Translations under genes and position numbers: made by a program
The notes under the pieces: model-generated
What the model was told of the DNA's origin: nothing
The model's database searches: none
What the model saw: the letters and a program-made list of their open reading frames with translations, nothing else
Virus record (IMG/VR): IMGVR_UViG_3300033121_000332
Coordinates: 1,191-65,190 of that record
Strand: one strand, 5' to 3'
From: a virus
Taxonomy: Duplodnaviria; Caudoviricetes
DNA: 64,000 nucleotides
Shown: piece after piece, positions 1 through 64,000 of the stretch
Layout of the letters: the number at the start of each line of letters is the position of its first letter
How positions within the stretch are numbered: the stretch's first letter is position 1

Positions 1-615
1 AAAGACACCCGTGCTGACAGCGTGGATATAGCAATCCTCTATTGTCAGGAAATTGCCGCGAACCTCGATCCCGTTGCCTCTTGGCTTCGTCCTATCCGGG
101 TCAGTATTCGTTATCTCGACGCCTGATAGGGTTAAGTAGTCGCCTTCAAGGTACAGGCACCCGTACAGCGATTTGCCGCACGACAGGAACGCTCCCGGCT
201 TGCCTTTGATCGTGATTCTACCGCCGTCAATACCACTCAATTGAGCGCGAAAAGCGTTATATGGCCCCCAGGATGGCGGGATGTACTCGCCCGGCTGAAG
301 CTCGATAGTGTCACCCGGTTTTACACTTGAGCCTGATCCTATCAACTCTTGCAGGTTGGCGGGTGTTGCCTGCCAAGTCTTGCCGGTTATCACAGGCGGC
401 ACGATTGGCGGGGTTATGGGTGGAGTTATGGGTGGCGGCTGGACGGGCGGAGGGGTCTCAGTCTTACACGTTATCTTGATACTCCCATCAGCCTGAACCG
501 TTGCCACGGGTTTCCCCGCCCCGCAATTCACCGTTACGTCCTGAGCGTATCCCGTATAATGCAACACTGCCCAAGCCACCAATGCCCAAAAAAGACACCT
601 AAGTAAGTATTTCAT
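1..615 (-). CDS. Secreted right-handed beta-helix (pectin-lyase-like) protein, partial (runs off the left edge)
   Basis: Not in the ORF track; translated by hand from ATG 615 (ATGA overlap with the stop at 612): MKYLLRCLFWALVAWAVLHYTGYAQD signal peptide, Pro-rich linker, then VKPGDTIELQPGEY...ITIKG...LTLSGVEIT...GIEVRGNFLTIEDCYIH. Confidence 0.8.
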   Translation of the reverse strand, partial: MKYLLRCLFWALVAWAVLHYTGYAQDVTVNCGAGKPVATVQADGSIKITCKTETPPPVQPPPITPPITPPIVPPVITGKTWQATPANLQELIGSGSSVKPGDTIELQPGEYIPPSWGPYNAFRAQLSGIDGGRITIKGKPGAFLSCGKSLYGCLYLEGDYLTLSGVEITNTDPDRTKPRGNGIEVRGNFLTIEDCYIHAVSTGVF

Positions 616-1013
616 AATAGTACCCTGACGATTCTTTCTATCGTTTCTTCGATTTTATGTGCAACCAGTTTCAACGCCCGTTCCCGATCCAACCGCTTTC
701 TCCCATCCCAACACTGGCTAAATGTAAGTTCGATCCCCGCCATGTGTAAGTGTAAGAGTTCGTGGACAACAAACTGTTCAGCATCTTGTCGAGTCAACTC
801 TTCGCTAAAGACAATCCTTGCACGAAGATATTCAGGCAAGGGGAAGGTGATGGCGTGGATCAAATCATCCTCGTCTGTCCCCTGCAATTCATCGTGAGAT
901 AGTATTTCAACATCCACGGCCCACTCTTCCAGCCTCAACCAGACATACCACCGCTTCACCATAATCTGTAGCCATCGGGGAACGTCATTGGCAAAGACAA
1001 GTTGAGGCTTCAT
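612..1013 (-). CDS. Putative zinc metallopeptidase
   Basis: HELLH (HExxH) motif; tightly packed in the operon. Confidence 0.65.
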   Translation of the reverse strand: MKPQLVFANDVPRWLQIMVKRWYVWLRLEEWAVDVEILSHDELQGTDEDDLIHAITFPLPEYLRARIVFSEELTRQDAEQFVVHELLHLHMAGIELTFSQCWDGRKRLDRERALKLVAHKIEETIERIVRVLL

Positions 1014-1016
1014 TGG

Positions 1017-2057
1017 CTATACCGAATAATCCTTTCCATGTACGATGGTTGTCCCGTTTACGATCAGATATTGCTGCACCTGGAACCCGTGACCAGACGC
1101 CAGATTCTCGACGATGCTGAAACCTGTCTGCCAGTTAGGATTTACAATATACTTTGCCTCTCTGGTATCGCTCAGATGGCCATTAGCAAACCCACCTCGG
1201 AGTGTCCCATCATATTGTGTCTCGTAGTATTTGTCGAACCTGTGATAATGGCCGAACATACTGGAAGTCTTGAGTCGCTTAAATACCGTTACAGCCGGGT
1301 ACAATGCTCTGTCACTCATCCCCTTCACATCCCCGTGAAGGTAGTTAAGCCGGCCAACGTGAAAATGTGTCTGCGATGGGTAGAATTTCCAGTTTTCGGG
1401 TAATCCAATCGCTTTCGGCAATTCCAACGCTCGCATCTTATACAAGCCGGGGTTGCGCCCGATCACCCTTTGTAGCCTCTGCTCATGGTTTCCTTCCATG
1501 AACACAACATTGGGAGTAATTGACGCTATCGATTTCAGGAAAAACTGTCCCTCATCGAACTCGTCTTGAAGGGACTTTCGCCTGCCGGGGTCACGGTCAA
1601 AATCCGAGACTTCGTAAAAGTCAAAGATGTCACCACCCAAGATAATACAGTCAGGTTTGAGATCCGCGACCGCATCCAGTGTGACCCTAACAGCCACCTT
1701 GTCCTCGTAGGGGATATGAACGTCTGAAATGAACGCAATCCTTCGGTAGATCGTATCGCTATAGACTACTGGAGAAGATGCTTGAACCGTGGGGATCGCC
1801 GGAGTGATCATCTCCACAAAGGCGGGTGGAAGTTTCGACTGGTTTTTCTGAAGAAACTCCATCAACGCAGCCTGCCAGTCAGGAGTTTCAGGCTGCGGGT
1901 CATCTGTCTGGATGCCTTCTTTTACCTGTTTATCGTATTGCAGGCAAACGTTGGTAACGACCCCTCGATCAACTCCAAGACGGCGTGAGATATCCGTCTT
2001 CTTCCAACCCTGCTGATATAGGTGAAGTATTTCAGCGTCTCGTTTTTGTTTGTCCAT
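1017..2057 (-). CDS. Calcineurin-like metallophosphoesterase with N-terminal HTH
   Basis: Motifs SDVHIPY, GGDIFD, EGNHEQR, HGD and GHYH; N-terminal HTH-like segment (LYQQGWKKTDISRRLGVDRGVV). Confidence 0.85.
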   Translation of the reverse strand: MDKQKRDAEILHLYQQGWKKTDISRRLGVDRGVVTNVCLQYDKQVKEGIQTDDPQPETPDWQAALMEFLQKNQSKLPPAFVEMITPAIPTVQASSPVVYSDTIYRRIAFISDVHIPYEDKVAVRVTLDAVADLKPDCIILGGDIFDFYEVSDFDRDPGRRKSLQDEFDEGQFFLKSIASITPNVVFMEGNHEQRLQRVIGRNPGLYKMRALELPKAIGLPENWKFYPSQTHFHVGRLNYLHGDVKGMSDRALYPAVTVFKRLKTSSMFGHYHRFDKYYETQYDGTLRGGFANGHLSDTREAKYIVNPNWQTGFSIVENLASGHGFQVQQYLIVNGTTIVHGKDYSV

Positions 2058-2064
2058 TCAAATC

Positions 2065-5000
2065 TCATTTTACGGTGTTTACAAACTCACGGGGCGTCTT
2101 TTCTCGCAATCGTTTTTGGGCAGCGGTTACACTTGTCATTATTGTGGATGGGGCGAGTTTGTTCAAATCGGGGGACTCTCCCTTAGTGTATGCTTTCCTT
2201 GACTCAGCCGTAATACGTGAGCGGAGTTCCTTCAAGGTTTCGACTTTCATTTCATTGGACATTGCCTTGTATTCCGGCGAATTGATGAGTCTTTCGCCAT
2301 ACGTGGTTGTCCATTCATCTACGGTCAGTGTGCGATTCTTGTACACATCATTAGGCTCTTTAGGCATACGGGTAATCTGAGATGCTGGCAACCCCACGTC
2401 GTCCATTTCCTGTGCTACACGCGAATCTCTCCCTATATATCCGGGTCTCTGACCGTAAGTACGTGCGCCAATTCCTACAAATTCAGGAATGGCAGTTTTG
2501 GCCACGCCCTTCATTCCTTCCATTTGATATGACTCATAAGCACCAGTTACACCCAATGGTGGAACCAACCGATAGCCTGCAAAATTCGGATCAGTCGGAT
2601 TAACCGTTGACCTTAAAGTGACCGAGCGTTTTTCAAAGTCTTTGCCTAAAACGATATCTGTTGCATATCCGTAAAGGGGGCCAAGCCTGCCACGTAAAAA
2701 CTGTGTCGTATCGTAAACAGTTTTACTCCACACGGCTTGACGCTTCGCCTTAGATTCATCCGTATTCTCATAGGCTTCATTGGCGATGGCATGGCCAAGT
2801 CGCCCATATTGAAGCAGTATCTTGACCACAGGAAGCATCCCTCCCGTCATGTCGTAACGAGTCTTGCCGATCACCACTTTCCCAAAATCGGAATCGTTAG
2901 GATTCAACACCACTTTAAATGCCCCGGTGGTCGCTCCTAATGCGTACATTCCCATCCACGTAGACGCGACTCCCATTGCCTGCCGAAACATCTGCTTGGC
3001 TACCACAGGATCTTTCGCGTACATTTTAGGTATCCAAAGGGGATCGGCCATTTTGAACCTGGATATATTCAGCCGAGGCGAAGCCATTATCCCATTTAAC
3101 GCGGTCGCCACTTGCTGCAATTTACCTTCCCCTAAATTGGTTCGACCAGTAAGAGTGTTGATGACCTCAGCCGCCCGTTTATAACTATCTGCCTTTTGCA
3201 CTTCCGTCAACCCGGACTGCTTGTCAATTGCCGATGTCATCTTCCCGAATTCCTGAAGACGCATATAGTCTACCAAAGCATTATTTCCCGCTTCCAGCCT
3301 CTTAATCCACGGGACTTTCATCGCCGGATTGTCTTGATACACCTCTTCGTGTTTGCCGAAAAGGGTCAACTCTAATCCCGACTTTTGAGCATCATCGTAT
3401 CGAGGATGAGATTCCAGTACAGCATGAATCTCGTTGGCTCGATTTTGGGATTTACTTGCTCCCGCCGCGTATTTAAACGCCTTAGCAGTATCCACTACGT
3501 TGAAAATATTGGTGGTCAGGGGGCCAGCCTGCTTAAATCCAAGTGACCAGTCTGTTCCATATCTCAGGGTTTGGATTGTACGCCCCGATGTCTTGATCCC
3601 TTCCCATATCTTCGCCGCTCGACTGTCATTGAGAGAGGCATTCTTGAGTGCCTTGCGAGCATTAGTAATAAGCTGATCATCTCCAAGTTTTCCCGCAAGC
3701 ATTAGATCCTGTGCCGCCCCGACAATGCGCTCTTTCTGCTCATCTGTCATCTGTTTACGCCGGAACTTTGCCGCCGCTTCAGCCAAAGCTGCGCGAGCCT
3801 CGGCGTTGGCTTTATTGGCCGGCCCCGACTTATCGCTATGCCAGATGTCCTTATCTAACTGATCCTGAAAGTACTCTTCGGCTGTTTGTGGTTCAGTGGA
3901 TGCTTTTTTAGATGGCGTCTTGGCTTCTACAGGTTCCACTTTCGGTGGAGCAGGCTTGGCCGCTTCCACTTTAGGCACAGTTACATTCGGATTAGCCTTT
4001 GCTCCAATGATTTCTCTGATTTTGGCATCAGCTTTCGCCGCCGCATCTGGCACGGATTCGGCACTGAGTACCACGCGCTTTGCCGTGTTCTCAATCAGCG
4101 TCTTCTCTTCGGGGGTAAACTTCCCTTTATCGGCCAATTCCCGAACAGCTTTCACGTAATCATCACCCTTGTCGTAATGCGGTAAGTCAGACGGAGATGC
4201 CTTTGCCCGTTTGGATTGAGCCTTTTCAAAGAGAGATTGGAGTGATCCGAATCCACCGCCCATAATCGTGCCGCCAGAGGAAGGTTCCTTGTCTGACCCG
4301 AAGGTAAGTTTTACCCCACCCTTCTTGGCTAATTCCGCCTTCTTCGCCTTTAACTCTTTGAGAAGCGACGGGCCACTGGTATCTACGTCTTCAGACTTTG
4401 CCAGTGTCTTGCGCGGCTTGGCCGGCTTGACACCTGGTACGATTGCGGGGGATTCGGTGGGAGGCGTGGTCGCATCTACCTTACGCACGGTCACTTGAGG
4501 CGTATAGTATTCGCCGTCCGTACCTTTCAGGTAAGGTTCCCCACTTGGATCAAGTGGTTGCCCCTTGGCATTGCGTCGGGCCGTGGCTTCAATATTAGGC
4601 TTCCTCCCCGCTCGCATTAAGTCGAATTCTTCGTTATCTGCCGCGAGTTTAAATATTTCCTTGTCTGTATACCCCTGTTCACGGAGTCTTTTGACATTGG
4701 TGTAATTGGATTTCGGTTCCTGACCCTCACGTATCGCATCGGCCAATGGTTTCTTGACTGCGCCTTTGGCAGATTTAACTTGAGTAGGCTTTTCCCCCGC
4801 TATAGGCTTAGTCTCTTCGCTCACCGCAGGAGGCGGAGTTTCGGCGGGGGAAGGTTTGGTGACTTCCGGCTCGGAAGGCGGAGCCTGCTTGGTCGCTTCC
4901 GACTTCTTCTGCTTCGGCACACGCGCAGCCTTCGCCTTCGCTATACTCTGCTGCATCTCCGTGAGCGCGGGGGGTTCGGAGATAACTTCAATTGATGATG

Positions 5001-8000
5001 GCTTATACGCAGCATGTTTCTTGCCTAATATACCCTCTTTATCACGTAAAAGAGGCTGACCAGTACCCGACTCTCTAAAAGATTTTGCTTGTAAATCATC
5101 GTAGAGCCGAGTATCTTGCTCAATCTTCAATTTCCCTTCGTTATTCTTAACAGCTTTAAGTATCTGTTCATCGCTAAATGATTCTCTAAGTTTCCGCATC
5201 CCTTCACTTGAAAGAATGCGTGTTTGGGGATCAACTAATTCACGAAGGCTTGTTTCTACATCCCGATCATATACTGGCGGCTTATCAAGTGCCGCAATTT
5301 CATCCGTTAAATCTTGGATACGCTTTTCATAAAAGCTACGAGTGGGACTACCTTCTGGTTGATTAGTGGCTGCCAGTCTCTCCTGTTGATCGCGTAGATT
5401 GTCTTGTAAGTATTGTCGCAACTCAGGATCACTTCGATATTCGGTTCTTTTTGACTTATAATCAGCCAACATAGAATTTACTTCAGAAGTTATTCCCGCA
5501 TCACTAGCCTGCTTTTGTATAGATTCAATTTGCTTAGGCGTTAAATCAGCCGAGGCTTCTTTTAATACTTTAAAATCATCGGAACGGCGCAGATTAGATT
5601 CCGCAATAGCACGGGTGTCGGATTGACTTTGCTTCACCCCTGATTCTACGGCGGCCTCACCAAATTTCATGGCGTAAGCCTTTCGCAAAACTTTAGACGA
5701 TTCTTCAACTGAATATGACTGCCCCTTACGCTCAGATGTCCCGCCTTTTTTATAAAGTGAATGTCCCGGTACCTCATAACGAAATTCCGTAGACTTCGCT
5801 TCATCCAGCAAAGACTGTCTTTCAGCAGGGCGCAACCCTAAATCTTTCAACTGACTATCCAAATTGCTCCGCGACATACTCTGCTTTGGCAGATTTAACG
5901 GCGTCACTCTTTCCGGTTTAGCGACAGATGCAGTCTTAGTTTCCGAAGGCGCGACTTCCACCACAGGTTTCTCAGCCATCGGTTTCTCAGCCACTACTGC
6001 TTTCTTTGCCGCTCGTTTCCCCTTAGCTTCTGCCGCTTTCTCTGTCACCGTAGGCGCAACCTTCTTTGCCCCGCGAACAGGTGCTTCCATTACGGGAGCC
6101 GGTGGTTTGCCCAAAATAGACTCAATCGCCTCTTTCTGCGTGGAGAAGGTTTCTGTCCCTTCGCCACTCGGACGCTTGATTTGCCACACGCTATGATCGG
6201 GGTCATATTCCAGCGACCGACCATCCTGCGCCTTATAAAGCTGGCTGTCTACCTTTTCAAATCCAGCCTCTCTTAGCGTGGCTTCATTGTATTTCGGCTT
6301 GCCTGGTAGTGGTGGGGGTGATGCCTTTTTCGTGGTAGTGGTCGGCGCAGTTTTCGCCACAGGTTCAACCGGAGCCGCCTCAGCCATAGTTTCCGGTGCA
6401 GACTTGACTGCCGGAGTAACTTGGTCTCGCGTCTTGCGTTTTGAACGATCTTTGGGTTCCAAGGATACTGAAGATGGCTTGCTTATGTTAGTTATACCTA
6501 ACGTCTCATAGACATATCGTAGTAAGTCTTGCTCGCTTTTACTTTTAGCAAAAGCGGCGTTGTACTCAACAGGCATCCCACCACCTTCGCTGTAATCTAC
6601 GATAGTCACACTGCCATCGTCCCACCGTTGCAGGTGAACGGGGATATCGCCTCGATCTTCCGTTTGTATTGTGTAGCTGGATCTTGATGCTGGCCGTGGT
6701 GCGACTGGAGCCATGTCTTTGGGATTTGCTTTTGCCGTCACGGATTCAGGCTCAGTTGTCCGAGGGAGAGTCACCGCCTTTGCTTTGCGTGTTTTAGGCG
6801 CAAGGGTAGACGCTATCGGGGATTCCGGCGCAACCGGGGCCACCGGAGCAACATTCTCTGGTACAAGTTTCGATGGTTCTACAAACCTATCGTTCGCAGA
6901 AGGTTTCGGCTTGCGAGTTCGCGGAACTTTTGTGCCAGCAGGAGCAGGCTTTGTTGCCGCTTCGCCCATTGCAGGAACTTCTGGTACAACTTCCGGTGCT
7001 GGTCGCATCGGGGTTTCAGGTTGTTCTGGTTGGACGGTACGAGCCGCAGGGGTTTCCTCAACATCTGTAGTTCCTCTCTTAAATGGTATCGGTTCACCTT
7101 CAGACGGACGGGTTGCTTGACGTGTCGCCATCGGGGTTTGTGGTGTTTCATTTGGTGGAAGCGCATCTCCACCCGTCTTTCCACGCGCCAGTTCAATCGA
7201 CTTATTCATTCGGGCAATTAGACCCGGAGAAAATCCTTTACTTCGCGCCCATCCTAGCCAGACATTAGGCGGGACTTGCGCCAAGGAGACATCAGGCGGC
7301 AATCCCATTCTCTTAGCTACATCTTCTCTTACCGCATCCCGTACTGCTTCCTGATTCGCTTCTGGTGGTAAATCCAGAGCCGCTTTGACTTCGGGATCGC
7401 CAATAACAGCGTTCGCCCCTTTCTGCCAAATCTCACCAGATTCAGTCGGGGGAATATCTACCGCATTTGAATGTAATCTGGTAACATCCCCAGGTGTCTT
7501 CTGGTACGGTGAACGACCAAGAGCATACGCGACATCCCCATATTGACCGAATTTAGGATTCTTTGCCGTCCCTCTCTTCGGCCCCCGAAAATCCCCTTCC
7601 TTCAATGTCCCTTCAGCCACACGTTGAGCCTGCTCACCAATAACACGCTCCCCTTCTGCCTTCATGTTCCGTGCAACAGCTGGTCGTTCAGCAAACATCA
7701 GCGTATCATCTAGCGTGGTCGGTGTAGCATTTTCGGCTGATCTATTATCTGCAATTATTCGGGATGGCCCCACCGGACGCTGTATTGTGTCACCGGGGCG
7801 GCGTGGCACGATTCCCCCACGGGTTCCTTCAGTAGCCTGCGGAATTCTCGCTTCTCCCGGTCGGGGTGGCATCGGCTTTGTCGCGGGTTGTGCCGGCGCG
7901 GTTGGCGGGACTTCCGGTGGAACGGTTGGTGGGATTGGAGACTCTGCCTGTGTAGCCGGAGGCGGAGTCTCAGGTAATGGTACTAATCCTTCCCCAACGT

Positions 8001-9390
8001 CCATTATCGCTTTAGACACGTCTACCGGATGCGGTTCTGGCCGCGCACGCATTGTCTTTGCCTGTGGATGAACATACGTGCCAAAACCTAACGCTCCGCC
8101 AATGACCGCCTGTTTACCCAATTCGTTAAGATTCAACTCGCGGTCGTAATACAACTGTTCAGCCGCAGCCGGAGCGACGTTTCCTAATGCTCCACCTACC
8201 GTTTCAACCGCTCTGCCGCCTAATGAATTGGCAACCAAATTGGGCGCAACACGACCCGCAACACTCGATAACGCCTTGCCACCGGCAATGGGTAGGACAG
8301 ATCCTAAAGCTGTTCTGACCGCCGCACGTTTTGGATCATTCTGCCAATCCTGATCAATCGCCGCCAATCCTGCGGCTGTAGCCATTGCGGGAATCGTACC
8401 TGCGGCTCCACCGAGCATATACGCCGGAGCTTCCGTTGCGCCTTGGACGATGCCGCGATAGATAGGTGCAGCATTCGGATAAGCCTCATCTTGTCGGGCC
8501 TCTTGTTGTCCCAAAGCGTTCTGTGCTTGAGGTGACAACATAGATTGTCCCTGTGTAGGGACATACTTCCGCATCCCTACTAAGTGGGATACCCCTCTAT
8601 TAAGATGCTCTGCACCGCGCAGGAACGCAGTCGTTGTCATTTCGGCCAATTGACCGACTGGTGATCGTTGCTCAAATGGATTTGGTTTTGGCTGTTTAGC
8701 TTGAATCTCAGGACGAATTTGCTGTGCAATTTGCTGTGATTGTGCGGTCAGTTTCTCGGAGGAAGGCGCGGCGTTCCCCGTGAAAGACAGGGGAGATATC
8801 TGTGTCGGCTGAACTATCGGCCCACGCGCTGTTGTCACAGGTTTTGGCCGCGCCTTCATCGGTGCAGGCTTGGGTGCAGGAGCGACCATGGGCGCAGCCG
8901 GATTCTGCGGATTCACTACCGATGGAGACTGCTTGTCCATCTCCTGTATCCGCCGTGCAAGATTGTTGACGTGTCGCAACGGCGTACTGACACCATCTAT
9001 CGATGAATCGCTGAAATTCCCCTGCTCGTCAACCGCATTATCTCCACCGTAATACTTAGCAACCGCTCCCCACCATCTACCACTATCACTCTTAATCTGT
9101 GGAGTCGTGTCATAGAGTTTTCGAAGATGCTTTGCCGCTGCTTCCGCCTGCTGATAAGGATCGTTTCTGTCTAATCCATAACTCTTTGCCGTGGATTCCG
9201 TGACCTGGTACTTCCCGCGTACCCCTGTAGGGGATACCGCACTACGATCCCCGCCGCTTTCCTGTGCCGCCATTCCGCGCCACAACTTTTGCGGAATATT
9301 GTATTTTTGACGAACCTGTTCCTCCCACTCATCGATGGAAGGTTTTGCCTTGGGTTGTGGCGTCTGTGGCATTAACGGATCTTGCGGCAT
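2065..9390 (-). CDS. Large internal virion (DNA ejection) protein with N-terminal lytic transglycosylase (SLT) domain
   Basis: AQESGG...GKYQVTESTA...A KYYGG SLT motifs; 2441 aa with Pro/Ala/Lys-rich linkers; position at the end of a podovirus-type virion operon. Confidence 0.8.
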   Translation of the reverse strand: MPQDPLMPQTPQPKAKPSIDEWEEQVRQKYNIPQKLWRGMAAQESGGDRSAVSPTGVRGKYQVTESTAKSYGLDRNDPYQQAEAAAKHLRKLYDTTPQIKSDSGRWWGAVAKYYGGDNAVDEQGNFSDSSIDGVSTPLRHVNNLARRIQEMDKQSPSVVNPQNPAAPMVAPAPKPAPMKARPKPVTTARGPIVQPTQISPLSFTGNAAPSSEKLTAQSQQIAQQIRPEIQAKQPKPNPFEQRSPVGQLAEMTTTAFLRGAEHLNRGVSHLVGMRKYVPTQGQSMLSPQAQNALGQQEARQDEAYPNAAPIYRGIVQGATEAPAYMLGGAAGTIPAMATAAGLAAIDQDWQNDPKRAAVRTALGSVLPIAGGKALSSVAGRVAPNLVANSLGGRAVETVGGALGNVAPAAAEQLYYDRELNLNELGKQAVIGGALGFGTYVHPQAKTMRARPEPHPVDVSKAIMDVGEGLVPLPETPPPATQAESPIPPTVPPEVPPTAPAQPATKPMPPRPGEARIPQATEGTRGGIVPRRPGDTIQRPVGPSRIIADNRSAENATPTTLDDTLMFAERPAVARNMKAEGERVIGEQAQRVAEGTLKEGDFRGPKRGTAKNPKFGQYGDVAYALGRSPYQKTPGDVTRLHSNAVDIPPTESGEIWQKGANAVIGDPEVKAALDLPPEANQEAVRDAVREDVAKRMGLPPDVSLAQVPPNVWLGWARSKGFSPGLIARMNKSIELARGKTGGDALPPNETPQTPMATRQATRPSEGEPIPFKRGTTDVEETPAARTVQPEQPETPMRPAPEVVPEVPAMGEAATKPAPAGTKVPRTRKPKPSANDRFVEPSKLVPENVAPVAPVAPESPIASTLAPKTRKAKAVTLPRTTEPESVTAKANPKDMAPVAPRPASRSSYTIQTEDRGDIPVHLQRWDDGSVTIVDYSEGGGMPVEYNAAFAKSKSEQDLLRYVYETLGITNISKPSSVSLEPKDRSKRKTRDQVTPAVKSAPETMAEAAPVEPVAKTAPTTTTKKASPPPLPGKPKYNEATLREAGFEKVDSQLYKAQDGRSLEYDPDHSVWQIKRPSGEGTETFSTQKEAIESILGKPPAPVMEAPVRGAKKVAPTVTEKAAEAKGKRAAKKAVVAEKPMAEKPVVEVAPSETKTASVAKPERVTPLNLPKQSMSRSNLDSQLKDLGLRPAERQSLLDEAKSTEFRYEVPGHSLYKKGGTSERKGQSYSVEESSKVLRKAYAMKFGEAAVESGVKQSQSDTRAIAESNLRRSDDFKVLKEASADLTPKQIESIQKQASDAGITSEVNSMLADYKSKRTEYRSDPELRQYLQDNLRDQQERLAATNQPEGSPTRSFYEKRIQDLTDEIAALDKPPVYDRDVETSLRELVDPQTRILSSEGMRKLRESFSDEQILKAVKNNEGKLKIEQDTRLYDDLQAKSFRESGTGQPLLRDKEGILGKKHAAYKPSSIEVISEPPALTEMQQSIAKAKAARVPKQKKSEATKQAPPSEPEVTKPSPAETPPPAVSEETKPIAGEKPTQVKSAKGAVKKPLADAIREGQEPKSNYTNVKRLREQGYTDKEIFKLAADNEEFDLMRAGRKPNIEATARRNAKGQPLDPSGEPYLKGTDGEYYTPQVTVRKVDATTPPTESPAIVPGVKPAKPRKTLAKSEDVDTSGPSLLKELKAKKAELAKKGGVKLTFGSDKEPSSGGTIMGGGFGSLQSLFEKAQSKRAKASPSDLPHYDKGDDYVKAVRELADKGKFTPEEKTLIENTAKRVVLSAESVPDAAAKADAKIREIIGAKANPNVTVPKVEAAKPAPPKVEPVEAKTPSKKASTEPQTAEEYFQDQLDKDIWHSDKSGPANKANAEARAALAEAAAKFRRKQMTDEQKERIVGAAQDLMLAGKLGDDQLITNARKALKNASLNDSRAAKIWEGIKTSGRTIQTLRYGTDWSLGFKQAGPLTTNIFNVVDTAKAFKYAAGASKSQNRANEIHAVLESHPRYDDAQKSGLELTLFGKHEEVYQDNPAMKVPWIKRLEAGNNALVDYMRLQEFGKMTSAIDKQSGLTEVQKADSYKRAAEVINTLTGRTNLGEGKLQQVATALNGIMASPRLNISRFKMADPLWIPKMYAKDPVVAKQMFRQAMGVASTWMGMYALGATTGAFKVVLNPNDSDFGKVVIGKTRYDMTGGMLPVVKILLQYGRLGHAIANEAYENTDESKAKRQAVWSKTVYDTTQFLRGRLGPLYGYATDIVLGKDFEKRSVTLRSTVNPTDPNFAGYRLVPPLGVTGAYESYQMEGMKGVAKTAIPEFVGIGARTYGQRPGYIGRDSRVAQEMDDVGLPASQITRMPKEPNDVYKNRTLTVDEWTTTYGERLINSPEYKAMSNEMKVETLKELRSRITAESRKAYTKGESPDLNKLAPSTIMTSVTAAQKRLREKTPREFVNTVK

Positions 9391-9399
9391 CTTATCCCC

Positions 9400-10722
9400 T
9401 TAGAAAAGATTCGGTGCGTTGTTTGCGTTGGTAAAAGAAGGCGTGAATGGTTTCTTGGAGCCGCCTAGCCGTATTTCTCCGGCTTTTTGTCGCGCTCGCG
9501 CTTTTGTGTCGGCTAAAATACGCCGGTACTCGTCGTCTTGTATTTTTTGCCATCGTGCCTGCGCTTTTGCATAGCCGTCAGGATCATTAGACGGATTCTG
9601 AAAAGCAGCCTGTTCGGTAGGTGATAACTGTCCCCACAACGCATCTTTGCGCCCCTCAAGTGACGACTGCGCTATCTCTTCTGCTGTGCCTTCCATTGCT
9701 GATCGTTCGGCTTCTGCGTCTGCCCATCCTATCGGCTTCTCAGCTTCCAATGCTTTTGCCTCTTGCGGTTTTACCCATATGGGATTGCCAGTTTCCATGT
9801 CGTACGTTCCCCACCCACTTGCGCCGACCCTGCGCGGGGGAGCCTTTTTCGCTTTCTCTTCCTCAATGGCTATACGAGCATTATTGTAAGCCGCCTGAGC
9901 CTCGTTTTCCTTGATCTGTGAGCCAGTGAGATCCTGCTGCCGCCTCAGATTCTCCATTGCCAACCGCTGTCTCTCTGCCGCTGATTCCCGATCCATAGAC
10001 GCTTCATCACGCGGTTGCTGCAATCCCTCATATCTTCCTTCAGCTATCATCTTCGGAGCCACGCCTTGCGCCACTCCACCCGCAGCCATGCCACCAAGCA
10101 GGGAACCCAAAACATCATCACCGGGACGCCTATGAGCCACCCCTTGCGCTCCCCCTAATACTGTGTCCCTCAAGACACGCTTCCATCGGGGAATCTGCAT
10201 GTCCTTCTCAACGTAAGCCGCTCGTTTCGCTTCTATGGGATCAACATAACCAGACGGAGCCGCCGTCGCTGTTCCCCCCATCGGTTGACCAAGTGGCATC
10301 TGGAATCGGGGAGCCTGCCTGTCCATTGCTATTCCTTCCGTATTCGGTAGGCGCAGGTTCGGTTGTACCGGCAAATCCATGGGAGCCAACCGCTCTCTTA
10401 TGTCGGGGCCAGCAGATGCCGTCATAGGGACATTCACGGGAGATTTAAATGTTGGCGACATTCCACTCAACTCAGGCATCGATGCACTTGGATTGAATCC
10501 CGGAGTGGTAATCGGTGGCTTAAATCCACTCATCGCTGCCATTGCACCCCCGCCATCTCCCATGGCAGGATTCCCGCCGTGGCCGGCAAGCATATCAAAT
10601 GGCTTTTTGATACCTGCGCCAACAGTCTTTCCCGCGCCGCCTATGCTTTTACCCAAACCACTTAACCAATCCCACATATCGTCTCCTAAAGAAAAATCGG
10701 GTGAGAAGCTACGCGCCCCCAC
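9400..10722 (-). CDS. Probable internal virion/ejection protein
   Basis: Gly/Met/Pro-rich N-terminus, GGMAAGG amphipathic segment and coiled coil; adjacent to the SLT giant; start may be the internal Met at MWDWL. Confidence 0.6.
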   Translation of the reverse strand: MGARSFSPDFSLGDDMWDWLSGLGKSIGGAGKTVGAGIKKPFDMLAGHGGNPAMGDGGGAMAAMSGFKPPITTPGFNPSASMPELSGMSPTFKSPVNVPMTASAGPDIRERLAPMDLPVQPNLRLPNTEGIAMDRQAPRFQMPLGQPMGGTATAAPSGYVDPIEAKRAAYVEKDMQIPRWKRVLRDTVLGGAQGVAHRRPGDDVLGSLLGGMAAGGVAQGVAPKMIAEGRYEGLQQPRDEASMDRESAAERQRLAMENLRRQQDLTGSQIKENEAQAAYNNARIAIEEEKAKKAPPRRVGASGWGTYDMETGNPIWVKPQEAKALEAEKPIGWADAEAERSAMEGTAEEIAQSSLEGRKDALWGQLSPTEQAAFQNPSNDPDGYAKAQARWQKIQDDEYRRILADTKARARQKAGEIRLGGSKKPFTPSFTNANNAPNLF

Positions 10723-10757
10723 CCGTGTCCATCATCGTCTGACCCACCCAAAAGTGT

Positions 10758-11156
10758 TCATTCTTTCTTGCGTTTACGGAGAATGAGTTTCCCATCTTTC
10801 TCTTCCCCGCTATATTCCTGCAACTGCGCCGCCGTCAGCTTCGTGGATGCCAGTATCTTATTGGCTACCACTTTCTGCGCTTCCTCAGCCGCTTTCTGGA
10901 ATTTCTCTAACTGCGCCTGTGCATCCTTAATCTTCAACTGGAGATTCTCGGCCCGAAGGGAAGCAGTTTCCAATTCCTTTTGTAACGCGGAAATCTCTGC
11001 CGTCTGTTCCTTTGTCAATTCAACGACTTCGGGAGTTTCGGCTGCTTTTTCTGCGGGTTTGTCTTTTGCCTTGTCCTGCGCGTAACCGAACACGGTCAAG
11101 TGCAGGCACATTACAAGTACGCCTAAATATTTAGTGTTCATGCGCTGAGTATACAC
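10758..11156 (-). CDS. Signal-peptide-bearing coiled-coil protein
   Basis: KYLGVLVMCLHLTVFGYA|QD signal-like N-terminus followed by heptad-rich helix; start could be 11141. Confidence 0.6.
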   Translation of the reverse strand: MYTQRMNTKYLGVLVMCLHLTVFGYAQDKAKDKPAEKAAETPEVVELTKEQTAEISALQKELETASLRAENLQLKIKDAQAQLEKFQKAAEEAQKVVANKILASTKLTAAQLQEYSGEEKDGKLILRKRKKE

Positions 11157-11162
11157 CTTTTG

Positions 11163-11582
11163 TTATTGTGGCGGCAACGTCGCGTCTACCGTAGCCGCCG
11201 CTGAGTCAGCCGCCGTTTTTTGGGCGGTCGCAATATCCTGTGAGCGGACGATATCTTTGATATAGCGGGTAAGTTGCTGGTTGAAGAAAGCTTGCTTGCT
11301 TTGCGGGTTTGGAATGGTTGCAGCCTGTCCCTGCTGGCCGGCCAGTGGATTCGGAATCTTATCCTGATACCCGTAAGCTGAGGCGAAAGCATCAAGCACC
11401 TTCTGTTTTGCCGCCGCATCTTTGTAGGCGATGTAAGTTGCTTGAGCCTGAGCCGTGCCGTTATCCACGATCCCGTTACCGGCTCGCACGTCAAACAGTT
11501 TGGTTGGAACCTGCGAGCGCACAAGCGCATTCGCCATGAATATGACTATAATAGCCATAACGATCAGTGATATTCTCTTCAT
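11163..11582 (-). CDS. Secreted hypothetical protein
   Basis: GAGG RBS before ATG 11582; MKRISLIVMAIIVIFMANALVRS|Q signal peptide. Confidence 0.65.
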   Translation of the reverse strand: MKRISLIVMAIIVIFMANALVRSQVPTKLFDVRAGNGIVDNGTAQAQATYIAYKDAAAKQKVLDAFASAYGYQDKIPNPLAGQQGQAATIPNPQSKQAFFNQQLTRYIKDIVRSQDIATAQKTAADSAAATVDATLPPQ

Positions 11583-11590
11583 AGTCTCCC

Positions 11591-12127
11591 TCAAAATTTG
11601 CAGTGTCGTTTAATCTCTTTCGAGATTGCGGTTGTATCTATGCTTGTAATTTCCACTCCCAACCTTCCGGCCAGACGCTCATCGTCTTCACCGTAGTAGT
11701 AGTGGAGTGCTTCGTGGATAACATGTTCCGGCTTTAATCCCATTTCCTGATAAACCAGTATCAGCAGGCGACCGCCGTATCTTCCCTGAATCATCGCTGG
11801 ATGGACGTTCATTTCTGCCAGCGCGTCGTTAAACACCTGGTCAGGCATATCGTGAAAAGTCCCGATCCAGTTGACCGGCATTCGCGTTTTCCAGCCGTCA
11901 ATGAACATCGCCTGATCGAGTATTGTGTGAAGCCGGTAGATATCGACATCGTATTTACTCAGCCAGACGGTGCATTTCAGATCCTTGTACAGCGTCCTTT
12001 TCGCCTTGTCCCTCGCCCTGTCTGCCTGCTCCATCCGTGGGTATGGCGGGAACAGGTCAAGGCGCGAGAAGGCGTCAAGGTTGTAACGGGCCGATAGAAT
12101 GGCCGCGATTGCTATGTCAAGGAACAT
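11591..12127 (-). CDS. Putative zinc metallopeptidase
   Basis: HEALH (HExxH) motif; start placed at ATG 12127, which overlaps the upstream TAA (TAATG coupling). Confidence 0.6.
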   Translation of the reverse strand: MFLDIAIAAILSARYNLDAFSRLDLFPPYPRMEQADRARDKAKRTLYKDLKCTVWLSKYDVDIYRLHTILDQAMFIDGWKTRMPVNWIGTFHDMPDQVFNDALAEMNVHPAMIQGRYGGRLLILVYQEMGLKPEHVIHEALHYYYGEDDERLAGRLGVEITSIDTTAISKEIKRHCKF

Positions 12128-13176
12128 TAGCTTGTTGGAGCCGATAACGTGATGTAATACGCTCGCCCATGGCGGGGCGTGCATATTCTGTAGTGCAAAA
12201 ATGCTGGCCGCGTCACTACGACCAAGTGATGCTCAGGGAACTCTTGGCGGAATAATTGTATTTTTTGCGCAGCATCCTTGCGCATGTATCCCTTAATTTC
12301 TACATATTGATCCCATTCCGCCACGTAAAAGTCGGGTACGTATAAAGTACGATTGGAAAGGCTGAAAGACTGAGATTCGTACTCCCATGTAACGCCCTTA
12401 TCGTCTAGGCACTCAGCAAACGCTAACTCCCACGTACTGCGAAATGATAAATCGCGCCCTCGTGCATCTCGGTATGGGAATTTATGTCCAGACGTTGGCG
12501 GATGGTAACGACGCTCCGTAGGGACGTTAAAATGAGCAAGTGCCGCTTGAACGGAGCATGCGCCGACGCGAAAATGCTCTGCAACTCGCTTTTGCGTCCA
12601 CCCCTCTTGATATAAGCGGCAGGCTTCTTGTGAATCTTCAAGCGTTAACGCCCGTCGCTTCCAATTTTGACGCCCCCGCTTCGCCTGACTGCTATTACGG
12701 CGAACTACTCGGTTAGCTACTAGTAGCTTGTGCACATAGGAGGGGGAAATCTGATACTTCTTCGCTAGATCCGGGCCTGTCATTCCCGCTTTATATTCTG
12801 TCATCAATCTGGCAACCTGATCCGGCTCAATCTTACTGCGATTGTAAATGCCTTTGGCTTTAAGATGGCGAATCACTGTCCCGACAGAGCGTTTTACCTG
12901 TTTGGCGATACTATGGGCGGCCATGCCTTGAATGTGCAATTCGCACATGCGATCTATCTCCGGCTGTAGCACATCTGTTACATGAGTAGCGCGTCCGCGC
13001 ATCTTTCGCGCATCGCGGCTAGAGCGAGTGCCGCCTAGCATGCGATTTACCCATCGCAGTACGCTGGTCTGCCCTATCCCCATCTTTCGAGCAATTTGCC
13101 TCGCGGACATACCACTCTGGTATGCGCCCACTAACTCTTGAATTGTTGTAGCTGTTAAATTAGTACGTTTAGCCAT
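12127..13176 (-). CDS. Free-standing homing-endonuclease-like protein: tandem HTH repeats plus C-terminal PD-(D/E)xK nuclease
   Basis: Several HTH-like repeats, then FRSTWE...WEYE...YVPDFYV...YVEIKG nuclease motif. Confidence 0.8.
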   Translation of the reverse strand: MAKRTNLTATTIQELVGAYQSGMSARQIARKMGIGQTSVLRWVNRMLGGTRSSRDARKMRGRATHVTDVLQPEIDRMCELHIQGMAAHSIAKQVKRSVGTVIRHLKAKGIYNRSKIEPDQVARLMTEYKAGMTGPDLAKKYQISPSYVHKLLVANRVVRRNSSQAKRGRQNWKRRALTLEDSQEACRLYQEGWTQKRVAEHFRVGACSVQAALAHFNVPTERRYHPPTSGHKFPYRDARGRDLSFRSTWELAFAECLDDKGVTWEYESQSFSLSNRTLYVPDFYVAEWDQYVEIKGYMRKDAAQKIQLFRQEFPEHHLVVVTRPAFLHYRICTPRHGRAYYITLSAPTS

Positions 13177-13181
13177 GATCT

Positions 13182-13190
13182 ATTATAACA
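13182..13190 (-). promoter_or_regulatory. Extended -10 promoter giving a probably leaderless transcript of the endonuclease
   Basis: Minus strand reads TGtTATAAT-agatc-ATG with no RBS. Confidence 0.55.
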
Positions 13191-13196
13191 TAACCA

Positions 13197-16100
13197 CTAA
13201 TTTGTGGCCGGAGTTATACTGATGTAATGCACCGTTATTCGAATTACCCCCGCTCCGGGTGTCCCAGTCGTGGTGATCCTAACTTTGGCTGTGCTTGCCT
13301 GATATGGCCCCTGCCCCGCTGTTGTTCGGTCAGCCTTCCATTGATTGATGCCTACGGTTGTTGTGCCGCTTGTGAGAGTGGCGTTCGCATCGCTGAACCT
13401 GTCCGCGATTGTCGCATCGCCTAGCTTCCAGTCGGTTGCGGTTGTGATCGTGGTCGTGATGCGCCCGGTGACTGACAGGATAATGCTGTTTGCTGGCAGG
13501 TCGATTGTGCTGTCAGTTGTCGTACCGGAGGTTGAGAGGGTGATTGATTCGGTTAGCGTTCCGCGCACCTGCGTCCCGCCGTTCACGTCAGACACCGTGG
13601 CGGTCGTTGCGGTAGATGATGAGTTCAACGCCCATCTATTCGTCCCGTTGTTCGTGAACTGTACGATATCCACGCTCGGCGTTGCCGCTGAGTCTACGCG
13701 GAGGGCGACGCGGGAGGCGGAGCCGGAGACGATGTGAGCTTGTGCCCCGATTGATACGCTTGTTGACCCAACTACTAATTGACCTGAGCCTGTACCACCA
13801 TCGGTAACACGAACAATCGCGGCTCCAAATCGAGCCACGCCCGTATCAGGATCGGCAAAAGTAGAGCCGTTTCTCCATGCATATTGGCTATTATTATCCC
13901 CTGTGATTATAATGCCTTTAGTGGGATGTAGCTGCGGCCCGTTATATCCCTGAATTGTAAATCGTATATCCCCGCCACCGGCTGAATAAAACATGGCAGA
14001 ATTGGTGCTTGCGGAGAATGAATATGCGTTACTCGCGCCAGATGCCAGGATCGCACCATTCTGTATTAGCAAGGCAGCGGCATTCGTTATAGTTCCGAAG
14101 CTTCCCGCGCTCGGCGCACCCGTAATTGCCACGGTCGCCGCCGTCGTGATCGTATTGCTACCTGATACAAAATCATAAGTCGGTGCGACAAATACATTCT
14201 CACGCTGTGTAGTAATGTTTCCATTCGCCCATTTGCGCGTGACCGTCGCACCTGAACCATTCCCGCCAAAGTACGCGCCCACGCTTTCAGTGGAAGCCGT
14301 CTGCCCCGTGTCGGCTGGCGTGTTGATCCGGTAATACGACGCCACCCCGCTTGTCCGCGCCGTAGCCGCGAACTGCACCGCGCCGTTCGCATCAACCGAG
14401 CTTCCCGCAATCTCACCGACCACGTTACCCGAAGTCTCATACAGGATGCGCCCAGCCGTGCCGGAGGTGATTGCGGTTGTGCCGATGGTCAGACCCGCCG
14501 CTGCGCCAGACAAGTTTCTCCATGCACCACCAATATAGGCATACAGCCTGTAATTGGTCGCGTCTATCGAAGTCGGTACTATTCCGGTAAGCACCGTAGC
14601 CGGAGTTCCAGCAGGCGTTCCATTCGTGGCGTTCATATACAGAAAGCCATTAGTGGCCGATGTCCCGCGCAATGCGGTCGAGTCACCCAAAAAGACGTTG
14701 CCTAGTTGGTCAATTTCACCCATCAAGACGTAAGGATTAAGGGACGATCCGGCCCCGCCAGCCGCCGCTGTATAGAACGTAATCGATCCACCTGCGCCGG
14801 TTCCAGTACCCGCCGCGCCCTGAAGCCGGAGATAACCGCCGACTTTATTTAAGCCTGTGCCTTCCGTGCCACTTATCGTACCGCTTGTAGCGGTTGCGCT
14901 TTGATACCCCTTGCCGACATACAGGTATCCATCCGGCCCAATGGCTGTCTTGAGTGAACCGTTGATATACCATTCCTGAGCCGAAGCCGTAGGAGATGCA
15001 GCCGTGTCAACTTTAAGCGCGACATATGCCAGATTTTGAGCGGTAATCAAAACATTCGGACTTGCGCCGGACTGATACTCAAAACCAGCCGCGCCGCCGA
15101 AAGATGAAGAATTATTGAACTGAAGTTGCTTGTTCGAACCGGCAGGAGTGCCGCCGCCTGACCCGATACAGTTTGCCGATGCGCCGTTTTCATAACAGCG
15201 GAATTTATTGCTCGTCGAGTTGTACCAGATGTCACCGTTCGATGGAGTTGACGGATCGCCCGCAAACGAGCCGACATTGATACCGGGAGTGGTCGCGTCA
15301 GGCGAAAATGTCTGCCGGATACCCGATGACCAGGTTAAAGGCTGTGAAACACTGATACCCGTTGAGAGAGTTTTATTGGTGAATATTTGCGACGTGGCGA
15401 TTGTCGCGAGTGTCGCCGTCGCGCCATTGACCCTGATACGATAGAGATGACCGCTTGAGTCATACCACATATCGCCATTTGTCGGAGATGATGGATCGCC
15501 AGCCTGTGAGCCGATATTGATACCCGCATTCGTTCCGTTCGGGTTGAATGTCTGCTTGACGCCATCCGCCCACGAAAGCGATTGATCCACCGACATTGTT
15601 GGACTTGCGCCGGCTGTGAGTGTCAGGAAAGTCGTATAGGACGCGCCGCCTGTGTTATACGCTTGAATGAGAAGCGTATCGGCGCCAGTTGTCGAAGTCT
15701 TTAACGCTCCGCCTGTAGCAAGGACGATCCCACCAGATGTCAGGGTAAGAAGATTCGTAGTTTTGTTCCACGTAAAATCAGCGTCACCGCCGAAGGCGGA
15801 TGAGTCGTTAAACTGAACCTGTGTGTCTGAGCCACCGGGACTACCCGCGCCGCCCGAACATGCCGTCCATGAGAGCGTGCCTGATCCGTTCGATGCTAAA
15901 CACTGTGTGCCTGTTGAATCGGTAGCAGGAAACGTAAACGTAAGCGGAGCCGCCATTGCCTGCGCTTTAAGTGCAAGGTAGTCAGTGCCGCCGCCTGAAG
16001 GCTCCATGAATCGAAGTTCAGCCGCGACCGCTCCACCACCAAGTTTTATGGCAGCAGCCGACCCGCCGATATTCATTGTGCTTGCCGCACCACCAAAGTT

Positions 16101-19100
16101 GATCGTGGTTGCCGTGGTATTCAATAAATCGAAAGATGCCGAGCCGGTAACAAGCGAAGTCGTGATAGTCGGAGTCGTGGCAATCAGGTTGCCCGACCCA
16201 AACGTGACATTTGTGCCATTCGAAGTCGCGCCAGAAATACCACCAAAAGCACCCGCATTATTGTATTGAAGTTGCGTATTGGAGCCGCCCGGAGTTCCAC
16301 CACCTGATCCTGTCAGGTTTGTCCACGCGCCGGCAAAATAAGCGTAAAGCCTGCTATTAGTCGAATCGACCGTAAGCGGGACAGTTCCGGTGTAAGCAGT
16401 TGGAGTGCCAGCCGGGACGCCTGCCACGCTCGGAATGTAGACGAATCCATCAGTGTCAGCGGTGCTTGTCGTATGACCGCCGAAAACATAGTTCGCCCGA
16501 TCCGTGCGAGACACAATCTTGCCGAAACTTGAACCCGATGAATTGAACTCTATAAAGTTTCCGGTCGCGCTTGTCTGGAAGTCGAAATACAACCCATGAT
16601 GACCCACCGCCGAAGGAGCAATGCCAAGGGCGTAACTGGCCGTCAGCGTCATGTTCGTTCCGGCTTTAGGCGTGTCCAGATAGAGCAGCGTTGCGTTACT
16701 GATCGTCTCTGCCCCGGTTGCCCGGTAAGTCGGAGACTGGAAGCGCATCGCCCTTTGTAGCGAGAACGCGCCGCCACCCGCCGTAAACTGGACGTTTCGA
16801 TTCAGATTAAGATTAACGTCCGTTGCTTCGGTGTCAGCCGCTAAAGCGGTATGCGCTGGCCCCGTCAGCGTGAATATCGTAGGCGAACCGGAGCTTGACG
16901 CCGTGGGAGCGATGGTCAAAGACACTGCGCCTGAGCCTTGCGTCATCATCGAATTTTCAAGTTCCCACGAAGTTGACGACCAGAGCGGGATCTTGTTGGC
17001 CGTGTAGGATGCCTGATTTGCGACGACTATCGGATTGTACTGGCCGGTATTCTTGGACAAAACCAACTGCTGATTCGTCACGCCGCCTGTAATGTCGTAA
17101 AAAAGTTTGCCGTCATTAGCTAATGCCGCAGTCGGAGCCGACGAGAATCCGCGATAGAAACCCGCGCCGGATGTGGCGTACCCGCCCCGGACATTGCCGG
17201 CTGAATCCTTAATTTGCAGCAACTCGGCGGTCGATGCCGCCACCGCTTTGACGATCAACGGAACAATAGTGGTGTCCGACTGCGTGATAATCGCGTGATC
17301 TGTAGACAGGACATTGGTTGTCTTATTGTAGGTTAAGCCGGAGTCGCCGTTGAAGTTGCCGGAGTCGTTGAACTGTACCTGTGTGTTTGATCCACCGGGA
17401 CTACTACTACCACCAGAGCAAGCCGTCCACGAAAGCGTACCCGATCCATTATCGGCTAGACACTGCGTACCCGTCGAGTAAGCCGTAGGAAGCGTATAGG
17501 TCAGATTTGCGCCTGTCACTCCCGGTTGCAGGGTGAAGGTGTTGGCGTTTGTAGAGTTATTGAACGTCAAGACGCCAGATGTAGTACTCCCCGCTCCCAG
17601 GATAGCCGAAGTCTGGAAGTAGCCACTGCGCCACCTTGTAGATGCCGCACCTAAATCCCGCGTATTGCTTACGTCAGGATTGAGCGTCGAAAGCAGCGTT
17701 GATGCCGTAGAGTTCAGGGTGAAAATTGCACTTCCGTTCAGAGCGAAACCTAAATCGGTAGTCGCCCCTGCTAGATACATCCCCGTTCCATTGTCATTGG
17801 TAAACGAGAAAGTTGGCGAACCCGATGTGTTATTCGCGCCCCAAAATCGCCCCGGTGATTTAACTGCGGAATTGCCGCTGTCATATTCCAGTCCCGATGT
17901 GCTTGAAAGAGTCGTAGCCGCTGACCACGTTGCAAGGCGTGGAGCGGTTCCTGACCCTGTGACTGGCCCCGATGTGATACCAATCGATACCACGCGCCAA
18001 TCAAGCGTTGTGTTGTTCGGCATCAGGATGACAGATCCGCCATTTGTCGCTATCGCGTAAGTTGATCCATTGACCGTTCCACCGCTCCCCGCCGTGATTG
18101 TGATGTTATTAGCTGCCGCTGCGCCGGAAATGTCCTTAATCATCACGCTTTGGCCCACCTGGTACCATCCCGGCCATGGCAGGGTGATCGTGCAAGCGGT
18201 CGGACAGTTTGCCTCAATATAACGAACACCTGGATTAGTATATGTCGCAGATGCGGTAATGCTCACTACTGGAGCCTGTCCATCTTTGCGCGACAAGCGA
18301 GCAATCAGTGATGTAGATGAATCCCAATAAGTCGAAAGCGGGACGCTGTTTGCGATTGAAGGGCCAACCCCTTGCGTCTCGATAGGCGCGAAACCGTTGG
18401 CATGGACAGCCTGCGAGTTGGCGTAATTTGCTAATGCTTGATCAATCGAGACACTATCCTCAATGACGCCTCTCGCAATCTGCTGTGCGTAGAAATCTGA
18501 GCCATCGCCTGCCAGATCAAACTGAATAGGCTTGCCGGTTCCAACTCCACTCGCATCTACCGCAAACCTTGACCGGCCACGAACATTGATAAGTGAACTG
18601 GAATAAGACAAGATGCCATTAGACACCCATGATTCAAAATTACAACTTGTGCAATCAAAGACAGCTCCGGAATTGACCACATCCCCATCTACACCATTCT
18701 TGCGCCCGACTGCGGCAATCCGGCTGCTTGCTACCACGTTATTAATACCATTACAGGATATACAGTTGAAATCGCCCTGCTTAATACGAAAACCCGTTGG
18801 AGCGGTTGCCCGGACATCTCCGATGTAGATATTAACGAAGGTATTTGACGGCATCGCTGGCGCGGCATAGAGCAACGGATAATTGACACAGTTGGTTATA
18901 AACATGTTCTCAAACTGAGAACTGTAAACATTCCCCACGTACAACCCGTAGTTGCCTGCATTTTCAATCGTTACATTTCGAACCTGAACGCCGAACACGT
19001 AACTTCCATCGTCTATTTTGAGCGCATTCTGTGAACTGCCGGCTGTGATTAACCCCCGAATGGTCATATCCTGAATGGTCGCACCTCGAAAAGCGGATGC

Positions 19101-20201
19101 GCTCACGTTCAGGATATCGGCATTTGTGGTGCTATAGATAATGGTTTTCCCTACACCGTCACCCACAAGCATTGTGGAACCTGTTATCGTTAAACCTGTG
19201 ACCAGATATGTCCCACCGGGGAGATAGCATTCGAATCCACCTGCTTGCGCGGCATTGATGCAATTCTGTAATGGAGTCGTATCGTTGGCGACTCCATTAC
19301 CTACCGCGCTATAGTCAACCTTGGCGTTATAGGCTTGCCTGATATTGGAGCCGCCGCCACCACCACCGCCCGTAGCGTTAAGAACCCCGCTCGTAATTGA
19401 AAGATTTGTTCCAAGGGTCAGACAGGAAACCACGTTTCCAGACGACGCAAAATAATACAGTTGTCCCGACGAACAAGAAGCGAATCGATTGTCTATTTCA
19501 CTCTTGGTATAGGAATCACGATTCGGGGGAACAATCGCCGTAGGGGAGTTATATGTACAAATTGCCGTCCACGTTGTCGGCGTCGTAGCGGGTAAAGCGA
19601 ACTGTTCAAAGCAGTTATAATATTGGACAAGAGAGTTATCTGTCCGATAAAAGGCGGCAGTATATTTTGCCTGATTGGTTGGACTCACCGCATCCGTAGT
19701 CGCATCCAGAATCATTTCAGACAAGTAGAGTGACGATGTGGCCCCATCGCTGATAATCGATGCGCCAACCTGCTTGTACCATGAGCTTGAACCGGGAACC
19801 CCAGGCTGGACAATGTACGTCTTATTCTTTGGCTGGAACGCTCTGTCTGCGTAAATACGGAACAGGACGTACTTGTAGAGCGTCATTGACGTGGAACCAC
19901 CGGCTCCACTGTAAAGGGTCGTCAGAACAAATAAAGACTGTGTACTGACTGACTGAACTACATACTGGCTACCGTTGATATTGACCCTGAACCCGGATAA
20001 CCCCACAGTATTTGACGGCATACACGCCGAACAGGAGACAATATTGCTACCATTATTGACAGTCACCGTCAGCGTCCGGTCGCTTCCCGCGTTGGACGGA
20101 TTAAAATTGGGGATGGTGCTTGCACCTACGGTCACATCGGTTGCGTATGCCGACGATGCGAATACAAAGATGAGTGCCAGGATTCCAAGAAGTCTTTTCA
20201 T
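13197..20201 (-). CDS. Giant tail-fibre/tailspike-like protein with pectate-lyase-3-type beta-helix and an N-terminal signal peptide
   Basis: AKVDYSAVGNGVANDTTPLQNCINAA...YLPGGTYLV beta-helix start; duplicated fibre modules; begins MKRLLGILALIFVFASSAYA; start 20201 (or 20210). Confidence 0.75.
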   Translation of the reverse strand: MKRLLGILALIFVFASSAYATDVTVGASTIPNFNPSNAGSDRTLTVTVNNGSNIVSCSACMPSNTVGLSGFRVNINGSQYVVQSVSTQSLFVLTTLYSGAGGSTSMTLYKYVLFRIYADRAFQPKNKTYIVQPGVPGSSSWYKQVGASIISDGATSSLYLSEMILDATTDAVSPTNQAKYTAAFYRTDNSLVQYYNCFEQFALPATTPTTWTAICTYNSPTAIVPPNRDSYTKSEIDNRFASCSSGQLYYFASSGNVVSCLTLGTNLSITSGVLNATGGGGGGGSNIRQAYNAKVDYSAVGNGVANDTTPLQNCINAAQAGGFECYLPGGTYLVTGLTITGSTMLVGDGVGKTIIYSTTNADILNVSASAFRGATIQDMTIRGLITAGSSQNALKIDDGSYVFGVQVRNVTIENAGNYGLYVGNVYSSQFENMFITNCVNYPLLYAAPAMPSNTFVNIYIGDVRATAPTGFRIKQGDFNCISCNGINNVVASSRIAAVGRKNGVDGDVVNSGAVFDCTSCNFESWVSNGILSYSSSLINVRGRSRFAVDASGVGTGKPIQFDLAGDGSDFYAQQIARGVIEDSVSIDQALANYANSQAVHANGFAPIETQGVGPSIANSVPLSTYWDSSTSLIARLSRKDGQAPVVSITASATYTNPGVRYIEANCPTACTITLPWPGWYQVGQSVMIKDISGAAAANNITITAGSGGTVNGSTYAIATNGGSVILMPNNTTLDWRVVSIGITSGPVTGSGTAPRLATWSAATTLSSTSGLEYDSGNSAVKSPGRFWGANNTSGSPTFSFTNDNGTGMYLAGATTDLGFALNGSAIFTLNSTASTLLSTLNPDVSNTRDLGAASTRWRSGYFQTSAILGAGSTTSGVLTFNNSTNANTFTLQPGVTGANLTYTLPTAYSTGTQCLADNGSGTLSWTACSGGSSSPGGSNTQVQFNDSGNFNGDSGLTYNKTTNVLSTDHAIITQSDTTIVPLIVKAVAASTAELLQIKDSAGNVRGGYATSGAGFYRGFSSAPTAALANDGKLFYDITGGVTNQQLVLSKNTGQYNPIVVANQASYTANKIPLWSSTSWELENSMMTQGSGAVSLTIAPTASSSGSPTIFTLTGPAHTALAADTEATDVNLNLNRNVQFTAGGGAFSLQRAMRFQSPTYRATGAETISNATLLYLDTPKAGTNMTLTASYALGIAPSAVGHHGLYFDFQTSATGNFIEFNSSGSSFGKIVSRTDRANYVFGGHTTSTADTDGFVYIPSVAGVPAGTPTAYTGTVPLTVDSTNSRLYAYFAGAWTNLTGSGGGTPGGSNTQLQYNNAGAFGGISGATSNGTNVTFGSGNLIATTPTITTSLVTGSASFDLLNTTATTINFGGAASTMNIGGSAAAIKLGGGAVAAELRFMEPSGGGTDYLALKAQAMAAPLTFTFPATDSTGTQCLASNGSGTLSWTACSGGAGSPGGSDTQVQFNDSSAFGGDADFTWNKTTNLLTLTSGGIVLATGGALKTSTTGADTLLIQAYNTGGASYTTFLTLTAGASPTMSVDQSLSWADGVKQTFNPNGTNAGINIGSQAGDPSSPTNGDMWYDSSGHLYRIRVNGATATLATIATSQIFTNKTLSTGISVSQPLTWSSGIRQTFSPDATTPGINVGSFAGDPSTPSNGDIWYNSTSNKFRCYENGASANCIGSGGGTPAGSNKQLQFNNSSSFGGAAGFEYQSGASPNVLITAQNLAYVALKVDTAASPTASAQEWYINGSLKTAIGPDGYLYVGKGYQSATATSGTISGTEGTGLNKVGGYLRLQGAAGTGTGAGGSITFYTAAAGGAGSSLNPYVLMGEIDQLGNVFLGDSTALRGTSATNGFLYMNATNGTPAGTPATVLTGIVPTSIDATNYRLYAYIGGAWRNLSGAAAGLTIGTTAITSGTAGRILYETSGNVVGEIAGSSVDANGAVQFAATARTSGVASYYRINTPADTGQTASTESVGAYFGGNGSGATVTRKWANGNITTQRENVFVAPTYDFVSGSNTITTAATVAITGAPSAGSFGTITNAAALLIQNGAILASGASNAYSFSASTNSAMFYSAGGGDIRFTIQGYNGPQLHPTKGIIITGDNNSQYAWRNGSTFADPDTGVARFGAAIVRVTDGGTGSGQLVVGSTSVSIGAQAHIVSGSASRVALRVDSAATPSVDIVQFTNNGTNRWALNSSSTATTATVSDVNGGTQVRGTLTESITLSTSGTTTDSTIDLPANSIILSVTGRITTTITTATDWKLGDATIADRFSDANATLTSGTTTVGINQWKADRTTAGQGPYQASTAKVRITTTGTPGAGVIRITVHYISITPATN

Positions 20202-20202
20202 A

Positions 20203-20685
20203 TTATTCATAAAGTAATTGATTCTCCTGCTTGGCTCGGATTCCAAGCATCACCCAATAAGCTAATAAGGGAAACACGCCCGTACTATGACCAAGAATCA
20301 GAGACAGGGAGCCAGACATAAGGACGAAGCCAATATATCCCGGATGCCGAGAGAATTTATATGCACCGGATCTTACGATGCGCTGCGGGTATGCCAGATT
20401 TGGCATAAAGTAGGGATTGGATCTCATCGCCCATGCCACCAATGACATCCCCGGTAAAAAGAATATCACCCCTAATGCCACCTGTAGGAAGTTCGGCTGA
20501 TGTACTCCCCAAGTGATTTTTTCAATTATCCACGTCATCCATATTAGATGGTAGCAAAGGATGGCTATTCGCGGAAACTTTTCCGTCGCTTCCAGATTAT
20601 AATTCTGCTGGTGGGATGTGGCAAGATGGTCACTGATTGCCAACCAGTAGAAAATGTGCAATACAAATGCAATACAAGCGTTCAT
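20203..20685 (-). CDS. Isoprenylcysteine carboxylmethyltransferase / phospholipid methyltransferase (ICMT/PEMT) family membrane protein
   Basis: Multiple TM helices and IVRSGAYKFSRHPGYIG...RAKQENQLL family signature; ATG 20685 overlaps the upstream TGA. Confidence 0.85.
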   Translation of the reverse strand: MNACIAFVLHIFYWLAISDHLATSHQQNYNLEATEKFPRIAILCYHLIWMTWIIEKITWGVHQPNFLQVALGVIFFLPGMSLVAWAMRSNPYFMPNLAYPQRIVRSGAYKFSRHPGYIGFVLMSGSLSLILGHSTGVFPLLAYWVMLGIRAKQENQLLYE

Positions 20686-21134
20686 CAGATAAAAGCGGCT
20701 CCTACGGTGGCGGCTCCTTGGATAAGGCTTCCCCACAAGCCACTCCCTTGTTTGGGTTGGCTGTTAAATCCTGATGTTTTGGTGTTGACCATCTGAGGGG
20801 ATGAGTAGTTCATCAAGGATTCAAGTTGCGCCATCTTCAACCGATTCTGGTCATACGCCTGCTCGCGGTACGCCTGTCCTTCTTGCTGTCCCAACTCGCC
20901 CAATCCTGATCGAGTCATCTGCTCCCGCATCTCAGGGGTGGTGAACGCACCCATCGGATTCTGATACGTTTGCATCAGATCCCGCTTGGCCGCGCCAAAG
21001 CGATATTGCGTTGTTGGATCGGCCATCGGGGTGAAACCTTTAAACGCCTGATAGTCGGCAGTTTGAGGCTTCTCCATGAACCCGTATTCCTGTTTTTGCT
21101 CAAACGGCAATTGCTGTGTTTTCGGTTTTCCCAT
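20685..21134 (-). CDS. Probable small ejection/pilot protein
   Basis: Gln-rich helical body with C-terminal GLWGSLIQGAATVGAAFI amphipathic helix; follows a GNAT gene as in T7/P22-like layouts. Confidence 0.55.
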   Translation of the reverse strand: MGKPKTQQLPFEQKQEYGFMEKPQTADYQAFKGFTPMADPTTQYRFGAAKRDLMQTYQNPMGAFTTPEMREQMTRSGLGELGQQEGQAYREQAYDQNRLKMAQLESLMNYSSPQMVNTKTSGFNSQPKQGSGLWGSLIQGAATVGAAFI

Positions 21135-21648
21135 GATATTTCGTCCAATCTGCTCTTGTTAGCGAGTACGGTTGCCACGAATAATGCCAGCGACCATCTA
21201 TCTCAACTTCAGGCTCTCCGCAAAGCGTCAATCCGCAACTTTCGGCCAGCATCTTGCTCCCTTTATGAACATGGCCATTAAAGGTCGGAACCATCGTATA
21301 AATAAATGCCGCATCCATTTTATCAAATAAATCCCATCCTATCTCGTAGGTAGCCGCCGTTATTTTAACGGGATCTGATCCTTTTGGCGACGTGACGTGA
21401 AATAGATACCCACCATTAGATTCTTTCTGTATCGTAATGAGAGTGATCATCTTCTCACCCTCAAACACCGCCACGTCCACCTGTGAATTCTTTTTTGCGC
21501 GGTCAAGGTAGACAACCAGAAGATCAAATCCCCCCGTATGTGGAAACAATCGTGGCCGATCCTGCGTCCATCTGTACGCCAAAACGTACCAGATAACGTC
21601 TTTCTCAGGGTCAAGTCGGCGATATGTTATGGCGTCATCTTTTTCCAT
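21100..21648 (-). CDS. GNAT-fold protein (T7 gp13 / P22 gp14-like position)
   Basis: Beta-strand pattern and KGSKMLAESCGL motif-B-like segment; located between tail and ejection genes. Confidence 0.5.
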   Translation of the reverse strand: MEKDDAITYRRLDPEKDVIWYVLAYRWTQDRPRLFPHTGGFDLLVVYLDRAKKNSQVDVAVFEGEKMITLITIQKESNGGYLFHVTSPKGSDPVKITAATYEIGWDLFDKMDAAFIYTMVPTFNGHVHKGSKMLAESCGLTLCGEPEVEIDGRWHYSWQPYSLTRADWTKYHGKTENTAIAV

Positions 21649-22172
21649 ACTGCTGCACCGTTGGTCGAGTCAAGACAAATATAAGCGTCATCCGCTGTAG
21701 TATCGCACCAGATTGAACCGACCGCATAACCAGCCGCCGCGTCATCCGTGACACCTGGGGCGACTGCTGCCGCCAGATTGCTCTTTTTGGTGGCAATGGC
21801 ATCAATGCCAAGATTGGTTCGCGCTCCACTTGCCGATGTCGCGCCCGTTCCCCCATAAGCTACGCCAAGCGCATTCGTCAAAGTCAAAGTAGCAATGCCG
21901 GCTGTGCCTGTAATGGTCAACCCCGTGAATTGCGGCGACGACCCGGTAGAGATTGCCTGAGCAATGGACAGGGTAATGACCGAGCCACCGGGACTCACGG
22001 TGACATTTGATCCGGTGAACGTAAGATTGGGGCCAAGCAGTCCATTGATTGACTGAATGGCTCCCGTTACCGCCGCGCCAATCAGGATAGCCTGGTTCGC
22101 CTGTCCCGCCTGACCCTGCGCCAAGATAAACTCAGGGTCATTGGATACGTCAAAATCATATTCACTTCCCAT
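21627..22172 (-). CDS. Small tail/fibre-associated protein
   Basis: C-terminal GVTDDAAAGYAVGSIWCDTTADDAYICLDSTNGAAVWKK motif typical of phage fibre proteins. Confidence 0.6.
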   Translation of the reverse strand: MGSEYDFDVSNDPEFILAQGQAGQANQAILIGAAVTGAIQSINGLLGPNLTFTGSNVTVSPGGSVITLSIAQAISTGSSPQFTGLTITGTAGIATLTLTNALGVAYGGTGATSASGARTNLGIDAIATKKSNLAAAVAPGVTDDAAAGYAVGSIWCDTTADDAYICLDSTNGAAVWKKMTP

Positions 22173-22182
22173 AACTTTCCTC

Positions 22183-22211
22183 TTGACATTCTACCATTCC
22201 AGTCGTATTCT
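22183..22211 (+). promoter_or_regulatory. Sigma70-type promoter, antisense to the late operon
   Basis: TTGACA (22183-88), 17 nt, TATTCT (22206-11). Confidence 0.6.
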
Positions 22212-22217
22212 ACCACT

Positions 22218-22297
22218 GCCTATTCAGGTAAGAACCACAAATGACCACGCCTCCTGTGGTCAAAAGGGGGAGCCGCCCGCGCTCCCCCTTTAGTTTT
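22218..22297 (+). ncRNA. Candidate small RNA with GCCUCCU loop
   Basis: Promoter upstream; hairpin TGACCAC-GCCTCCT-GTGGTCA (22242-62); terminator downstream; no ORF. Ends are estimated. Confidence 0.45.
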
Positions 22298-22298
22298 T
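22263..22298. terminator. Bidirectional intrinsic terminator
   Basis: AAAGGGGGAGC-cgcccgc-GCTCCCCCTTT with T-rich tails on both strands. Confidence 0.8.
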
Positions 22299-24552
22299 AG
22301 TAGCGATTACTCCTGCTGGTATAATCCAGTAAAATTTCATCAAGTCTCGCCAAGTTAGGGTTGGTGGATGCCAGTGAGCATCGGACGGAAAATAGTCGTG
22401 CGCGAGGGACAAAAATGCGTTTAACCTCGGTTTGCCTGACTGGTTGGGTATCCGCTCCGGCTGTAGACATAGCAAAGGTGAGTGATCCACTATCAGAGTT
22501 TGTGCCATTCTGAATATCAACTATTGGAACAGACTCTTGCACCTGAGCCGCCCACACTCCCGCCGCCATGCTCGATGTCGAATACCCCGTCAAAGCAATG
22601 CTCCTGATCGTCTTGTCTAACCCGTCCTGCCCCAAATCCACAAAGGGAGTGGCAATGTATCCCGTTACCTGACTGGTTCCACTGTGCCATTTGTATATTT
22701 TCTCATTAGCAATGAAGTAAAGCTGCCCCGAAACCGTGGCCACACCCGAAACTGTCATATTGGCACTTGTCGATTCAATTACTATCGGAGTTGACCAGAC
22801 ATCGTAACGCAGCATATACATCAACACTTTGGTCGTGTAATAGCCGCTTCCATTGACGCTATCGTTGCTGTGGAAATAGCAAACCGCCTCATTGACAGGA
22901 TCGTATCCTACGCTAACCCTCTCCGGCGTGAAATTCTGGAATTCGTTAGCGACATCTGCCGCCCATGTGAACTCCATCGAGCCTTCATCCCCATCCGCAA
23001 TGGAGCGAGTCGGCCCGTAGGATGTATAGCCATACAACCGGCCATTGACGAATACCAAGCCTTGCGGATTTCTGAATCCGGCCCGCCAGAAGGGACGGGT
23101 CGTGATCGGTGACACCTGGTTGCCGCTGAGTGTCACCATATGCAATCGATTTTCCGTCATGCAAAACAGCCGGCCATTACCTTCCACGTATCCGATAATA
23201 TTTTCGGGCGGAGAAACAGCCACGCGTAGTTCAGCCGGGTAAGCATCAGGATTGTTTGGCTTGGATGGACGAATAACGGGGCCGGGAGCCGTATCCCCAA
23301 GCCTGATCACCACTCCCGCGCCGTCTGTAGCGTTAGGCGTCGGACTGACCGTCATTGACGTATCCGACGCAATCGCAATAACTTCATAATAGTCATTGTT
23401 GATATAGACGATCTGGCCACGCTGAATGTCCGTCAAAAAGGTTGTGGATGTTCCCGCTACCGTCGCATTTCCGCTTGTACGGATCACTGTACCATCAAGT
23501 TTCCGTCCGGGGCCATTACAACTCAAAAGAATCGGGTAGCCTTGGAGTGACGCGACAAAAGCCGCGTCAGGTGGTGCATCATTGTTAAAAGACAGCAAAG
23601 TACTTCCAGCAATTTCCGCATCAGTGTACTCAACATCGTAGGTTGACCCTCCCGCCGCCGACACCGACGCCGTAGTGATCCTCTCTATGAAATACCACGG
23701 CCCCTGAATTCCTGAACCGCTAAACAAACTTCCATAAATATCCCATGCATCCTGTCCACCCGTGGTATCCATCGCGGGAAAAGTAATGCGGATTTTATCT
23801 CCGGTGGCAAGCGTGACCTCTACTTTGTTCGAAGGGTTGTTGTATCCGCCAGTGGAAAGCCGGACAGGAACGATGCGAACAGAATAGACTCCTGCTTGCA
23901 TATTCTTTGTACCGCTGCCAGTTGCCGCCACCGTTGTCAGCGTAGGTGTAAGCATCCCTAACTTAGTGTAGGAATATGCTCCCGTTCCTGGGTTGTACAT
24001 TGCTATTTGAAGGCGCTTTGTGGCAGTCAAGCCGGGAGCGGTCAATCCCGCCCCATTCACTTTGACGACACCTTGTCCTACCGCTAAAAGTGTGCCTTGT
24101 GGAAATCGTTGGACTGAACCACGCGCCAAAGACACGCGAGAAATATCCACGTCCATTAGAATATGGGGGATCTTAATTGCGTATCCCGAACCGGATGCTG
24201 CCGGCGCGGGGGAAACTGTCATCGAAGTATTGGATGCAATATTCCGAACCTGGTATAACTGATTGTTGATCAAAATAGCTGACCCTACAATCAACTCTTG
24301 AAGAAAAACCGTGCTAGTCCCGGTGACAGTCGCCACCCCATTAGTAATAGCGGCTGTCCCGGTCAGAGTCGTAGCCGCCACGGTTTCTGAGATGTCCTCG
24401 TACCCCTTCCATGACTGCGTGAACAGGACATCCCCATTTCCCGTGACGATCTGGTTCAACCCGCGAAAAATATAACGCGGGTCATCCCCACTGTAAGGGG
24501 AATTCGGGCGATAGCCTCCGCTTGGTGTCCACGATATCCGGTTCTTTTTCAT
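22297..24552 (-). CDS. Tail nozzle / tubular protein B-like
   Basis: 751 aa, beta-rich; follows adaptor genes; C-terminal YIATPFVDLGQ..KTIRSI pattern typical of P22 gp10 / T7 gp12-like proteins. Confidence 0.65.
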   Translation of the reverse strand: MKKNRISWTPSGGYRPNSPYSGDDPRYIFRGLNQIVTGNGDVLFTQSWKGYEDISETVAATTLTGTAAITNGVATVTGTSTVFLQELIVGSAILINNQLYQVRNIASNTSMTVSPAPAASGSGYAIKIPHILMDVDISRVSLARGSVQRFPQGTLLAVGQGVVKVNGAGLTAPGLTATKRLQIAMYNPGTGAYSYTKLGMLTPTLTTVAATGSGTKNMQAGVYSVRIVPVRLSTGGYNNPSNKVEVTLATGDKIRITFPAMDTTGGQDAWDIYGSLFSGSGIQGPWYFIERITTASVSAAGGSTYDVEYTDAEIAGSTLLSFNNDAPPDAAFVASLQGYPILLSCNGPGRKLDGTVIRTSGNATVAGTSTTFLTDIQRGQIVYINNDYYEVIAIASDTSMTVSPTPNATDGAGVVIRLGDTAPGPVIRPSKPNNPDAYPAELRVAVSPPENIIGYVEGNGRLFCMTENRLHMVTLSGNQVSPITTRPFWRAGFRNPQGLVFVNGRLYGYTSYGPTRSIADGDEGSMEFTWAADVANEFQNFTPERVSVGYDPVNEAVCYFHSNDSVNGSGYYTTKVLMYMLRYDVWSTPIVIESTSANMTVSGVATVSGQLYFIANEKIYKWHSGTSQVTGYIATPFVDLGQDGLDKTIRSIALTGYSTSSMAAGVWAAQVQESVPIVDIQNGTNSDSGSLTFAMSTAGADTQPVRQTEVKRIFVPRARLFSVRCSLASTNPNLARLDEILLDYTSRSNRY

Positions 24553-25142
24553 TTGATAGCGTTAGGGATCACATTGTCCATGTATCCGCGAATTCTTAGT
24601 GCCAGATACTTAATCATTTCATCTTCCAGCGTATGCGGCAAATACGTCGCAATGCCGGCCAAAGTGGGAACCACTGGCGCGGTTACAGTTAAGGGGCCGA
24701 TGGTGTCAGTCGTTGAGCCGGATGCAACCTGCTTGGTATAAATCTGGTTTCCGGTCGAGATGCAGTAATAACCGAATACAGTTGGCAACGGTTTAAGGAA
24801 GTCGGCGTAATTCTTGATTCTGACCAGTACGTTGCCCACCCCATTGCTTGCCCCGGTATCGGCGTCTACAACTGCGCCCTCTGATAGATACTCGGTCAAA
24901 ATATCGTAATTTGCGCTGACACTTTCGAGGGAACCGACTCCGCTTGTCAGAGTGATCGATGTCGCACGTTCCAACAATCCCCTACGTTCGGGATCTGCCG
25001 CTACATCCGTGGCCAAGTGGTGAATGGCTTGCTCGGCCAGTACTTCGGCTTCCTGCCGCAACTTCTGGATAACGTTGGTATCGGGGTCTGTCCCGGCTAT
25101 GGCGGTGTCCAGTGCGGATCTGATGATTTCAGCGAGTGTCAT
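24549..25142 (-). CDS. Head-tail adaptor-like protein
   Basis: ATG 25142 in an ATGA overlap; helical N- and C-termini with a beta middle, as in P22 gp4 / T7 gp11-like adaptors. Confidence 0.5.
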   Translation of the reverse strand: MTLAEIIRSALDTAIAGTDPDTNVIQKLRQEAEVLAEQAIHHLATDVAADPERRGLLERATSITLTSGVGSLESVSANYDILTEYLSEGAVVDADTGASNGVGNVLVRIKNYADFLKPLPTVFGYYCISTGNQIYTKQVASGSTTDTIGPLTVTAPVVPTLAGIATYLPHTLEDEMIKYLALRIRGYMDNVIPNAIK

Positions 25143-25918
25143 TGTTTTGTCATTGCTCCCGCTATCGGCATCCCAGGCATTGAAGTCGCGCCCTGCCGTA
25201 GCAATTGCAAGCATTTATTGTAGTAGTCACGGTAATACGCCACCGTCGCCTGATATTCATCTTCGATCAGTAACGCCTGAACTCCCCCCGCTACCACGCA
25301 ATCAAGCAATGGTTCAGGCACGTACATTACCCCATTGTTAGTGATGACCGCCGCAGCTTGGCTCCGGTCATACCACACTACCTTGAACTGTACGGGTGAT
25401 CCTGTACTAATATTGCCCAAGGTACTCATCACGGTTGCCCCGTGAATGCAGTAGAGATACGGCTGATTCGTGTAAATGCCCGTATTAAGAAGATACTGAC
25501 TGATTCGCTCTGGACTGGCCGGGGTCATGATGATCTGTGGAGCGGTTGCCGGTGACATGACACTGCCAACATAGCAAATACCCGGAACGCCCACTATAGG
25601 CTTATTGTTGCTCGCTGTCTGTGGAAATGTCTCGCCGTGGTAAGTGACCCCCGTAAATGTTTCCAGCGTGTTGCGCCAGTAGTGATTGCCGATGCCCGTA
25701 TTTGGATCGACCGCAGACGCAATCTCTTGAACAATCCGGCTTTCCACGTCTATGACTACATCTTTGATCAAGTCCAGATTGTACACAGGATCGTCAACTT
25801 CCGTTGTCGTCAAGGGAGATGCCGTGTAGTTGGTGGCCATGGCGGAGGCAGTTGCCCCCGTGATGGCATTCACCCTTTTGGCAATCTCCCTAATGGCAAA
25901 TCTGTACGAGATAGACAT
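25139..25918 (-). CDS. Head-tail adaptor-like protein
   Basis: Position; C-terminal LLDCVVAGGV..LL..EY....YYRDYYNK helix pattern. Confidence 0.5.
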   Translation of the reverse strand: MSISYRFAIREIAKRVNAITGATASAMATNYTASPLTTTEVDDPVYNLDLIKDVVIDVESRIVQEIASAVDPNTGIGNHYWRNTLETFTGVTYHGETFPQTASNNKPIVGVPGICYVGSVMSPATAPQIIMTPASPERISQYLLNTGIYTNQPYLYCIHGATVMSTLGNISTGSPVQFKVVWYDRSQAAAVITNNGVMYVPEPLLDCVVAGGVQALLIEDEYQATVAYYRDYYNKCLQLLRQGATSMPGMPIAGAMTKQ

Positions 25919-25920
25919 GG

Positions 25921-26403
25921 CTAGTTATTCTCTGATCGGCAAGGAATCATTGTGATGGTATAGGTCGCTCCGGCAGGCGAACCCGAAGTGCCGGCGACTT
26001 TCTCCCTGATACGAACACGATCACCAAACGGGCCACCTCGCACCGTTCCTGCGCTCAACGCTGCAACTGATACTGCGCTTGCCTGGGTAATCGTCGTAGC
26101 AATGCGTCCCTGGATGACAAATCTCTGTGTTCCGGTAGTCGTTCCAAGGGTCAACTGCGCCGATGAAACCATATCGTCCCACGTTGTCCCTCCGTCCCAA
26201 CTATCCTGAATGTAAATATTCACCGTTCCGGTGGCAGTGCCAGCCGCAGTGACGTTGATCAGGAATATCAGCGAATCATAGTCTTGCAATCCCGCAAAGA
26301 CTGTGCCGCCGCCGAGGCTGCTATTCATTGGAACGGTAACGGTTGCATCTGTGATCCCTGAAACCCTATCCGTTACCAAGGGAACAACTGCTTTGTTTAT
26401 CAT
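25921..26403 (-). CDS. Hypothetical virion protein (beta-sandwich-like)
   Basis: AGGAG RBS; lies in the structural operon. Confidence 0.6.
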   Translation of the reverse strand: MINKAVVPLVTDRVSGITDATVTVPMNSSLGGGTVFAGLQDYDSLIFLINVTAAGTATGTVNIYIQDSWDGGTTWDDMVSSAQLTLGTTTGTQRFVIQGRIATTITQASAVSVAALSAGTVRGGPFGDRVRIREKVAGTSGSPAGATYTITMIPCRSENN

Positions 26404-26419
26404 GGCTCTCCTTTAATCG

Positions 26420-27217
26420 TCAAAATTGATTTGGCCCAAACATTCCAATATTGAATCCGACATCATCCAGTGCGCCATCGCCAAATCCCATTCGGCGTTC
26501 AGTGCCGGCTTCCATCAATTCAGCAATATAAGTGTCGAATTGACGCTGAAACTGGACTTCCTGATGAGTCAGAGACGCTGCCATTGCCTGTGTCTTTAAT
26601 TGCCACGCCTTCTGCAAATGAGGCTTTTCCGCATCAATGCGAATCTCTCCCCATTTACAATAAGGCAAAGCGTTAAGCGCGGTTTGCGTTCGCACCAAGT
26701 GGTGAAAAGGTGACAGTCCAAAGGTGTCACCCAACGACTGCGGCGTATGCGTCAGTGTTTCGTACCAGACTTTATAAGTGGTTGCGCCCCCTGGTATCGG
26801 GGTAAATCGCATATACCACGCATAGTCCGTGGCATAAAAAGTCACGGTACTGACCATCGGGACATTTTGCGTCGTATTGTAAACCTGTTTCGGCCCGTTG
26901 TAGAACATGTTGACGTTCTGCAATGTGCTGAAAGGTATTTCTACCCTTGGTCGATAAGTATTGGAGGGGTCGTCAAAATAGCAGAGAAATGGCTTGCCAA
27001 AGTCCGGCGCGGTCACAAGATAATCCTCTTGGCCGGCAGTCGTATTGATCGTCCATTCCCGCACCGACCACGCTGCCGATGAGTTTTGGAGTTGGTTCAG
27101 GTGATGTTGAACCTGGTTTCCCAGGATTTCAAACAGTATTCTGTCCGATGGCTGTTGCTCCGTTGGCTCATCAAGCAATGCTCTGACCTGTGCGAGATTT
27201 TCTACTATTGTAGGCAT
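26420..27217 (-). CDS. Head-tail adaptor / tubular protein A-like
   Basis: WTINTTAGQEDYLV..DF motif and adaptor-like helix/strand layout. Confidence 0.55.
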   Translation of the reverse strand: MPTIVENLAQVRALLDEPTEQQPSDRILFEILGNQVQHHLNQLQNSSAAWSVREWTINTTAGQEDYLVTAPDFGKPFLCYFDDPSNTYRPRVEIPFSTLQNVNMFYNGPKQVYNTTQNVPMVSTVTFYATDYAWYMRFTPIPGGATTYKVWYETLTHTPQSLGDTFGLSPFHHLVRTQTALNALPYCKWGEIRIDAEKPHLQKAWQLKTQAMAASLTHQEVQFQRQFDTYIAELMEAGTERRMGFGDGALDDVGFNIGMFGPNQF

Positions 27218-27234
27218 GGCTGAGGACGCTTCCT

Positions 27235-28203
27235 TTACCGTTTACGGCGTGTACGAGTAGTTGATATTCCCTCATCCACTTCCACATCATCCACTACCAC
27301 CACATCCGAACTGACAGGTGGTTCCGTGGGGGATGGGGGTGGCTGAGGCGCAGGAGCCGGAGCCGTCTGCATAGCGTTATTCTGATTGATCGCGGCAACA
27401 GTCGCCGCCACGATAGTCGCTACCGTGTTTGGGTCAATGCCGGCTGGCACTTTTTCGGCTACCTGTTCACGCAGGGAATTGATTGCCAGGGGGATGCCTG
27501 TACGCAATGAAAATAGGCGATCCCGTTCATCAAAGTTGCGCTTATACCCCGGCTCGGTCGATGGCAATGTCACAGCAATGTTGGTCGCCGCAATCACGTC
27601 AGTCATATGCCGGTGCGCGGCTTCCACCGCATCAAGCATTTTCTGACCGATGGCCAATAAGAGTGTTCGTGCGGGAGTATCCGTGACACGAATTCTATCC
27701 AGTGCCGCGTTGATTTGACGCATCACATCTGCGTTGGTTTCGGGGATACGGGGATATTCGGGAAAAAACGTCTCTGTGACATGCAGCTTGGCAACTTCAC
27801 CGACTGGCATGCCTCGCAATACATCCAATTCGACCAATCCCCAATTATGGGCGGCATCCAGCATGTTACCGTACTGCTCAAGCAGATTTGAGCATTCCGA
27901 ACCTGAATACAGCCAATATTTTGCAATTCCACGCGAATACTCTTCTGTCCCGCGAATCCGGGAGCCATCGGGGATTTCCTGCATCCGCGCCGGAACCTGA
28001 ACCGTCAGACAGGGAGTGACCTCGCACCGACGAATCAGCTTGTTTGGAATCGATAGCGATTGGACGCTGATTCCCCCCGGTGCAGGCAACCCCGGTTCAT
28101 CTCCGGGATAAAAGAAATACCTTTCGCGCCGATCCTCCACAACATCTACCGGCGTTGCGGGAATCATCTTACTTGCTACATCAAATGCCGCTTGTCCTAC
28201 CAT
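27235..28203 (-). CDS. Hypothetical protein
   Basis: 322-aa ORF in the operon with Pro-rich, basic C-terminal tail. Confidence 0.65.
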   Translation of the reverse strand: MVGQAAFDVASKMIPATPVDVVEDRRERYFFYPGDEPGLPAPGGISVQSLSIPNKLIRRCEVTPCLTVQVPARMQEIPDGSRIRGTEEYSRGIAKYWLYSGSECSNLLEQYGNMLDAAHNWGLVELDVLRGMPVGEVAKLHVTETFFPEYPRIPETNADVMRQINAALDRIRVTDTPARTLLLAIGQKMLDAVEAAHRHMTDVIAATNIAVTLPSTEPGYKRNFDERDRLFSLRTGIPLAINSLREQVAEKVPAGIDPNTVATIVAATVAAINQNNAMQTAPAPAPQPPPSPTEPPVSSDVVVVDDVEVDEGISTTRTRRKR

Positions 28204-28997
28204 TAAGTCTCCTTGTCAGTGGTCACAATTTTCTTGGCCGCTGGCATGAAATGATACTTACCGTGTTTAAGCACCGAAGGGTCGTCAGTGAACATTCGAT
28301 GCCCGTGTGTCTTGAAGGAATCCATCAACGCCTGATAATAAGTTGTCCGGCGTTCCTGTTCCATCTGTTCCATATTATACCGATGCTCCTTGGCAACTTG
28401 TATCGCTTCGGCTTCTGAAAATTTCTCTCCCGGACGATGCGCCCGAACCAGCGCATCCCGCTCACGCAGCATCCGCTTCAAGTCGTCCAGGTCAGATTCG
28501 TTCGGTTCTCGATACAGTCCAAGGCATAACTCACCATCTTTGGTCGCCCCTGTCCCATTACAGCATTCGGGATGGTGAGCAACCGTAGTCAGATGAGTGT
28601 AAAACCCCTGACCGCGAGTGTCCACGGTCGAGGGGTTAAACTCCTCTTCGCTTGGTTCGTGATATTCTTCCAGTACAAAGCGTGGAAGCGTAATGTCCAC
28701 ATCTATGTCATGAACGAATTTCACGCCAGCCGGGGTTTCACCCTCACATTGATAGACTTGCGTGTAAAGCCGATACCGTGCGCGTTTCTCTCCATTTACT
28801 ACGTGCATAGAGATAGATTCATCCGGGTGTGCCGGCCAAATCAAGCGCACATTCGACTTTCCATTAGAAGCTAGTCCAGCTATTTTGTCGATTTTCTTTT
28901 GAAAGGCGGCAATACGCGCATCATTCCACGGAGATTCATAATTTTCATCAGGAACCTTGTCGAAAAAATGCGGGGAACTGGTTTCTGGTATATACAA
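28203..28997 (-). CDS. Hypothetical protein
   Basis: 264-aa ORF coupled to the next gene (TAATG). Confidence 0.65.
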   Translation of the reverse strand: MYIPETSSPHFFDKVPDENYESPWNDARIAAFQKKIDKIAGLASNGKSNVRLIWPAHPDESISMHVVNGEKRARYRLYTQVYQCEGETPAGVKFVHDIDVDITLPRFVLEEYHEPSEEEFNPSTVDTRGQGFYTHLTTVAHHPECCNGTGATKDGELCLGLYREPNESDLDDLKRMLRERDALVRAHRPGEKFSEAEAIQVAKEHRYNMEQMEQERRTTYYQALMDSFKTHGHRMFTDDPSVLKHGKYHFMPAAKKIVTTDKET

Positions 28998-29021
28998 GGT
29001 ATATCCCCCTTGGTTGATTGA

Positions 29022-29306
29022 TTATCTATGTGGCCAGAGATACACCCAAATATCCACCGCCGCCAAGGTCGCCGTTCCACCCTGAAGGGTGCAAGTGACA
29101 TTGGTTGCCGGAGTGGTGCTGAGGTTGTGACTGCATGGCCCCATTACGCCATAAACGATTGCGCTCCCCGCTCCAAACTTGGGGGTGATCGCTACGGTAT
29201 CGCCAGTCGATGCGCCTGCTGCCACACGCCACTGCTCAATGCTACCTGACCCGAAGGGTATGGGACTGCCGGCTGAACTGACAAAAACTCCTGCTTGTGT
29301 TGCCAT
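29022..29306 (-). CDS. Small virion protein (putative capsid decoration), paralog of 29376..29684
   Basis: AGGAG RBS; alignable with its neighbour (GDTVAITP/ADTAVIVP, GPCSHNLS/GPVQHNLS). Confidence 0.6.
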   Translation of the reverse strand: MATQAGVFVSSAGSPIPFGSGSIEQWRVAAGASTGDTVAITPKFGAGSAIVYGVMGPCSHNLSTTPATNVTCTLQGGTATLAAVDIWVYLWPHR

Positions 29307-29321
29307 ATGTTCTCCTTAGAA

Positions 29322-29349
29322 AAATGGGGAATAGCCGTCTACTCCCCTT
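29322..29349 (-). terminator. Probable intrinsic terminator or attenuator after the first decoration gene
   Basis: GGGGAGTAG-acgg-CTATTCCCC-ATTTTT on the minus strand. Confidence 0.55.
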
Positions 29350-29375
29350 AGCTTGAGGAACTGGAGGACAAATCC

Positions 29376-29684
29376 TTACGAAACCGGAAGTGGCCCGAAC
29401 AGGTACACGTCGATTGCGCCGACCGTGGCCGTGGTTCCATTTCCCGCAATAGTGACCGTGACCTGTGATGCGCCGGTTCCAGACAGATTGTGCTGGACTG
29501 GCCCCCACACGGTACGGACGTTGGTGAAAGTTGACGGAACGATGACCGCAGTATCAGCGGGAGCCTGTCCCGATGCAATGCGGAATACTTCAACCGGACA
29601 CCCGCCAATATTGAGCGCGGTTCCTTTGTTGTTTACCACCGTCCGAGTGATATTGACGATGTTGCTTGTGGCGACTGATGCCAT
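29376..29684 (-). CDS. Small virion protein (putative capsid decoration)
   Basis: Directly after the major capsid gene; AAAGGAGA RBS. Confidence 0.6.
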   Translation of the reverse strand: MASVATSNIVNITRTVVNNKGTALNIGGCPVEVFRIASGQAPADTAVIVPSTFTNVRTVWGPVQHNLSGTGASQVTVTIAGNGTTATVGAIDVYLFGPLPVS

Positions 29685-29738
29685 ATCTTTTTCTCCTTTT
29701 AGGTTTCGGGGGGATCGGCTGTCTCCCCCCTAATCCGG

Positions 29739-31001
29739 TTAGTACGCTGCAACCTGAGTCGGCAGGCCCGTGGTCGATGCGCGTTTGATGAGAGTGTGCT
29801 TGCGCGGCTGATATGCGCCAAGCTGATAATGAACACCCATCGCGCCAACGAAGCTATCTGATCCGACGCCGTTGGTTCCCATTGACATCCTGATGTCCAG
29901 TCCGTCCTCGGAGTAGACGCCGAAAGGCTTCTCTTCCAGAACAAACAGGTCAGGCGTATTGGTGATATAGCAACGATCCTCGTCACAATCCACCGCTTTG
30001 CTGATGACCACGTTTCCAAAGCCGAAACTCTGGAATGAACCGTCGAACTTGCTGTCAGTGCCGACAAACCTCTTGAGGTTCTGACCCAGGCGAAGCAGCG
30101 CATTCTCGAAAGCCACCGAAGTCCATGCGTTGAGATTGCTCTTGGCTCCGTCCATGGTGTCTCCACGGATTTCCAGCAACGCAACCGCCGTATGGAAATC
30201 GCTGACGGTGACAGCGGCTCCCGCTAGATCCACCACGTTCGCCTTCAACTCTGAATAGGTATTACGTGAGAGAAGCTGGAAAACGCCAGTATCGTTGTTG
30301 ACGATGAAAGCGAGTCCACGCGGGAAGTTGAGATAGCCATTCGCCGGAACGATGAAGTCGGTTGAGGCGATGTCGGAATCCACGAATCCGGTGAAAGTTC
30401 CGGTTGCCGTGGTCGATGTCTTGGATGACGGACGGAATTGACCGCGAACGGTTCCCGTCGATGTGATGACATCGTAAGTCTCACCCAACTCGACCCACAC
30501 CGCACCCTTGGTTGATCCGTAGGCTGAGGCGGCGGTTGACGTGAAGGTGATGGTCAAAGTGGATGCAGATGTACACTGCGCTCTGAGACCCGACCCGTCA
30601 CCGAACATGTTGCGTTCAAGATCCTTGGTCAGTGCATCAGCGATGCGAGCGAGATATTCGCTCATACCCTGAATCTGACTGTACTCGGAACCTGCGTTGA
30701 AGTTGCGAATGGTTGTACCAGAAAGCTGATACGGGAGTGCCACGCGAGCGGGATATACATACATATCATCCCATGTCGGAAGTCCGGGTGAATTGAAGCT
30801 GAAGCCTTCAACGCCGGCAGTGATGCCGGTTGGACGGCGCAGGTAGGACGGGATACGTTCACCTTTGCCGTTGACGAAATCCTTTTTGCCGCGCTTGGCA
30901 ATTGCGTTGTAGATTGTAGTCTGATTCTCAAACTGCGTCTGAAGGTCAGACACAACCTGATTCAATACCGGAGCGATTGTCGGTACGTTCAACTGTGCCA
31001 T
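29739..31001 (-). CDS. Major capsid protein
   Basis: 420 aa after the scaffold; LTKDLERNMFGDGSG motif typical of HK97-fold capsids; strong RBS; 3' hairpin at 29708-29730. Confidence 0.8.
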   Translation of the reverse strand: MAQLNVPTIAPVLNQVVSDLQTQFENQTTIYNAIAKRGKKDFVNGKGERIPSYLRRPTGITAGVEGFSFNSPGLPTWDDMYVYPARVALPYQLSGTTIRNFNAGSEYSQIQGMSEYLARIADALTKDLERNMFGDGSGLRAQCTSASTLTITFTSTAASAYGSTKGAVWVELGETYDVITSTGTVRGQFRPSSKTSTTATGTFTGFVDSDIASTDFIVPANGYLNFPRGLAFIVNNDTGVFQLLSRNTYSELKANVVDLAGAAVTVSDFHTAVALLEIRGDTMDGAKSNLNAWTSVAFENALLRLGQNLKRFVGTDSKFDGSFQSFGFGNVVISKAVDCDEDRCYITNTPDLFVLEEKPFGVYSEDGLDIRMSMGTNGVGSDSFVGAMGVHYQLGAYQPRKHTLIKRASTTGLPTQVAAY

Positions 31002-31047
31002 ATTGTTTCTCCTTTAGGCTGAATAAGTGACACAGAGAGAGAAATCA

Positions 31048-32496
31048 TTATCGTCCCATCCTGTTAGCTTGAAGCTGTGCCGCCAGTTGCGCCACGCGAT
31101 CAGGCGTAATGCCGAATCGCTGGTTGGCTGGCGAGACACCCTGCGTTAAGGGAGTGGACTGTCCAGCGGCTTGCGAGCCACTGACTCCTATCTCTGGCCG
31201 TGCGTTTGCGTTGTTGACCATTTGCTGATGACCATTCCTTGCTGTGCCAACCAGTTTTGACCAGGCTCCGATTCTCTCTGTTAGATAATTTCGGAATTTA
31301 AGGTCAATCTGGTTTGCCAGTTTTTCAGCCTCGGTACGAGCTTGCGCTGCTTTCCACGTATCCCGCTGCATTTCGTAATATGCAGCAAGACGATAGGCAC
31401 TATCGCAACCTGTGAGTTTGCTTGCCATCGTGGGGTCAGCCTCGACTCTGCTGATGGAATGTTGAATCGCTTCATTCCAAACCATCTGATTTGAATCAGC
31501 GTCGGGAAAGAAGTTAGCTTTATCTTGCAAAAGCTGAGTGGCGGCGGCCAGTGACGCGTTCCTACGCTCTCCGATGATCTGCTCACCGTAGGCATGGACT
31601 TTTTGCTGGAATTCTGCCTGAGCTGCGGCTTTCTGTTGTTCCTGAAAAGCCGCCTGCTCCTGTTGGAATTTCTCCAACTTCAGCATCGATTGTTCCCGCG
31701 CCAGGTATTGCTCACGCGCTGTTTCACTCATCGCCTGCACTTCTGCGCGAAGTTCGGGTGATAGAGTTTTATAGACTTCGTGATACTGAGGCGCGATAAT
31801 ATCGAATTCCTGCGGGTCAAATCCGCTCGCCTGTGCGACATACTTTGCCGCATCTTGTGGAGACTGTATCTGCTGGTATGTTTCCAAAAGTGCCGGGTCG
31901 AGACCCAACCTTTCTCTCAGGAACCAGTGACCAAGCGTTTCTTCATCATTGAGTGGCATATCAAAGCCATGCCACAAGACTTCTGCCAGGGTATTCGGTG
32001 ACTGATCGGCCAATGATTCAACGAATGGCCGCGCAGTGTACCGGGGCAACCCTGTTTCCGGGTCAATGACGGGAGCCTGCGTATTGGGATCAATCTCCGG
32101 CGCGAACAACTGATCAAGCGTTGCCGCTTTCTGCTGGAGTGTTTCCCATCCGCCCATCTCTTGCATTTGCTCGAAAATGGGTTTTTGCTCTGCCAATGGC
32201 TGAAGTTCAGCCAGTTGGTTTTTTGTCTCCTGATACTGTTCACGAAGACGCTGCCAATTGCTTTTCTGCTCCTGTCCAGAGAGAGACTGGAAGGATTGCT
32301 CATCAGGGAATTCAAATTCCTGAGGCGACGGCTGCGAACCGTCCACTGGCGCGGATTCTTGAACACTGCTAACGTCAGCATTAGGTTGACTGACAACCGC
32401 ATCACTTACACTTGCCGAAGGTGTCACCTCTGCTGGAGTCGCAGTCGGTGTCGTTCCTGTTGCCGGAGCGATTTCAGGCGCAGTAAATTCACTCAC
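31048..32496 (-). CDS. Capsid scaffolding protein
   Basis: Acidic, low-complexity N-terminus with Gln/Glu coiled coils; lies between portal and capsid; AGGAG + GTG start. Confidence 0.7.
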   Translation of the reverse strand: MSEFTAPEIAPATGTTPTATPAEVTPSASVSDAVVSQPNADVSSVQESAPVDGSQPSPQEFEFPDEQSFQSLSGQEQKSNWQRLREQYQETKNQLAELQPLAEQKPIFEQMQEMGGWETLQQKAATLDQLFAPEIDPNTQAPVIDPETGLPRYTARPFVESLADQSPNTLAEVLWHGFDMPLNDEETLGHWFLRERLGLDPALLETYQQIQSPQDAAKYVAQASGFDPQEFDIIAPQYHEVYKTLSPELRAEVQAMSETAREQYLAREQSMLKLEKFQQEQAAFQEQQKAAAQAEFQQKVHAYGEQIIGERRNASLAAATQLLQDKANFFPDADSNQMVWNEAIQHSISRVEADPTMASKLTGCDSAYRLAAYYEMQRDTWKAAQARTEAEKLANQIDLKFRNYLTERIGAWSKLVGTARNGHQQMVNNANARPEIGVSGSQAAGQSTPLTQGVSPANQRFGITPDRVAQLAAQLQANRMGR

Positions 32497-32670
32497 AAAA
32501 TTCTCCTAAAAAACAAAAACCCGCTGTCCCTCGATGGATGCCTGAGCATTCACCGAAAAACAGCGGGTTACTTACGGTTTGCCGTGAACTGTCGCATCAG
32601 CAACGGGTCACGACCGATTTAGTAAACTGCTTGTGCGTACAATGGGTGTACACACGTCAAATCTTTTGTC

Positions 32671-32793
32671 CTACTTATCCTCTTTCGTCATTTCATCTTT
32701 TATCTCGTCGATTATCTTCTTAATTCCTTTTGCAATCAAGTTTAAACCTTGATAGACAATCGTCAAGACTTGTAAAAAGCGATGTTCACTCAT
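32671..32793 (-). CDS. 40-aa small protein (below the ORF-track cutoff)
   Basis: MSEHRFLQVLTIVYQGLNLIAKGIKKIIDEIKDEMTKEDK; ATGA overlap with the upstream stop. Confidence 0.5.
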   Translation of the reverse strand: MSEHRFLQVLTIVYQGLNLIAKGIKKIIDEIKDEMTKEDK

Positions 32794-32993
32794 TTCTTTC
32801 TCGCTGGTAACGGTTTAGCTTTTCGCCCTTTCACCTTGCCCATTTTCGGCTTGGACGCCTTTTCAGGGAGGCTTTTTGGTGACTGACCCTCGACATATTC
32901 AGCAGCTTTGGCAGATGTAAGTCCGGAAGCGTGGATCGATCCGTGCGCTACCCCTTGCATAAATCGGAATTGTGCTTTAGATGTCGCCGGCAT
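32790..32993 (-). CDS. Small basic phage protein
   Basis: MPATSKAQFRFM N-terminus of a common small phage family found near head genes. Confidence 0.65.
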   Translation of the reverse strand: MPATSKAQFRFMQGVAHGSIHASGLTSAKAAEYVEGQSPKSLPEKASKPKMGKVKGRKAKPLPARKK

Positions 32994-32998
32994 TGCTG

Positions 32999-33244
32999 CT
33001 ACTCCTTGATATCCTTCTTGCCTTTGAAGGAAAGAGGCTTTATCGACTTCTTGAGTTTCTTGACGCCTACTTGGGGAAGCGGCTTCGCTTTCCGTCCAGC
33101 GTGAGGTTTCTCGATGCGCGACCCTTTGCGTGAAGTTGCCTTTTCTTTGGCATCATCGGCCATTGAAATGTCATCGTCTGGCTGATCTTCCTTATCTTTC
33201 ATTGCGGCAAAAAAGCCTTTGCGGTTCTTTTCTGATTTAAACAT
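32999..33244 (-). CDS. Small basic protein
   Basis: AGGAG RBS before ATG 33244. Confidence 0.6.
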   Translation of the reverse strand: MFKSEKNRKGFFAAMKDKEDQPDDDISMADDAKEKATSRKGSRIEKPHAGRKAKPLPQVGVKKLKKSIKPLSFKGKKDIKE

Positions 33245-33251
33245 TGTTCTC

Positions 33252-35966
33252 CTATGCGCTCCCTGCTGGAATCTGTGAAGCGTTCTTACCGGGATATGGA
33301 CGTTTTGCCAATGCCCCACCACTACCTTCACCCTGCATCTTCATGTTGGCGCGAGCGGAATCACGGTTGGAATCTGATGGAGTCTTTGATGCCTGGGCAT
33401 TCTGTTGTGGGCCGACCGCTTTCTGACCCGCCCCCGGTTCGCCATCCGCCTGCATTTCCGGTTGCGGCTGAGTGGCCAATGCAAACTGGTTCATTATCAT
33501 CTGTTCCTGTGCCGCCATCTGAAGGTGCGTGTGGATCAACGCTCGGACACCAGCGCGAGTCAGGGGATCGGCTTCTTTCATCTCATCGTCAAGAATCAAG
33601 TCTCTGAGCCACTTAACCGAAAGCATATGCCCCGGTTCCTCAATGATCACTTCCGGTCGCAATGCTGCAACCATCTGTTGCCCGATCATCTCCATCGGGT
33701 CTACAGGCATCCCCGTCATCGGGTCAACCTGCGGGACAATCTGACTCATTATCTGCATCTGCGCGGCTAGTTGGGCAAACTGTGGAGCCATCATCTTAAT
33801 CTGATCGACTCTCTGCCGGCAAAGAATCGATGTCGGCTCAAATATGTCACCTTCGATGTCCACGTTAAATGCTGCGGCAACATCCGCCACGAAATCAGGC
33901 ATGGACTGTTGCGCCATAAGTAACCCTTGAACACCGCCAAACATCAAGAGAAGTTTCTGAGTGGCTTCCTGTTTCTCCAACTTGGACGATGGGAGCCACG
34001 AATCCTTGACCGCCTCGAATCTGACCTTTCCCGCACTTAAATCCGACGCTGATAGCCAGATACCATCCTGTTTCCCACGTTTGCCGGTAAGAGGGAAGTA
34101 TCGCTCGTCAACAAAGTATTTCTGCGCCAGAGCGAACAGAAGATATGCCGATTTGACATCCGCATCTCCCTTTAGCGCAAACTCAGGAGCGTTATGCTGC
34201 GCAGACGCCGATGCCATCAACTGTGCGCCCGTTGCCGTCTTGGAATCCATCCCAGGTACGCCCTCATTGACGAGTGCGCCCATTGATGTCTGCATATTGG
34301 AATCTAATTTCTCGATATACCAGGGGATATGGGCGGGGATCTGACCCGGAGGCATTTGGTGGACAAGTTCCTGAATGCGCGTTCCTTCCGCACGATTGCG
34401 TAGTGAAACCGGGACGTTATTCTGCGGCTGTCCTAATAGTTTGACATCATCCGACCCGATTGCGTCTTTATCATAGAGCCAACCGGGAAGGGATGCGCTT
34501 CTAATCTGTTCAAAGACAAGACTAAGGGTGATATTCCATTGACGCTGCATTTCTACCGCGTCATTGATGCCATAGCCTAACCCGGTAAACAGCCTGATAT
34601 GATAAGGAGCGGTGACGAAATGATCGGTGTGCTTTTCGTTTGAAAGCATCAGCGGGGTATCAATACCTTCACACCACGCAACGTACATCCCATCGGGGAA
34701 CATTTCTATGGCTTTCGTGCCGGCAGGGATCGTTTCACCCTGTACCGTGGCCATATCTGTGGGGAAGGTATAATCCGCATACATTATTGGGGTAAACCAC
34801 CACTGCGAAAAATCAACGTAATGCTTTGAATTTGCAATATCCGTTGACATCCCGGTATTGGCAGCAGTTGACCGCCGCATTCTCTCTTCGTATTCCAGTC
34901 CCGTATCTTTCCCGCGAGAATTCGGTGGGGGAATCTTCAGTCCCGGAAACTTCGCCTTTACTTCTTCGACTCTGACCCGGCGTGACCATCTCGCCCAAGG
35001 AGACTTTTCCAGAGAGAGGGATATTTCGTGGCGCAACTGGCTGTATGGAACGGGAATCCCGCGCAAGCATCCGAGTTTGACCTGTTCTTTCCCTGTCACC
35101 ACCTCAATTTGAGACTCAGGAGCCTGACTTACATTGACGTTGGGTGATCCACAGGTCGGGCAGATCGGTTGTTCAGGAGAAGGTAGTAGTCGTCCCTGAT
35201 TTCCGGCTTGACTGTCCATTTCCCCTCCACCTTCTGCCATAGCAGGATCAGGGTTTGAGAGGGGAGCAGATACAGGGATGGGAGCATTTTCTTGTGGTAT
35301 CCCACCAACTCCATATTGTGACGCTTCTCCGACATTGCCGCAATCGAGGCATTCTGCCATGTCTGCGCCAGCTTTGAAGGGGACATGGGAAGTGACTGGT
35401 CGTTCACCGTATTCATCTGGTTCACCCTCCGAATCGTACCAAAAATATCTGGCATAAGTTCCATGTACCTGACCAGATAACGCTTCTGTCTGTCTAAACC
35501 ATTCCGTGAATATCCGGGGTTCAATCGCATCCCAAAGAAGTTGAGCTGCACGGGCGGCTCCCACTGCTTCATCGCTATCATCACCGGGGATAGCTGAAAT
35601 GGTAGTGCGGGATGCTACCCACTTTGACATCAAGACGTGGGAATAGAAACCAAGTTTGTTTTGTTCACGAATTCGGGATGCGGTCGAATCCGGCATTGGG
35701 ATCACATCCCATCCAAATGCTCTATGTTTTCGCCTCAGTAGTTGCTTACCCTCAATGAACTTGTCAATCATCTCCCATACAAGATGCAGCTCCTTCCATT
35801 CAGCCTCATGGTTCTTTTCTAATTCGACTTTCTTAGTTTTGAACCACTCGGTAAACGGTTTTTGAGGCTCCCCTTGCTCATCTATATATCGCTGAAGCAG
35901 AGGTTCAACAGGCGCGAAATTAGGCGCATCTGGTTGTGGTATGTATAACCCGTCTTGGTTTTCCAC
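33252..35966 (-). CDS. Portal protein (P22-like) with a CxxC...CxxC insertion
   Basis: 904 aa between TerL and scaffold; helical N-terminus; AINDAVEMQRQWN and GMDSKTATGAQLM portal-like motifs; disordered tail. Confidence 0.8.
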   Translation of the reverse strand: MENQDGLYIPQPDAPNFAPVEPLLQRYIDEQGEPQKPFTEWFKTKKVELEKNHEAEWKELHLVWEMIDKFIEGKQLLRRKHRAFGWDVIPMPDSTASRIREQNKLGFYSHVLMSKWVASRTTISAIPGDDSDEAVGAARAAQLLWDAIEPRIFTEWFRQTEALSGQVHGTYARYFWYDSEGEPDEYGERPVTSHVPFKAGADMAECLDCGNVGEASQYGVGGIPQENAPIPVSAPLSNPDPAMAEGGGEMDSQAGNQGRLLPSPEQPICPTCGSPNVNVSQAPESQIEVVTGKEQVKLGCLRGIPVPYSQLRHEISLSLEKSPWARWSRRVRVEEVKAKFPGLKIPPPNSRGKDTGLEYEERMRRSTAANTGMSTDIANSKHYVDFSQWWFTPIMYADYTFPTDMATVQGETIPAGTKAIEMFPDGMYVAWCEGIDTPLMLSNEKHTDHFVTAPYHIRLFTGLGYGINDAVEMQRQWNITLSLVFEQIRSASLPGWLYDKDAIGSDDVKLLGQPQNNVPVSLRNRAEGTRIQELVHQMPPGQIPAHIPWYIEKLDSNMQTSMGALVNEGVPGMDSKTATGAQLMASASAQHNAPEFALKGDADVKSAYLLFALAQKYFVDERYFPLTGKRGKQDGIWLSASDLSAGKVRFEAVKDSWLPSSKLEKQEATQKLLLMFGGVQGLLMAQQSMPDFVADVAAAFNVDIEGDIFEPTSILCRQRVDQIKMMAPQFAQLAAQMQIMSQIVPQVDPMTGMPVDPMEMIGQQMVAALRPEVIIEEPGHMLSVKWLRDLILDDEMKEADPLTRAGVRALIHTHLQMAAQEQMIMNQFALATQPQPEMQADGEPGAGQKAVGPQQNAQASKTPSDSNRDSARANMKMQGEGSGGALAKRPYPGKNASQIPAGSA

Positions 35967-36320
35967 TTATTTTATCACTCTAAAATATTGAACATATCTG
36001 TCATTTGCAAGGCTCTCCGCAACATCTTCATTCTCGACACCTTCAATCTGCTGAATGTAAGCCATCTCTTCCCTGATCCACGAATTTTTCACCGCATCTT
36101 CCATTTCCGGTAGCATGGAAGATGACGGTGAAATAATCTGGATGGGACTACGCGCCTGTGCTGTCTGTTCATCGGTAGATTCACGTAGCGGCTCAATGTT
36201 TCTTCGCTCCAACAGCCTGTTAAGCAATTCGGAGCGTTCGACCTCAAGCCGCTCGTTCCTTGCACGAAGTTCGGATATGGTGTCACTCAGCAATCGGACA
36301 TATGCGCGAGTATAGAGCAT
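35967..36320 (-). CDS. Hypothetical coiled-coil protein
   Basis: ORF immediately upstream of the portal. Confidence 0.6.
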   Translation of the reverse strand: MLYTRAYVRLLSDTISELRARNERLEVERSELLNRLLERRNIEPLRESTDEQTAQARSPIQIISPSSSMLPEMEDAVKNSWIREEMAYIQQIEGVENEDVAESLANDRYVQYFRVIK

Positions 36321-36326
36321 CGATCC

Positions 36327-36665
36327 TTACGCCAGGTTGTTGCCCGTGAGTCCAAGCGGCAAATCGGTGTCCTGCGCTGTGTAGAGAGCCTGCACCTGCG
36401 CCACCGTAGTTTTGCTGTTCAGGTTTGTGTCGGTCAGAATACTCAGAGCGTTTGCCTGATTAAGTGCCGGGATCAAAAACATGTTCCCGAACTGCCTTGA
36501 ACTGCTGTTTGCGGCATCAATGTTTGCCTGAACTCTTGATTTGAAAGTGGCAAAGGTGTTTGCACCGCTGATGGTCGCGGCCAGAATCAGACTTTGAGTG
36601 TTTCCCGCATTGAAGGTTGAAAGTAACCGCTTGACATGCTGTCTGTCTTCGATATTAAGTGCCAT
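36327..36665 (-). CDS. Hypothetical protein
   Basis: AGGAGA RBS; 112 aa. Confidence 0.65.
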   Translation of the reverse strand: MALNIEDRQHVKRLLSTFNAGNTQSLILAATISGANTFATFKSRVQANIDAANSSSRQFGNMFLIPALNQANALSILTDTNLNSKTTVAQVQALYTAQDTDLPLGLTGNNLA

Positions 36666-36692
36666 TGTTTCTCCTGTTGGCTGAGGACGGCT

Positions 36693-38081
36693 TTAATCCG
36701 TCTTCATAGTTAGTTGCTGTTGCGCTGCCGCCTCAGCAAGTGCGAATCGGTTGAATATGTCAGCGGGTCGTCTCCCGGCTCGCCAGTCATTGAGATGAAC
36801 GTAAGTGGGTTGAAGATTCAGATTGGGGTATGTGGCTACATACTCCAAATGCCCAATCACGACATCCGTTGATAAGAATACCCTTATACCACTTTCTTCG
36901 CAATTCTTCCAGAATCCAATGTCAGCATCGATCCTTCCCTCTTCCCATCCACCATTCGGATCTGGTTGCTCCCAAAACCACGGCTTCTTGATTCTGTCAA
37001 AGACATCCCGTTTAAAAGCGGTCAATCCGAAGTGTCCCCACTTAATCGGAACCTTCTCATCGGTGATAACGACTTCTCCGTGGGACTGCGCCAGAATTTC
37101 TCCACCTTCACGTTTTTGCTGCATTGCGACCAGCACATCCACGTCGGGATTGTCATGCATTTGCACAAGAAGTCGGGCCATCTGGTCATAAGTAAAGAGT
37201 GAATCGTAGTCAATCGTGACTACGTATCGCGCCGTGGGAAATTCTTTCAAACCTCTCTCAATGGCGCGAGTCAGTGATTGATGCCACCAGACCCCTTCTC
37301 CCCGGAATATCTGAAGATGCGGAGAGAATTGAGACACCGCGCTAATAATACAGTCACTATTTGACAGGAAGCCGAGGCGCGGCGTACTCATCGCCACCAC
37401 TGCGCTGATGCCTGAGTGTTCAGAATCAGACCCCGACTCATCTGCCAAACCTTCATTCAATAAGAGTCTCGCCAAGTCTTTCCTGACGCAGATGAGATTC
37501 GTCTGAGTCGCACAAATGACCTCATAGCCTCTGGCTTTGGCCACATATTGAGTGGCGTACCTGCCGGCTTGTCCCGTTCCACCGCATTCGGGGATGAACA
37601 TGGGGTCGATGTCGTAATCATATTCAACCATGATCACCCTGGGTTGATATTCCAGCAGGGAATTCAGGATGTAATAATCCTGACCGTCCACGTCGATCAC
37701 TACAAGGTCGATATCAATGGGAGCCTTACTCGCTTCCAGTATTTCATCAAGGATAGGCTCTTTACCCGGTTTGACCCCGATTTTGTAGTTCCAGCATCGT
37801 ACCTTTTCGTTGCCTTGATATCGGAGTACCAGTTTTTGATACTCTTCATCGTTCGCTTCGATTTCAATAGCATCCCATCCCTGCTCAATCAGGTATCGGG
37901 TGTTTGAAAACCACAACCCATCTGCGGCTCCAACCTCTAAACACCACTTATTTTCCCTTCCGATGACATTAAAGATGGCGTCGAGGATGCTGTCTTCGCC
38001 AAATTGTGAATATCGCGTCCATAATTTGATAGTTCGTAAAAAATCGTCGTATTCGCTTTGTATTTTAACCGGATGTCCCAT
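36693..38081 (-). CDS. FkbM-like methyltransferase fused to a GT-A (family 2-like) glycosyltransferase
   Basis: YSQFGEDSIL...CLEVGAADG..SNT and VIDVDGQDY in the N-half; TIDYD (DxD) and GHFGLTAF...EDAD-like RIDADIGF in the C-half. Confidence 0.75.
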   Translation of the reverse strand: MGHPVKIQSEYDDFLRTIKLWTRYSQFGEDSILDAIFNVIGRENKWCLEVGAADGLWFSNTRYLIEQGWDAIEIEANDEEYQKLVLRYQGNEKVRCWNYKIGVKPGKEPILDEILEASKAPIDIDLVVIDVDGQDYYILNSLLEYQPRVIMVEYDYDIDPMFIPECGGTGQAGRYATQYVAKARGYEVICATQTNLICVRKDLARLLLNEGLADESGSDSEHSGISAVVAMSTPRLGFLSNSDCIISAVSQFSPHLQIFRGEGVWWHQSLTRAIERGLKEFPTARYVVTIDYDSLFTYDQMARLLVQMHDNPDVDVLVAMQQKREGGEILAQSHGEVVITDEKVPIKWGHFGLTAFKRDVFDRIKKPWFWEQPDPNGGWEEGRIDADIGFWKNCEESGIRVFLSTDVVIGHLEYVATYPNLNLQPTYVHLNDWRAGRRPADIFNRFALAEAAAQQQLTMKTD

Positions 38082-40022
38082 TTATTCCTTCCAGTAAGCG
38101 CGGAAATTGTCACCAGTATCTAAAATCTCACCCGACCAGTGGTTATTTCCGAGTTTATTGTTTTTTTGTTGCTGTTTAAGTTCCCATTCGCGGAGAATGA
38201 GTGCGTAATCAGCTTGTTGAGGGGCCATTTTCTCGATATCTTCGCGTCTTAACCCCTTGGAGAGTGCCATTTCCTGTTTTTCCTCGGCTGTATAAGGTGT
38301 CGGACCGAGAGAAAAATGAGAAAACAGCATCATTAGTGAGTTGCCAATGTCATCGAACACTTTCATCGGCTTATCTGCCTGCAATCCAGTCTCGGTCAAC
38401 CCTACGTTGCGCCACGACCACTGAGGGAATTGCTCCCGGAGTAGTTTCAAACCTCGATCATCCCTTGCTTCTTCCACCTGATCGTCATCGACGATGAAAT
38501 ACCAGCCGGCCAAGCCATTCTCCCCCGGTTTAAAGGGGTTCGGCTGAGAGTAATCGGGTCTCAGGAAGTGGCGCATCTGCTCGACACCGCCTGCTGCTTT
38601 CGGATTACAGGGAGCAAAGGGGATGCCGTAGGTAATATTGTAGTGATCCCTGACGGTACGCGCTTCGTGTGACATATGCCAGGTGTCGTAATTAGCCCCT
38701 TCTGTCTGTAGCCATCTCTCAACTTCTGCGCGGATTGCTCGCGTGGCAGTGTCTTTTGTCTGTGTCTCAAGGATAGAAGTGTCTATCATCGGCATCAATC
38801 GGTTGATCAACGCCAATGCCGTCTCATCCGGCATAGTGTTCTGCTTGAATGTAGTGATGCCCCATGTGAAATGAATGTGTGGTAGCACCGCATTGGCCGA
38901 AGATGTCGCCACGTAAGACATGACGCAGGGGTGAATTGACCCCCAATCGTGTCCGACATACTTTCGCCAATGATGCGGAATGTGTCTTACCCCGAAAACT
39001 GACTGAAACTGCGACCAAGAGATAATGTGAACCTTTTCGTTCCACTCAGGGAGGATCAACCCCTGTTTGTTCTGGTCAACTTCGTGTTGACACTCTGCCA
39101 AAAACGCATCCAACCCGAATACATCGATATCTTCCTGCGCTCTTTCCAACCCGTACTTATGCCAGGTGGGAGTGCCGGAGACGACTATATCCTTGACCAT
39201 TCCCTTCACTGTGCGTTCCTCTGTGACGAGGTTCTCAATGGCAGGGATGGGTTGAGTGGGGAAACGATTTGTCAGGATGCGAGCTGTCTGTTTCAACGCC
39301 CGGTACATCACCGAATAGCGATTGATGACGTTCTGAGCAAAGAAGAAGAGTGTCCCTTCCTGCTTTGTCGGTAAAACTTCCGTAGTTAAGACTTCAAATC
39401 GCTTTTGCGCTACTGCTGGAGAATCCTGACGATCATCGATATCGTCCGGTACAATAAGAGTGGGACGTATATTGTCAATATTCGCACCAGCGACCCCCTT
39501 ATCAAGTGAAACAAAGTGGAAGATGTAGCCTTGGTCAGTGTAGATAAACTTCTGCGTCCATCCTTTGCTAGATCCTTGTGAACTCTTACGAACACGCGCA
39601 AGGGTAGGGTAGTACTTGCGAATCGATTCTGACGCAATCAGGCTTTCCATTGACAGGGCGTGTCCCTTTACCTTGTCGTCGGTTCCACCGACATAGAGAC
39701 AATAGCCTTTCTTGCTGAGGCAGGCATCCGCAACGGCAATACGTCGCGCCAAAGTTGATTTAAGATGACCGCGACTCCACGGTGCAAAATAGGCGTCGTT
39801 CTTGGGTTTAATGCCGGCGAGTTGCTGCATCCGACTGTTCCAGTGCCAGATGACCGCTTCTCTGTGATGCGGGGCAAAGGCGTCCACCAGGTCATCGCCA
39901 AAGATTGTTCTCCACCACGTTTCCCATCCGGCCAATTCCAGTTCAGTCGCCGTCTTATTGCGCGTGACATCCTCAATGCCAGCGGTAATCTCGTCCAGTA
40001 ATGCGTCTAAATTAAGAGCCAT
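38082..40022 (-). CDS. terL: Terminase large subunit
   Basis: SRGHLKST Walker-A-like motif, IVPDDIDD Walker B, C-terminal RNase-H-like GHDWGSIHP and DDIGNS motifs. Confidence 0.85.
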   Translation of the reverse strand: MALNLDALLDEITAGIEDVTRNKTATELELAGWETWWRTIFGDDLVDAFAPHHREAVIWHWNSRMQQLAGIKPKNDAYFAPWSRGHLKSTLARRIAVADACLSKKGYCLYVGGTDDKVKGHALSMESLIASESIRKYYPTLARVRKSSQGSSKGWTQKFIYTDQGYIFHFVSLDKGVAGANIDNIRPTLIVPDDIDDRQDSPAVAQKRFEVLTTEVLPTKQEGTLFFFAQNVINRYSVMYRALKQTARILTNRFPTQPIPAIENLVTEERTVKGMVKDIVVSGTPTWHKYGLERAQEDIDVFGLDAFLAECQHEVDQNKQGLILPEWNEKVHIISWSQFQSVFGVRHIPHHWRKYVGHDWGSIHPCVMSYVATSSANAVLPHIHFTWGITTFKQNTMPDETALALINRLMPMIDTSILETQTKDTATRAIRAEVERWLQTEGANYDTWHMSHEARTVRDHYNITYGIPFAPCNPKAAGGVEQMRHFLRPDYSQPNPFKPGENGLAGWYFIVDDDQVEEARDDRGLKLLREQFPQWSWRNVGLTETGLQADKPMKVFDDIGNSLMMLFSHFSLGPTPYTAEEKQEMALSKGLRREDIEKMAPQQADYALILREWELKQQQKNNKLGNNHWSGEILDTGDNFRAYWKE

Positions 40023-40263
40023 CAGTGTTTTTATCGGTGGATTTACGGATTACCCATGATGGTAAATCTTTATGCTGATATGAAACATCAACAAACAATA
40101 TCAGGTTGATCATGCGCTGCATCCATCGCTTGAGCCGAGCGGCTTCCTCTGGCTTGCCTTCACTTTCCAGGTAATCAATCTTCTCTTGATAAGTATCACC
40201 TGGACAACCGCATTTCCATCCATGATCTGTATGTTCGCGTATTTTCATTTCTGTATACAACAA
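40012..40263 (-). CDS. Hypothetical protein
   Basis: Overlaps the terL start by 11 nt; not TerS-like. Confidence 0.5.
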   Translation of the reverse strand: MLYTEMKIREHTDHGWKCGCPGDTYQEKIDYLESEGKPEEAARLKRWMQRMINLILFVDVSYQHKDLPSWVIRKSTDKNTDGS

Positions 40264-40327
40264 TTAACCTAAAAGTTAATCTGGGAGGCGAGCAGTGACA
40301 TTAAGCTGCCTCCCTACCAGCCGGAAG

Positions 40328-40573
40328 TTAGCCACCATCTTCGGCTGATTTATCGGTACTTTCTGGCTTTCCCTCGGACGCGACCCATTGTTTAAAGTCT
40401 GTTGTGACCGACTCTAATTCTTGAATCATATGTTGGAGCGTGGATTGTTCAATGTTTAAGAAATAATGCTCTTTGCTCATCGGATGACGCAATCCTTCCA
40501 ACCCTTCTTTAAACATTTTAATCTGCTCTAAATCAGCATCCGTCAGGTATTTATACCTGTTTTTCGTCAACAT
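40328..40573 (-). CDS. Hypothetical protein
   Basis: Helical ORF; start uncertain (40573 or 40588). Confidence 0.5.
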   Translation of the reverse strand: MLTKNRYKYLTDADLEQIKMFKEGLEGLRHPMSKEHYFLNIEQSTLQHMIQELESVTTDFKQWVASEGKPESTDKSAEDGG

Positions 40574-40793
40574 TTTTCGGCCTGCCATCTTCCCATAGCC
40601 TGCAAGTAAGAATATCAAATATTTCGGCTTCCATCTTTGCCGCTCTGAGCATAACATCGTGGAAAGACGGAAGGTTGATAGCTATTTGCGGGTACTCCCG
40701 TTTCTCAATCTTGCCTATGGACTGCAAGTAAGATTTAAAATCTTCCACTGCCGCCCTGTGTAGCGTTTTTAGAAACTCATCGTATTCAGTCAT
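40551..40793 (-). CDS. Hypothetical protein
   Basis: Starts 1 nt after the caspase stop. Confidence 0.55.
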   Translation of the reverse strand: MTEYDEFLKTLHRAAVEDFKSYLQSIGKIEKREYPQIAINLPSFHDVMLRAAKMEAEIFDILTCRLWEDGRPKNVDEKQV

Positions 40794-40794
40794 A

Positions 40795-41610
40795 TTATGT
40801 CATAAACGGAAGTTTGAGGTTTGCGATTGTCCCGCCTAACATTATTCGTTGCGCGTAACCATTCGCTCGCAACCAGTTATTCGCCCATTCCTGCACTTGC
40901 AGATAATCTGCACTCTTCCCCAATGCCAGCCACGCCAGCATCAGAGAATACGTCCCGGCCCCTCTGTATTTGCTCCCGATGAACGCATCCGCCGAAGTCT
41001 CATCAGGACGCGATGTAGCAACAAGGACGCTCGTTTCGGAGTTAATGTCCAGAAATTTTGTCGCATCATAATTAGCCAAGGTCGTATTGGCCGGTGTCCC
41101 TTTGACTCTCAGGAACCGGGGAGTAGAGAACCCCATCATTCGCTTGACGCCGTTGGGGATGAACCCAAACCTCTGCGCCTGTCCCGCGAAACACGAATCC
41201 AGTAGGATGATCAACTTGGCCGGCTTCAACCTGTCTGCGAATCGTCCAATCTCATCGTCTAAAATTACTCCATTCTTTGAGTAATCTACTGGAACGATTG
41301 CACCGTCAATCCCACTCTTTTCGTCTTTGTTCTTATCTTTGATGTATGTCCCATGCCCCGAATACTGGAAGATGACCGTCGAAGGGGAACGTCTCGCATC
41401 CTTTGTACTGAACATTGATGCTTTGACTGCCTCATCAAACACTTTACGGATATTCTTCCCTGTCGCATCCTTGTCGAAAAGTCGATAGGTGACAGTCGGC
41501 GGCGCAAGCATCAACTTACTCTTTTCCTCGAAATCCAAGATATCATTAACGCATCCCTGCAAGGATGCTCCACCACCGTATGCGTTGATCCCAACCTTGA
41601 TAATATTCAT
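40795..41610 (-). CDS. Caspase-family peptidase C14 (metacaspase-like)
   Basis: VGINAY...LQGCVND, QYSGHG (catalytic His), LLDSCF (catalytic Cys), ATSRPDETSAD. Confidence 0.9.
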   Translation of the reverse strand: MNIIKVGINAYGGGASLQGCVNDILDFEEKSKLMLAPPTVTYRLFDKDATGKNIRKVFDEAVKASMFSTKDARRSPSTVIFQYSGHGTYIKDKNKDEKSGIDGAIVPVDYSKNGVILDDEIGRFADRLKPAKLIILLDSCFAGQAQRFGFIPNGVKRMMGFSTPRFLRVKGTPANTTLANYDATKFLDINSETSVLVATSRPDETSADAFIGSKYRGAGTYSLMLAWLALGKSADYLQVQEWANNWLRANGYAQRIMLGGTIANLKLPFMT

Positions 41611-42359
41611 TTTATAGTGACCTTGACACTTGGAGAAAATGCCGAGGGAGTCTGCAATATCAAATCAAGACTCTTTCCCGCAAGCATCGCTCCCAATTCC
41701 GACGATATGTCAAATATGACATTATCCCATCCGTATACCATTGTCCCGCGACTCAGGCTCACACCCGGAATCTCATAGAAATTGTAATCTTCATCAAGCA
41801 GGATTATATAATACAACTGCCACTCAGGGCGAAGGTTCGAATATACCCCTGTCCCCCACATCATTACCCGTGCGCCACCAGATGCGGGGATGACCCCGTT
41901 TACGATCATCGCAAATCCGTTTCCGTTCATCGTCAAGCCGGCAGGATAACCGTCCACCATCTTGATCAACCACGGCGACGTATCATTGAGATACATCCGA
42001 TATGGCCACACCACCCCCGTACCCGAATTCCTGACTTCCAATCGATTCCACTTCAGTCTTACCGGCTGAATCACCGGGGCGTCATACGCCACAACAAACG
42101 TGATTCGTGTAGGCGACACACCCCTGAGTTTACACGCCACCCCGTCAATCGTAACCGTGACGCCCCGGATATTCTCAGGTAACATCAAAATATCCGCCGC
42201 CTGATCCGACCAGCCATCCGTGAAGTTTTCCCCCTCGATAATCGCGGCGGCTCCCCTCGACGGCAGGCTGTCCAGATACTCATGCCGGACACTTGTTACC
42301 TGACCGAATCCAGCCACGCTCATCAATATGACAAAAACTGTAATAATTAGGCTTCGCAT
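41607..42359 (-). CDS. Secreted TIGR03437 (Solibacter C-terminal repeat)-like / IPT-TIG protein
   Basis: Signal peptide; LPENIRGVTVTIDGVACKLRGVSPTRITFVV...PA..G..VMMWGTGV resembles the acidobacterial TIGR03437 pattern. Confidence 0.7.
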   Translation of the reverse strand: MRSLIITVFVILMSVAGFGQVTSVRHEYLDSLPSRGAAAIIEGENFTDGWSDQAADILMLPENIRGVTVTIDGVACKLRGVSPTRITFVVAYDAPVIQPVRLKWNRLEVRNSGTGVVWPYRMYLNDTSPWLIKMVDGYPAGLTMNGNGFAMIVNGVIPASGGARVMMWGTGVYSNLRPEWQLYYIILLDEDYNFYEIPGVSLSRGTMVYGWDNVIFDISSELGAMLAGKSLDLILQTPSAFSPSVKVTIK

Positions 42360-42905
42360 TTATTGCACATCCAGTATTTCTCGCAAGCTGTCCAAACTTC
42401 TCAACTTGCTGTGGTGAATTGCCCGGTTGCGATACCCCGGAAGGAATTCCTTCACTTCCCCTCGCTCCAGATCCTCTCCCCACGCCCATCCTATCAACCA
42501 GGTTCGCTTATCTTCCAGGTTACAGCCAGCCAACACGTAAATATCCGCCACCACCGGCAACTTCTCTTCCAAATATAACAGATACCACGGCTTCTCCGCC
42601 GTTTTCACGTCTATTGTATACCCGTTTATCGTAAAATCCACTCCACCATCCCCAAACGGTCGCAGTGTCATGTCCACTTGACTATTAAACCGCCACGCAA
42701 ACTCAAATTCTCCCGCCAACCCCATCTTGTTCGCTCGTAAATCGTCTTTCATCGAACGACCTTTTTGCCCCATCTGCACGTGCATGTTCTGGCGAATCCG
42801 CGCAGCCTCGTCTATGTAGTCCCAATAGTCCAAATAGATGCGCCTCTGCCCCTCTCCAAGATTCGCATCCCACGCCTGCATGATCTGTGTCGATCCTGAT
42901 TCCAT
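42360..42905 (-). CDS. Putative PD-(D/E)xK-fold nuclease
   Basis: GLAGE...DGGVDF..NGYTIDVKT motif; TAATG-coupled to the methyltransferase. Confidence 0.55.
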   Translation of the reverse strand: MESGSTQIMQAWDANLGEGQRRIYLDYWDYIDEAARIRQNMHVQMGQKGRSMKDDLRANKMGLAGEFEFAWRFNSQVDMTLRPFGDGGVDFTINGYTIDVKTAEKPWYLLYLEEKLPVVADIYVLAGCNLEDKRTWLIGWAWGEDLERGEVKEFLPGYRNRAIHHSKLRSLDSLREILDVQ

Positions 42906-44191
42906 TAGAATAACTCCGGTTGTCTGTTGTCGTTCGTTTCGCCTGCTTCGTCTTTCCAATGCGCGATTCTGCGCTGTGCTATCTCGATGTATTCAGGCTC
43001 GCGCTCAATCCCGATAAAGTTGAAGCCTTCCAGCATTGCCGCTGCGCCCGTTGTCCCGCTCCCCATGAATGGGTCAAGGATTACCCCATCAGACGGCGTC
43101 ACAAGTCGGCACAACCAGCGCATCAGGGCGATGGGTTTGACAGTTGGGTGAGCGTTGCGAGCGGGTGAGCCGCATTTAGGAGCCGTGCGTCCCTCAGATG
43201 GCAACACGTAGTCGTTTAACGTCTTCTTCTCCCGCTCCTCCAGCCCCTCGCAACCCGCTTCACGCTCACTCCTGCTCGCCTTCGCGCAGTAAAAGAATCG
43301 GGCCGCCGAGCCGGTGTCGCCAAGATAAGAATGTGAGAATGTAGAGATATTGGAGCCATAACCTTGCGCTGCTATCGTTTTGTTGCCCTTATCGCCACTC
43401 CCGCTCGTCGTCACAGGAAACATCCCCACAACCTCATCGCTCCCATCGTGGACGAAGTTTGCGGGCCAGCGGCCAGATGTGCCACCACGGATCATTCCAT
43501 GCCTATTATCCGCTCCAAACACACCAACATTGACGCCACTAGGCCGTTCCGTGCTTTCGTCTGTGGCTATTCGACACCCATCCACATTGATCCCGCCCGT
43601 ACCCCACGCCAGTACGTTCGCTGCCACCGTACCTTCACTCAATGGCTTCCGCGCCAACGTGATCGGCTCAAGTGCAGGCTTTAACGCAGTACCCCAACCG
43701 GCCCATTCCTTCGCGGCAGGAGTCGCGGGGGCGGTTTGGTAAATATGCTCGCGCTCAATCTGATTATTCCCGCCGCCGCCATAGTTCCCGCCAGTCAGTG
43801 TTCGCGCCGTTCCCGTCGCTTTATAGCTACCAATCACTTCCCGCTCGGCCCCCGCCATCTTGTCTATCGCCTTACTCACGTCCAACGACTTGGGGAAGCC
43901 GCTACCGTACACCCAAGCCAACATGTCCCTTATCTCAAAACCCGCATCTTCAATCCGCACCGCCATCCTGTGCTGCGTTCGCGTCCCCGCAAACGCCAAC
44001 AAATGCCCCCCAGGCTTCAATACCCGCAAACACTCTTCCCATAATTCCACGCTTGGGACATCGTAATCCCACTTCTTCCCCATGAAACTAAACCCATAAG
44101 GCGGGTCAGTCACTACCGCATCCACCGAACTATCCAATAACGACCGCAACACCCCTACATTGTCCCCCAAGTGCAAAACATACTCTCCCAT
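42905..44191 (-). CDS. Site-specific DNA methyltransferase (N6/N4, beta class)
   Basis: VVTDPPY catalytic motif; HPTVKP and ILDPFMGSGTTG SAM-binding motif. Confidence 0.92.
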   Translation of the reverse strand: MGEYVLHLGDNVGVLRSLLDSSVDAVVTDPPYGFSFMGKKWDYDVPSVELWEECLRVLKPGGHLLAFAGTRTQHRMAVRIEDAGFEIRDMLAWVYGSGFPKSLDVSKAIDKMAGAEREVIGSYKATGTARTLTGGNYGGGGNNQIEREHIYQTAPATPAAKEWAGWGTALKPALEPITLARKPLSEGTVAANVLAWGTGGINVDGCRIATDESTERPSGVNVGVFGADNRHGMIRGGTSGRWPANFVHDGSDEVVGMFPVTTSGSGDKGNKTIAAQGYGSNISTFSHSYLGDTGSAARFFYCAKASRSEREAGCEGLEEREKKTLNDYVLPSEGRTAPKCGSPARNAHPTVKPIALMRWLCRLVTPSDGVILDPFMGSGTTGAAAMLEGFNFIGIEREPEYIEIAQRRIAHWKDEAGETNDNRQPELF

Positions 44192-44244
44192 ACCCCTCAT
44201 CCTACCAGATTTCCCTTGACTTCTCAAATGTCAAGTCGAAAATT

Positions 44245-44660
44245 TTGGAGCCGTATTTTTTCCAAAGGGATTCCTTACTTTTTACACCCCCCACCCCTAC
44301 CAAGGGTAAACTACATCTTTTTTTAACCCAGGTTGCTTCTACACCCACCCTACCCCATCTACTACCACCCCCCACCCCCCCCCACCCGTACCATTTGTCA
44401 AGGTGTAAATGTGAGGGCGATTTAAAGGGGTGACCCCCTACTTTCCCGCGATGCCAGGTATGGGTCTGTGGGGTACGGGGTAGTGGTGCACAGCGTGTAC
44501 CCTGCCGCAGCGCGTAGCAGGCTGGTGGCGAGCGTCCCCGCCTGCCGTCCCTGCCTGCCCTGCCGCAGCGTGTAGCCTGCCTGCCCTGCTAAGTACAGCG
44601 AGCGCAGCGTGTTAGCCTACCGGCCAGCCAGCCAGCGGGCGTTAATTCAATTCGTAAAAT
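44245..44660. repeat. Non-coding divergence region with C-tracts and short CCTG/CAGC repeats
   Basis: C-rich tract 44281-44392; CCCTGCCGCAGCG(C/T)GTAGC x2; CCTGCCTGCCCTGC x2; GCCAGCCAGCCAGC; genes diverge on both sides. Confidence 0.6.
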
Positions 44661-44665
44661 AGTTG

Positions 44666-44694
44666 TTGACACGGACAGCGAGTGAGAGTATATT
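44666..44694 (+). promoter_or_regulatory. Early sigma70 promoter P1
   Basis: TTGACA-17-TATATT. Confidence 0.8.
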
Positions 44695-44744
44695 GCACTC
44701 ATCGCAGGCAATCACGCAGGCGAAACAGACTAACAGGAGGCAAC

Positions 44745-44972
44745 ATGAACCGATTCAGACTTCACCTTATTGATCCAATCTCCGGTGACTGGACAGCTGT
44801 CAACCATACAGTACAAGTAGAGGGAGGCATGACAGACGCTGACGTAGACAAGGCATTGCTGGCAGTGTTCCCTACGCTAAACCTTGACAACATATCAACC
44901 GACGGGGATGACTCCTCAGTCTATATTGAATTTGACGGTCAACTGGTCGCAGAATTCAGACGCGAACGCTAA
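44745..44972 (+). CDS. Small early protein
   Basis: ACAGGAGGC RBS before MNRFRLHLID. Confidence 0.75.
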   Translation: MNRFRLHLIDPISGDWTAVNHTVQVEGGMTDADVDKALLAVFPTLNLDNISTDGDDSSVYIEFDGQLVAEFRRER

Positions 44973-44983
44973 CAGGAGGCAAT

Positions 44984-45175
44984 ATGACTAAAGAGGAAAT
45001 TAAGACGCTGGAAAACGAACTACGCAAGTGCAGGCAAGATGTATTCTCCGACGATGAGGCCATCGCAGAGGCAGCACAGGAGCGTATATATGAAATCAAG
45101 GCATTGCTTCAGCTCGTTTATGATCGTCAGTGGGCGTCATCAATGTCTAACCGCAGCTACTTGGATATCTGCTAA
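44984..45175 (+). CDS. Small early protein
   Basis: ACAGGAGGC RBS. Confidence 0.75.
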   Translation: MTKEEIKTLENELRKCRQDVFSDDEAIAEAAQERIYEIKALLQLVYDRQWASSMSNRSYLDIC

Positions 45176-45186
45176 CAGGAGGCAAC

Positions 45187-45426
45187 ATGACATACACAAT
45201 CGATGCAATCCGCAAAGATAACAATGGAAAACTGCCAGCATGGGCCTGGCCGGGCGGATACCCTCTCTATTACTTGGATGAAAAAAACAATGTCCTTTGT
45301 CCAGAGTGTGCAAACAAAACAGGCTATTGTGCTGATGTAGTAGCCTGTGGCGTGAACTGGGAAGACGCGAATTTATACTGTGATGACTGCTCACAGCGTA
45401 TCGAGTCCGCATATGCGGAAGACTAA
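45187..45426 (+). CDS. Small early zinc-binding protein (AWPGGYP family)
   Basis: ACAGGAGGC RBS; AWPGGYPL, CPEC and CDDC motifs. Confidence 0.75.
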   Translation: MTYTIDAIRKDNNGKLPAWAWPGGYPLYYLDEKNNVLCPECANKTGYCADVVACGVNWEDANLYCDDCSQRIESAYAED

Positions 45427-45437
45427 CAGGAGGCAAT

Positions 45438-45662
45438 ATGATAGACGTAATGAATCTTTGCACATCGGAAATAATCACGTATGACACCAATGATCCAGTT
45501 GAGGCTGTCAAGCTGGCATTTCTGCAACACGACCGACACAATTTCAATACTTCGCAATACGCCGATATCCTGCCGACGTTAGGGTGCGCCGACAATGGCA
45601 AGCATACGGTAAGCTGCGGCAACTGGGCAGCGTTCAAAGACGGGCGAAGATTGCCGTTTTAA
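45438..45662 (+). CDS. Small early protein
   Basis: ACAGGAGGC RBS. Confidence 0.75.
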   Translation: MIDVMNLCTSEIITYDTNDPVEAVKLAFLQHDRHNFNTSQYADILPTLGCADNGKHTVSCGNWAAFKDGRRLPF

Positions 45663-45679
45663 TCTACAGGAGGCAAGCC

Positions 45680-45811
45680 ATGACTAAACTGATCGGCATC
45701 ATCCTGGTAGCTAGTGCGATTTACTGGTTTTGCACCTACTGGCCAAACACGGTGAGCAATGGGGCGATGGTCACGGCGCAGACGCAGATAACACGCAGCT
45801 TAAACAAGTGA
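45680..45811 (+). CDS. 43-aa single-TM early protein
   Basis: ACAGGAGGC RBS; MTKLIGIILVASAIYWFCTYW. Confidence 0.65.
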   Translation: MTKLIGIILVASAIYWFCTYWPNTVSNGAMVTAQTQITRSLNK

Positions 45812-45843
45812 TTAAGAGTTTAAGCATTTGTTTAACGCAATGT

Positions 45844-45875
45844 CCAGTCTTGACAATTGACAAGGCTGGTATAAT
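45844..45875 (+). promoter_or_regulatory. Extended -10 promoter overlapped by an inverted repeat
   Basis: CCAGTCTTG-N8-CAAGGCTGG followed by TATAAT (TGgTATAAT); the TTGACA lies only 14 nt upstream. Confidence 0.5.
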
Positions 45876-45892
45876 CAACACAGGAGGCAATC

Positions 45893-46144
45893 ATGACAAT
45901 TCTAGGTTTCGTAAAATGGGGACGAGATTTAATCCCGCACCTGCAATCGGAAGAGAATGCACCAAAGCTCCAGAATCGCGGAGACAATACGTTCTATGGG
46001 CAGGTTGATGTTTACTTGCCGGAACTCTTGGAGATGCTGGACGGCAAGGCATACGGATATGTGCGTATTGACTATGCTGATAGGCAAGGGGTGATTCTAT
46101 TCGCCGAGAATAACAGGCAAGACGGTTCTTTTAGTTTCAGCTAA
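45893..46144 (+). CDS. Small early protein
   Basis: CACAGGAGGC RBS. Confidence 0.75.
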   Translation: MTILGFVKWGRDLIPHLQSEENAPKLQNRGDNTFYGQVDVYLPELLEMLDGKAYGYVRIDYADRQGVILFAENNRQDGSFSFS

Positions 46145-46156
46145 ACACAGGAGGCA

Positions 46157-46357
46157 ATGATGACTTTTAACGAATTCAAGAAAGAATATTACCGGCTAGT
46201 GAAGATTATCACTAGTCACTGGCCGGATGACAAGGAAAGCATGGAAGCAAAATCATCAATCAGTGAGCTGGTGGAAGAGTATCCTGACTTTGAAGCACAG
46301 ATTGATGAACTTGATTGTGAGCAGCAAATCCCAAACATGTCTTATTTGGTACTATAG
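46157..46357 (+). CDS. Small acidic early protein
   Basis: CACAGGAGGC RBS. Confidence 0.75.
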   Translation: MMTFNEFKKEYYRLVKIITSHWPDDKESMEAKSSISELVEEYPDFEAQIDELDCEQQIPNMSYLVL

Positions 46358-46366
46358 GAGGCAATC

Positions 46367-46690
46367 ATGAAACGAGCTATTAAAAACGGGAATCCGTTCC
46401 ACCTGCTACCTGAAGAGTTCATTCTCCATTCTTTGACAGTGGCAGGAGTGCATAAATTCTGGCCGTATCGGATACTCGGTAATATTCGAATGGTGACAGC
46501 GAGTAATACCCACTTTATCAGCGATATTGAATCCGCTTGCGTAGTAGTTGGTGAAGTTGGCGAGTGTAAGAGTTTGACACTGCGGGTTAGCGTGTGCTTT
46601 CCAGATGACGGTAACAAAGTGATGCCTGGAATCATTCGCTACACATTGACGAAGCTGACGCACAAGGTGACACTTAAACTGGATCAATAA
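46367..46690 (+). CDS. Early protein
   Basis: AGGAGGC RBS. Confidence 0.7.
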   Translation: MKRAIKNGNPFHLLPEEFILHSLTVAGVHKFWPYRILGNIRMVTASNTHFISDIESACVVVGEVGECKSLTLRVSVCFPDDGNKVMPGIIRYTLTKLTHKVTLKLDQ

Positions 46691-46707
46691 TTCCAGCAAT
46701 TATCCGC

Positions 46708-46736
46708 TTGACACAACCATTGATTGAGAGTAAGAT
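46708..46736 (+). promoter_or_regulatory. Early sigma70 promoter P2
   Basis: TTGACA-17-TAAGAT. Confidence 0.8.
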
Positions 46737-46795
46737 GCAAGCATAACGAAACGGATTGACAATCAACCCAAATTGAAACGGACAACGGAGGCTAT

Positions 46796-47062
46796 ATGAT
46801 CAAAGAAACCAGAGAAGAAAGAGACAAGCGCATCGCCAAGCTGGAAGAAACCACATGGGCAAAGCAGGAAGCAAAAAAGACAAAGTATGTTCCCGTGTGG
46901 GTACTTCAAATCGACTATGGCGGAGGCTGGCAAGATGAAACCTGGAGCGCGACAAGGGCATGTGCATATGGCGAAGCGGTAACTTATCGCCAAAACTGTA
47001 TTTATCCGGTTCGCGTATTCTGCCGGCGGATTAAACGGGAAGAAGTCTTTCCCGCCGTTTAA
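46796..47062 (+). CDS. Small early protein
   Basis: GGAGGC RBS. Confidence 0.7.
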   Translation: MIKETREERDKRIAKLEETTWAKQEAKKTKYVPVWVLQIDYGGGWQDETWSATRACAYGEAVTYRQNCIYPVRVFCRRIKREEVFPAV

Positions 47063-47093
47063 CAAATCAGATCATTAAATCAACGGAGGCATT

Positions 47094-47354
47094 ATGAAAT
47101 TGACACCTTATGGGGCAAACATGAACACGGTAGAATTCAATGATGGCCGGATTGTTCTATTCAGCTATAAAACAGCGGTTGCGGTATTCATTCCCGGCGA
47201 GGGGATCAAGCGCACGGCTACGAAATGGTCAATGACTACTACCAAGCATATCAATAAATGGGTTGCTGGAACATTCTCCCCGAACGTGACAGTTGAAACG
47301 GTTGCACAGGCAGAGATTGAAACCCTGGCGGCAGAATCACAGGAGGCAGCATGA
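47094..47354 (+). CDS. Conserved small phage early protein
   Basis: GGAGGC RBS; VLFSYKTAVA...KWSMTTTKHINKW motif of a widespread phage family. Confidence 0.75.
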   Translation: MKLTPYGANMNTVEFNDGRIVLFSYKTAVAVFIPGEGIKRTATKWSMTTTKHINKWVAGTFSPNVTVETVAQAEIETLAAESQEAA

Positions 47355-47950
47355 ATATCTTTTCAATTTTCAGTGACATCACATGCGGGGAGGCTTGCTG
47401 GTACGCTAAAGAAGATGTTTGCAAGTGTTCCTGTGGCGGGAAGAATCACGGTTGTCTGCGAACCTCAGATGGCCACCGACCAACACGAACCGCAAAGATA
47501 GACGGTGAAAGATATGAACTCGTGGCAGTCGGGAAGAATCTTTACTCCGAAGCTGCACAATTAACGCAGGGTCTAGGATGGCAATCGATTGAACACTTTG
47601 AAGCGTGGTCGCCCCTGGAAGATTCCAAAACCATAATGTCTTATCATCATTCCTATGACAGACACGGCACAACATCGGGAGCAGTTATCAGGCTGAAACC
47701 CGCAAGCAAAGCGCAGATTGCAAACTGGCCAGAGTTAGCAGCTTTTCAGGATATCCCACGATATGAGGCGGTTTATCTGTTGTGGATCAGATTGGAAGTG
47801 CCGAAGCAGTATCGATGCGCTCACGATTGTCAAAAGTGCGCTGAGAAATATCAGGAAATAGCAGCGGTTATACTTCCCCCACAATGGGCCGGAAAAGTGG
47901 AAACGGTGACGCTTACATCAAAATATTATCCGGTTGAGGAGGCAGCATGA
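47351..47950 (+). CDS. Cys-rich early protein
   Basis: CACAGGAGGC RBS; CGEACWYAKEDVCKCSCGGKNHG metal-binding segment. Confidence 0.7.
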   Translation: MNIFSIFSDITCGEACWYAKEDVCKCSCGGKNHGCLRTSDGHRPTRTAKIDGERYELVAVGKNLYSEAAQLTQGLGWQSIEHFEAWSPLEDSKTIMSYHHSYDRHGTTSGAVIRLKPASKAQIANWPELAAFQDIPRYEAVYLLWIRLEVPKQYRCAHDCQKCAEKYQEIAAVILPPQWAGKVETVTLTSKYYPVEEAA

Positions 47951-48132
47951 CCAAGTGGCAAGCAAAATTGAACGACGCAGAGAAGCGCAAAGCGGCATTG
48001 TCCCGCAACCAGGCAATCCGTGAGCAATGGCTACACGGTGACGCGCTGGAAACTGGCCGGCAGTCTGAGCCTATCCCAAAGGTGAGCAGGGGTATTTTAT
48101 TTAACCTGCTTGCATGGATCTGGCCGTTCTAA
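47947..48132 (+). CDS. Small early protein
   Basis: AGGAGGC RBS; ATGA overlap. Confidence 0.65.
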   Translation: MTKWQAKLNDAEKRKAALSRNQAIREQWLHGDALETGRQSEPIPKVSRGILFNLLAWIWPF

Positions 48133-48153
48133 CAATCACAGGAGGAGGATGAC

Positions 48154-48414
48154 ATGAGAGGAAATTTACTGACCAGTAACTATCAAAAGGATTTGGTATT
48201 CATCGGAACGGATAACCCCGACATACCCGAACATGAGTTTGTATCGTTCATTGAACAGGAAATGGATATTGAATCGGGACGCGACTTTGACGGCATTGAA
48301 GTTGAAGACATGACCCCTGAACACACAAACACGCGACGCGATTTACAATCATATTGTAAATTGTCAAATGATTACGAATTCGTTTATTTTGTTCGGTTGC
48401 GTCCGGTTCGTTGA
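48154..48414 (+). CDS. Small acidic early protein
   Basis: CACAGGAGG RBS. Confidence 0.7.
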   Translation: MRGNLLTSNYQKDLVFIGTDNPDIPEHEFVSFIEQEMDIESGRDFDGIEVEDMTPEHTNTRRDLQSYCKLSNDYEFVYFVRLRPVR

Positions 48415-48418
48415 TAAA

Positions 48419-48982
48419 TTAAGCCGCGACATCATCGGCGGTTGCTTCTTTGAGAAGTTTAACCAGATGCGGTTTGTTCTCTTCCAGATATTTGACAGCT
48501 TCTTCTTCGGTGCATCCGTGTTCGGATTGCACGAGTTGAAGCGCATGAGTGTAACCCTGGATTACAACGGAGCGAACATGACTGACGCTTTCCACCCTAG
48601 AAGTCGCTTCACCAGATAGAAGCTGAGTCACATCGGTTACGATTTTAATACCACCGATCAGATCACGGAATGAGACATTCTCATTTTCTAATGCTTGGGT
48701 TGCCCGATCAAAAAGCATATGTTGGAGATTCTTTGCCTTTTCGAGAATCGATTCTCGCAACATCTCTTTAGCTTCAGCGGTTCGCGGGTGAATCTTTTTC
48801 CCCCTCGACCAATCGCGCACCGCATCAGTTGATACCCCGGCAGATTTAGCGGCATACGCTTCAGGATAGATAATTCCTGAGCTGCGCTCACCATATTCAA
48901 GTGCAAGCAAAGCGGATGCCTGGGTGACAGCGCGATCCGGTATTTGATCAATCGGGTTTTCAGGGATTAGGGAAATTGACAT
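48419..48982 (-). CDS. HTH DNA-binding protein, terminase-small-subunit-like
   Basis: AAKSAGVSTDAVRDWSR HTH, helical middle, QLLSGEATSRVE motif. Confidence 0.5.
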   Translation of the reverse strand: MSISLIPENPIDQIPDRAVTQASALLALEYGERSSGIIYPEAYAAKSAGVSTDAVRDWSRGKKIHPRTAEAKEMLRESILEKAKNLQHMLFDRATQALENENVSFRDLIGGIKIVTDVTQLLSGEATSRVESVSHVRSVVIQGYTHALQLVQSEHGCTEEEAVKYLEENKPHLVKLLKEATADDVAA

Positions 48983-48983
48983 A

Positions 48984-49361
48984 TTAGATCAGTTCGATGA
49001 TGGCGAATAGTCCATACTGTAAAGCGGATTCTCTCTCTCTTTCCAGAGGGGAGCAGGAACGGGTTGAATTATCGTAAATGTACCATTTCTCGATGACTTG
49101 AGAATTGGTGTAAATTGAGGGGGAAGAGTGGGCGAATTCGCTTCGCTTGAAAGCGTGAAAGCTCCCATCTCGGATAATCACCACGTAATCAGGATTGATT
49201 TTTGCAATCCTGGGGGATGTTTGAATAAAACAGGGTAGATTACACAGTTCCTTGAACCAATTACGATGAGTTTTATAGATGTAACTTCCATCAATGATTA
49301 AGCATATGGAAGGATCAGACAATAAACGGCGATATTTGCGCTGGCTCCGAGGTGTACCCAT
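48984..49361 (-). CDS. Hypothetical protein (AT-rich)
   Basis: 125-aa ORF ending 1 nt before the next gene's start. Confidence 0.5.
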   Translation of the reverse strand: MGTPRSQRKYRRLLSDPSICLIIDGSYIYKTHRNWFKELCNLPCFIQTSPRIAKINPDYVVIIRDGSFHAFKRSEFAHSSPSIYTNSQVIEKWYIYDNSTRSCSPLERERESALQYGLFAIIELI

Positions 49362-49511
49362 AAGGCAAAGCTACGCTGTAAATGGTTCGATGGCTTCAGG
49401 TGCTTCCTAAACCGATTCCCTTTTGAGAATCAGAGGTCAGCTTTAAAACTATGAACGAATTGAATTTATAGCACAAAACCGAAAATAATACAAGCAGAGT
49501 GAATTATTTTG

Positions 49512-49540
49512 TTGACACAGACAGCGATTGAGAGTAAGAT
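49512..49540 (+). promoter_or_regulatory. Early sigma70 promoter P3
   Basis: TTGACA-17-TAAGAT; spacer nearly identical to P1. Confidence 0.8.
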
Positions 49541-49587
49541 ACAGACATCGAAGCGGCAATGGGGCCGCCGATGAACAGGAGGCAGAT

Positions 49588-49836
49588 ATGAAATTAAACA
49601 ACAACCAAAAAATGGAAATCAAAAGATTGGCAGTAGCAGCAGCGCAGGCATTCGTTGACGAATTTGACGAACCCTTAGATTCCAGCAAAACCGATTGGGA
49701 TGCGGTTGCGTGGCAAGAAGACAGGCGCAAATTGTCATTCCGCGCCAAACTGAAAGCAAGCAGCGACTTGGACGCTGAGGCGTGGGAATTGTACAGCACC
49801 ACATTGGAAGCTAAAACAGGGACACTTTGCAACTAA
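49588..49836 (+). CDS. Small early protein
   Basis: ACAGGAGGC RBS before MKLNNNQK. Confidence 0.75.
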   Translation: MKLNNNQKMEIKRLAVAAAQAFVDEFDEPLDSSKTDWDAVAWQEDRRKLSFRAKLKASSDLDAEAWELYSTTLEAKTGTLCN

Positions 49837-49887
49837 CCCACACCCCACAACCCCGCAGGCCACGGCCTGCACTACGAGGAGGCAGAT

Positions 49888-50040
49888 ATGGAGACAATCA
49901 GATACAGCAAAGACGCGAGCATCTGCATCGTGCATAACAGCGAAACAGGTGAGTATTCCTGTCCGACGCAAGGCGACATGGACACGTTGCCGGTCGGCCC
50001 TGACCTGACCGACGAAGAGATATTATTACTAGACAGCTAA
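49888..50040 (+). CDS. 50-aa acidic early protein (below the ORF-track cutoff)
   Basis: AGGAGGC RBS; METIRYSKDASICIVHNSETGEYSCPTQGDMDTLPVGPDLTDEEILLLDS. Confidence 0.65.
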   Translation: METIRYSKDASICIVHNSETGEYSCPTQGDMDTLPVGPDLTDEEILLLDS

Positions 50041-50091
50041 CCTAACTCCCCCCCACAAACCCGCAGGCCACGGCCTGCACAGGAGGCAATC

Positions 50092-50331
50092 ATGGCACGA
50101 CTCGATTTAATCAAATTCACGACACGCGACGGTAAACCCTGCAAAGAATACGGCTTGCAGGAAGTGAACGAAGACGGCAAATTGCTAAGGCTTTACGACA
50201 ACGAAGCGGATCAGTTTACTTCGTTCCCGAACGCGAAATTCAGCTTTGTGCGAACGCTCGGCACAATGGACGATTCAGACGACTTCTGGAATCTGGTTGC
50301 GGAGTGCAAGCAGATCAACCCGCAATCTTAA
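50092..50331 (+). CDS. Small early protein
   Basis: CACAGGAGGC RBS. Confidence 0.75.
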   Translation: MARLDLIKFTTRDGKPCKEYGLQEVNEDGKLLRLYDNEADQFTSFPNAKFSFVRTLGTMDDSDDFWNLVAECKQINPQS

Positions 50332-50341
50332 GGAGGCAATC

Positions 50342-50866
50342 ATGAGCGTTAATGTAAGAATACAATTACCGGACAATGCAAGAATAAACAATGTCGCCAA
50401 AGTTATCGGCATCGCGGCGGGATTACCCGCAGTCTATCGAAAGTTTAACCATGGGGGAAGTGGATATGTGGAAGTCCACGGAATAAGAGTATCACCTAGC
50501 AGTGTCCCCGAATGCGCCAAGATTACTTGGCGGGAAGGGGTTGATACTGGTGATTCCCATTATGTCTTGTATCACTTCGAATGGGAAGATGGGGGGCGTG
50601 GTTTGTTGCCACCCTCAACACCTTTCTGGTGTGCGGTCGGATTGAAACTGGTGAGCCTGTTTGGTGGCTCAATTCAATTCCAAGATTGTAGCAGTGACGT
50701 TGATTTCCGTTTCCCTGTAAATCCGCTTTGTGGTGCAACAAATGGTGACGAGTGGGAAGCGTGGCAACAGGCGATGCTGGCAGTCGGGCCGCTTACCGAA
50801 GGCGATTTAAGATATGCCCGAACATTCGCAGCATATAAAAGGGGGAACGACAATGAAAACCTATGA
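50342..50866 (+). CDS. Early protein
   Basis: AGGAGGC RBS before MSVNVRIQ. Confidence 0.7.
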   Translation: MSVNVRIQLPDNARINNVAKVIGIAAGLPAVYRKFNHGGSGYVEVHGIRVSPSSVPECAKITWREGVDTGDSHYVLYHFEWEDGGRGLLPPSTPFWCAVGLKLVSLFGGSIQFQDCSSDVDFRFPVNPLCGATNGDEWEAWQQAMLAVGPLTEGDLRYARTFAAYKRGNDNENL

Positions 50867-51053
50867 GGAATTTGTGGCCGAATTGGAAACCTACGCAAAC
50901 ATATGGGTTACGCCGGACGAAGACAATTCAATCACGTCATTGCAAGCATTGGACAAAATGGACGCGCTTGCGGCTGCTTATCCTGAATACATGGCACAAT
51001 TCAGGCGCAAGTCGCTGGAAAAAGCGGCGAAACTTATAGCAAAGGGGGAATGA
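50853..51053 (+). CDS. Small early protein
   Basis: GGGGG RBS before MKTYEEF. Confidence 0.65.
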   Translation: MKTYEEFVAELETYANIWVTPDEDNSITSLQALDKMDALAAAYPEYMAQFRRKSLEKAAKLIAKGE

Positions 51054-51054
51054 C

Positions 51055-51315
51055 ATGGCCAAGAAAATGTACCGAAACGCAGCAGTTGAAAAGCGTGGCT
51101 GGATTCATGTTGAGGACAAGCACCCGCCTGATGCTTGGGTATGGAGCCGCAATAATACGGGCGGTGTTTACCAGCGGTTGTGTGGTGGCGTTCTCACCAA
51201 TCAAGGCTGGCGATATGATTCATGGTTAGGATTCCCGCTGTTTGAGGATGCGAGTTACTGGCGACCGCTTTCATCGGGAGTGCCGGCTGAGGATTGCAAG
51301 GGGATGGAACGGTAA
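51055..51315 (+). CDS. DUF551-like protein
   Basis: GWIHVEDKHP...SYWRPL pattern. Confidence 0.55.
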   Translation: MAKKMYRNAAVEKRGWIHVEDKHPPDAWVWSRNNTGGVYQRLCGGVLTNQGWRYDSWLGFPLFEDASYWRPLSSGVPAEDCKGMER

Positions 51316-51344
51316 AAACACGTACACTTAAAAAGGAGAATGAA

Positions 51345-51512
51345 ATGAACATGTCATATTGCAGATTTTCAAACACTTTGGACGACTTACGCGATTGCTA
51401 CGATGCTATGGGCGATGACGATAAAATGGCTGATTTGAGCGAAGAAGAAGCAAAAGCAAAGGAAAATCTTATAAAACTCTGCCAGCGTATCGTAGATGAT
51501 TACGGAGAATAA
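51345..51512 (+). CDS. Small conserved phage protein
   Basis: AAGGAG RBS; MSYCRFSNT..DLRDC motif. Confidence 0.7.
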   Translation: MNMSYCRFSNTLDDLRDCYDAMGDDDKMADLSEEEAKAKENLIKLCQRIVDDYGE

Positions 51513-51514
51513 AA

Positions 51515-51913
51515 ATGAAAACCATAACACCACAGCAACACGCTGAAATGATGGAATTCTTGGACGACTTGGTTCTGGCAGTCAGAGTCAGAAACGTAGG
51601 AGAAGATGATAACTACATCAGGATATATTCCGATGAGTTTGACAGGGTTATCAACCTGCGAGACTCCTACTTGGCGATGAAAGCCAGAGAAGATGAAAGA
51701 TTGGCGCATCTGCGACGAATCGCACCAAAAATATCACCGGAGAAGGTGGAGAAAGCCAAAGTAAATCTGGCTAAGGGGCGGGACAAGCTGCAAAAAATGA
51801 AAGAAGATCCCGAATTCCGCCAGAAGTGCAATGAGAACCTGGCGAAAGCAAGAGCAAAGCGAAAACCCCGCCGTGTAAAAGCGGTTACGGCTGGCGAGAT
51901 TGACGAAACTTAG
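51515..51913 (+). CDS. Hypothetical protein with basic C-terminus
   Basis: 132 aa; last gene of the rightward early arm. Confidence 0.65.
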   Translation: MKTITPQQHAEMMEFLDDLVLAVRVRNVGEDDNYIRIYSDEFDRVINLRDSYLAMKAREDERLAHLRRIAPKISPEKVEKAKVNLAKGRDKLQKMKEDPEFRQKCNENLAKARAKRKPRRVKAVTAGEIDET

Positions 51914-52154
51914 CCTCGCGGATGTCGTCGCGCAATATGGCGATGGCATCCTTTAATTCTTCTCGATCCGCCTTAGTCGCAAGTGCCTGGGAGATAGCAT
52001 CTAGTTTGTGGTTAACTTCCAGAATATACTCTTTGAATTCTGTCCGGCTGATTTTGAAAAATGACGAAAAAAGCCACCCGATCAGCAAGCCGCTAACGCC
52101 GGCGATGACATTTTCCAGTGAGCGTAGAACAGAAAACTCAGTGAGGATTGACAT
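51885..52154 (-). CDS. Single-TM coiled-coil lysis-module protein
   Basis: VIAGVSGLLIGWLF TM followed by a coiled coil; start placed at MSILTEF. Confidence 0.55.
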   Translation of the reverse strand: MSILTEFSVLRSLENVIAGVSGLLIGWLFSSFFKISRTEFKEYILEVNHKLDAISQALATKADREELKDAIAILRDDIREAKFRQSRQP

Positions 52155-52299
52155 TTTCACCGTCCTTGCACCCCTTATCCCACTCATACAGGGATTGAGC
52201 GGATAAACCGTGCGCGTGTCTGTTGATGGTTGCACCGCGCAGTGAGATGTTTACCCGCTCAAATCTGAGATGGTGGATCACCCCCTATCGTCAATGACA

Positions 52300-52509
52300 T
52301 TATCCAACGGTGTTATTGGCATCCAATTTCGCCTTGAACCTGTTAATCATTTCCGATGCGGTTGCTTCGTTTTGAGCCGACTGCTTTTCGGCTGAGTCGA
52401 TGAGTTCATCGATGCTCATGCCGGAGCGTTTCGCCTCTTTGAGAATCTCGATGTATAGTTGGAGGAAAAACACCCCCAGGCTGTTGATCCATGTCAGAAT
52501 GTTGTCCAT
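52300..52509 (-). CDS. Small lysis-module protein
   Basis: AGGGG RBS; amphipathic N-terminus. Confidence 0.6.
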   Translation of the reverse strand: MDNILTWINSLGVFFLQLYIEILKEAKRSGMSIDELIDSAEKQSAQNEATASEMINRFKAKLDANNTVG

Positions 52510-52518
52510 AAATTCCCC

Positions 52519-53007
52519 TTACTTCTTTTTGGCTGCTGCCACCAGGTCAATCAGCGACTTGAGGGTAGCGTTCAACGAATTGAGCAGATCCACAATTTGT
52601 TTCCTGGTATTCGGATTGATGCTCAGGAAATCGGGATTACTGATCAGAGTATTGATGGTAGCGGTCGATGTATCGAGGATTGCCAGCATCCTTGCCGATC
52701 CCTCCTCCGGCAGCACAATAGTTGTATTGCCCGATGCGTCGGTGACTTTGTAGGATTTAGCGACCTGAATCAGTTCACGATTGGCAATGTTGACCTGGTT
52801 TAATGCCTGGGTTGCTTTCAAAGCGGCAGCGGTCGAGATTGACCCGTCACCTTCCAAGCGGTTGATCATCGTCAAACCCGTACCAACATAACCGGCTACC
52901 CGGTCAGTGTCTTTGACGAATTCCCGCCCCGGATCACCGCAGGCAGTAAAGAGTAAACTGAAAGCGACCACTACGGAGATTGCCGCAGTTGATAGTTTTC
53001 TTTTCAT
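52519..53007 (-). CDS. Lipoprotein (possible spanin component)
   Basis: Lipobox LLFTA-C; downstream of holin and endolysin. Confidence 0.6.
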   Translation of the reverse strand: MKRKLSTAAISVVVAFSLLFTACGDPGREFVKDTDRVAGYVGTGLTMINRLEGDGSISTAAALKATQALNQVNIANRELIQVAKSYKVTDASGNTTIVLPEEGSARMLAILDTSTATINTLISNPDFLSINPNTRKQIVDLLNSLNATLKSLIDLVAAAKKK

Positions 53008-53019
53008 AATTCTCCAATC

Positions 53020-53217
53020 TTATTTAGAAGTATCCTTGGCGAAGATGCCGAGGACGATGACTCCGACAGGGACGATGTGAGCGATCACCCAATTCAGGGT
53101 TGATTCCTCAACGACGATCCCGTAGGTTTTGGCGATGCCGGCCAAACCGAGAACCAATCCAGTAACGGTTGTTTTCCAGTTGGTCAGCAAGAATTCCTTG
53201 ATTTGATCCAGAAACAT
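53020..53217 (-). CDS. Holin-like membrane protein
   Basis: AGGAGA RBS; two TMs; NWKTT...AKD signature; adjacent to the endolysin. Confidence 0.7.
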   Translation of the reverse strand: MFLDQIKEFLLTNWKTTVTGLVLGLAGIAKTYGIVVEESTLNWVIAHIVPVGVIVLGIFAKDTSK

Positions 53218-53285
53218 TTTCTTTCTCCTTTCGAAATATCGATACCGACCACAGCCGGCATTTCCACAATAACAAAAATTCCGCA

Positions 53286-53927
53286 TTACGCAATCCCAAG
53301 TAGGGACATGTTGGCTTTGTACTTTTTCAGCCTTCCGGGGTAGCCATTCATCCCGCCATTGATGCGCCTAGTAATCTCCCTGAAATTACGGGCGTCGGCC
53401 AGATCATTGCACCCTCGATCCTTCCAGTACCAGGCGGCGACTCTTAATCCCACTTCAGGCGTGGCCACTTGATCAGGATTGTCTTCCAGATCCAAGTTTA
53501 AAGCCTCTCCCGCAGCTTTGTAATTGGCGCGGCCCGTGAGCTGAATCGGGCCTCGACCTCGATATCTCCACCCATCCCCCGAACTCTCATCTCCGTTTCC
53601 CATTCGGTTAGCATAAACCCGGTTGGCGATCTTGACGGGATTGCCGGCATACTCGCTGGCCACCTGGCTATTAAACCGTGTCGGCCAGACTGTGAGTAAT
53701 CGAGACGATGAATAGTTTAGATTTTCAAGCCACAGGGTCAGATCCCCCGACTCATACGCCAGTTGAGCTGCAAAGGCGGCAAGCCGGAGCGATGTATTGA
53801 TCTCAAACTCGGTGCAGGCAGCGTCAAAGGGAACCAGATAATTAGCAGCGTCTCCCGGTGACAGGCGGGAGAACATCGCAAGGAATTTGGCCGGCTCCAA
53901 TGCTACGACCGTCATAACATATCCCAT
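53286..53927 (-). CDS. Endolysin, glycoside hydrolase family 19
   Basis: AAFAAQLAYESG, YANRMGNG..SGDGWRYRGRGPIQLTGRANY and ITRRINGG motifs. Confidence 0.92.
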   Translation of the reverse strand: MGYVMTVVALEPAKFLAMFSRLSPGDAANYLVPFDAACTEFEINTSLRLAAFAAQLAYESGDLTLWLENLNYSSSRLLTVWPTRFNSQVASEYAGNPVKIANRVYANRMGNGDESSGDGWRYRGRGPIQLTGRANYKAAGEALNLDLEDNPDQVATPEVGLRVAAWYWKDRGCNDLADARNFREITRRINGGMNGYPGRLKKYKANMSLLGIA

Positions 53928-54067
53928 AATAAAAAATGGCCCACTACTTGATAGGCTAAGTCTTTGCTCTTACCTTAGTCTACCGTTCATGGGCGCGTTC
54001 CGCAGGGATGAATCTGCGAACAGTGCATGTAAACTCACACAAACTAAACACTCACAGGATACTCCCC

Positions 54068-54358
54068 TTATTTGGGTTTGGCAAGCGTGGCGGCGCGGTA
54101 TTTATCCACCCACGATTGACAGTATTTGGCGACTCTTTCGGTGTACGCGGTACACAGATTAGTGGTGTCATTGTAGCGGTTATCGTGGGCGGCTTGCCCA
54201 ATGGCGTCCTCTGCCTCGTCCCATGCTTTCCCCGATACGCTGAAGGTATCAGGGCATTCACCGTTTAGGCTTACCAACTCCTTCACGCAGTCTGTGACTA
54301 TCCGGTTGCAGTGCCGGAAAGTCGCTTGCATCACTTGTTCTGACTTGTTGAGTTCCAC
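54068..54358 (-). CDS. Hypothetical protein
   Basis: AGGAGGC RBS + GTG. Confidence 0.65.
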   Translation of the reverse strand: MELNKSEQVMQATFRHCNRIVTDCVKELVSLNGECPDTFSVSGKAWDEAEDAIGQAAHDNRYNDTTNLCTAYTERVAKYCQSWVDKYRAATLAKPK

Positions 54359-54367
54359 TGTTGCCTC

Positions 54368-56128
54368 CTAAAATTGCGGGATACCAGACTCATCTTCGTC
54401 ATCCGGCCCATCCGTTTTCCATTGGGATTCGTAGTACTGACCTGAAACAGAATCGTAGAACAACTCGCAAACCCCTTCTTGCCCGATGTAATGCGGCTTG
54501 ACCTTCTGAACGTGGATATCAACCTTGTTCGACCGTTCGGACTTGCGACGATACAGGGAGATGATGTTGTGCGCCAAGTTATACCAGTGCGCCGAACCGG
54601 GAAGGGCATACGGTGTAATTACCGGCCCGTCAATGTCCCCAGGCGTGTAAGTCATCTTCGGATGAACGACCAGCCAACCATGCAAGTTTTCGTGTTGAAG
54701 AAAATGCTGGAGTTTGTTGATAGTGACGCGGATATAGTCAGTCTCGTTCATCGAGTCAGGGCGCACATGATCAAACTTCGCCCATGGGTCAATCGTCAAT
54801 CCTTGAATCCCATACTCTTCTCTGGCACGTTTCGCCATTGCCATCACAAAAGGAATGGTCAGCGGCTCCCCGTTTTTCGCCTCGATGAAGTAAAGCGAAG
54901 ACTTCAGTATCCTTTTCGCTTCTTCGTACATCTCGTCACCGATCCGAGGCGTCGGCCCGTGGTAAAACGGTGATCCGGTGTACGCCTCCATAAACCGGGA
55001 ATAAAAGTATGCGGGAGGGGCAAATTCCGGGGAAGCAACGGCAAACTTCCACCCATGCTGGATCATCATATTGGCCATCAATGCGTTCATAAAATGAGAC
55101 TTCCCCGCCGTGGGACTGCCAGTGACCATTGTCAAATATCCGGGAAGTATTGTGTACAAGTCTCTCAGGTTGTTCCATCCGGGGGATATCCCTTGCGGCA
55201 ACCCATTCCTCCGGTATTCGTCAAGCTGAGGCTCGTACTCATCCAGCGTGTACAATCCCGGCGTCTCATCGGGAACCCCTGTGTCGTAGCCGACACCCTC
55301 AACTCTCAAAACATCGTCTTCGGGATCTTTCGCGCCAACATAGCTGGCGATATTCACCAGTTCCGCATCGTCTTTCGGTGGATTGCATCGGTTGGCGTTT
55401 TCCATTCTCAGGCAAGCTAGAATCCCCTGAGTACTAATCCCCTTGCGCCTCATTGCCCCTGCAAACGCCAACAAAACCTTATGCCGGTCGCCTGGGATTA
55501 ACTGCTCCCCATCGTGAACAAGTACCCCTGGTGTGGCCGGCGCGGGGGTGGCCATCATATCGATCAACCACTTCGGCATCTCTGGCAGGTGTCCATTAAC
55601 CGGGACACCCCACGTATACGTGTTCCCTGAGTAGTGGGTACTCCCAGGGGCCACGATGTATCCACCATCCCCTCTGAAATCCAAGCCTATCCCTAGCTTG
55701 CTTGGCTTAGTAACGCTCCCCTGCGTGTTGGCAATATGGAATCCCGGATGCTGGAAAAGAATGTGATACCCACCACTCCCTGTCTTTGCGTAAACCTTTT
55801 CAGGGAACTCTCCATGTTTTCGTACCAGATCCCGAATGGTGTCATTTCCCCCGTGATAAGAATCCACATCAAGCACCACAAATCCTGACTTGCTGCCAGT
55901 GGCCACTCCGATATTCGCCTCCGGCCACATCCCCCACCACTTACGGATCTGCGCCAAGTCTGTTGTCGCATCCTGCAACCCGTTTATCGTTCGGGGATGC
56001 TTCCCGTTGCTTTTGCAATCCTTGTGGTGGCAAGAGCAGATGTGGTTGGCGTCAGGGGTGTGAAGCGGCATTACCGCCCATCCCTTTTCGGCGTACTCTT
56101 GAGCAATCTCTAATTTAGTCTTAGTCAT
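54368..56128 (-). CDS. Bifunctional primase-polymerase (PrimPol) + PriCT + SF4 (T7 gp4/Twinkle-like) helicase
   Basis: GWAVMPL...NGKHP...WWGMWPEANIGVATG...VLDVD; Walker A GSPTAGKS; IDPW and HGWLVVHP; GGAGGC RBS before ATG 56128. Confidence 0.85.
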   Translation of the reverse strand: MTKTKLEIAQEYAEKGWAVMPLHTPDANHICSCHHKDCKSNGKHPRTINGLQDATTDLAQIRKWWGMWPEANIGVATGSKSGFVVLDVDSYHGGNDTIRDLVRKHGEFPEKVYAKTGSGGYHILFQHPGFHIANTQGSVTKPSKLGIGLDFRGDGGYIVAPGSTHYSGNTYTWGVPVNGHLPEMPKWLIDMMATPAPATPGVLVHDGEQLIPGDRHKVLLAFAGAMRRKGISTQGILACLRMENANRCNPPKDDAELVNIASYVGAKDPEDDVLRVEGVGYDTGVPDETPGLYTLDEYEPQLDEYRRNGLPQGISPGWNNLRDLYTILPGYLTMVTGSPTAGKSHFMNALMANMMIQHGWKFAVASPEFAPPAYFYSRFMEAYTGSPFYHGPTPRIGDEMYEEAKRILKSSLYFIEAKNGEPLTIPFVMAMAKRAREEYGIQGLTIDPWAKFDHVRPDSMNETDYIRVTINKLQHFLQHENLHGWLVVHPKMTYTPGDIDGPVITPYALPGSAHWYNLAHNIISLYRRKSERSNKVDIHVQKVKPHYIGQEGVCELFYDSVSGQYYESQWKTDGPDDEDESGIPQF

Positions 56129-56415
56129 TTCAGCCTCCACGTCTCGTAGCCTTTCGCCTTGCCTTCGCTTTTGAACTGCTCCCACGCTGCAAAGAATTGA
56201 CCTATCGTGAACTTGTCGTGTGGGGCGTGATACCTGGCAGCGTTCAAGGCCACGGCTTTCCAATACTTCGCCGGCACTTCGCCCACCAGTGCCTCATACC
56301 ACGCTCTCGCTAGGCTGTCCATCTCTTGCTCGTCGAGCGTCCTCAAACACGTCAGCAAACGTGCGCGGCTTAATAAACTGGTCAGGCCGCTCAGAAGGGT
56401 TTCCTTTCCAAACAT
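56125..56415 (-). CDS. Putative helicase-loader-like small protein overlapping the initiator 3' end
   Basis: GAGGCAATG start at 56415 (alternative 56514); position between initiator and helicase. Confidence 0.45.
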   Translation of the reverse strand: MFGKETLLSGLTSLLSRARLLTCLRTLDEQEMDSLARAWYEALVGEVPAKYWKAVALNAARYHAPHDKFTIGQFFAAWEQFKSEGKAKGYETWRLK

Positions 56416-57229
56416 TGCCTCGTCCGATGCTGGACTCTCTTTCGGAAGGGATGTCAATGGGGTTGGTGACAAGTTTGTGACAGTATTCGGCGGCTTGTTT
56501 TCGTTTTGTTTCATAGTCCGTTCCTTTGGCTTGTCTGTTTGTTCGTTCCTGGTAGGAATTGATTAGTCCCGTAAAATTCCGCTTGCTGTATCCGTTGGTG
56601 CGCCATGCTGTGACCACTTCACGCCACAGCTTCATGTCAGAGATATTAGCTGCCTCTAATGCTTCTTGCTGGAAGATGGGTACGCCTTCGCCAAAGACTT
56701 CCTGATAAATGCTTACTGGCGTGTCATCGGGGGAGAGAGACTCTCTCTCTCTCTCTCTCTTATGTAAATCACTATTATGTAAATCACTATTACTGTAAAG
56801 CCCCTGGTTTACGGGGGGCGACAAAACGGGGGGTGGACAATCCGCCTGTGGCGTGTCGGTATCTGGCTCATTAGTGTCTGGTTCATCCAAGTCCGGATCA
56901 TCCCCTCCCATTTCCCATGACCGCGTTCTGTCCTGGACACTTACTGGTTCGTCGAATACCATGTAAGACGAGACAAAACGCCCATCCTTCCCCCTACTTT
57001 TAGTGAAAGTTAGGTAACCGGCCAACTCAGCTTCTTTCATTATCCGGCGTCGAGCGAATTTGCCGATCCCGCCATTTTTTTCAATATCGCGTATGCGGCA
57101 CTCCCAATCATCCGAGTGGGAAAGTAAATATGTAAGCATCCCACGAGTTTCATAACTCAGACTTTTATCTTGGAGTAAGGATCGTGAGATAGATGTATAG
57201 TGGCCGCGACGAACCCTGACAATGGACAT
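56294..57229 (-). CDS. Replication initiator (lambda O / DnaD-like, N-terminal wHTH)
   Basis: YTSISRSLLQDKSLSYETRGMLTYLLSHSDDW...ELAGYL pattern; internal direct repeats. Confidence 0.8.
   Translation of the reverse strand: MSIVRVRRGHYTSISRSLLQDKSLSYETRGMLTYLLSHSDDWECRIRDIEKNGGIGKFARRRIMKEAELAGYLTFTKSRGKDGRFVSSYMVFDEPVSVQDRTRSWEMGGDDPDLDEPDTNEPDTDTPQADCPPPVLSPPVNQGLYSNSDLHNSDLHKRERERESLSPDDTPVSIYQEVFGEGVPIFQQEALEAANISDMKLWREVVTAWRTNGYSKRNFTGLINSYQERTNRQAKGTDYETKRKQAAEYCHKLVTNPIDIPSERESSIGRGNVWKGNPSERPDQFIKPRTFADVFEDARRARDGQPSESVV
56731..56800. repeat. (CT)10 microsatellite plus 15-bp tandem repeat (probable origin iterons)
   Basis: (CT)10 at 56741-60; TATGTAAATCACTAT x2 at 56761-90. Confidence 0.7.
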
Positions 57230-57263
57230 AATTTCTCCTACAAAAATAAAGTTCGCTAAACGC

Positions 57264-57292
57264 TTGACACCGGGGCGATGTCCTTCTACACT
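57264..57292 (+). promoter_or_regulatory. Sigma70-type promoter, antisense to the replication operon
   Basis: TTGACA (57264-69), 17 nt, TACACT (57287-92). Confidence 0.65.
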
Positions 57293-57298
57293 GGCTTC

Positions 57299-57372
57299 AA
57301 CTTGTTCGTTTCAAGCATCGTGATTCCGTCACGAAGCCTCCAAAAAGGGAGGGGTTAGTCGCCCTCCCTTTT
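57299..57372 (+). ncRNA. Candidate antisense small RNA in the initiator leader
   Basis: Promoter, hairpin TCGTGA-ttccg-TCACGA, AAGCCTCC linker and terminator; no ORF. 5' end estimated. Confidence 0.5.
57343..57372. terminator. Bidirectional intrinsic terminator
   Basis: AAAAGGGAGGG-gttagtcg-CCCTCCCTTTT. Confidence 0.8.
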
Positions 57373-57378
57373 ACAATT

Positions 57379-57807
57379 TCAACACTCATCGTCGGCGTCC
57401 GACTTCTTGATGCGAGGAGTCGCTACCAGCACAAAACCGTTACTGACGGGGATATCATCAGCCACCGTTACGTTGATCTCCGGCCCGAAAATCCTGTCTA
57501 GCGAAGCCTTGACGACTAAAGTTTTGGTGACAAAGCAGGTTACTTTGATGTTCGGCCCGAAAATTCTTTCTACCAAGTCGATCCGATCAGCTGTCAGCCT
57601 TGGACAATGATTGACTCCCCGTACAGTAATGCGGGTCGTAACCGGCGTGTCTGGTTCCATGTCCATCTCCACCGCAACGATCTCGGCATCGGGGAATATT
57701 AGCTCAATCTCGCGTTCAATCCTGTTTTTGCAGGTGTCCAGTAAAAAATCACGTACACGATCCAGATGGGCGTCAGTCAAATCGTCAAGTCCGTCAGCAT
57801 CTACCAT
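57379..57807 (-). CDS. Hypothetical protein
   Basis: AGGAGG RBS; internal repeat RIFGP.I.VT x2. Confidence 0.65.
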   Translation of the reverse strand: MVDADGLDDLTDAHLDRVRDFLLDTCKNRIEREIELIFPDAEIVAVEMDMEPDTPVTTRITVRGVNHCPRLTADRIDLVERIFGPNIKVTCFVTKTLVVKASLDRIFGPEINVTVADDIPVSNGFVLVATPRIKKSDADDEC

Positions 57808-57977
57808 TTCGTCCTCCTGAAAACACGAATCCCGCCATTTTAGTTATACTTCCGACCAAAGAAGTGCAACGTAAAAGTGGCGGGATTGTTACCGCGTCGA
57901 ATAAACTGGTTTTATGCTCTTACGCTGCTCTATCTTCTTTGGTCGGATGCACAGAATACATCAGCGTCCCCTCACTG

Positions 57978-58343
57978 TCAATAGCTTTTTTTCTTTCTTT
58001 GTGGGCCGGCATCCACAGGTGTCGCATACCGATCCCGGTAGTCACGATGACCGTGAAACGCAGCATAAGCAGAGTCAGGGGCGCGACCCGTCCACAGCTC
58101 ATCCATATCAGCCTGCGTCAGCACCAAAGACCCCTTTCTATGCTTGGTTTTACAGTATTTGCAGTCAACCGTAAATTCGTGCCGGCGAGTCATGTCCTCA
58201 TAAACGGAATAGGTAAACCCGTGTTGCGTCTCAGCGTCCAGGTTAATACCGTATTTTTTTGCAATCGCCTTCCGCTTTTCCGCTTCGGCTTCTGCAATAT
58301 TCCACAGTTTGTTGTCTATCTTGAGTTTCATCACATCCCCCAC
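57978..58343 (-). CDS. Hypothetical protein with CxxC
   Basis: CKYCK; overlaps the resolvase 3' end. Confidence 0.6.
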   Translation of the reverse strand: MGDVMKLKIDNKLWNIAEAEAEKRKAIAKKYGINLDAETQHGFTYSVYEDMTRRHEFTVDCKYCKTKHRKGSLVLTQADMDELWTGRAPDSAYAAFHGHRDYRDRYATPVDAGPQRKKKSY

Positions 58344-58762
58344 ACCAGTCGGGCGGCGTCCCTGATATGCTCGTTATATCCCTTCTTGATGCCTGTGTAC
58401 CGGGTGAAAGTGGCGGCATCCCACTTGTGAGCAGTCGGCTTAATCGTCTGGATCTCATATCCCCTGCGCTCAAAACCTGCAATCAGCAACCCACATTCCT
58501 TCTGGATGTTCCCCACGTTCCGAGATAGTCGATCCTGATAGAACCCCTCCCCTTTTTTCCTGAACGTGACTTTGTTGAGCCTTGCATCCTCAATAACCAG
58601 CAATACATCGTCGGGGTTATAGTTTCCAGTGACAAAATCATAGGTACACCAGAAATTCATCAGTTCCAGCCGGACAAACTCTTTCGCCTCAGTATCCCAC
58701 ACCGCGACCCCGGTGTTAGTCCCAGGGTCAATCCCGATCACCCACGGCTTCGTGATCTTCAT
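58331..58762 (-). CDS. RuvC-like Holliday junction resolvase
   Basis: VIGIDPGTNTGVAVWD, LVIED and EHIRDAA catalytic motifs. Confidence 0.8.
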   Translation of the reverse strand: MKITKPWVIGIDPGTNTGVAVWDTEAKEFVRLELMNFWCTYDFVTGNYNPDDVLLVIEDARLNKVTFRKKGEGFYQDRLSRNVGNIQKECGLLIAGFERRGYEIQTIKPTAHKWDAATFTRYTGIKKGYNEHIRDAARLVWGM

Positions 58763-58968
58763 ATCTCCCTCGCTACTTCCTTGAACGCCTGATCGAACCG
58801 GGTGGATCGAAGTTTTATCAACTCGACTCTGTTGTTCTTGACCTTGTAGAACGTAATCCGTCCCTCATTGCTCCGCTTCATCGAGTGACCTTTCCTGTGA
58901 GTGTACTCGTCTGCTGCGACTTTGGGGTTTCGATACCATCCGAGTTTGTTGAAATCTGTCTCAGTCAT
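58759..58968 (-). CDS. Hypothetical protein
   Basis: AGGAGGCTT RBS. Confidence 0.65.
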   Translation of the reverse strand: MTETDFNKLGWYRNPKVAADEYTHRKGHSMKRSNEGRITFYKVKNNRVELIKLRSTRFDQAFKEVAREI

Positions 58969-58977
58969 AAAAGCCTC

Positions 58978-59367
58978 CTAATATGGTGAATTGGCTATCG
59001 CCGCATCGGTTTGGGTTGTCATTTTGGCGCGTGTCTGGAGTGCAGACAGTAATGCCATATACGATGCCAGAATCTTCTCTGCCACCTGATAGTTTATCTT
59101 GGATGCCTCGTATTCATCGTGGATCGGCCCCAAGGCAAATATCGTCATCGCTTGACATTCTGCATCCGTACGGGGTTTCCCATCGTCCCGTCTCTCTGAC
59201 TTATGTCTCATGAATAATTGCGCCTCTAGACAGTCGTGCGCCTGAGCCGCTGCGTTACGTGCCTGAGCTGCCACAAAGAAATCCTGAGCCGCTGTCTGGA
59301 TATCCCTACTTGCTACCTGTAATTGCTCGTCCAACGTCAAAATAGGTTCATCTGTTCGTATTTCCAT
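58978..59367 (-). CDS. Helical protein (possible recombination mediator)
   Basis: Coiled-coil with K.T.A.. pattern; function not established. Confidence 0.55.
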   Translation of the reverse strand: MEIRTDEPILTLDEQLQVASRDIQTAAQDFFVAAQARNAAAQAHDCLEAQLFMRHKSERRDDGKPRTDAECQAMTIFALGPIHDEYEASKINYQVAEKILASYMALLSALQTRAKMTTQTDAAIANSPY

Positions 59368-59370
59368 GCT

Positions 59371-59727
59371 TTACCCCTTTGTCAATATCTGTTGCAATGC
59401 CCAAAACTCAGGGTTGGCCGTCTGCGTTATAACGTCATGTGCCGCTATAAGCATGAATACCAAGACGAAAACCCCGATAACTACGTAAATACATAAGCAC
59501 ATCAACCACCCTTCTTCGACTTCATCGGAATATTCCATATCTCGCAGATACAACTTGCGAAGAAATATCCCGCCGCCAATGAAATATGCAGCGCATAAAG
59601 CGAAAATTAAGCCATTAAACGCTGCTTCAATTTTCGCTTGGTAGAGAAGTGCCTGCCATAAATGTTCAACGCTGACGCCGAATTTTGCGGCCAACTCTGT
59701 TAATACTTTTTGTAATTCGGGATTCAT
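59371..59727 (-). CDS. Two-TM membrane protein
   Basis: GGAGGCTT RBS; LAAKFGVSVEHLW..L..QA motif of a common phage family. Confidence 0.7.
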   Translation of the reverse strand: MNPELQKVLTELAAKFGVSVEHLWQALLYQAKIEAAFNGLIFALCAAYFIGGGIFLRKLYLRDMEYSDEVEEGWLMCLCIYVVIGVFVLVFMLIAAHDVITQTANPEFWALQQILTKG

Positions 59728-59884
59728 TAAGCCTCCGTTCGTAGTTAGGGGGTGACACTTGCCACCCCTTGTCCCATTGAGTTTCAGCATCCCCCACCAC
59801 ACCATCCTAGATTGTGGACTAGGCGACCGTGCGTCACAAACACTATGTCAATACATCAGCTAAAGAGCGTCATGCGGTGGTTAG

Positions 59885-59914
59885 ATTGTATCAAGCACCT
59901 TTCTTGTCTGTGAA
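59885..59914 (-). promoter_or_regulatory. Possible leftward promoter for the replication operon
   Basis: TTCACA-18-TACAAT. Confidence 0.4.
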
Positions 59915-59930
59915 AAAATGCCGCTAACTG

Positions 59931-60152
59931 TTATCCCAGGATCGCGGCTGTCCCGGCAGTCTCGTTGGGAGCCATCGTCGGCTCAACCGAAATCTTGCAC
60001 CCTCGGCAGTCGCAGCCGTCCCGGTGTCTGTTTACTGTTATCCCTGCGTGAGTGCCGCACAGTAAGCCGTAAGTCGCGTCATTCTCGCAGTCGTCGATAA
60101 TGCACTGAGCAATCACGTCTTTCCACCAGTTGTCATCAATTTGGTCGTACAT
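59931..60152 (-). CDS. Small Cys/His-rich protein
   Basis: AGGAGGC RBS before MYDQID; C...C...CGTH...CDCRGC. Confidence 0.6.
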   Translation of the reverse strand: MYDQIDDNWWKDVIAQCIIDDCENDATYGLLCGTHAGITVNRHRDGCDCRGCKISVEPTMAPNETAGTAAILG

Positions 60153-60196
60153 ATTCGCCTCCTTCAACCGCACGATACACCCGTTCCGCATGGGAG

Positions 60197-60562
60197 TCAA
60201 GATTTTTCTTCGTCTGGTTCGTTTTTTTCCGCGTCTACGATAGTCGGCTCCAGATCCCACTTCGCCCAATATCTCAAGTCAAGATATCGAGGATCGCCAA
60301 ACGTCTTGAACAGATGAAAAGCAAGGCGGATGAATACAGTCGCAGCAGATGGAGCGCGTCTCCCACTCTCCCATCCCCATAAAACATGGGGACTCACTCC
60401 AATGGCCGGTGCGATGTCCCTCTCCACGCTCAGTCCCCCACGCAGCCTGGTCAGCGCATCAAAATTAAACGAGACGCAGGACAGATGTGGCTCTTTTTCA
60501 ATCGGCATCCGCGCAATGCTTGGCTCGGCGGCATCGTTCAAGTTCACGTTATCTCTTTCCAT
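60197..60562 (-). CDS. XRE-family HTH regulator (repressor/Cro-like)
   Basis: IAPAIGVSPHVLWGWESGRRAPS HTH; sits at a divergent promoter region. Confidence 0.75.
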   Translation of the reverse strand: MERDNVNLNDAAEPSIARMPIEKEPHLSCVSFNFDALTRLRGGLSVERDIAPAIGVSPHVLWGWESGRRAPSAATVFIRLAFHLFKTFGDPRYLDLRYWAKWDLEPTIVDAEKNEPDEEKS

Positions 60563-60615
60563 AGCTTACCTATATAGAAAATCTTGCCTTTTGTCAAGCG
60601 ATGCTAATAAAATAC

Positions 60616-60644
60616 TTGACAAGCGATAAGTACGTGGCTATACT
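60616..60644 (+). promoter_or_regulatory. Rightward sigma70 promoter
   Basis: TTGACA-17-TATACT. Confidence 0.8.
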
Positions 60645-60664
60645 GCACCTGTATTTGGAATTAT

Positions 60665-60877
60665 TTGAAAGGGGATACAATGTCAGTAGATGATGCAACT
60701 TTGCGGAAATGGTGGGAGTCTCGGTTTAAGTGCCTGCACTGCTTAGACTCTGGTATCATCTTCCACGCTGACGATACTGACGAACCCTGCGATCATTGCA
60801 ATAAGTTCAATCAACGACTTGAAGATGATCACGCTCAACTGCTGGAGCAGGCAGCAGGGGATAAAATCAACCAATAA
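60665..60877 (+). CDS. Small zinc-finger protein
   Basis: CLHC...CDHC. Confidence 0.65.
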   Translation: MKGDTMSVDDATLRKWWESRFKCLHCLDSGIIFHADDTDEPCDHCNKFNQRLEDDHAQLLEQAAGDKINQ

Positions 60878-60894
60878 AATCAAGGAGAAATATT

Positions 60895-61491
60895 ATGCAA
60901 TGGGCATCAAATTCCACATGGGTAGAACCCGAAATTGGAAACAATATCGCCATCTGCATCAGAGTCATTGACTTGGGGACACAAAAAAACGAATACCAAG
61001 GCAAAACGACTTGGAAGCGTCAATCAATGGTCATATGGGAACTGCCGGAACAGAAGGATGGCGAAGAAAAGCCTATCACGATCAGCAAGTTTTACACCGC
61101 CACCCTGAGCGAGAAGTCCAACCTGAGACACGATTTGGAGAACTGGCGGGGGCGTCCGTTCACGCCGGAAGAACTGGGGGGATTTGAGGTTAAGAATATC
61201 ATTGGAAAACCCTGCCTGCTTAACCTTGTTCGTAACGACAAAGGCAAAGTCAAAATCGGTGCAGTATCCTCCATCCTGAAAGGGATGCCGATTCCCAAAC
61301 CCACTCATGAGACTTACATCTACGACTTGGACGCACCCGATCCTAAAGTGTGGGAAATGCTCTCGGACGGCATTAAGGCAATCATCGAGCGTTCGCGTGA
61401 GCGCACAGGCGAATCGGAGTCATCGCAACAGGGTAATATCGCTGGAGACATTGCCGGTATCGCGCCTGATGACGATGGTATTCCCTTTTAA
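60895..61491 (+). CDS. Phage single-stranded DNA-binding-like protein
   Basis: IDLGTQ...SEKSNLRHDLENWRG...IIGKPC family pattern; acidic tail ending DDDGIPF. Confidence 0.7.
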   Translation: MQWASNSTWVEPEIGNNIAICIRVIDLGTQKNEYQGKTTWKRQSMVIWELPEQKDGEEKPITISKFYTATLSEKSNLRHDLENWRGRPFTPEELGGFEVKNIIGKPCLLNLVRNDKGKVKIGAVSSILKGMPIPKPTHETYIYDLDAPDPKVWEMLSDGIKAIIERSRERTGESESSQQGNIAGDIAGIAPDDDGIPF

Positions 61492-61698
61492 TCAAGAAAC
61501 GGTCAACCCGGAAGATGAATTATTGTTTTCATCTTCCGGGTTCTAATACAAGGAGGCAGTTTGAAAATACAAGAAAGCTGGTTGACTAAGGGGACGGTCG
61601 TAATCGCCTGCATCCCCGTGAGTCTTATCGTTGTCAGTTTTATCTTGAAACTGGTCGAATCTTTGGTGGCAAAATAACGGAACTGGAGGAATCAAGAA

Positions 61699-62451
61699 AT
61701 GCCTGGTTTGAAGAATTGGGAAAAATGGGTCGTAATTTTTGTGATGATTGCTGGCTTGTCCTCGATCATTGTCTACTTCAACGTCCGAGTCTTCGGGTGG
61801 TATGACGGCGCACCTTATATCGCTGTCGTGGGCCTCATTGTCCTGATGAGTTTCATTATCACTCGACATATCAGATATAACCCCGTCACTACAAACTTCT
61901 TGCGAGCCGCGTTTATCTTTGAGATACTGCTGTGCATCTCACTTGGCGTCAACGTCGCCTATTCCCTTTCGGTTATGAGAGAGATGAGCGTTGCCGGCCA
62001 AAGTGAAATCCACCAAGAAGAGATAGCAAAAACTCAGTCTCAGACAATGGCCGAAATTGCTAAATTGAAATCCCCCCAGGCTCAAAGAACAGCAACCCGG
62101 ACAATGGCGGCAACACAAGGGAAGGGAACCGCTCCCGTCCTGTCCAAGTTGGACGTTTTTAAGCAGTATGACCGATGGTTGTTCTGGATAATGATCGGGG
62201 AACTCGCGGTGGCCGGCATCAGCTTCTTTGTCTTGCTATCGCTCTCCGTGTTTGATGCAGATGGAAATGGGGTTCCTGACTTTATGCAAAAGGCTCCTAT
62301 CCCTCGGCACGTAGGAATGGCCCCTCAGATGTCGGAAGGGATGATCGCGGCGCGGCATCGAGCAATGGGGAGACGCCCCATGCCAGGGACACTCTCCCAC
62401 TCCCACGATATCGATGACGACGACGAAGAGGAGGATGACTCCCCAAAATAG
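61699..62451 (+). CDS. Four-TM membrane protein with acidic tail
   Basis: Four hydrophobic segments; ends DDDDEEEDDSPK at a CCCAAAA heptamer. Confidence 0.75.
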   Translation: MPGLKNWEKWVVIFVMIAGLSSIIVYFNVRVFGWYDGAPYIAVVGLIVLMSFIITRHIRYNPVTTNFLRAAFIFEILLCISLGVNVAYSLSVMREMSVAGQSEIHQEEIAKTQSQTMAEIAKLKSPQAQRTATRTMAATQGKGTAPVLSKLDVFKQYDRWLFWIMIGELAVAGISFFVLLSLSVFDADGNGVPDFMQKAPIPRHVGMAPQMSEGMIAARHRAMGRRPMPGTLSHSHDIDDDDEEEDDSPK

Positions 62452-62490
62452 AGGAGCCACTGGCAGAAATACCAGTACGCGCTGACCCTG

Positions 62491-62773
62491 AAATCACCCC
62501 TAACCTTGATGTCGGTGGACTAAGGTTAGGGGTGATTTTGGCGCAAATACCCGAACCTCAGTTGGTGGCTCAAGATTGGCCCGAACCTTCAAATGCCCGA
62601 ACCTTTTGTCAAATGCCCGAACCTTGTGTTAAGTCTATTACTCACAACGATTATCAAATGCCCGAACCTGCTGAAACAGGGTTAGGGGAAGTAGTTGACG
62701 ACGCAAGGTTAGGGGTGACATTTGACGAAGGGTTAGGGGTGACAATAGACTCAGATTTCTTAGACCCGAACCT
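62491..62773. repeat. Array of 11 CCC(G/T)AACC(T/C) motifs on both strands, including a perfect 17-bp inverted repeat
   Basis: IR arms 62491-507 and 62522-538; CCCGAACCT at 62550, 62580, 62596, 62616, 62661, 62765; reverse copies at 62523, 62679, 62706, 62730. Confidence 0.85.
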
Positions 62774-63137
62774 TCAATTATGGAACCTTGAAACCTATGG
62801 AGACAGACATGGAAAACGACGAATTAGACGAACCCTCAGATTCATCTCAGATCCTAAGCTCCGAGAGGAACTTGGGCAAATCACGCCCGAAGCCGAAACC
62901 GAACTCAAAAGTCGGATTGGCAAAGGCAGGTGGCAACTCAGCCGAACCCAAGCTGAATCTCTCCGACATATTGCTAACGCAATTGCAGAGTCTATGCGCG
63001 GATCTGCTAAAAGCCGGAATAAACGTAAGCCTGCACGAAAAGGAAAACCAACTGGCAATCCTGCTCCCTCTCGTCAAGACGTGCCAGGTTCACAAGATGA
63101 TCCACAGTGGGCAAATCTGCCCGATGTGCTTATGTAA
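62532..63137 (+). CDS. Repeat-containing ORF, possibly expressed as a -1 frameshift extension of 61699..62451
   Basis: Frame is open from 62439; no clear RBS at GTG 62532. Confidence 0.4.
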   Translation: MILAQIPEPQLVAQDWPEPSNARTFCQMPEPCVKSITHNDYQMPEPAETGLGEVVDDARLGVTFDEGLGVTIDSDFLDPNLQLWNLETYGDRHGKRRIRRTLRFISDPKLREELGQITPEAETELKSRIGKGRWQLSRTQAESLRHIANAIAESMRGSAKSRNKRKPARKGKPTGNPAPSRQDVPGSQDDPQWANLPDVLM

Positions 63138-63159
63138 CCCGATTGGAGGTGTTCAATGA
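62809..63159 (+). CDS. Hypothetical protein with C-terminal C..H...CxxC
   Basis: GGAG RBS before MENDEL; ATGA-coupled to the next gene. Confidence 0.6.
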   Translation: MENDELDEPSDSSQILSSERNLGKSRPKPKPNSKVGLAKAGGNSAEPKLNLSDILLTQLQSLCADLLKAGINVSLHEKENQLAILLPLVKTCQVHKMIHSGQICPMCLCNPIGGVQ

Positions 63160-63290
63160 CAACTGGTCAAATCCTAACTATCGCTATCGGTGGTTCAATC
63201 CTGTGGGTAGCCATTCAGTTTCTCGGATGGCAAATCGACAACCTGTACGCCCCAAAAGAAAAACGTGATCAGACGAAAGAAAAATCTTGA
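63156..63290 (+). CDS. 44-aa single-TM protein
   Basis: GGAGG RBS; MTTGQILTIAIGGSILWVAIQFLGWQ. Confidence 0.65.
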   Translation: MTTGQILTIAIGGSILWVAIQFLGWQIDNLYAPKEKRDQTKEKS

Positions 63291-63315
63291 CAGTTGGCAA
63301 GTCGGGGTGTATATT
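63287..63315 (+). promoter_or_regulatory. Sigma70 promoter
   Basis: TTGACA-17-TATATT. Confidence 0.75.
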
Positions 63316-63355
63316 GCTCTCAGTTCAGGTGGTTCTGAACAACCAAGGAGGCAAT

Positions 63356-63544
63356 ATGCAAGAAAATTTAATCAACGACGATTTAGTAATCGATCCGGTA
63401 AACGCCGAATGGTCAGAAACACATGTAGCTGACCCTTTCTGTACCAAATGCGACGGCAATGGCGTGGTGTGGGAAAGCCAGTGTGGGGAACCGGAAGTGG
63501 GGATGATATGGACGACCGAAGATTGCGATTGCACGAAGTATTGA
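63356..63544 (+). CDS. Small zinc-finger protein
   Basis: AGGAGGC RBS; CTKC...CDC. Confidence 0.7.
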   Translation: MQENLINDDLVIDPVNAEWSETHVADPFCTKCDGNGVVWESQCGEPEVGMIWTTEDCDCTKY

Positions 63545-63653
63545 ACACCGCTATCTGGCTCGCTGTACTGGCTATCATTGCCGGCGCAGCCTGCGCGATA
63601 GCGACGACTTAACCCCGGCTGGCAGCTGCTGGCCGGGGCAGGGAGGACGCAAA

Positions 63654-64000
63654 ATGAACGACAATTTAAACGACATCCACGCGAATTGTGAAGAAGAAGC
63701 TGCCGCGCTGCGGTCTCAGCTAAGAGAATTGCAAGCACAGCTCGACTACGAGCAGGAGCGCAACCTGAACAGCGCGGCAAACGCGCAACTGCAAATCAAG
63801 GAACTTACCGTTGAGCGCGACAACTGGTACGACGCCTGTATTAGAGCACATACCAGAATTGCCGAGCTTACAGCCGAACTCAGCCGCCTGCGTTCCGGCG
63901 GCTGCGCCAGGGAGCAGGCGACCACGCAGTATTGCGGGGAGATGCAGGAGCTTGTCAGCAGGCTGACCAAGTTGGCTGAGGAATGGAACGCGGAAGATTG
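63654..64000 (+). CDS. Coiled-coil protein, partial (runs off the right edge)
   Basis: GGAGG RBS; MNDNLNDIHANCEEEAAALRSQLRELQAQL...; not in the ORF track. Confidence 0.7.
   Translation, partial: MNDNLNDIHANCEEEAAALRSQLRELQAQLDYEQERNLNSAANAQLQIKELTVERDNWYDACIRAHTRIAELTAELSRLRSGGCAREQATTQYCGEMQELVSRLTKLAEEWNAED

Follow-up and report, generated by a model that had tools for sequence, protein, structure and literature searches.

The DNA analysed here (the window, 64,000 nucleotides in length) comes from an uncultured viral contig of 65,190 bp, estimated to be 71% complete, of which it covers bases 1191-65190. Sequencing records whose contigs carry this phage include ERZ27309394, SRR27686863, DRR404984 and SRR23073225. 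Comparison with the deposited phages of the GenBank phage collection gave neither a DNA match nor a terminase-protein match to the window; a tRNA search of the window found none, and no Rfam family was matched at gathering scores anywhere in it. Structural and late genes, including those for the terminase, the major head protein and the tail fibre, occupy the minus strand from about 44.2 kb down to position 1. They are followed by a cluster of small genes on the plus strand (44,745 to about 52.8 kb) and by a replication module with a primase-helicase on the minus strand (53-60.5 kb). The feature under study sits in a 124-nt gap (22173-22296) between two minus-strand tail genes. On one side lies the gene for a 751-aa tail fibre (22297-24552), whose stop codon (22297-22299) touches a terminator; on the other, downstream, lies the gene for a 181-aa tail protein (21627-22172), which has its own ribosome-binding site (RBS), AAGAGGAAAG, at 22175-22184. 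Read along the minus strand, the gap shows the tail-fibre stop, a TTTT terminator, a hairpin presenting AGGAGGC, two copies of TGGTAGAAT, the RBS and the ATG.

On the plus strand, the gap reads as a candidate small-RNA unit (22183-22298). A -35 hexamer TTGACA (22183-22188) is separated by 17 nt from a -10 hexamer TATTCT (22206-22211), which together with 22212 forms TATTCTA and thus also contains a minus-strand -10, TAGAAT. From the position of the -10, transcription would start at about 22218 +/- 2. According to the predicted fold, a single-stranded 5' leader (22219-22241) would be followed by a 7-bp hairpin, TGACCAC/GCCTCCT/GTGGTCA (22242-22262), with GCCUCCU exposed in the loop (22249-22255). 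The unit ends in a bidirectional intrinsic terminator (22263-22298) made of AAA, a GC-rich 8-bp stem (22266-22273/22281-22288) and TTTAGTTTTT; on the minus strand, the same terminator comes after the tail-fibre stop codon and ends in TTTT. The hexamers, being intergenic and within the 16-18 nt spacing used as a generic criterion for small-RNA promoters, are accompanied on the same strand by an intrinsic terminator of the generic kind (8-bp GC stem, AAA/UUU flanks, tail UUUAGUUUUU), which is the top plus-strand terminator of the 13-32 kb region. The predicted 80-nt RNA folds with -33.3 kcal/mol (z = -4.8).

The promoter, the 7-bp hairpin, the GCCTCCT loop and the terminator had all been described in a first-pass annotation of this DNA, and were found where it had placed them, as were the two TGGTAGAAT copies on the minus strand (22188-96 and 22207-15), which may be extended -10 promoters of the sense strand or else operator repeats, and which overlap the plus-strand promoter of the unit. 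The same annotation had spoken of an RNA of about 75 nt without an open reading frame; the fold is as described for the predicted 80 nt, but a plus-strand ORF of 19 codons does exist (ATG 22241 to TAG 22300). It has no Shine-Dalgarno (SD) sequence upstream. On the sense strand, the predicted hairpin presents the exact complementary 7-nt loop, and this second hairpin of the gap was also scored as terminator-like on the minus strand in a generic scan. Mini-ORFs following the SD-like motif on the sense strand were considered and rejected, because the GTG is only 1 nt away and the TTG and GTG frames are 6 and 4 codons long, respectively. Likewise, TGGTAGAAT-like motifs were rejected as a late-promoter class, since 18 were found against 11.5 expected, with no enrichment elsewhere.

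It should be noted that the match of the unit's promoter (10/12) is by itself at chance frequency in a generic scan, which returned 20 promoter-like sites in 19 kb against 18.8 in shuffles, that is, no excess. The match becomes significant only when the site is taken as one of a class of promoters that this phage has of its own. TTGACA with TAnnnT 16-18 nt downstream occurs nine times in the window, while 1.3 occurrences are expected and the shuffle maximum is 5; the spacer is exactly 17 nt in 8 of the 9. Six of these eight TTGACA-N17-TAnnnT sites are placed to drive early or middle genes. Five of them (44666, 46708, 49512, 60616 and 63287) lie 40-50 nt ahead of an RBS-bearing plus-strand gene, and the sixth (57981, minus strand), whose -10 is identical to the TATTCT of the unit, precedes a structured leader of about 135-140 nt. 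The other two, at 22183 and 57264, have no ORF. Both orphan promoters are located in gaps inside minus-strand gene blocks and face against them, and about 80 nt beyond each there is a hairpin flanked by U-tracts on either side. Only in the gaps of these two units were terminators seen that have a U-tract on each strand; A-tracts on the 5' side give the plus-strand U-tract there. The other gaps of the late operon have a one-way terminator directly followed by an RBS, with neither a plus-strand U-tract nor an antisense promoter.

The second orphan site begins a twin unit on the plus strand (57264-57372), composed of TTGACA-17-TACACT, a 16-nt leader, a hairpin, an unpaired AAGCCUCCAAAAA (with GCCTCC at 57336-41) and a bidirectional terminator (57347-57372) formed by GGGAGGG/CCCUCCC and then UUUU; its predicted fold has z = -5.2. 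The twin unit, which contains no ORF, is antisense to the leader of a gene for a 311-aa protein, of which P0122 is a 69% homolog. It has neither a symmetric -10 nor a sense partner promoter. The best RBS match of its motif is of the GGAGGCUU type, in the replication module (58968: -16.3 kcal/mol). In strain L054 the gene upstream, and hence the flank, is different, yet the plus-strand tail is still U-rich. The sense strand at the twin unit shows GGAGGC, 4 nt, and then a GTG with an 11-codon ORF, a mini-ORF that is shortened by a 1-nt deletion in L054.

The loop of the first unit, GCCUCCUGU(G), is the complement of an RBS motif of the early genes, (C)ACAGGAGGC. There are 11 copies of ACAGGAGGC in the window against 0.5 expected; ten are on the plus strand between 44733 and 50087, each 3-5 nt before an ATG, and the eleventh is the complement of the loop. 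Four of the ten extend to CACAGGAGGC. This count agrees with the earlier claim of exactly ten copies at early-gene RBSs, four of them over 10 nt, and these ten sites are the proposed targets in trans. One extra copy of a 9-mer per 64 kb is not rare, as the expectation of 0.5 indicates; what counts is its location in a loop that has a promoter on one side and a terminator on the other. Taken more widely, about 17 early genes share the consensus GGAGGCA(A/G)nnATG. Over a span from 44733 to 63356, GGAGGC(A/U) is used not only by these roughly 17 early genes but also by several genes of the replication module and by the one at 63356; it differs from GGAGGU, the canonical complement of the 16S 3' end. 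Late structural genes, as had been claimed, mostly carry RBSs of the AGGAGA(A) type, against GGAGGC(A) in early and middle genes.

Binding was computed by seed duplexes and by cofolding, in which intramolecular structure is charged; full-length duplexfold gave meaningless long-loop structures and was dropped. Seed duplexes of the loop region reached -18.9 to -22.0 kcal/mol on 14 early RBSs, and none of 34 late ones fell below -13.4. In cofolding, the median net binding was -8.7 kcal/mol for 17 GGAGGC early leaders versus -3.85 for 34 late ones (Mann-Whitney p = 1.5e-4), and shuffling of the loop abolished the preference for early RBSs in 12 of 12 variants. Both calculations quantify the complementarity between loop and RBS, the pairing itself being a prediction; it would span only 9-10 nt, 2-3 of which are bound in the stem and would first have to be released.

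More than 120 homologs of the tail fibre are known, on contigs of 62-77 kb. In near-identical strains (98.2-98.5% identity; about 1.5-1.8% overall difference) the unit is kept, with one SNP in the gap, and this similarity is uninformative on constraint. In about 25 more distant relatives, no more than 19 nt separate the tail-fibre gene from the gene after it, or the two overlap (stop/start). Since that next gene is homologous to the 181-aa gene and yet coupled to the tail fibre, the gap is an insertion. Among the tail-fibre relatives examined (metagenome and Logan), only one, L039 (run SRR21707647), has a gap at this place (166 nt); it is 64% identical in the tail fibre and 57% in the downstream protein. 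The two gaps cannot be aligned except for an antisense CTTGACA-N14-TCGTAT, located at the same place relative to the downstream ATG, in whose spacer 1 of 14 bases is identical. Conserved hexamers with a free spacer are the pattern that selection for a promoter would produce. The sense TGGTAGAAT repeats are not conserved in L039, which retains the -35 and TCGTAT without them, and the possibility raised in the first-pass annotation that TATTCT is a mere by-product of these repeats is thus contradicted. The -10 of L039 is TATAAA, without the T at -7. The RNA predicted for L039 has SD-like GCAGGAGUA loops and an internal UUUCUCC, and lacks a GCCUCC anti-SD loop. The L039 gap (L039:5236-5401) also contains TACTCCTGC twice on the gene strand, one copy being within the terminator loop, and a well-placed GGAGAAATCAATG followed by a 6-codon ORF.

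All the relatives that share the RBS repeat are near-identical to the window. In the next tier of relatives the repeat is missing, as are the promoter class and both units. G001 and G002, two complete IMG/VR relatives with 42% and 31% tail-fibre identity, show neither a repeated RBS motif nor orphan units of a comparable kind, and the primase relatives L086 and L087 (62-64% primase identity) are without the ACAGGAGGC repeat, the promoter class and the twin unit. One exact match to the 19-mer of the hairpin in IMG/VR (L035) lies in an unrelated high-GC coding region and was judged to be due to chance. No extended similarity was found between the gap and the early region.

We propose that the gap 22173-22296 is an autonomous small-RNA gene facing against the late operon. 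A host sigma-70 promoter of the phage's early-promoter class would produce a transcript of about 75-80 nt, stopped by the bidirectional intrinsic terminator and consisting of a single-stranded leader, a 7-bp hairpin with exposed GCCUCCU and an A-tract. The unit would represent an inserted non-coding antisense 'moron' between tail genes that are adjacent in nearly all relatives, and the twin unit would follow the same design. A plus-strand unit is supported by the enriched promoter class, by the twin, by bidirectional terminators found only there, and by the L039 hexamers with their scrambled spacer, and on these grounds we consider it probable that a plus-strand RNA is made. A point against such an RNA is the strain SNP (22242, T to C), which leaves 6 bp on the plus strand and a U.G pair on the minus strand, so that pairing at the base of the hairpin is kept on the minus strand and not on the plus strand. 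If the RNA is stable, its C-rich loop would most likely base-pair with AGGAGGC-type SD sequences, and two routes are conceivable. In cis, the partner may be the perfectly complementary loop of sense read-through RNA; in trans, it may be the RBSs of the GGAGGC class, those of early and middle genes, whose translation would be damped as the RNA accumulates. That the gap holds a real small-RNA gene working by loop pairing of either kind has, in our judgement, about an even chance.

A class-wide repression of early genes in trans is more doubtful. It is favoured by the match, over 9-10 nt, to the motif that recurs most often in the genome, and by the presence of GCCUCC in the twin. On the other hand, the RNA of L039 has no anti-SD loop and carries SD-like loops instead, and a promoter of the early class would make the RNA together with its proposed targets. 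As regards the latter objection, RegB of phage T4 is likewise an early product that destroys early messages (PMC1702504). In addition, the unit is absent from nearly all relatives and hence is not a core switch. The hidden transcription unit of the first-pass annotation has accordingly gained ground through its class membership, the twin, the terminators and the L039 hexamers, while the class-wide silencing that was attributed to it is still conjectural. In its broadest form, the proposal is that two RNAs (22219-22298 and 57299-57372) with exposed GCCUCC read a GGAGGC 'dialect' and shut down temporal gene classes; we regard this as a rather speculative possibility.

Because the AGGAGGC motif lies in the same orientation as the local genes and appears there as an SD-like loop, an explanation on the sense strand or in cis is possible, and cis-antisense action is a rival equal to silencing in trans. 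The plus promoter could be the other face of a bidirectional promoter that sets the timing of the 181-aa gene, RNA polymerase bound in one orientation excluding the other. The match to the early RBSs would then be incidental, or a relic of a sense RBS, and the short RNA would be a contained by-product or a countertranscript pairing loop-to-loop with sense read-through RNA. TATTCTA (22206-22212) is indeed TATTCT on the plus strand and a TG-extended TAGAAT on the minus strand, with -11A and -7T reciprocally paired (22207 and 22211), which is the canonical geometry of bidirectional promoters with a symmetric -10 (PMC10268837; also PMC12825309). The plus promoter and the TG-extended sense TAGAAT thus compete for the same bases, and both sense TGGTAGAAT copies overlap the plus promoter. 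The divergent RNA described in PMC10268837 is also non-coding and antisense; here, however, a perfect -35 and a terminator of its own belong to the 'divergent' side. This perfect -35, with its 17-nt spacer, argues for selection on the plus direction. The exactly complementary 7-nt loop of the sense hairpin and the retention in L039 of the promoter, and not of the anti-SD loop, fit action at the promoter or in cis, as does the twin, whose position antisense to the 311-aa leader with its GGAGGC, GTG and 11-codon ORF resembles the countertranscript control of replication genes. Against this, the L054 deletion shortens that mini-ORF, the twin is not symmetric and has no sense partner, and the unit at 22183 has no sense ORF after the SD-like motif (1 nt to GTG). 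Moreover, the RNA misses the downstream RBS and covers only the upstream stop codon, so that a target in cis would exist only on read-through RNA, and an identity over 9-10 nt with the genome's most frequent repeated motif, together with GCCUCC in the twin, is an unlikely coincidence. On balance, promoter-level or cis-only action seems to us a serious rival, though less likely than not.

It is also conceivable that the gap contains no functional plus-strand RNA and is a sense junction left by module exchange, which would comprise the terminator after the tail fibre, another, weak terminator hairpin (with TTTGTGGTT behind it) and, for the next genes, extended -10 promoters in tandem, the plus 'promoter' and the RBS complement being due to chance. 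Several of the data above are compatible with this explanation, namely promoter-like sites as numerous as in shuffles in the generic scan, the chance expectation of 0.5 per window for the 9-mer, the terminator-like score of the second hairpin on the minus strand and a strain SNP that keeps pairing only on that strand; in addition, a terminator followed by an RBS is a common arrangement between late genes here. A chance origin is difficult to reconcile with the enrichment of the promoter class, with the location of both orphan sites in gaps and of terminators with two-sided U-tracts some 80 nt on, and with L039, where the hexamers are kept with a scrambled spacer and the sense repeats are not. 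We therefore hold it to be unlikely. Least probable of all is that the split between GGAGGC and GGAGA is read by a protein, a RegB-like nuclease or RegA-like repressor among the unannotated early proteins, and that the RNA is unrelated to it: the RBS dichotomy is real, and T4 RegB cuts early mRNAs at the GGAG of their SD, by which a class of early messages is inactivated (PMC1702504, PMC3014915), but none of the 20 early-region proteins tested had a Pfam match, and two orphan promoter-terminator units with GCCUCC would be left unexplained.

As far as analogy can tell, the known system closest in logic to the proposed small-RNA gene is the C4 RNA of phages P1 and P7. C4 is a phage antisense RNA of about 77 nt whose exposed loops pair with the ribosome-binding region of icd and block its translation, and this target region is not transcribed from the opposite strand of C4's own DNA. 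Similarly, the loop of the unit is complementary over 9-10 nt to ten RBSs located elsewhere. The two have no sequence similarity, and C4 is processed from the operon transcript of its target and has one target locus, while the unit has its own promoter and terminator, lies 22 kb from its candidate targets (up to 17) and belongs to another transcription unit. The OOP RNA of lambda and the sar RNA of P22, which are counted as phage antisense controls (PMC5415839), are also RNAs of about 70-80 nt with a sigma-70 promoter directed against the neighbouring genes and an intrinsic terminator; OOP works through RNase III according to references given in PMC5869508. OOP, however, overlaps the 3' end of cII by tens of nucleotides, and the RNA of the unit, ending at about 22296-22298, would overlap only the tail-fibre stop. 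Unlike sar, which overlaps the ant RBS, it would start at about 22218 and not reach the RBS of the 181-aa gene (22175-22184).

The Firmicutes RNAs RsaE/RoxS and RNAIII likewise present a C-rich anti-SD motif in a hairpin loop followed by a terminator, but they are encoded by the host and have metabolic mRNAs as targets. RsaE (Rfam RF01820) was the top sub-threshold match, with 22.2 bits against a gathering score of 79, and the unit is not a member of that family. Lambda encodes the Hfq-dependent small RNAs PreS/LPR1 and LPR2, which together with StxS are phage-encoded, trans-acting RNAs, some of them located in the late operon (bioRxiv 10.1101/2024.10.31.621285), so that phage small-RNA genes in such places have precedent. 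They differ in acting mainly on host mRNAs or on single phage targets, and none of them is reported to match an RBS common to a whole gene class. Inactivation of a whole class of early messages through the SD motif GGAG is instead a property of T4 RegB, itself made early (PMC1702504), which is a protein nuclease and not an RNA; no homolog was detected here by Pfam among 20 early-region proteins. Finally, like a phage moron, the unit has its own promoter and terminator between genes that are adjacent in about 25 relatives, and it departs from classical morons in being non-coding and antisense.

Proteins such as the nuclease RegB, the repressor RegA and modifiers of the polymerase are known to bring about the temporal shut-off of phage early genes. 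If the trans-acting role were true, a whole gene class would be switched off in a new and very compact way, by an RNA that reads an RBS variant common to the class and specific to the phage, and the difference in RBS type between early and late genes would be accounted for. As the RNA equivalent of RegB/RegA in T4, it would also be the first phage riboregulator to act against the RBSs of a whole gene class. The minimal reading, in which a non-coding antisense 'moron' with its own promoter and bidirectional terminator is inserted between tail genes and the replication module holds its twin, is unusual as well. The underlying observation is real and the transcription unit is well supported by the evidence of the sequence; the regulatory claim is attractive and unproven.

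Some further features of the window deserve mention. The C-terminal part of the 181-aa tail protein (residues ~130-180; window 21627-21800, minus strand) is a domain of about 50 aa that recurs in thousands of large proteins, with up to 23 copies per protein (5752 hits at E<=1e-3); a full-length look-alike of the protein is known from one representative only. Further along the tail operon, the window has an ICMT/PEMT-like gene at 20203-20736, in the place of which the 98%-identical strains L036 and L037 have a 258-aa gene of the PAPS-reductase family, a difference that amounts to a cassette swap. Directly after the terminator of the unit, in the 3' end of the tail-fibre gene, the plus strand has TTAGTA-17-(TG)TATAAT (22297-22325), a perfect extended -10 facing antisense into that gene; about two TGnTATAAT are expected by chance per window. 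A hairpin with the stem GGGAGGC/GCCUCCC (40283-40316) is located just past the stop of a 109-aa gene, ahead of a small ORF that is itself followed by the terminase gene, and has a U-tract on neither strand.

In the replication module, a GGGGGAGAGAGA/(CT)n tract (56729-56760, plus strand) was scored as several overlapping hairpins. The promoter TTGACA-17-TATTCT on the minus strand (57805-57981) would yield a leader for a 142-aa gene with a very long stem (14 + 12 bp) and a fold of -48 kcal/mol (z = -4.9), in which an alternative, interleaved pairing of AATCCCGCCA and TGGCGGGATT is possible close to the RBS. Between late and early genes, the divergent control region (44260-44640) contains the repeats CCCCCCACCCC(T/G)ACCA (three copies), CCTGCCTGCCCTGC (three copies) and CCCTGCCGCAGCG(C/T)GTAGC (two copies), all of which are upstream of the first early promoter (44666).

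Follow-up and report, generated by a model that had tools for sequence, protein, structure and literature searches.

A candidate cis-antisense RNA unit in the leader of the replication-initiator operon of an uncultured phage

The OOP RNA of phage lambda is a 77 nt leftward transcript whose promoter borders the initiator gene O and which is antisense to the pR transcript. It ends at tO and acts via RNase III on cII mRNA. In addition, the activity of its promoter pO itself influences replication (PMC3985674, PMC5869508, PMC5415839). A LexA site is a possible operator of pO (PMC5869508). Here, a phage locus is described for which pO/oop is the closest working analogue, although the likeness is functional and does not reflect homology: a blastn search with positions 54300-58000 against 50,697 phage records yielded no match, and the locus has no sequence similarity to oop. 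The phage is known from an IMG/VR record of 65,190 nt that is classed as linear and 71% complete. The window, i.e. the whole stretch of DNA that was analysed, comprises 64 kb of this record. As in lambda, the initiator gene has at its upstream edge a promoter that is directed against an early operon and would, judged at the sequence level, yield a short terminated RNA of ~75 nt. This RNA would reach into the 3' end of the transcript from the preceding gene. With OOP, the overlap includes 52 nt of the cII coding region, whereas here it is confined to the terminator/3' UTR and the read-through leader. The predicted RNA 3' end at ~57372 stops short of the stop codon of the preceding gene (57379-57381), so that no coding sequence is covered. 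In contrast to lambda, the terminator is shared and bidirectional and gates the replication genes, and both the initiator family and the host differ.

A similar comparison can be made with plasmids. Like the R1 CopA/CopT-tap-repA and the IncI/IncB Inc RNA/repY-repZ systems, the locus has the appearance of a constitutive countertranscript of ~70-90 nt in an initiator leader. As with CopA and tap, the antisense RNA would cover the ribosome-binding site (RBS) of a short leader ORF located ~100 nt upstream of the rep start. In contrast to R1, no translational coupling between leader ORF and rep is apparent, the RNA has a single internal hairpin with a small loop, and there is no homology. Furthermore, the phage displays no sign of plasmid maintenance genes: integrase, resolvase and ParB were all absent from the 71% complete 65-kb record. 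Copy-number control of an episomal state, which a first-pass annotation of this DNA had suggested, finds no support. The P1/P7 c4 RNA (RF01695) and P22 sar share with the predicted RNA an exposed stretch complementary to a phage ribosome-binding region. However, c4 is processed from a longer transcript and carries two specific pairing boxes, whereas here the only exposed motif is a generic anti-Shine-Dalgarno (anti-SD) sequence. Finally, the GC-rich stem between an A-tract and a T-tract resembles bidirectional intrinsic terminators usable on both strands. These are usually found between convergent protein genes, whereas the terminator discussed here lies between co-directional genes and has a ~74 nt non-coding RNA unit as its partner.

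The phage is uncultured, and its host is possibly acidobacterial. It is near-clonal and widespread in metagenomes from activated sludge and wastewater as well as in some from soil and freshwater. The minus strand carries most genes of the window. Among them is a replication-initiator-like gene (56294-57229; 311 aa; phrog_4707, 270, 4221) with a winged-HTH N-terminal domain and the RBS AGGAG at 57239-57235, followed downstream by a 65 aa ORF and the PrimPol-helicase gene (PF09250). The preceding minus-strand gene (57379-57807) has its own promoter and encodes a 142 aa protein without assigned function or recognizable family, for which a search of a protein atlas gave no usable match. The intergenic region (IGR) between both genes, 57230-57378, comprises 149 nt and contains the antisense unit. 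The nearest promoter able to feed read-through into the initiator leader is P57981 (TTGACA-17-TATTCT, minus strand, 57953-57981).

Three further observations concern the neighbourhood. Between P57981 and the 142-aa gene (57808-57946, minus strand), a structured 5' leader of ~140 nt is located that is conserved in the homologous locus L014 (L014:64-210; see below) despite a different ORF behind it. It comprises a long stem, CCGACCAAAGAAG/CTTCTTTGGTCGG, with three compensatory pairs. Just upstream of the SD sequence, AATCCCGCCA/TGGCGGGATT form an alternative hairpin with cgtgTTTT behind it. The leader has no match in Rfam and may act as an attenuator or riboregulator. The 13-nt sequence ATCCCGCCATTTT is found without mismatch both at 57066-57078 within the initiator ORF and at 57829-57841 in the leader of the 142-aa gene, and may be a shared binding or pairing site. 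Moreover, the initiator ORF contains at 56729-56783 a (GA)n/(CT)n inverted repeat that encodes an RERERE linker, and subsequently a 15-nt tandem, TCTCTCTTATGTAAA / TCACTATTATGTAAA. By analogy with lambda O, these repeats may represent an origin inside the initiator gene.

The promoter of the unit is located on the plus strand (57264-57292). It is of the sigma-70 type with the -35 box TTGACA (57264-57269), a 17-nt spacer and the -10 box TACACT (57287-57292), and is directed against the minus-strand early/replication operon. On both strands of the 64 kb, eight exact TTGACA-N17-TAnnnT sites were found compared to 0.45 expected, and none of 100 shuffles reached eight. This means, the promoter at 57264 is more than a chance occurrence. 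Six sites (44666+, 46708+, 49512+, 57981-, 60616+ and 63287+) are located 35-140 nt ahead of ORFs; in five cases the ORF has a strong SD sequence of the GGAGG type, and that behind 60616+ has only a weak one. The other two, 22183+ and 57264+, lack an ORF downstream, are oriented against minus-strand operons and each reach a compact GC-rich hairpin with A-/T-tracts within ~75-80 nt. A terminator scan found these two hairpins to be the only GC-rich ones in intergenic positions of minus-strand operons; a third strong hairpin (28605-28635) lies within an ORF. Since both terminator-bearing junctions hold a consensus promoter aimed at the terminator, this twice-seen design is regarded as real. The first-pass annotation had described both units as one design, and the promoter-to-terminator layout indeed recurs at 22183.

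The -35 box and most of the spacer belong to a conserved block of 21-22 nt (57263-57284; (A)GGACATCGCCCCGGTGTCAAG on the minus strand) that is 100% identical in L014, while both of its flanks diverge. The block is an imperfect palindrome, GACAtCG-CCC-CGgTGTC (57266-57282), which is unique in the window, with a predicted 7-bp hairpin in the minus-strand RNA, and could therefore serve as an operator or as an mRNA-leader hairpin. Its conservation exceeds the needs of a promoter and may have such another cause. In this respect, the palindrome as a possible operator parallels the LexA site of the lambda promoter. A 19-mer from the block had no match in IMG/VR and four matches in 596 Gb of genomes, which is about chance; these were in unrelated contexts, e.g. 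glutamine synthetase.

Transcription from 57264 is predicted to yield a ~74 nt non-coding RNA (57299-57372, plus strand), with its presumed start 7 nt past the -10 box and its presumed end at the terminator. The predicted RNA (~74-75 nt) folds with a z-score of -4.5, and none of 200 shuffles folded equally well. It would consist of a 16-17-nt single-stranded 5' end, one hairpin, an unpaired stretch CUCCAAAA (predicted unpaired probability ~0.9 or more) and the terminator hairpin with its U-tract. The promoter, the two hairpins, the motif AAGCCTCC and the terminator named in the first-pass annotation are all present where it had placed them. Of the two hairpins, TCGTGA-ttccg-TCACGA (57318-57334) appears in the fold, whereas CTTG-N7-CAAG (57301-57315) has only 4 bp, is missing from the MFE fold and is not kept in L014. 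AAGCCTCC (57334-57341) is the complement of the strong SD sequence of the phage, GGAGGC(TT), and is unpaired in the predicted RNA. The bidirectional intrinsic terminator A5-GGGAGGG-N8-CCCTCCC-T4 (57342-57372; -14.4 and -14.5 kcal/mol on the two strands) begins 8 nt past the stop codon of the 142-aa gene and also closes the plus-strand RNA; its presence is explained well enough by this upstream gene. Over its length, the predicted RNA is antisense to leader positions 70 to 143 nt ahead of the initiator ATG, in agreement with the proposed cis-antisense position. Cmscan found no Rfam family at the gathering threshold or up to an E-value of 10, the best chance matches having E-values above 1. By its signals, the unit is a well-marked, if unproven, candidate for a non-coding RNA gene of the cis-antisense countertranscript kind.

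The comparative case rests on one alignable homologue, L014, whose initiator is 56% identical. Apart from it, the protein database contains the identical initiator on 31 contigs and one 69% relative (P0002). The IGR of L014 comprises 148 nt and has the same layout. Its -35 box is identical, and TTTAAT replaces TACACT at the unchanged 17-nt spacing. Conservation of the promoter boxes, on which the initial proposal depended, holds for the -35 box and the spacing, but the -10-like sequence lacks the canonical A at position 2. The hairpin, GCTAAATG-N8-CATTTAGC, is unrelated in sequence and unchanged in position, adjoining GGAGGC. GGAGGCT (GCCUCC on the RNA) is kept, as is CTTTATTTTTGnAGGAG before the initiator ATG. 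The terminator has acquired a compensatory stem insertion, GGGAGTGG/CCACTCCC, and has U-tracts on both strands. Upstream, a sense promoter (L014:35-63) and the conserved structured leader precede a different, 120 aa ORF. The plus-strand RNA predicted for L014 comprises 78 nt, has the same architecture and folds with a z-score of -5.1; only CUCC is unpaired there. All three units, i.e. the two of the window and that of L014, have retained a U-tract on the sRNA strand (UUUUACAAUUU, UUUAGUUUUU and UUCUUUAUU), and in L014 UUCUUUAUU is better than the tract on the mRNA strand. Such plus-strand U-tracts are hard to explain unless transcription comes from a plus-strand promoter.

Between the window and L014, the hairpin region is ~45% identical, compared to 85-100% for its flanks. 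In plasmid countertranscripts, specificity loops diverge between conserved flanks. By analogy, the divergence pattern fits a specificity determinant of an antisense system. RNAalifold on the two sequences mis-aligned the variable hairpin, and little was gained from it.

Searches for further relatives covered several collections. Queries with the initiator, PrimPol and the 142 aa protein retrieved no close relatives from IMG/VR, and an alignment-based scan of IMG/VR and the JGI metagenomes found only relatives of <=48% identity with unalignable IGRs. GTDB genomes contained nothing alignable. PrimPol relatives of 62-64% identity (L179-L182, L184) have other genes at the initiator position, short IGRs and no such unit. 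In ten near-identical contigs of the same phage, 0-2 SNPs were found in 2.9 kb, so that population variation is silent on constraint. The strict motif TTGAC[AT]-N16-18-TAnnnT was absent upstream of the initiator at all 80 distant loci in either orientation, a scan that is uninformative because hosts differ and IGRs are short. Two distant members of the same initiator family, L183 and L015, show a sense promoter with a leader terminator behind it in place of the unit. At L183:520-735 and L015:2290-2500, a large hairpin and a T-tract are located directly before the initiator start, an arrangement that points to attenuation-type control of this initiator family. Judged by these loci, terminator gating of the family appears to be recurrent and the antisense unit does not.

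A mosaic junction was observed in two variants of the phage, L004 and L011. Compared with window positions 57372-57440, both are divergent upstream of the terminator and identical downstream of it. The upstream gene of L004 encodes 119 aa instead of 142 aa in the window, and L011 shows only the last part of the gene. The terminator is a mosaic recombination boundary, and the candidate sRNA unit moves together with the initiator module.

No consensus minus-strand promoter was found between the terminator and the initiator ATG. The best candidate in the IGR, GTGTCA-16-TATTTT (8/12), was rejected, as it would leave almost no leader. As neither the initiator nor the PrimPol-helicase gene is served by its own promoter past the terminator, their expression should come from read-through originating at P57981 or further upstream. 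A contig of 469 nt from a metatranscriptome library, with no strand given and DNA carry-over possible, spans 57003-57471 across terminator and IGR and fits such a read-through RNA. These metatranscriptome data are assembled contigs, patchy pieces of 150-470 nt that lack strand and ends, and their gaps do not constitute evidence.

On the mRNA strand, the sequence directly behind the terminator U-tract is GGAGGC-ttc-GTG with a frame of 11 codons. This candidate leader uORF (57297-57341, minus strand) has the SD sequence GGAGG at 57341-57337, the GTG at 57332-57330 and a TGA at 57299-57297. GGAGGC is the general strong SD sequence of the phage, with C following at 22 of 34 gene-linked GGAGG sites. 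The distance from GGAGG to the start codon is 4-5 nt in genuine phage genes and 4 nt in the uORF. The uORF comprises 11 codons in the window, six in variant L004 due to a 1-nt deletion, and five in L014, where the mRNA strand reads GGAGGctaaATG (GGAGGC-taa-ATG). The uORF starts within the 5' arm of the variable hairpin in both the window and L014. The stop codon is ~63-65 nt away from the initiator ATG at 57229 and farther upstream in L014. At this distance, classical stop-start coupling is not possible. Since the predicted RNA is complementary to the entire uORF, both are compatible in the manner of R1 CopA/tap. The first-pass annotation had named such a short leader ORF as a reason to abandon the RNA. 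With its spacing matching that of genuine genes, the uORF is a live rival or else a companion: From the sequence, it likely coexists with the RNA, or it could alone explain the GGAGGC motif.

The preferred reading, which is judged evenly poised between right and wrong, is that the unit encodes a ~74 nt countertranscript against the read-through leader of the initiator/PrimPol operon. The plus-strand promoter would fire against the minus-strand operon, and the resulting RNA would end at the shared bidirectional terminator. It would be perfectly complementary to the first ~74 nt of the read-through leader including the SD-like GGAGGC and the uORF start. Pairing could mask the ribosome site of the leader and/or form a duplex for RNase III. 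In a second mode, convergent transcription might interfere with read-through polymerases. The net effect would be a damped expression of initiator and PrimPol. In addition, the terminated mRNA of the 142-aa gene might be destabilized by pairing of the RNA with its 3' hairpin, as cII mRNA is by OOP. Attenuation of the pT181/pIP501 type was considered and rejected, since the terminator is located 5' and not 3' of the remaining target in the mRNA.

The sister unit, unit 1, is located at 22183-22298 (plus strand) between two tail-fibre-like genes. It comprises the promoter TTGACA-17-TATTCT, the hairpin GACCAC-GCCUCCU-GUGGUC and a bidirectional terminator at 22266-22288. Its loop (5-7 nt) and the adjoining stem form GCCUCCUGUG. 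Over 9-10 nt, this sequence complements cACAGGAGGC, a ribosome-site module that 11 early cassette genes of the plus strand have in common (44.7-50.1 kb). None of the start codons near the GGAGGC motif of unit 1 is suitably spaced: a GTG follows after 1 nt, a TTG after 9 nt. In the region of these early genes (44666-50341, plus strand), three near-identical promoters, TTGACAc(a/g)gacagcga(g/t)tgagagTA(A/T)(G/A)(A/T)T, drive together with a stereotyped start module, aACAGGAGGCAAt(c)ATG, ~17 small early ORFs. For the 57264 unit, the RBS matches reported by the first-pass annotation are real: GGAGGCTT precedes the ATGs at 58968 and 59727, and GGAGGCT precedes the PrimPol ATG at 56128. The corresponding trans matches are GGAGGCUU at 58978 and 59736 (8 nt) and (U)GGAGGCU at 56138 (7-8 nt). 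At no start site was a trans match of >=9 nt found, the maximum being 8 nt. Of the five minus-strand GGAGGC genes, two have the UU extension past GGAGGC, a near-chance proportion. L014 carries UAGCCUCC as its RNA motif and GGAGGCUA ahead of the gene that follows the initiator, a possible single covariation with 1-in-4 odds by chance. By complementarity, unit 1 is the stronger anti-RBS candidate. This means, the suggestion of two sRNAs addressing different RBS classes has some footing for unit 1 (9-10 nt, 11 genes) and little for unit 2, where matches are <=8 nt to a generic SD sequence.

Several other explanations for the locus have to be weighed. All elements of the junction might serve the minus strand alone: the terminator the 142-aa gene, GGAGGC-N3-GTG the uORF, the palindrome as operator or hairpin, followed by the initiator RBS. 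The plus-strand promoter would then have no activity or no relevance, and AAGCCTCC would simply mirror an SD sequence. This explanation, though unlikely, can draw on the GGAGG-N4-start spacing, which equals that of 22 genuine GGAGGC genes, on GGAGGctaaATG at the same position in L014 (the probability for a start codon in both by chance is estimated at ~1-2%), on the position of the terminator only 8 nt after a stop codon, and on the leader terminators before the related initiators L183 and L015. However, it does not account for the fact that both IGRs with a terminator contain an exact consensus promoter pointing towards it, or that all three units have kept their plus-strand U-tracts. Furthermore, unit 1 shares GGAGGC but has no start at a working spacing, neither peptide nor length of the uORF (11, six and five codons) is conserved, and the start codon is buried in a hairpin arm in both sequences. 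It is very unlikely that the promoter is active and the RNA itself irrelevant, with read-through polymerases hindered by collision or occlusion, as proposed for lambda pO against pR, or that the unit is a regulated promoter with the palindrome as its operator, bound by the initiator or some other phage protein. Lambda provides a precedent, as it is the activity of pO and not the amount of oop RNA that influences replication and read-through from pR (PMC3985674). In the locus itself, the best-conserved part is the -35/spacer block and not the RNA body. But the hairpin position, GCCUCC and the plus-strand U-tract are also kept in L014, and the strong RNA structure fits a stable product. A chance arrangement is hardly credible.

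The RNA might also act mainly in trans as an anti-SD sRNA on the GGAGGC(UU) sites of early/replication genes and form a two-sRNA system with unit 1, which is quite unlikely. In the predicted RNA, CUCC(A)n is unpaired, and 8-nt matches exist at the RBSs of 58968 and 59727 as well as 7-8 nt at PrimPol 56128. The possible UAGCCUCC / GGAGGCUA covariation in L014 (1-in-4 by chance) and the 9-10-nt match of the unit-1 loop GCCUCCUGUG to cACAGGAGGC of 11 early genes point in the same direction. An accessible motif and an intrinsic terminator, as expected of a trans-acting anti-SD sRNA, were found; extended specific complementarity was not. The 57264 unit has no 9-nt trans match at all, GGAGGC is generic with a UU extension in two of five minus-strand genes (near chance), and L014 leaves just CUCC unpaired. 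A pairing of 6-8 nt would, moreover, have to compete with 16S rRNA at every strong SD sequence and be unspecific. A wider proposal, in its entirety likewise quite unlikely, envisages translational control by two RNAs built on the RBS modules of the phage. Here, the RNA from unit 1 (22218-22298) would display GCCUCCUGUG in its loop and silence ~11-17 early genes with cACAGGAGGC. The unit 2 RNA would gate the replication genes, in cis on leader and uORF and in trans on GGAGGCUU. For each RNA, the terminator shared with a protein gene would couple read-through to antisense pairing.

If the RNA is made, the preferred reading would add an OOP/CopA-style countertranscript before an initiator gene in a lineage of phages remote from the enterobacterial models. 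It would also imply that the design of a backward promoter at the edge of a replication gene arose independently. The shared terminator, the uORF and the sister unit would then constitute a compact system in which the combination of terminator read-through, antisense pairing and masking of ribosome sites by phages could be studied. Both promoter-to-terminator units merit annotation as non-coding RNA candidates instead of empty intergenic DNA.

Follow-up and report, generated by a model that had tools for sequence, protein, structure and literature searches.

The plus strand near the end of this viral DNA raises the question whether two adjoining reading frames represent two genes or a single gene whose halves are joined during translation. 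The window, i.e. the complete stretch of 64,000 nucleotides analyzed here, covers the final 64 kb of a linear IMG/VR virus record that is 65,190 bp long and has an estimated completeness of about 71%. The site in question is located in a plus-strand transcription unit, 1.5 kb from the end of the record. The upstream frame (U, 61699–62451) encodes a 250-aa protein and ends with the codons TCC CCA AAA TAG. An open -1 frame spans 62439–63137, and its part from the shift site onward (D, 62448–63137), which was delimited by translation and by comparison with homologs, consists of 229 codons followed by TAA. On the basis of sequence comparison we assign a probability of about 0.8 to a programmed -1 ribosomal frameshift at 62442–62448, whose products in this window would be U (250 aa) and, in smaller amounts, a U-D fusion of 479 aa. 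Across the family, we consider frameshifting still more probable.

The proposed mechanism treats U and the -1 frame as one recoded gene. Most ribosomes would terminate at the TAG codon at 62449 and release a 250-aa protein with four transmembrane (TM) segments. A fraction would slip back by one base on C_CCA_AAA, with tRNA-Pro re-pairing with CCC in place of CCA and tRNA-Lys moving between two AAA codons. Having slipped, they would read on to complete the 479-aa fusion, which consists of the membrane anchor, an acidic tail, a Pro/Glu-rich linker and a basic domain roughly 120 aa in length. At the predicted junction DDSPK is joined to IEEPLAE.

The motif, its register and the open -1 frame were read directly from the sequence. 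The heptamer C_CCA_AAA (62442–62448, plus strand) stands in the X_XXY_YYZ register with U, as the first-pass annotation had noted, and the zero-frame TAG (62449–62451) follows immediately 3' of it in a so-called shifty stop context. The sequence C_CC.A_AA.A was reported to be shift-prone in E. coli without stimulators, and motifs of the type X_XXA_AAA were far less efficient than X_XXA_AAG in the same organism (PMC4066793). We infer that slippage does occur in this phage. Its efficiency may be low because of this weaker motif type, a weak downstream stem which is not conserved, and a Shine-Dalgarno (SD)-like run that lies close to the heptamer. Two other routes from U into D were considered and rejected. 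Transcriptional slippage in this window would have to act on an A run of only 4 residues. Read-through of the TAG leads the zero frame to a TAA at 62518–62520, and the D frame is never entered.

U is preceded by a GGAGG SD sequence at 61685–61689, 9 nt before the ATG. Hydropathy and loop charges revealed four hydrophobic segments, in agreement with the earlier description as a four-TM protein, with positive charge at the N-terminus and in the second loop. Three N-terminal TM helices are separated from the fourth by a charged loop about 80 aa long; a DxDxDG-type motif (DADGNGVPD) and an acidic tail follow. The TM segments are located 32–80 residues upstream of the shift site. According to the positive-inside rule, U is predicted to have both its N- and C-terminus inside the cell. 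The extension had been described as a basic cytoplasmic tail. The D core plus tail has a calculated pI of 10.9; a cytoplasmic location would follow from the N-in, four-TM topology that the positive-inside rule predicts. The DADGNGVPD motif (U residues 187–195, 62257–62283) resembles calcium-binding motifs of the thrombospondin type 3 and EF-hand-like kind, and a DxDxDG-type motif follows TM4 in most U homologs, e.g., WEWDRNHDGIADH and DKDDDGDPD. Such motifs are usually extracytoplasmic, which is at odds with the charge-based N-in/C-in prediction. The U protein shares 77% identity with its near relative L016 and 11–21% with the U proteins of other loci; the architecture is still common to all. 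No family was assigned to U in Pfam, PHROG, NCBIfam or PADLOC, and a peptide-pattern search of IMG/VR with the U protein returned no relative. BLASTN against the phage collection gave no match.

D starts with an acidic Pro/Glu-rich linker (pI 4.1), which is followed by the basic core and tail. Eleven close homologs were found, and a profile search extended the set to 79 representative clusters (50% identity), 42 of them at an E-value of 1e-10 or better. The D homologs (P0001–P0086) share an invariant block, LWNLETYGDRHGKRR..LRF, and a basic C-terminal region, at whose end PDVLM is frequent. Judged by these alignments, D is a real and conserved protein family. For the conserved core (62766–63023, plus strand) AlphaFold2 predicted a short helix, three beta strands, a helix and a long helix. 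The model was built from 53 sequences and is moderately confident, with a mean pLDDT of 73 and values of 76–92 over model residues 11–90. Fold searches with the core gave a best Foldseek E-value of 0.63 against the PDB, Z-scores of at most 4.3 in a wide VIA-align comparison, driven by the long helix only, and solely unnamed clusters with scores of 0.77–0.80 in the ESM Atlas. None of these was convincing as a match, and the core was given no fold assignment. At the sequence level, the best E-value of the D profile against PDB sequences was 0.53, no meaningful family was found in Pfam, PHROGs, NCBIfam and PADLOC, and the search of GTDB genomes returned no relative.

All full-length close D homologs end with PDVLM, which is the C-terminal motif of D itself (63120–63134, plus strand, by alignment of homologs), or with the closely similar PSLLM, PDMLM or PNVLM. 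This end could serve as a docking peptide for a partner protein. In the homologs it is preceded by Q/R-W.

For the comparison of loci, the DNA around D homologs was taken from public assemblies, IMG/VR and JGI metagenomes. Fifteen loci with DNA were obtained, including the window (W), and two further contigs were covered from gene tables only. The occurrence of U before D was thus scored in W, L001/L016, L002, L009–L013, L019, L022–L027 and the two gene-table contigs. The arrangement is maintained across diverged lineages: D follows a multi-TM ORF in 17 of 17 cases and always lies in its -1 frame. Like U, this ORF encodes three TMs and, beyond an extended charged loop, one more, often together with a DxDxDG-type motif. 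From inside the end of U to the core, over 59–177 codons, none of the 15 loci with DNA has a break in the D frame; in seven of them the frame opens just 1–8 codons ahead of the slippery motif. Such a motif was present in register within the short overlap in every one of the 15 loci (12 heptamers and 3 tetramers next to the stop). These counts support the first-pass annotation, which had postulated a -1 programmed frameshift giving a 250-aa and a roughly 480-aa form.

The X_XXY_YYZ heptamers occur in register within the last 10 codons of U in 12 of the 15 loci and comprise five sequences. CCCAAAA is found in W, L016, L002, L011 and L024, CCCAAAC in L010, L019 and L022, GGGAAAC in L013 and L027, GGGAAAA in L025 and AAAAAAC in L023. 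The tetramers are C_CCU with UAG (L009 and L012) and U_UUU with UAA (L026). The stop codon directly abuts the heptamer in W, L016, L025 and L027 and is one codon off in L010, L011, L022 and L023. Both C_CC.U and U_UU.U belong to the six tetramers found to be shift-prone in E. coli, and A_AA.A_AA.C and G_GG.A_AA.C are low-efficiency motifs which are still used by IS elements (PMC4066793).

The background frequency of in-register heptamers was 0.0019 per codon in the long ORFs of the genome and 0.0025 per codon in the rest of the U genes, and the chance of a heptamer within the last 10 codons is about 2.5% per locus. Finding 12 of 15 corresponds to a binomial P of about 3e-17 if the loci are treated as independent. 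The loci are related by descent, and a conservative count of 6 of 8 lineages gives 7e-9. Selection for a Pro-Lys dipeptide cannot explain the motif, since its sequence varies while the slippery pattern is kept and the flanking tails are not conserved. The Pro-Lys at the C-terminus of U could nevertheless be in part a protein-level constraint.

The same set of loci bears on a suspicion which the first-pass annotation had raised against its own proposal, namely that an indel from sequencing or assembly split what is really one continuous ORF. A short homopolymer run such as CCCC AAAA is a place where this can happen in general. The junction sequence was identical in at least eight independent assemblies of near-identical phages from different samples (L003–L008, L014), and the same -1 break occurred in 15 diverged loci with different motifs. 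Moreover, none of the 79 representative clusters of D, obtained in a search over 1.84 billion representatives, was an in-frame TM-D fusion; their long members had no TM segment. A 'longer' search with U likewise gave no in-frame fused homolog, which is weak evidence. An indel can practically be dismissed as the origin of the frame break.

Next to the heptamers, stimulatory elements were sought on both sides; the pattern expected for a bacterial or phage -1 frameshift is an RNA structure about 5–9 nt behind the motif or an SD-like element about 10–14 nt ahead of it. The SD-like sequence GAGGAGG in front of the heptamer, which had been taken for a possible stimulator, is indeed present at 62429–62435 (plus strand). 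It is separated from the heptamer by 6 nt and remains a candidate with a weak case for such a role. An SD sequence 10–14 nt upstream reportedly stimulates -1 shifting in dnaX (Larsen et al. 1994), and the run in the window lies closer than this optimum. It is a by-product of a run of Asp/Glu codons, and its counterpart in L016 is GAGGA at equal spacing. The stem ACTGG-N8-CCAGT (62459–62463 with 62472–62476, plus strand), which had been placed about 10 nt downstream, does start 10 nt after the heptamer and can pair weakly. The fold of the surrounding 55 nt (62449–62503) reached -9.9 kcal/mol with a z-score of -0.6 and was no better than that of shuffled sequences. The near structure is weak in both W and L016, and the stem-loop of W is not conserved in L016. 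In 11–12 of the 15 loci RNA folding predicted a hairpin of -14 to -37 kcal/mol (z -1.7 to -5.4) starting 2–6 nt past the motif. This spacing is the canonical geometry, and the clade of the window (W and L016) is the exception. For this clade we infer that the stop codon abutting the heptamer, and not a hairpin, is the main helper.

A much stronger structure is located further downstream. A perfect inverted repeat (62491–62538, plus strand; 17-bp arms, 14-nt loop) starts 42 nt after the heptamer, and the segment 62449–62540 folds with -42.4 kcal/mol (z -6.0). In L016 the equivalent repeat has 12 bp and starts at +41, both arms being altered in concert. The stem is too distant for a classical stimulator, but it sequesters the codon GTG 62532. 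As a strong intrinsic terminator between U and D the palindrome had to be rejected: the terminator scan made no call, the loop has 14 nt and only 4 T residues follow. Attenuation at this palindrome is conceivable.

GTG 62532 is a candidate start in a rather unlikely alternative, in which U and D are two ordinary genes. Translation of D would then begin at this GTG or elsewhere within the frame, perhaps through re-initiation past the TAG, and the heptamer would merely encode a Pro-Lys end or be due to chance. Gene callers split D from U everywhere, in line with this alternative; none of the starts they chose for D has a good SD sequence. The GTG is the first ATG, GTG or TTG codon in the D frame of the window. 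The first-pass annotation had found no clear ribosome binding site in front of it, and only AAGG was detected upstream; in addition, it lies within the 3' arm of the 17-bp repeat. In three further lineages the still open D frame contains no ATG, GTG or TTG after the motif for 70 codons (L013), 66 codons (L019) and 47 codons (L023). By sequence and comparison, D lacks a usable independent start: GTG 62532 has no SD sequence and is base-paired, and these three loci have no start over 47–70 codons. The -1 relation in 17 of 17 pairs and the hairpins at canonical spacing also speak against two separate genes. The same holds for GGGAAAC (Gly-Asn) and AAAAAAC (Lys-Asn), which cannot be explained by selection for Pro-Lys.

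Three further observations agree better with separate genes than with the frameshift. Apart from the weak near hairpin in the clade of the window, these are the stop before the heptamer in L001 and the existence of stand-alone D genes. In L001 (NCBI assembly GCA_054403375.1) an in-frame TAG is present five codons before the heptamer, at a position where the near-identical sibling L016 has GAG (L001:720-737 versus L016:880-904). Therefore, zero-frame ribosomes could not reach the shift site there. The TAG could be a defective or natural nonsense variant or a sequencing error, or D could be expressed in another way in this element. D-type genes without U were found in L018 and L021, so the D core works untethered in some elements. 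That the searches turned up no natural in-frame TM-D fusion also counts against the frameshift.

The linker coding region of D carries a second kind of information. Eleven copies of the motif GGTTMGGG/CCCKAACC, in both orientations and in all three phases, are located at 62494–62775, and only two of the 13 copies in the 65-kb genome fall outside this segment. The arms of the 17-bp repeat are two inverted copies of this motif. Its CCGAACC core clusters at the equivalent place in every related locus (L002, L009–L013, L016, L019, L022–L027). CCGAACC is mostly translated as [P/T/A]-E-P and the reverse copies as R-F/L-G; in L022 the array reaches into the U frame, where it is read as P-N-P. Synonymous positions are clearly biased. 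The Glu codon within [PTA]EP is GAA in 85 of 87 cases compared to 208 of 321 elsewhere (P 6e-12), and the codon before this Glu ends in C in 76 of 87 cases. Because of this bias at synonymous sites, the sequence data indicate a constraint on the array as nucleic acid. Frequently a reverse copy precedes a forward one by about 23–26 nt, an arrangement that could form RNA hairpins or DNA palindromes.

Such a constraint would also be expected if the segment between the U stop and the D core were an untranslated regulatory region (an origin, an operator or a centromere-like array), with D reduced to a short protein initiated near the core and the open frame incidental. Two loci fit this picture: in L021 the N-terminus is short and an ATG precedes the core by 15 codons, and in L013 a TTG precedes it by 23 codons. 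Even so, we regard an untranslated region as very unlikely. All 15 loci have an unbroken -1 frame of 59–177 codons whose upstream end falls precisely within the last part of U, which is not to be expected of untranslated DNA, as about 5% of random codons are stops. The indels between the end of U and the D core of W and L016 sum to 12 nt and preserve the frame, and the linker residues between the motif copies align across lineages. Under the frameshift reading the linker would be translated as part of the fusion and at the same time carry the array.

A candidate role for the array was that of an origin for the adjacent initiator of the NGO0469 family. This was not supported: the family was not found beside U-D in the tested neighboring ORFs of L012, L013 and L026 or in two other viral records, all of them incomplete records, in a comparison whose control genomes gave no signal. 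From these loci, the array seems to travel with D and not with an NGO0469-type initiator. The cumulative GC-skew has its minimum near 60–62 kb. The minimum is uninformative on an origin because it coincides with the switch in gene orientation.

The transcription unit of U-D is flanked by two near-consensus sigma-70-type promoters, each with 11 of 12 matches in the promoter scan. TTGACA-17-TATACT at 60616–60644 (plus strand) marks the start of the unit, and the unit runs up to TTGACA-17-TATATT at 63287–63315 (plus strand). Between U and D the only promoter-like site is a 9/12 match inside the motif array. U and D appear to be co-transcribed, since strong promoter-like sites are restricted to these two positions. 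About 200 nt upstream of U the same unit contains a 198-aa gene (60895–61491, plus strand) which matches NCBIfam NF046043, 'phage replication initiation protein, NGO0469 family' (E 2e-56, 190 bits, cut-off 75). This protein gave no match in Pfam, and the matching PHROG 862 is without assigned function. Across the divergent region follow genes for an HTH protein, an RuvC-like resolvase and a Prim-Pol/helicase. The promoter unit, the NF046043 gene and these neighbors therefore place U-D in the early/replication part of the phage genome.

Some details of this neighborhood may be added. The last residues of the 198-aa protein, DDDGIPF, are similar to the acidic tip at the C-terminus of bacterial SSB. 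Between the initiator-family gene and U, just past the former, lies a perfect inverted repeat (61505–61542; 15-bp arms, 8-nt loop), which lacks a T run and is therefore no classical terminator. The 630-aa gene at 54368–56263 (minus strand) contains a Prim-Pol domain (E 1e-45) with PriCT-1 and a weak AAA_25 match and probably encodes a phage primase/helicase.

With regard to function only a doubtful guess can be offered, namely that the fusion may be a membrane-tethered nucleic-acid-binding module which works with the CCGAACC-type array in its own linker coding region. If this were true, the array would supply the binding sites, and the fusion would hold the phage genome, or alternatively its own mRNA, at the cell membrane to serve replication, segregation or control. 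The rate at which ribosomes slip would then determine the ratio of the anchor alone to the anchor with tail. This rate might be tuned by the membrane insertion of TM4, 32–80 residues upstream of the shift site. The array of nucleic-acid motifs inside the recoded region offers a concrete handle on function.

Among known systems, the transposases of IS1 and the IS3 family (InsAB', OrfAB) show the same organization of two overlapping ORFs, the second one in the -1 frame without a start of its own (PMC4066793). Their heptamers are of the same kinds as those of the U-D family (A_AAA_AAC, G_GGA_AAC, A_AAA_AAA/G), and a hairpin or pseudoknot follows at a distance of a few nt; full function resides in the fusion, and by default only the upstream product is made (PMC4066793). 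There is no relation in sequence or domains to U-D, the upstream part of the IS proteins is a DNA-binding domain instead of a four-TM protein, and the product is a transposase, whereas U-D is a pair from the early/replication part of a phage.

The tail assembly chaperones G/GT of phages (G_GGA_AAG in lambda) resemble U-D in being conserved among phages, in shifting near the 3' end of the upstream gene and in yielding a minor product with a C-terminal extension. The G/GT arrangement is conserved despite sequence divergence, and some members work with little or no downstream structure. However, G/GT belongs to the tail module and consists of other proteins, whereas U-D has a membrane anchor and an extension that matches the upstream protein in length. 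E. coli dnaX (tau/gamma) also combines -1 slippage on an X_XXA_AAN heptamer with an SD-like element upstream and a hairpin downstream. There the shift truncates the product, the SD sequence lies 10 nt upstream and the hairpin is strong, whereas in U-D the shift would extend the product, the SD-like run lies at 6 nt and the near hairpin is weak in the clade of the window.

In the alphavirus 6K/TF system, a -1 shift in a small membrane-protein gene likewise generates a variant C-terminal tail. Co-translational membrane insertion is said to be able to pull on the nascent chain there, and by analogy the TM distance of 32–80 residues in U would be in that range. Unlike U-D, 6K/TF comes from a eukaryotic RNA virus, shifts on U_UUU_UUA and has a short trans-frame tail, and the sequences are unrelated. 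The iterons of the lambda ori within gene O are comparable to the U-D array as short repeats constrained as nucleic acid inside the linker-coding part of a replication-region gene. Motif, protein and repeat layout are unrelated, and an origin role for the U-D array would be an analogy only.

As far as the searched literature shows, the U-D gene family and its module are undescribed, although the mechanism itself is classical. In a survey of joined phage genes 2397 of 2476 were tail assembly chaperones, and no membrane-protein class was mentioned (PMC10885494). U-D looks like a conserved -1 frameshift outside the tail module, in which a membrane anchor is joined to a basic domain in many soil and environmental phage lineages. 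The output of gene callers, two 'hypothetical proteins' with an implausible D start in several lineages, would thus miss the real product. With five heptamers, two tetramers, hairpins present or not, and stops adjacent or codons away, the family represents natural variation on what bacterial slippage needs.

Finally, the surroundings of the pair differ between lineages. Tyrosine recombinase genes adjoin it in two of them (L002:3625-4542; L012:210-1403 and 5027-5926). A general link of U-D with integrases was rejected: they stand beside the pair in L002 and L012, and none is present in the 65-kb record, which is about 71% complete. In L002 genes for MerR and HU are located upstream of U-D, and on another contig an Acb2/Tad1-hairpin gene occupies the upstream position.
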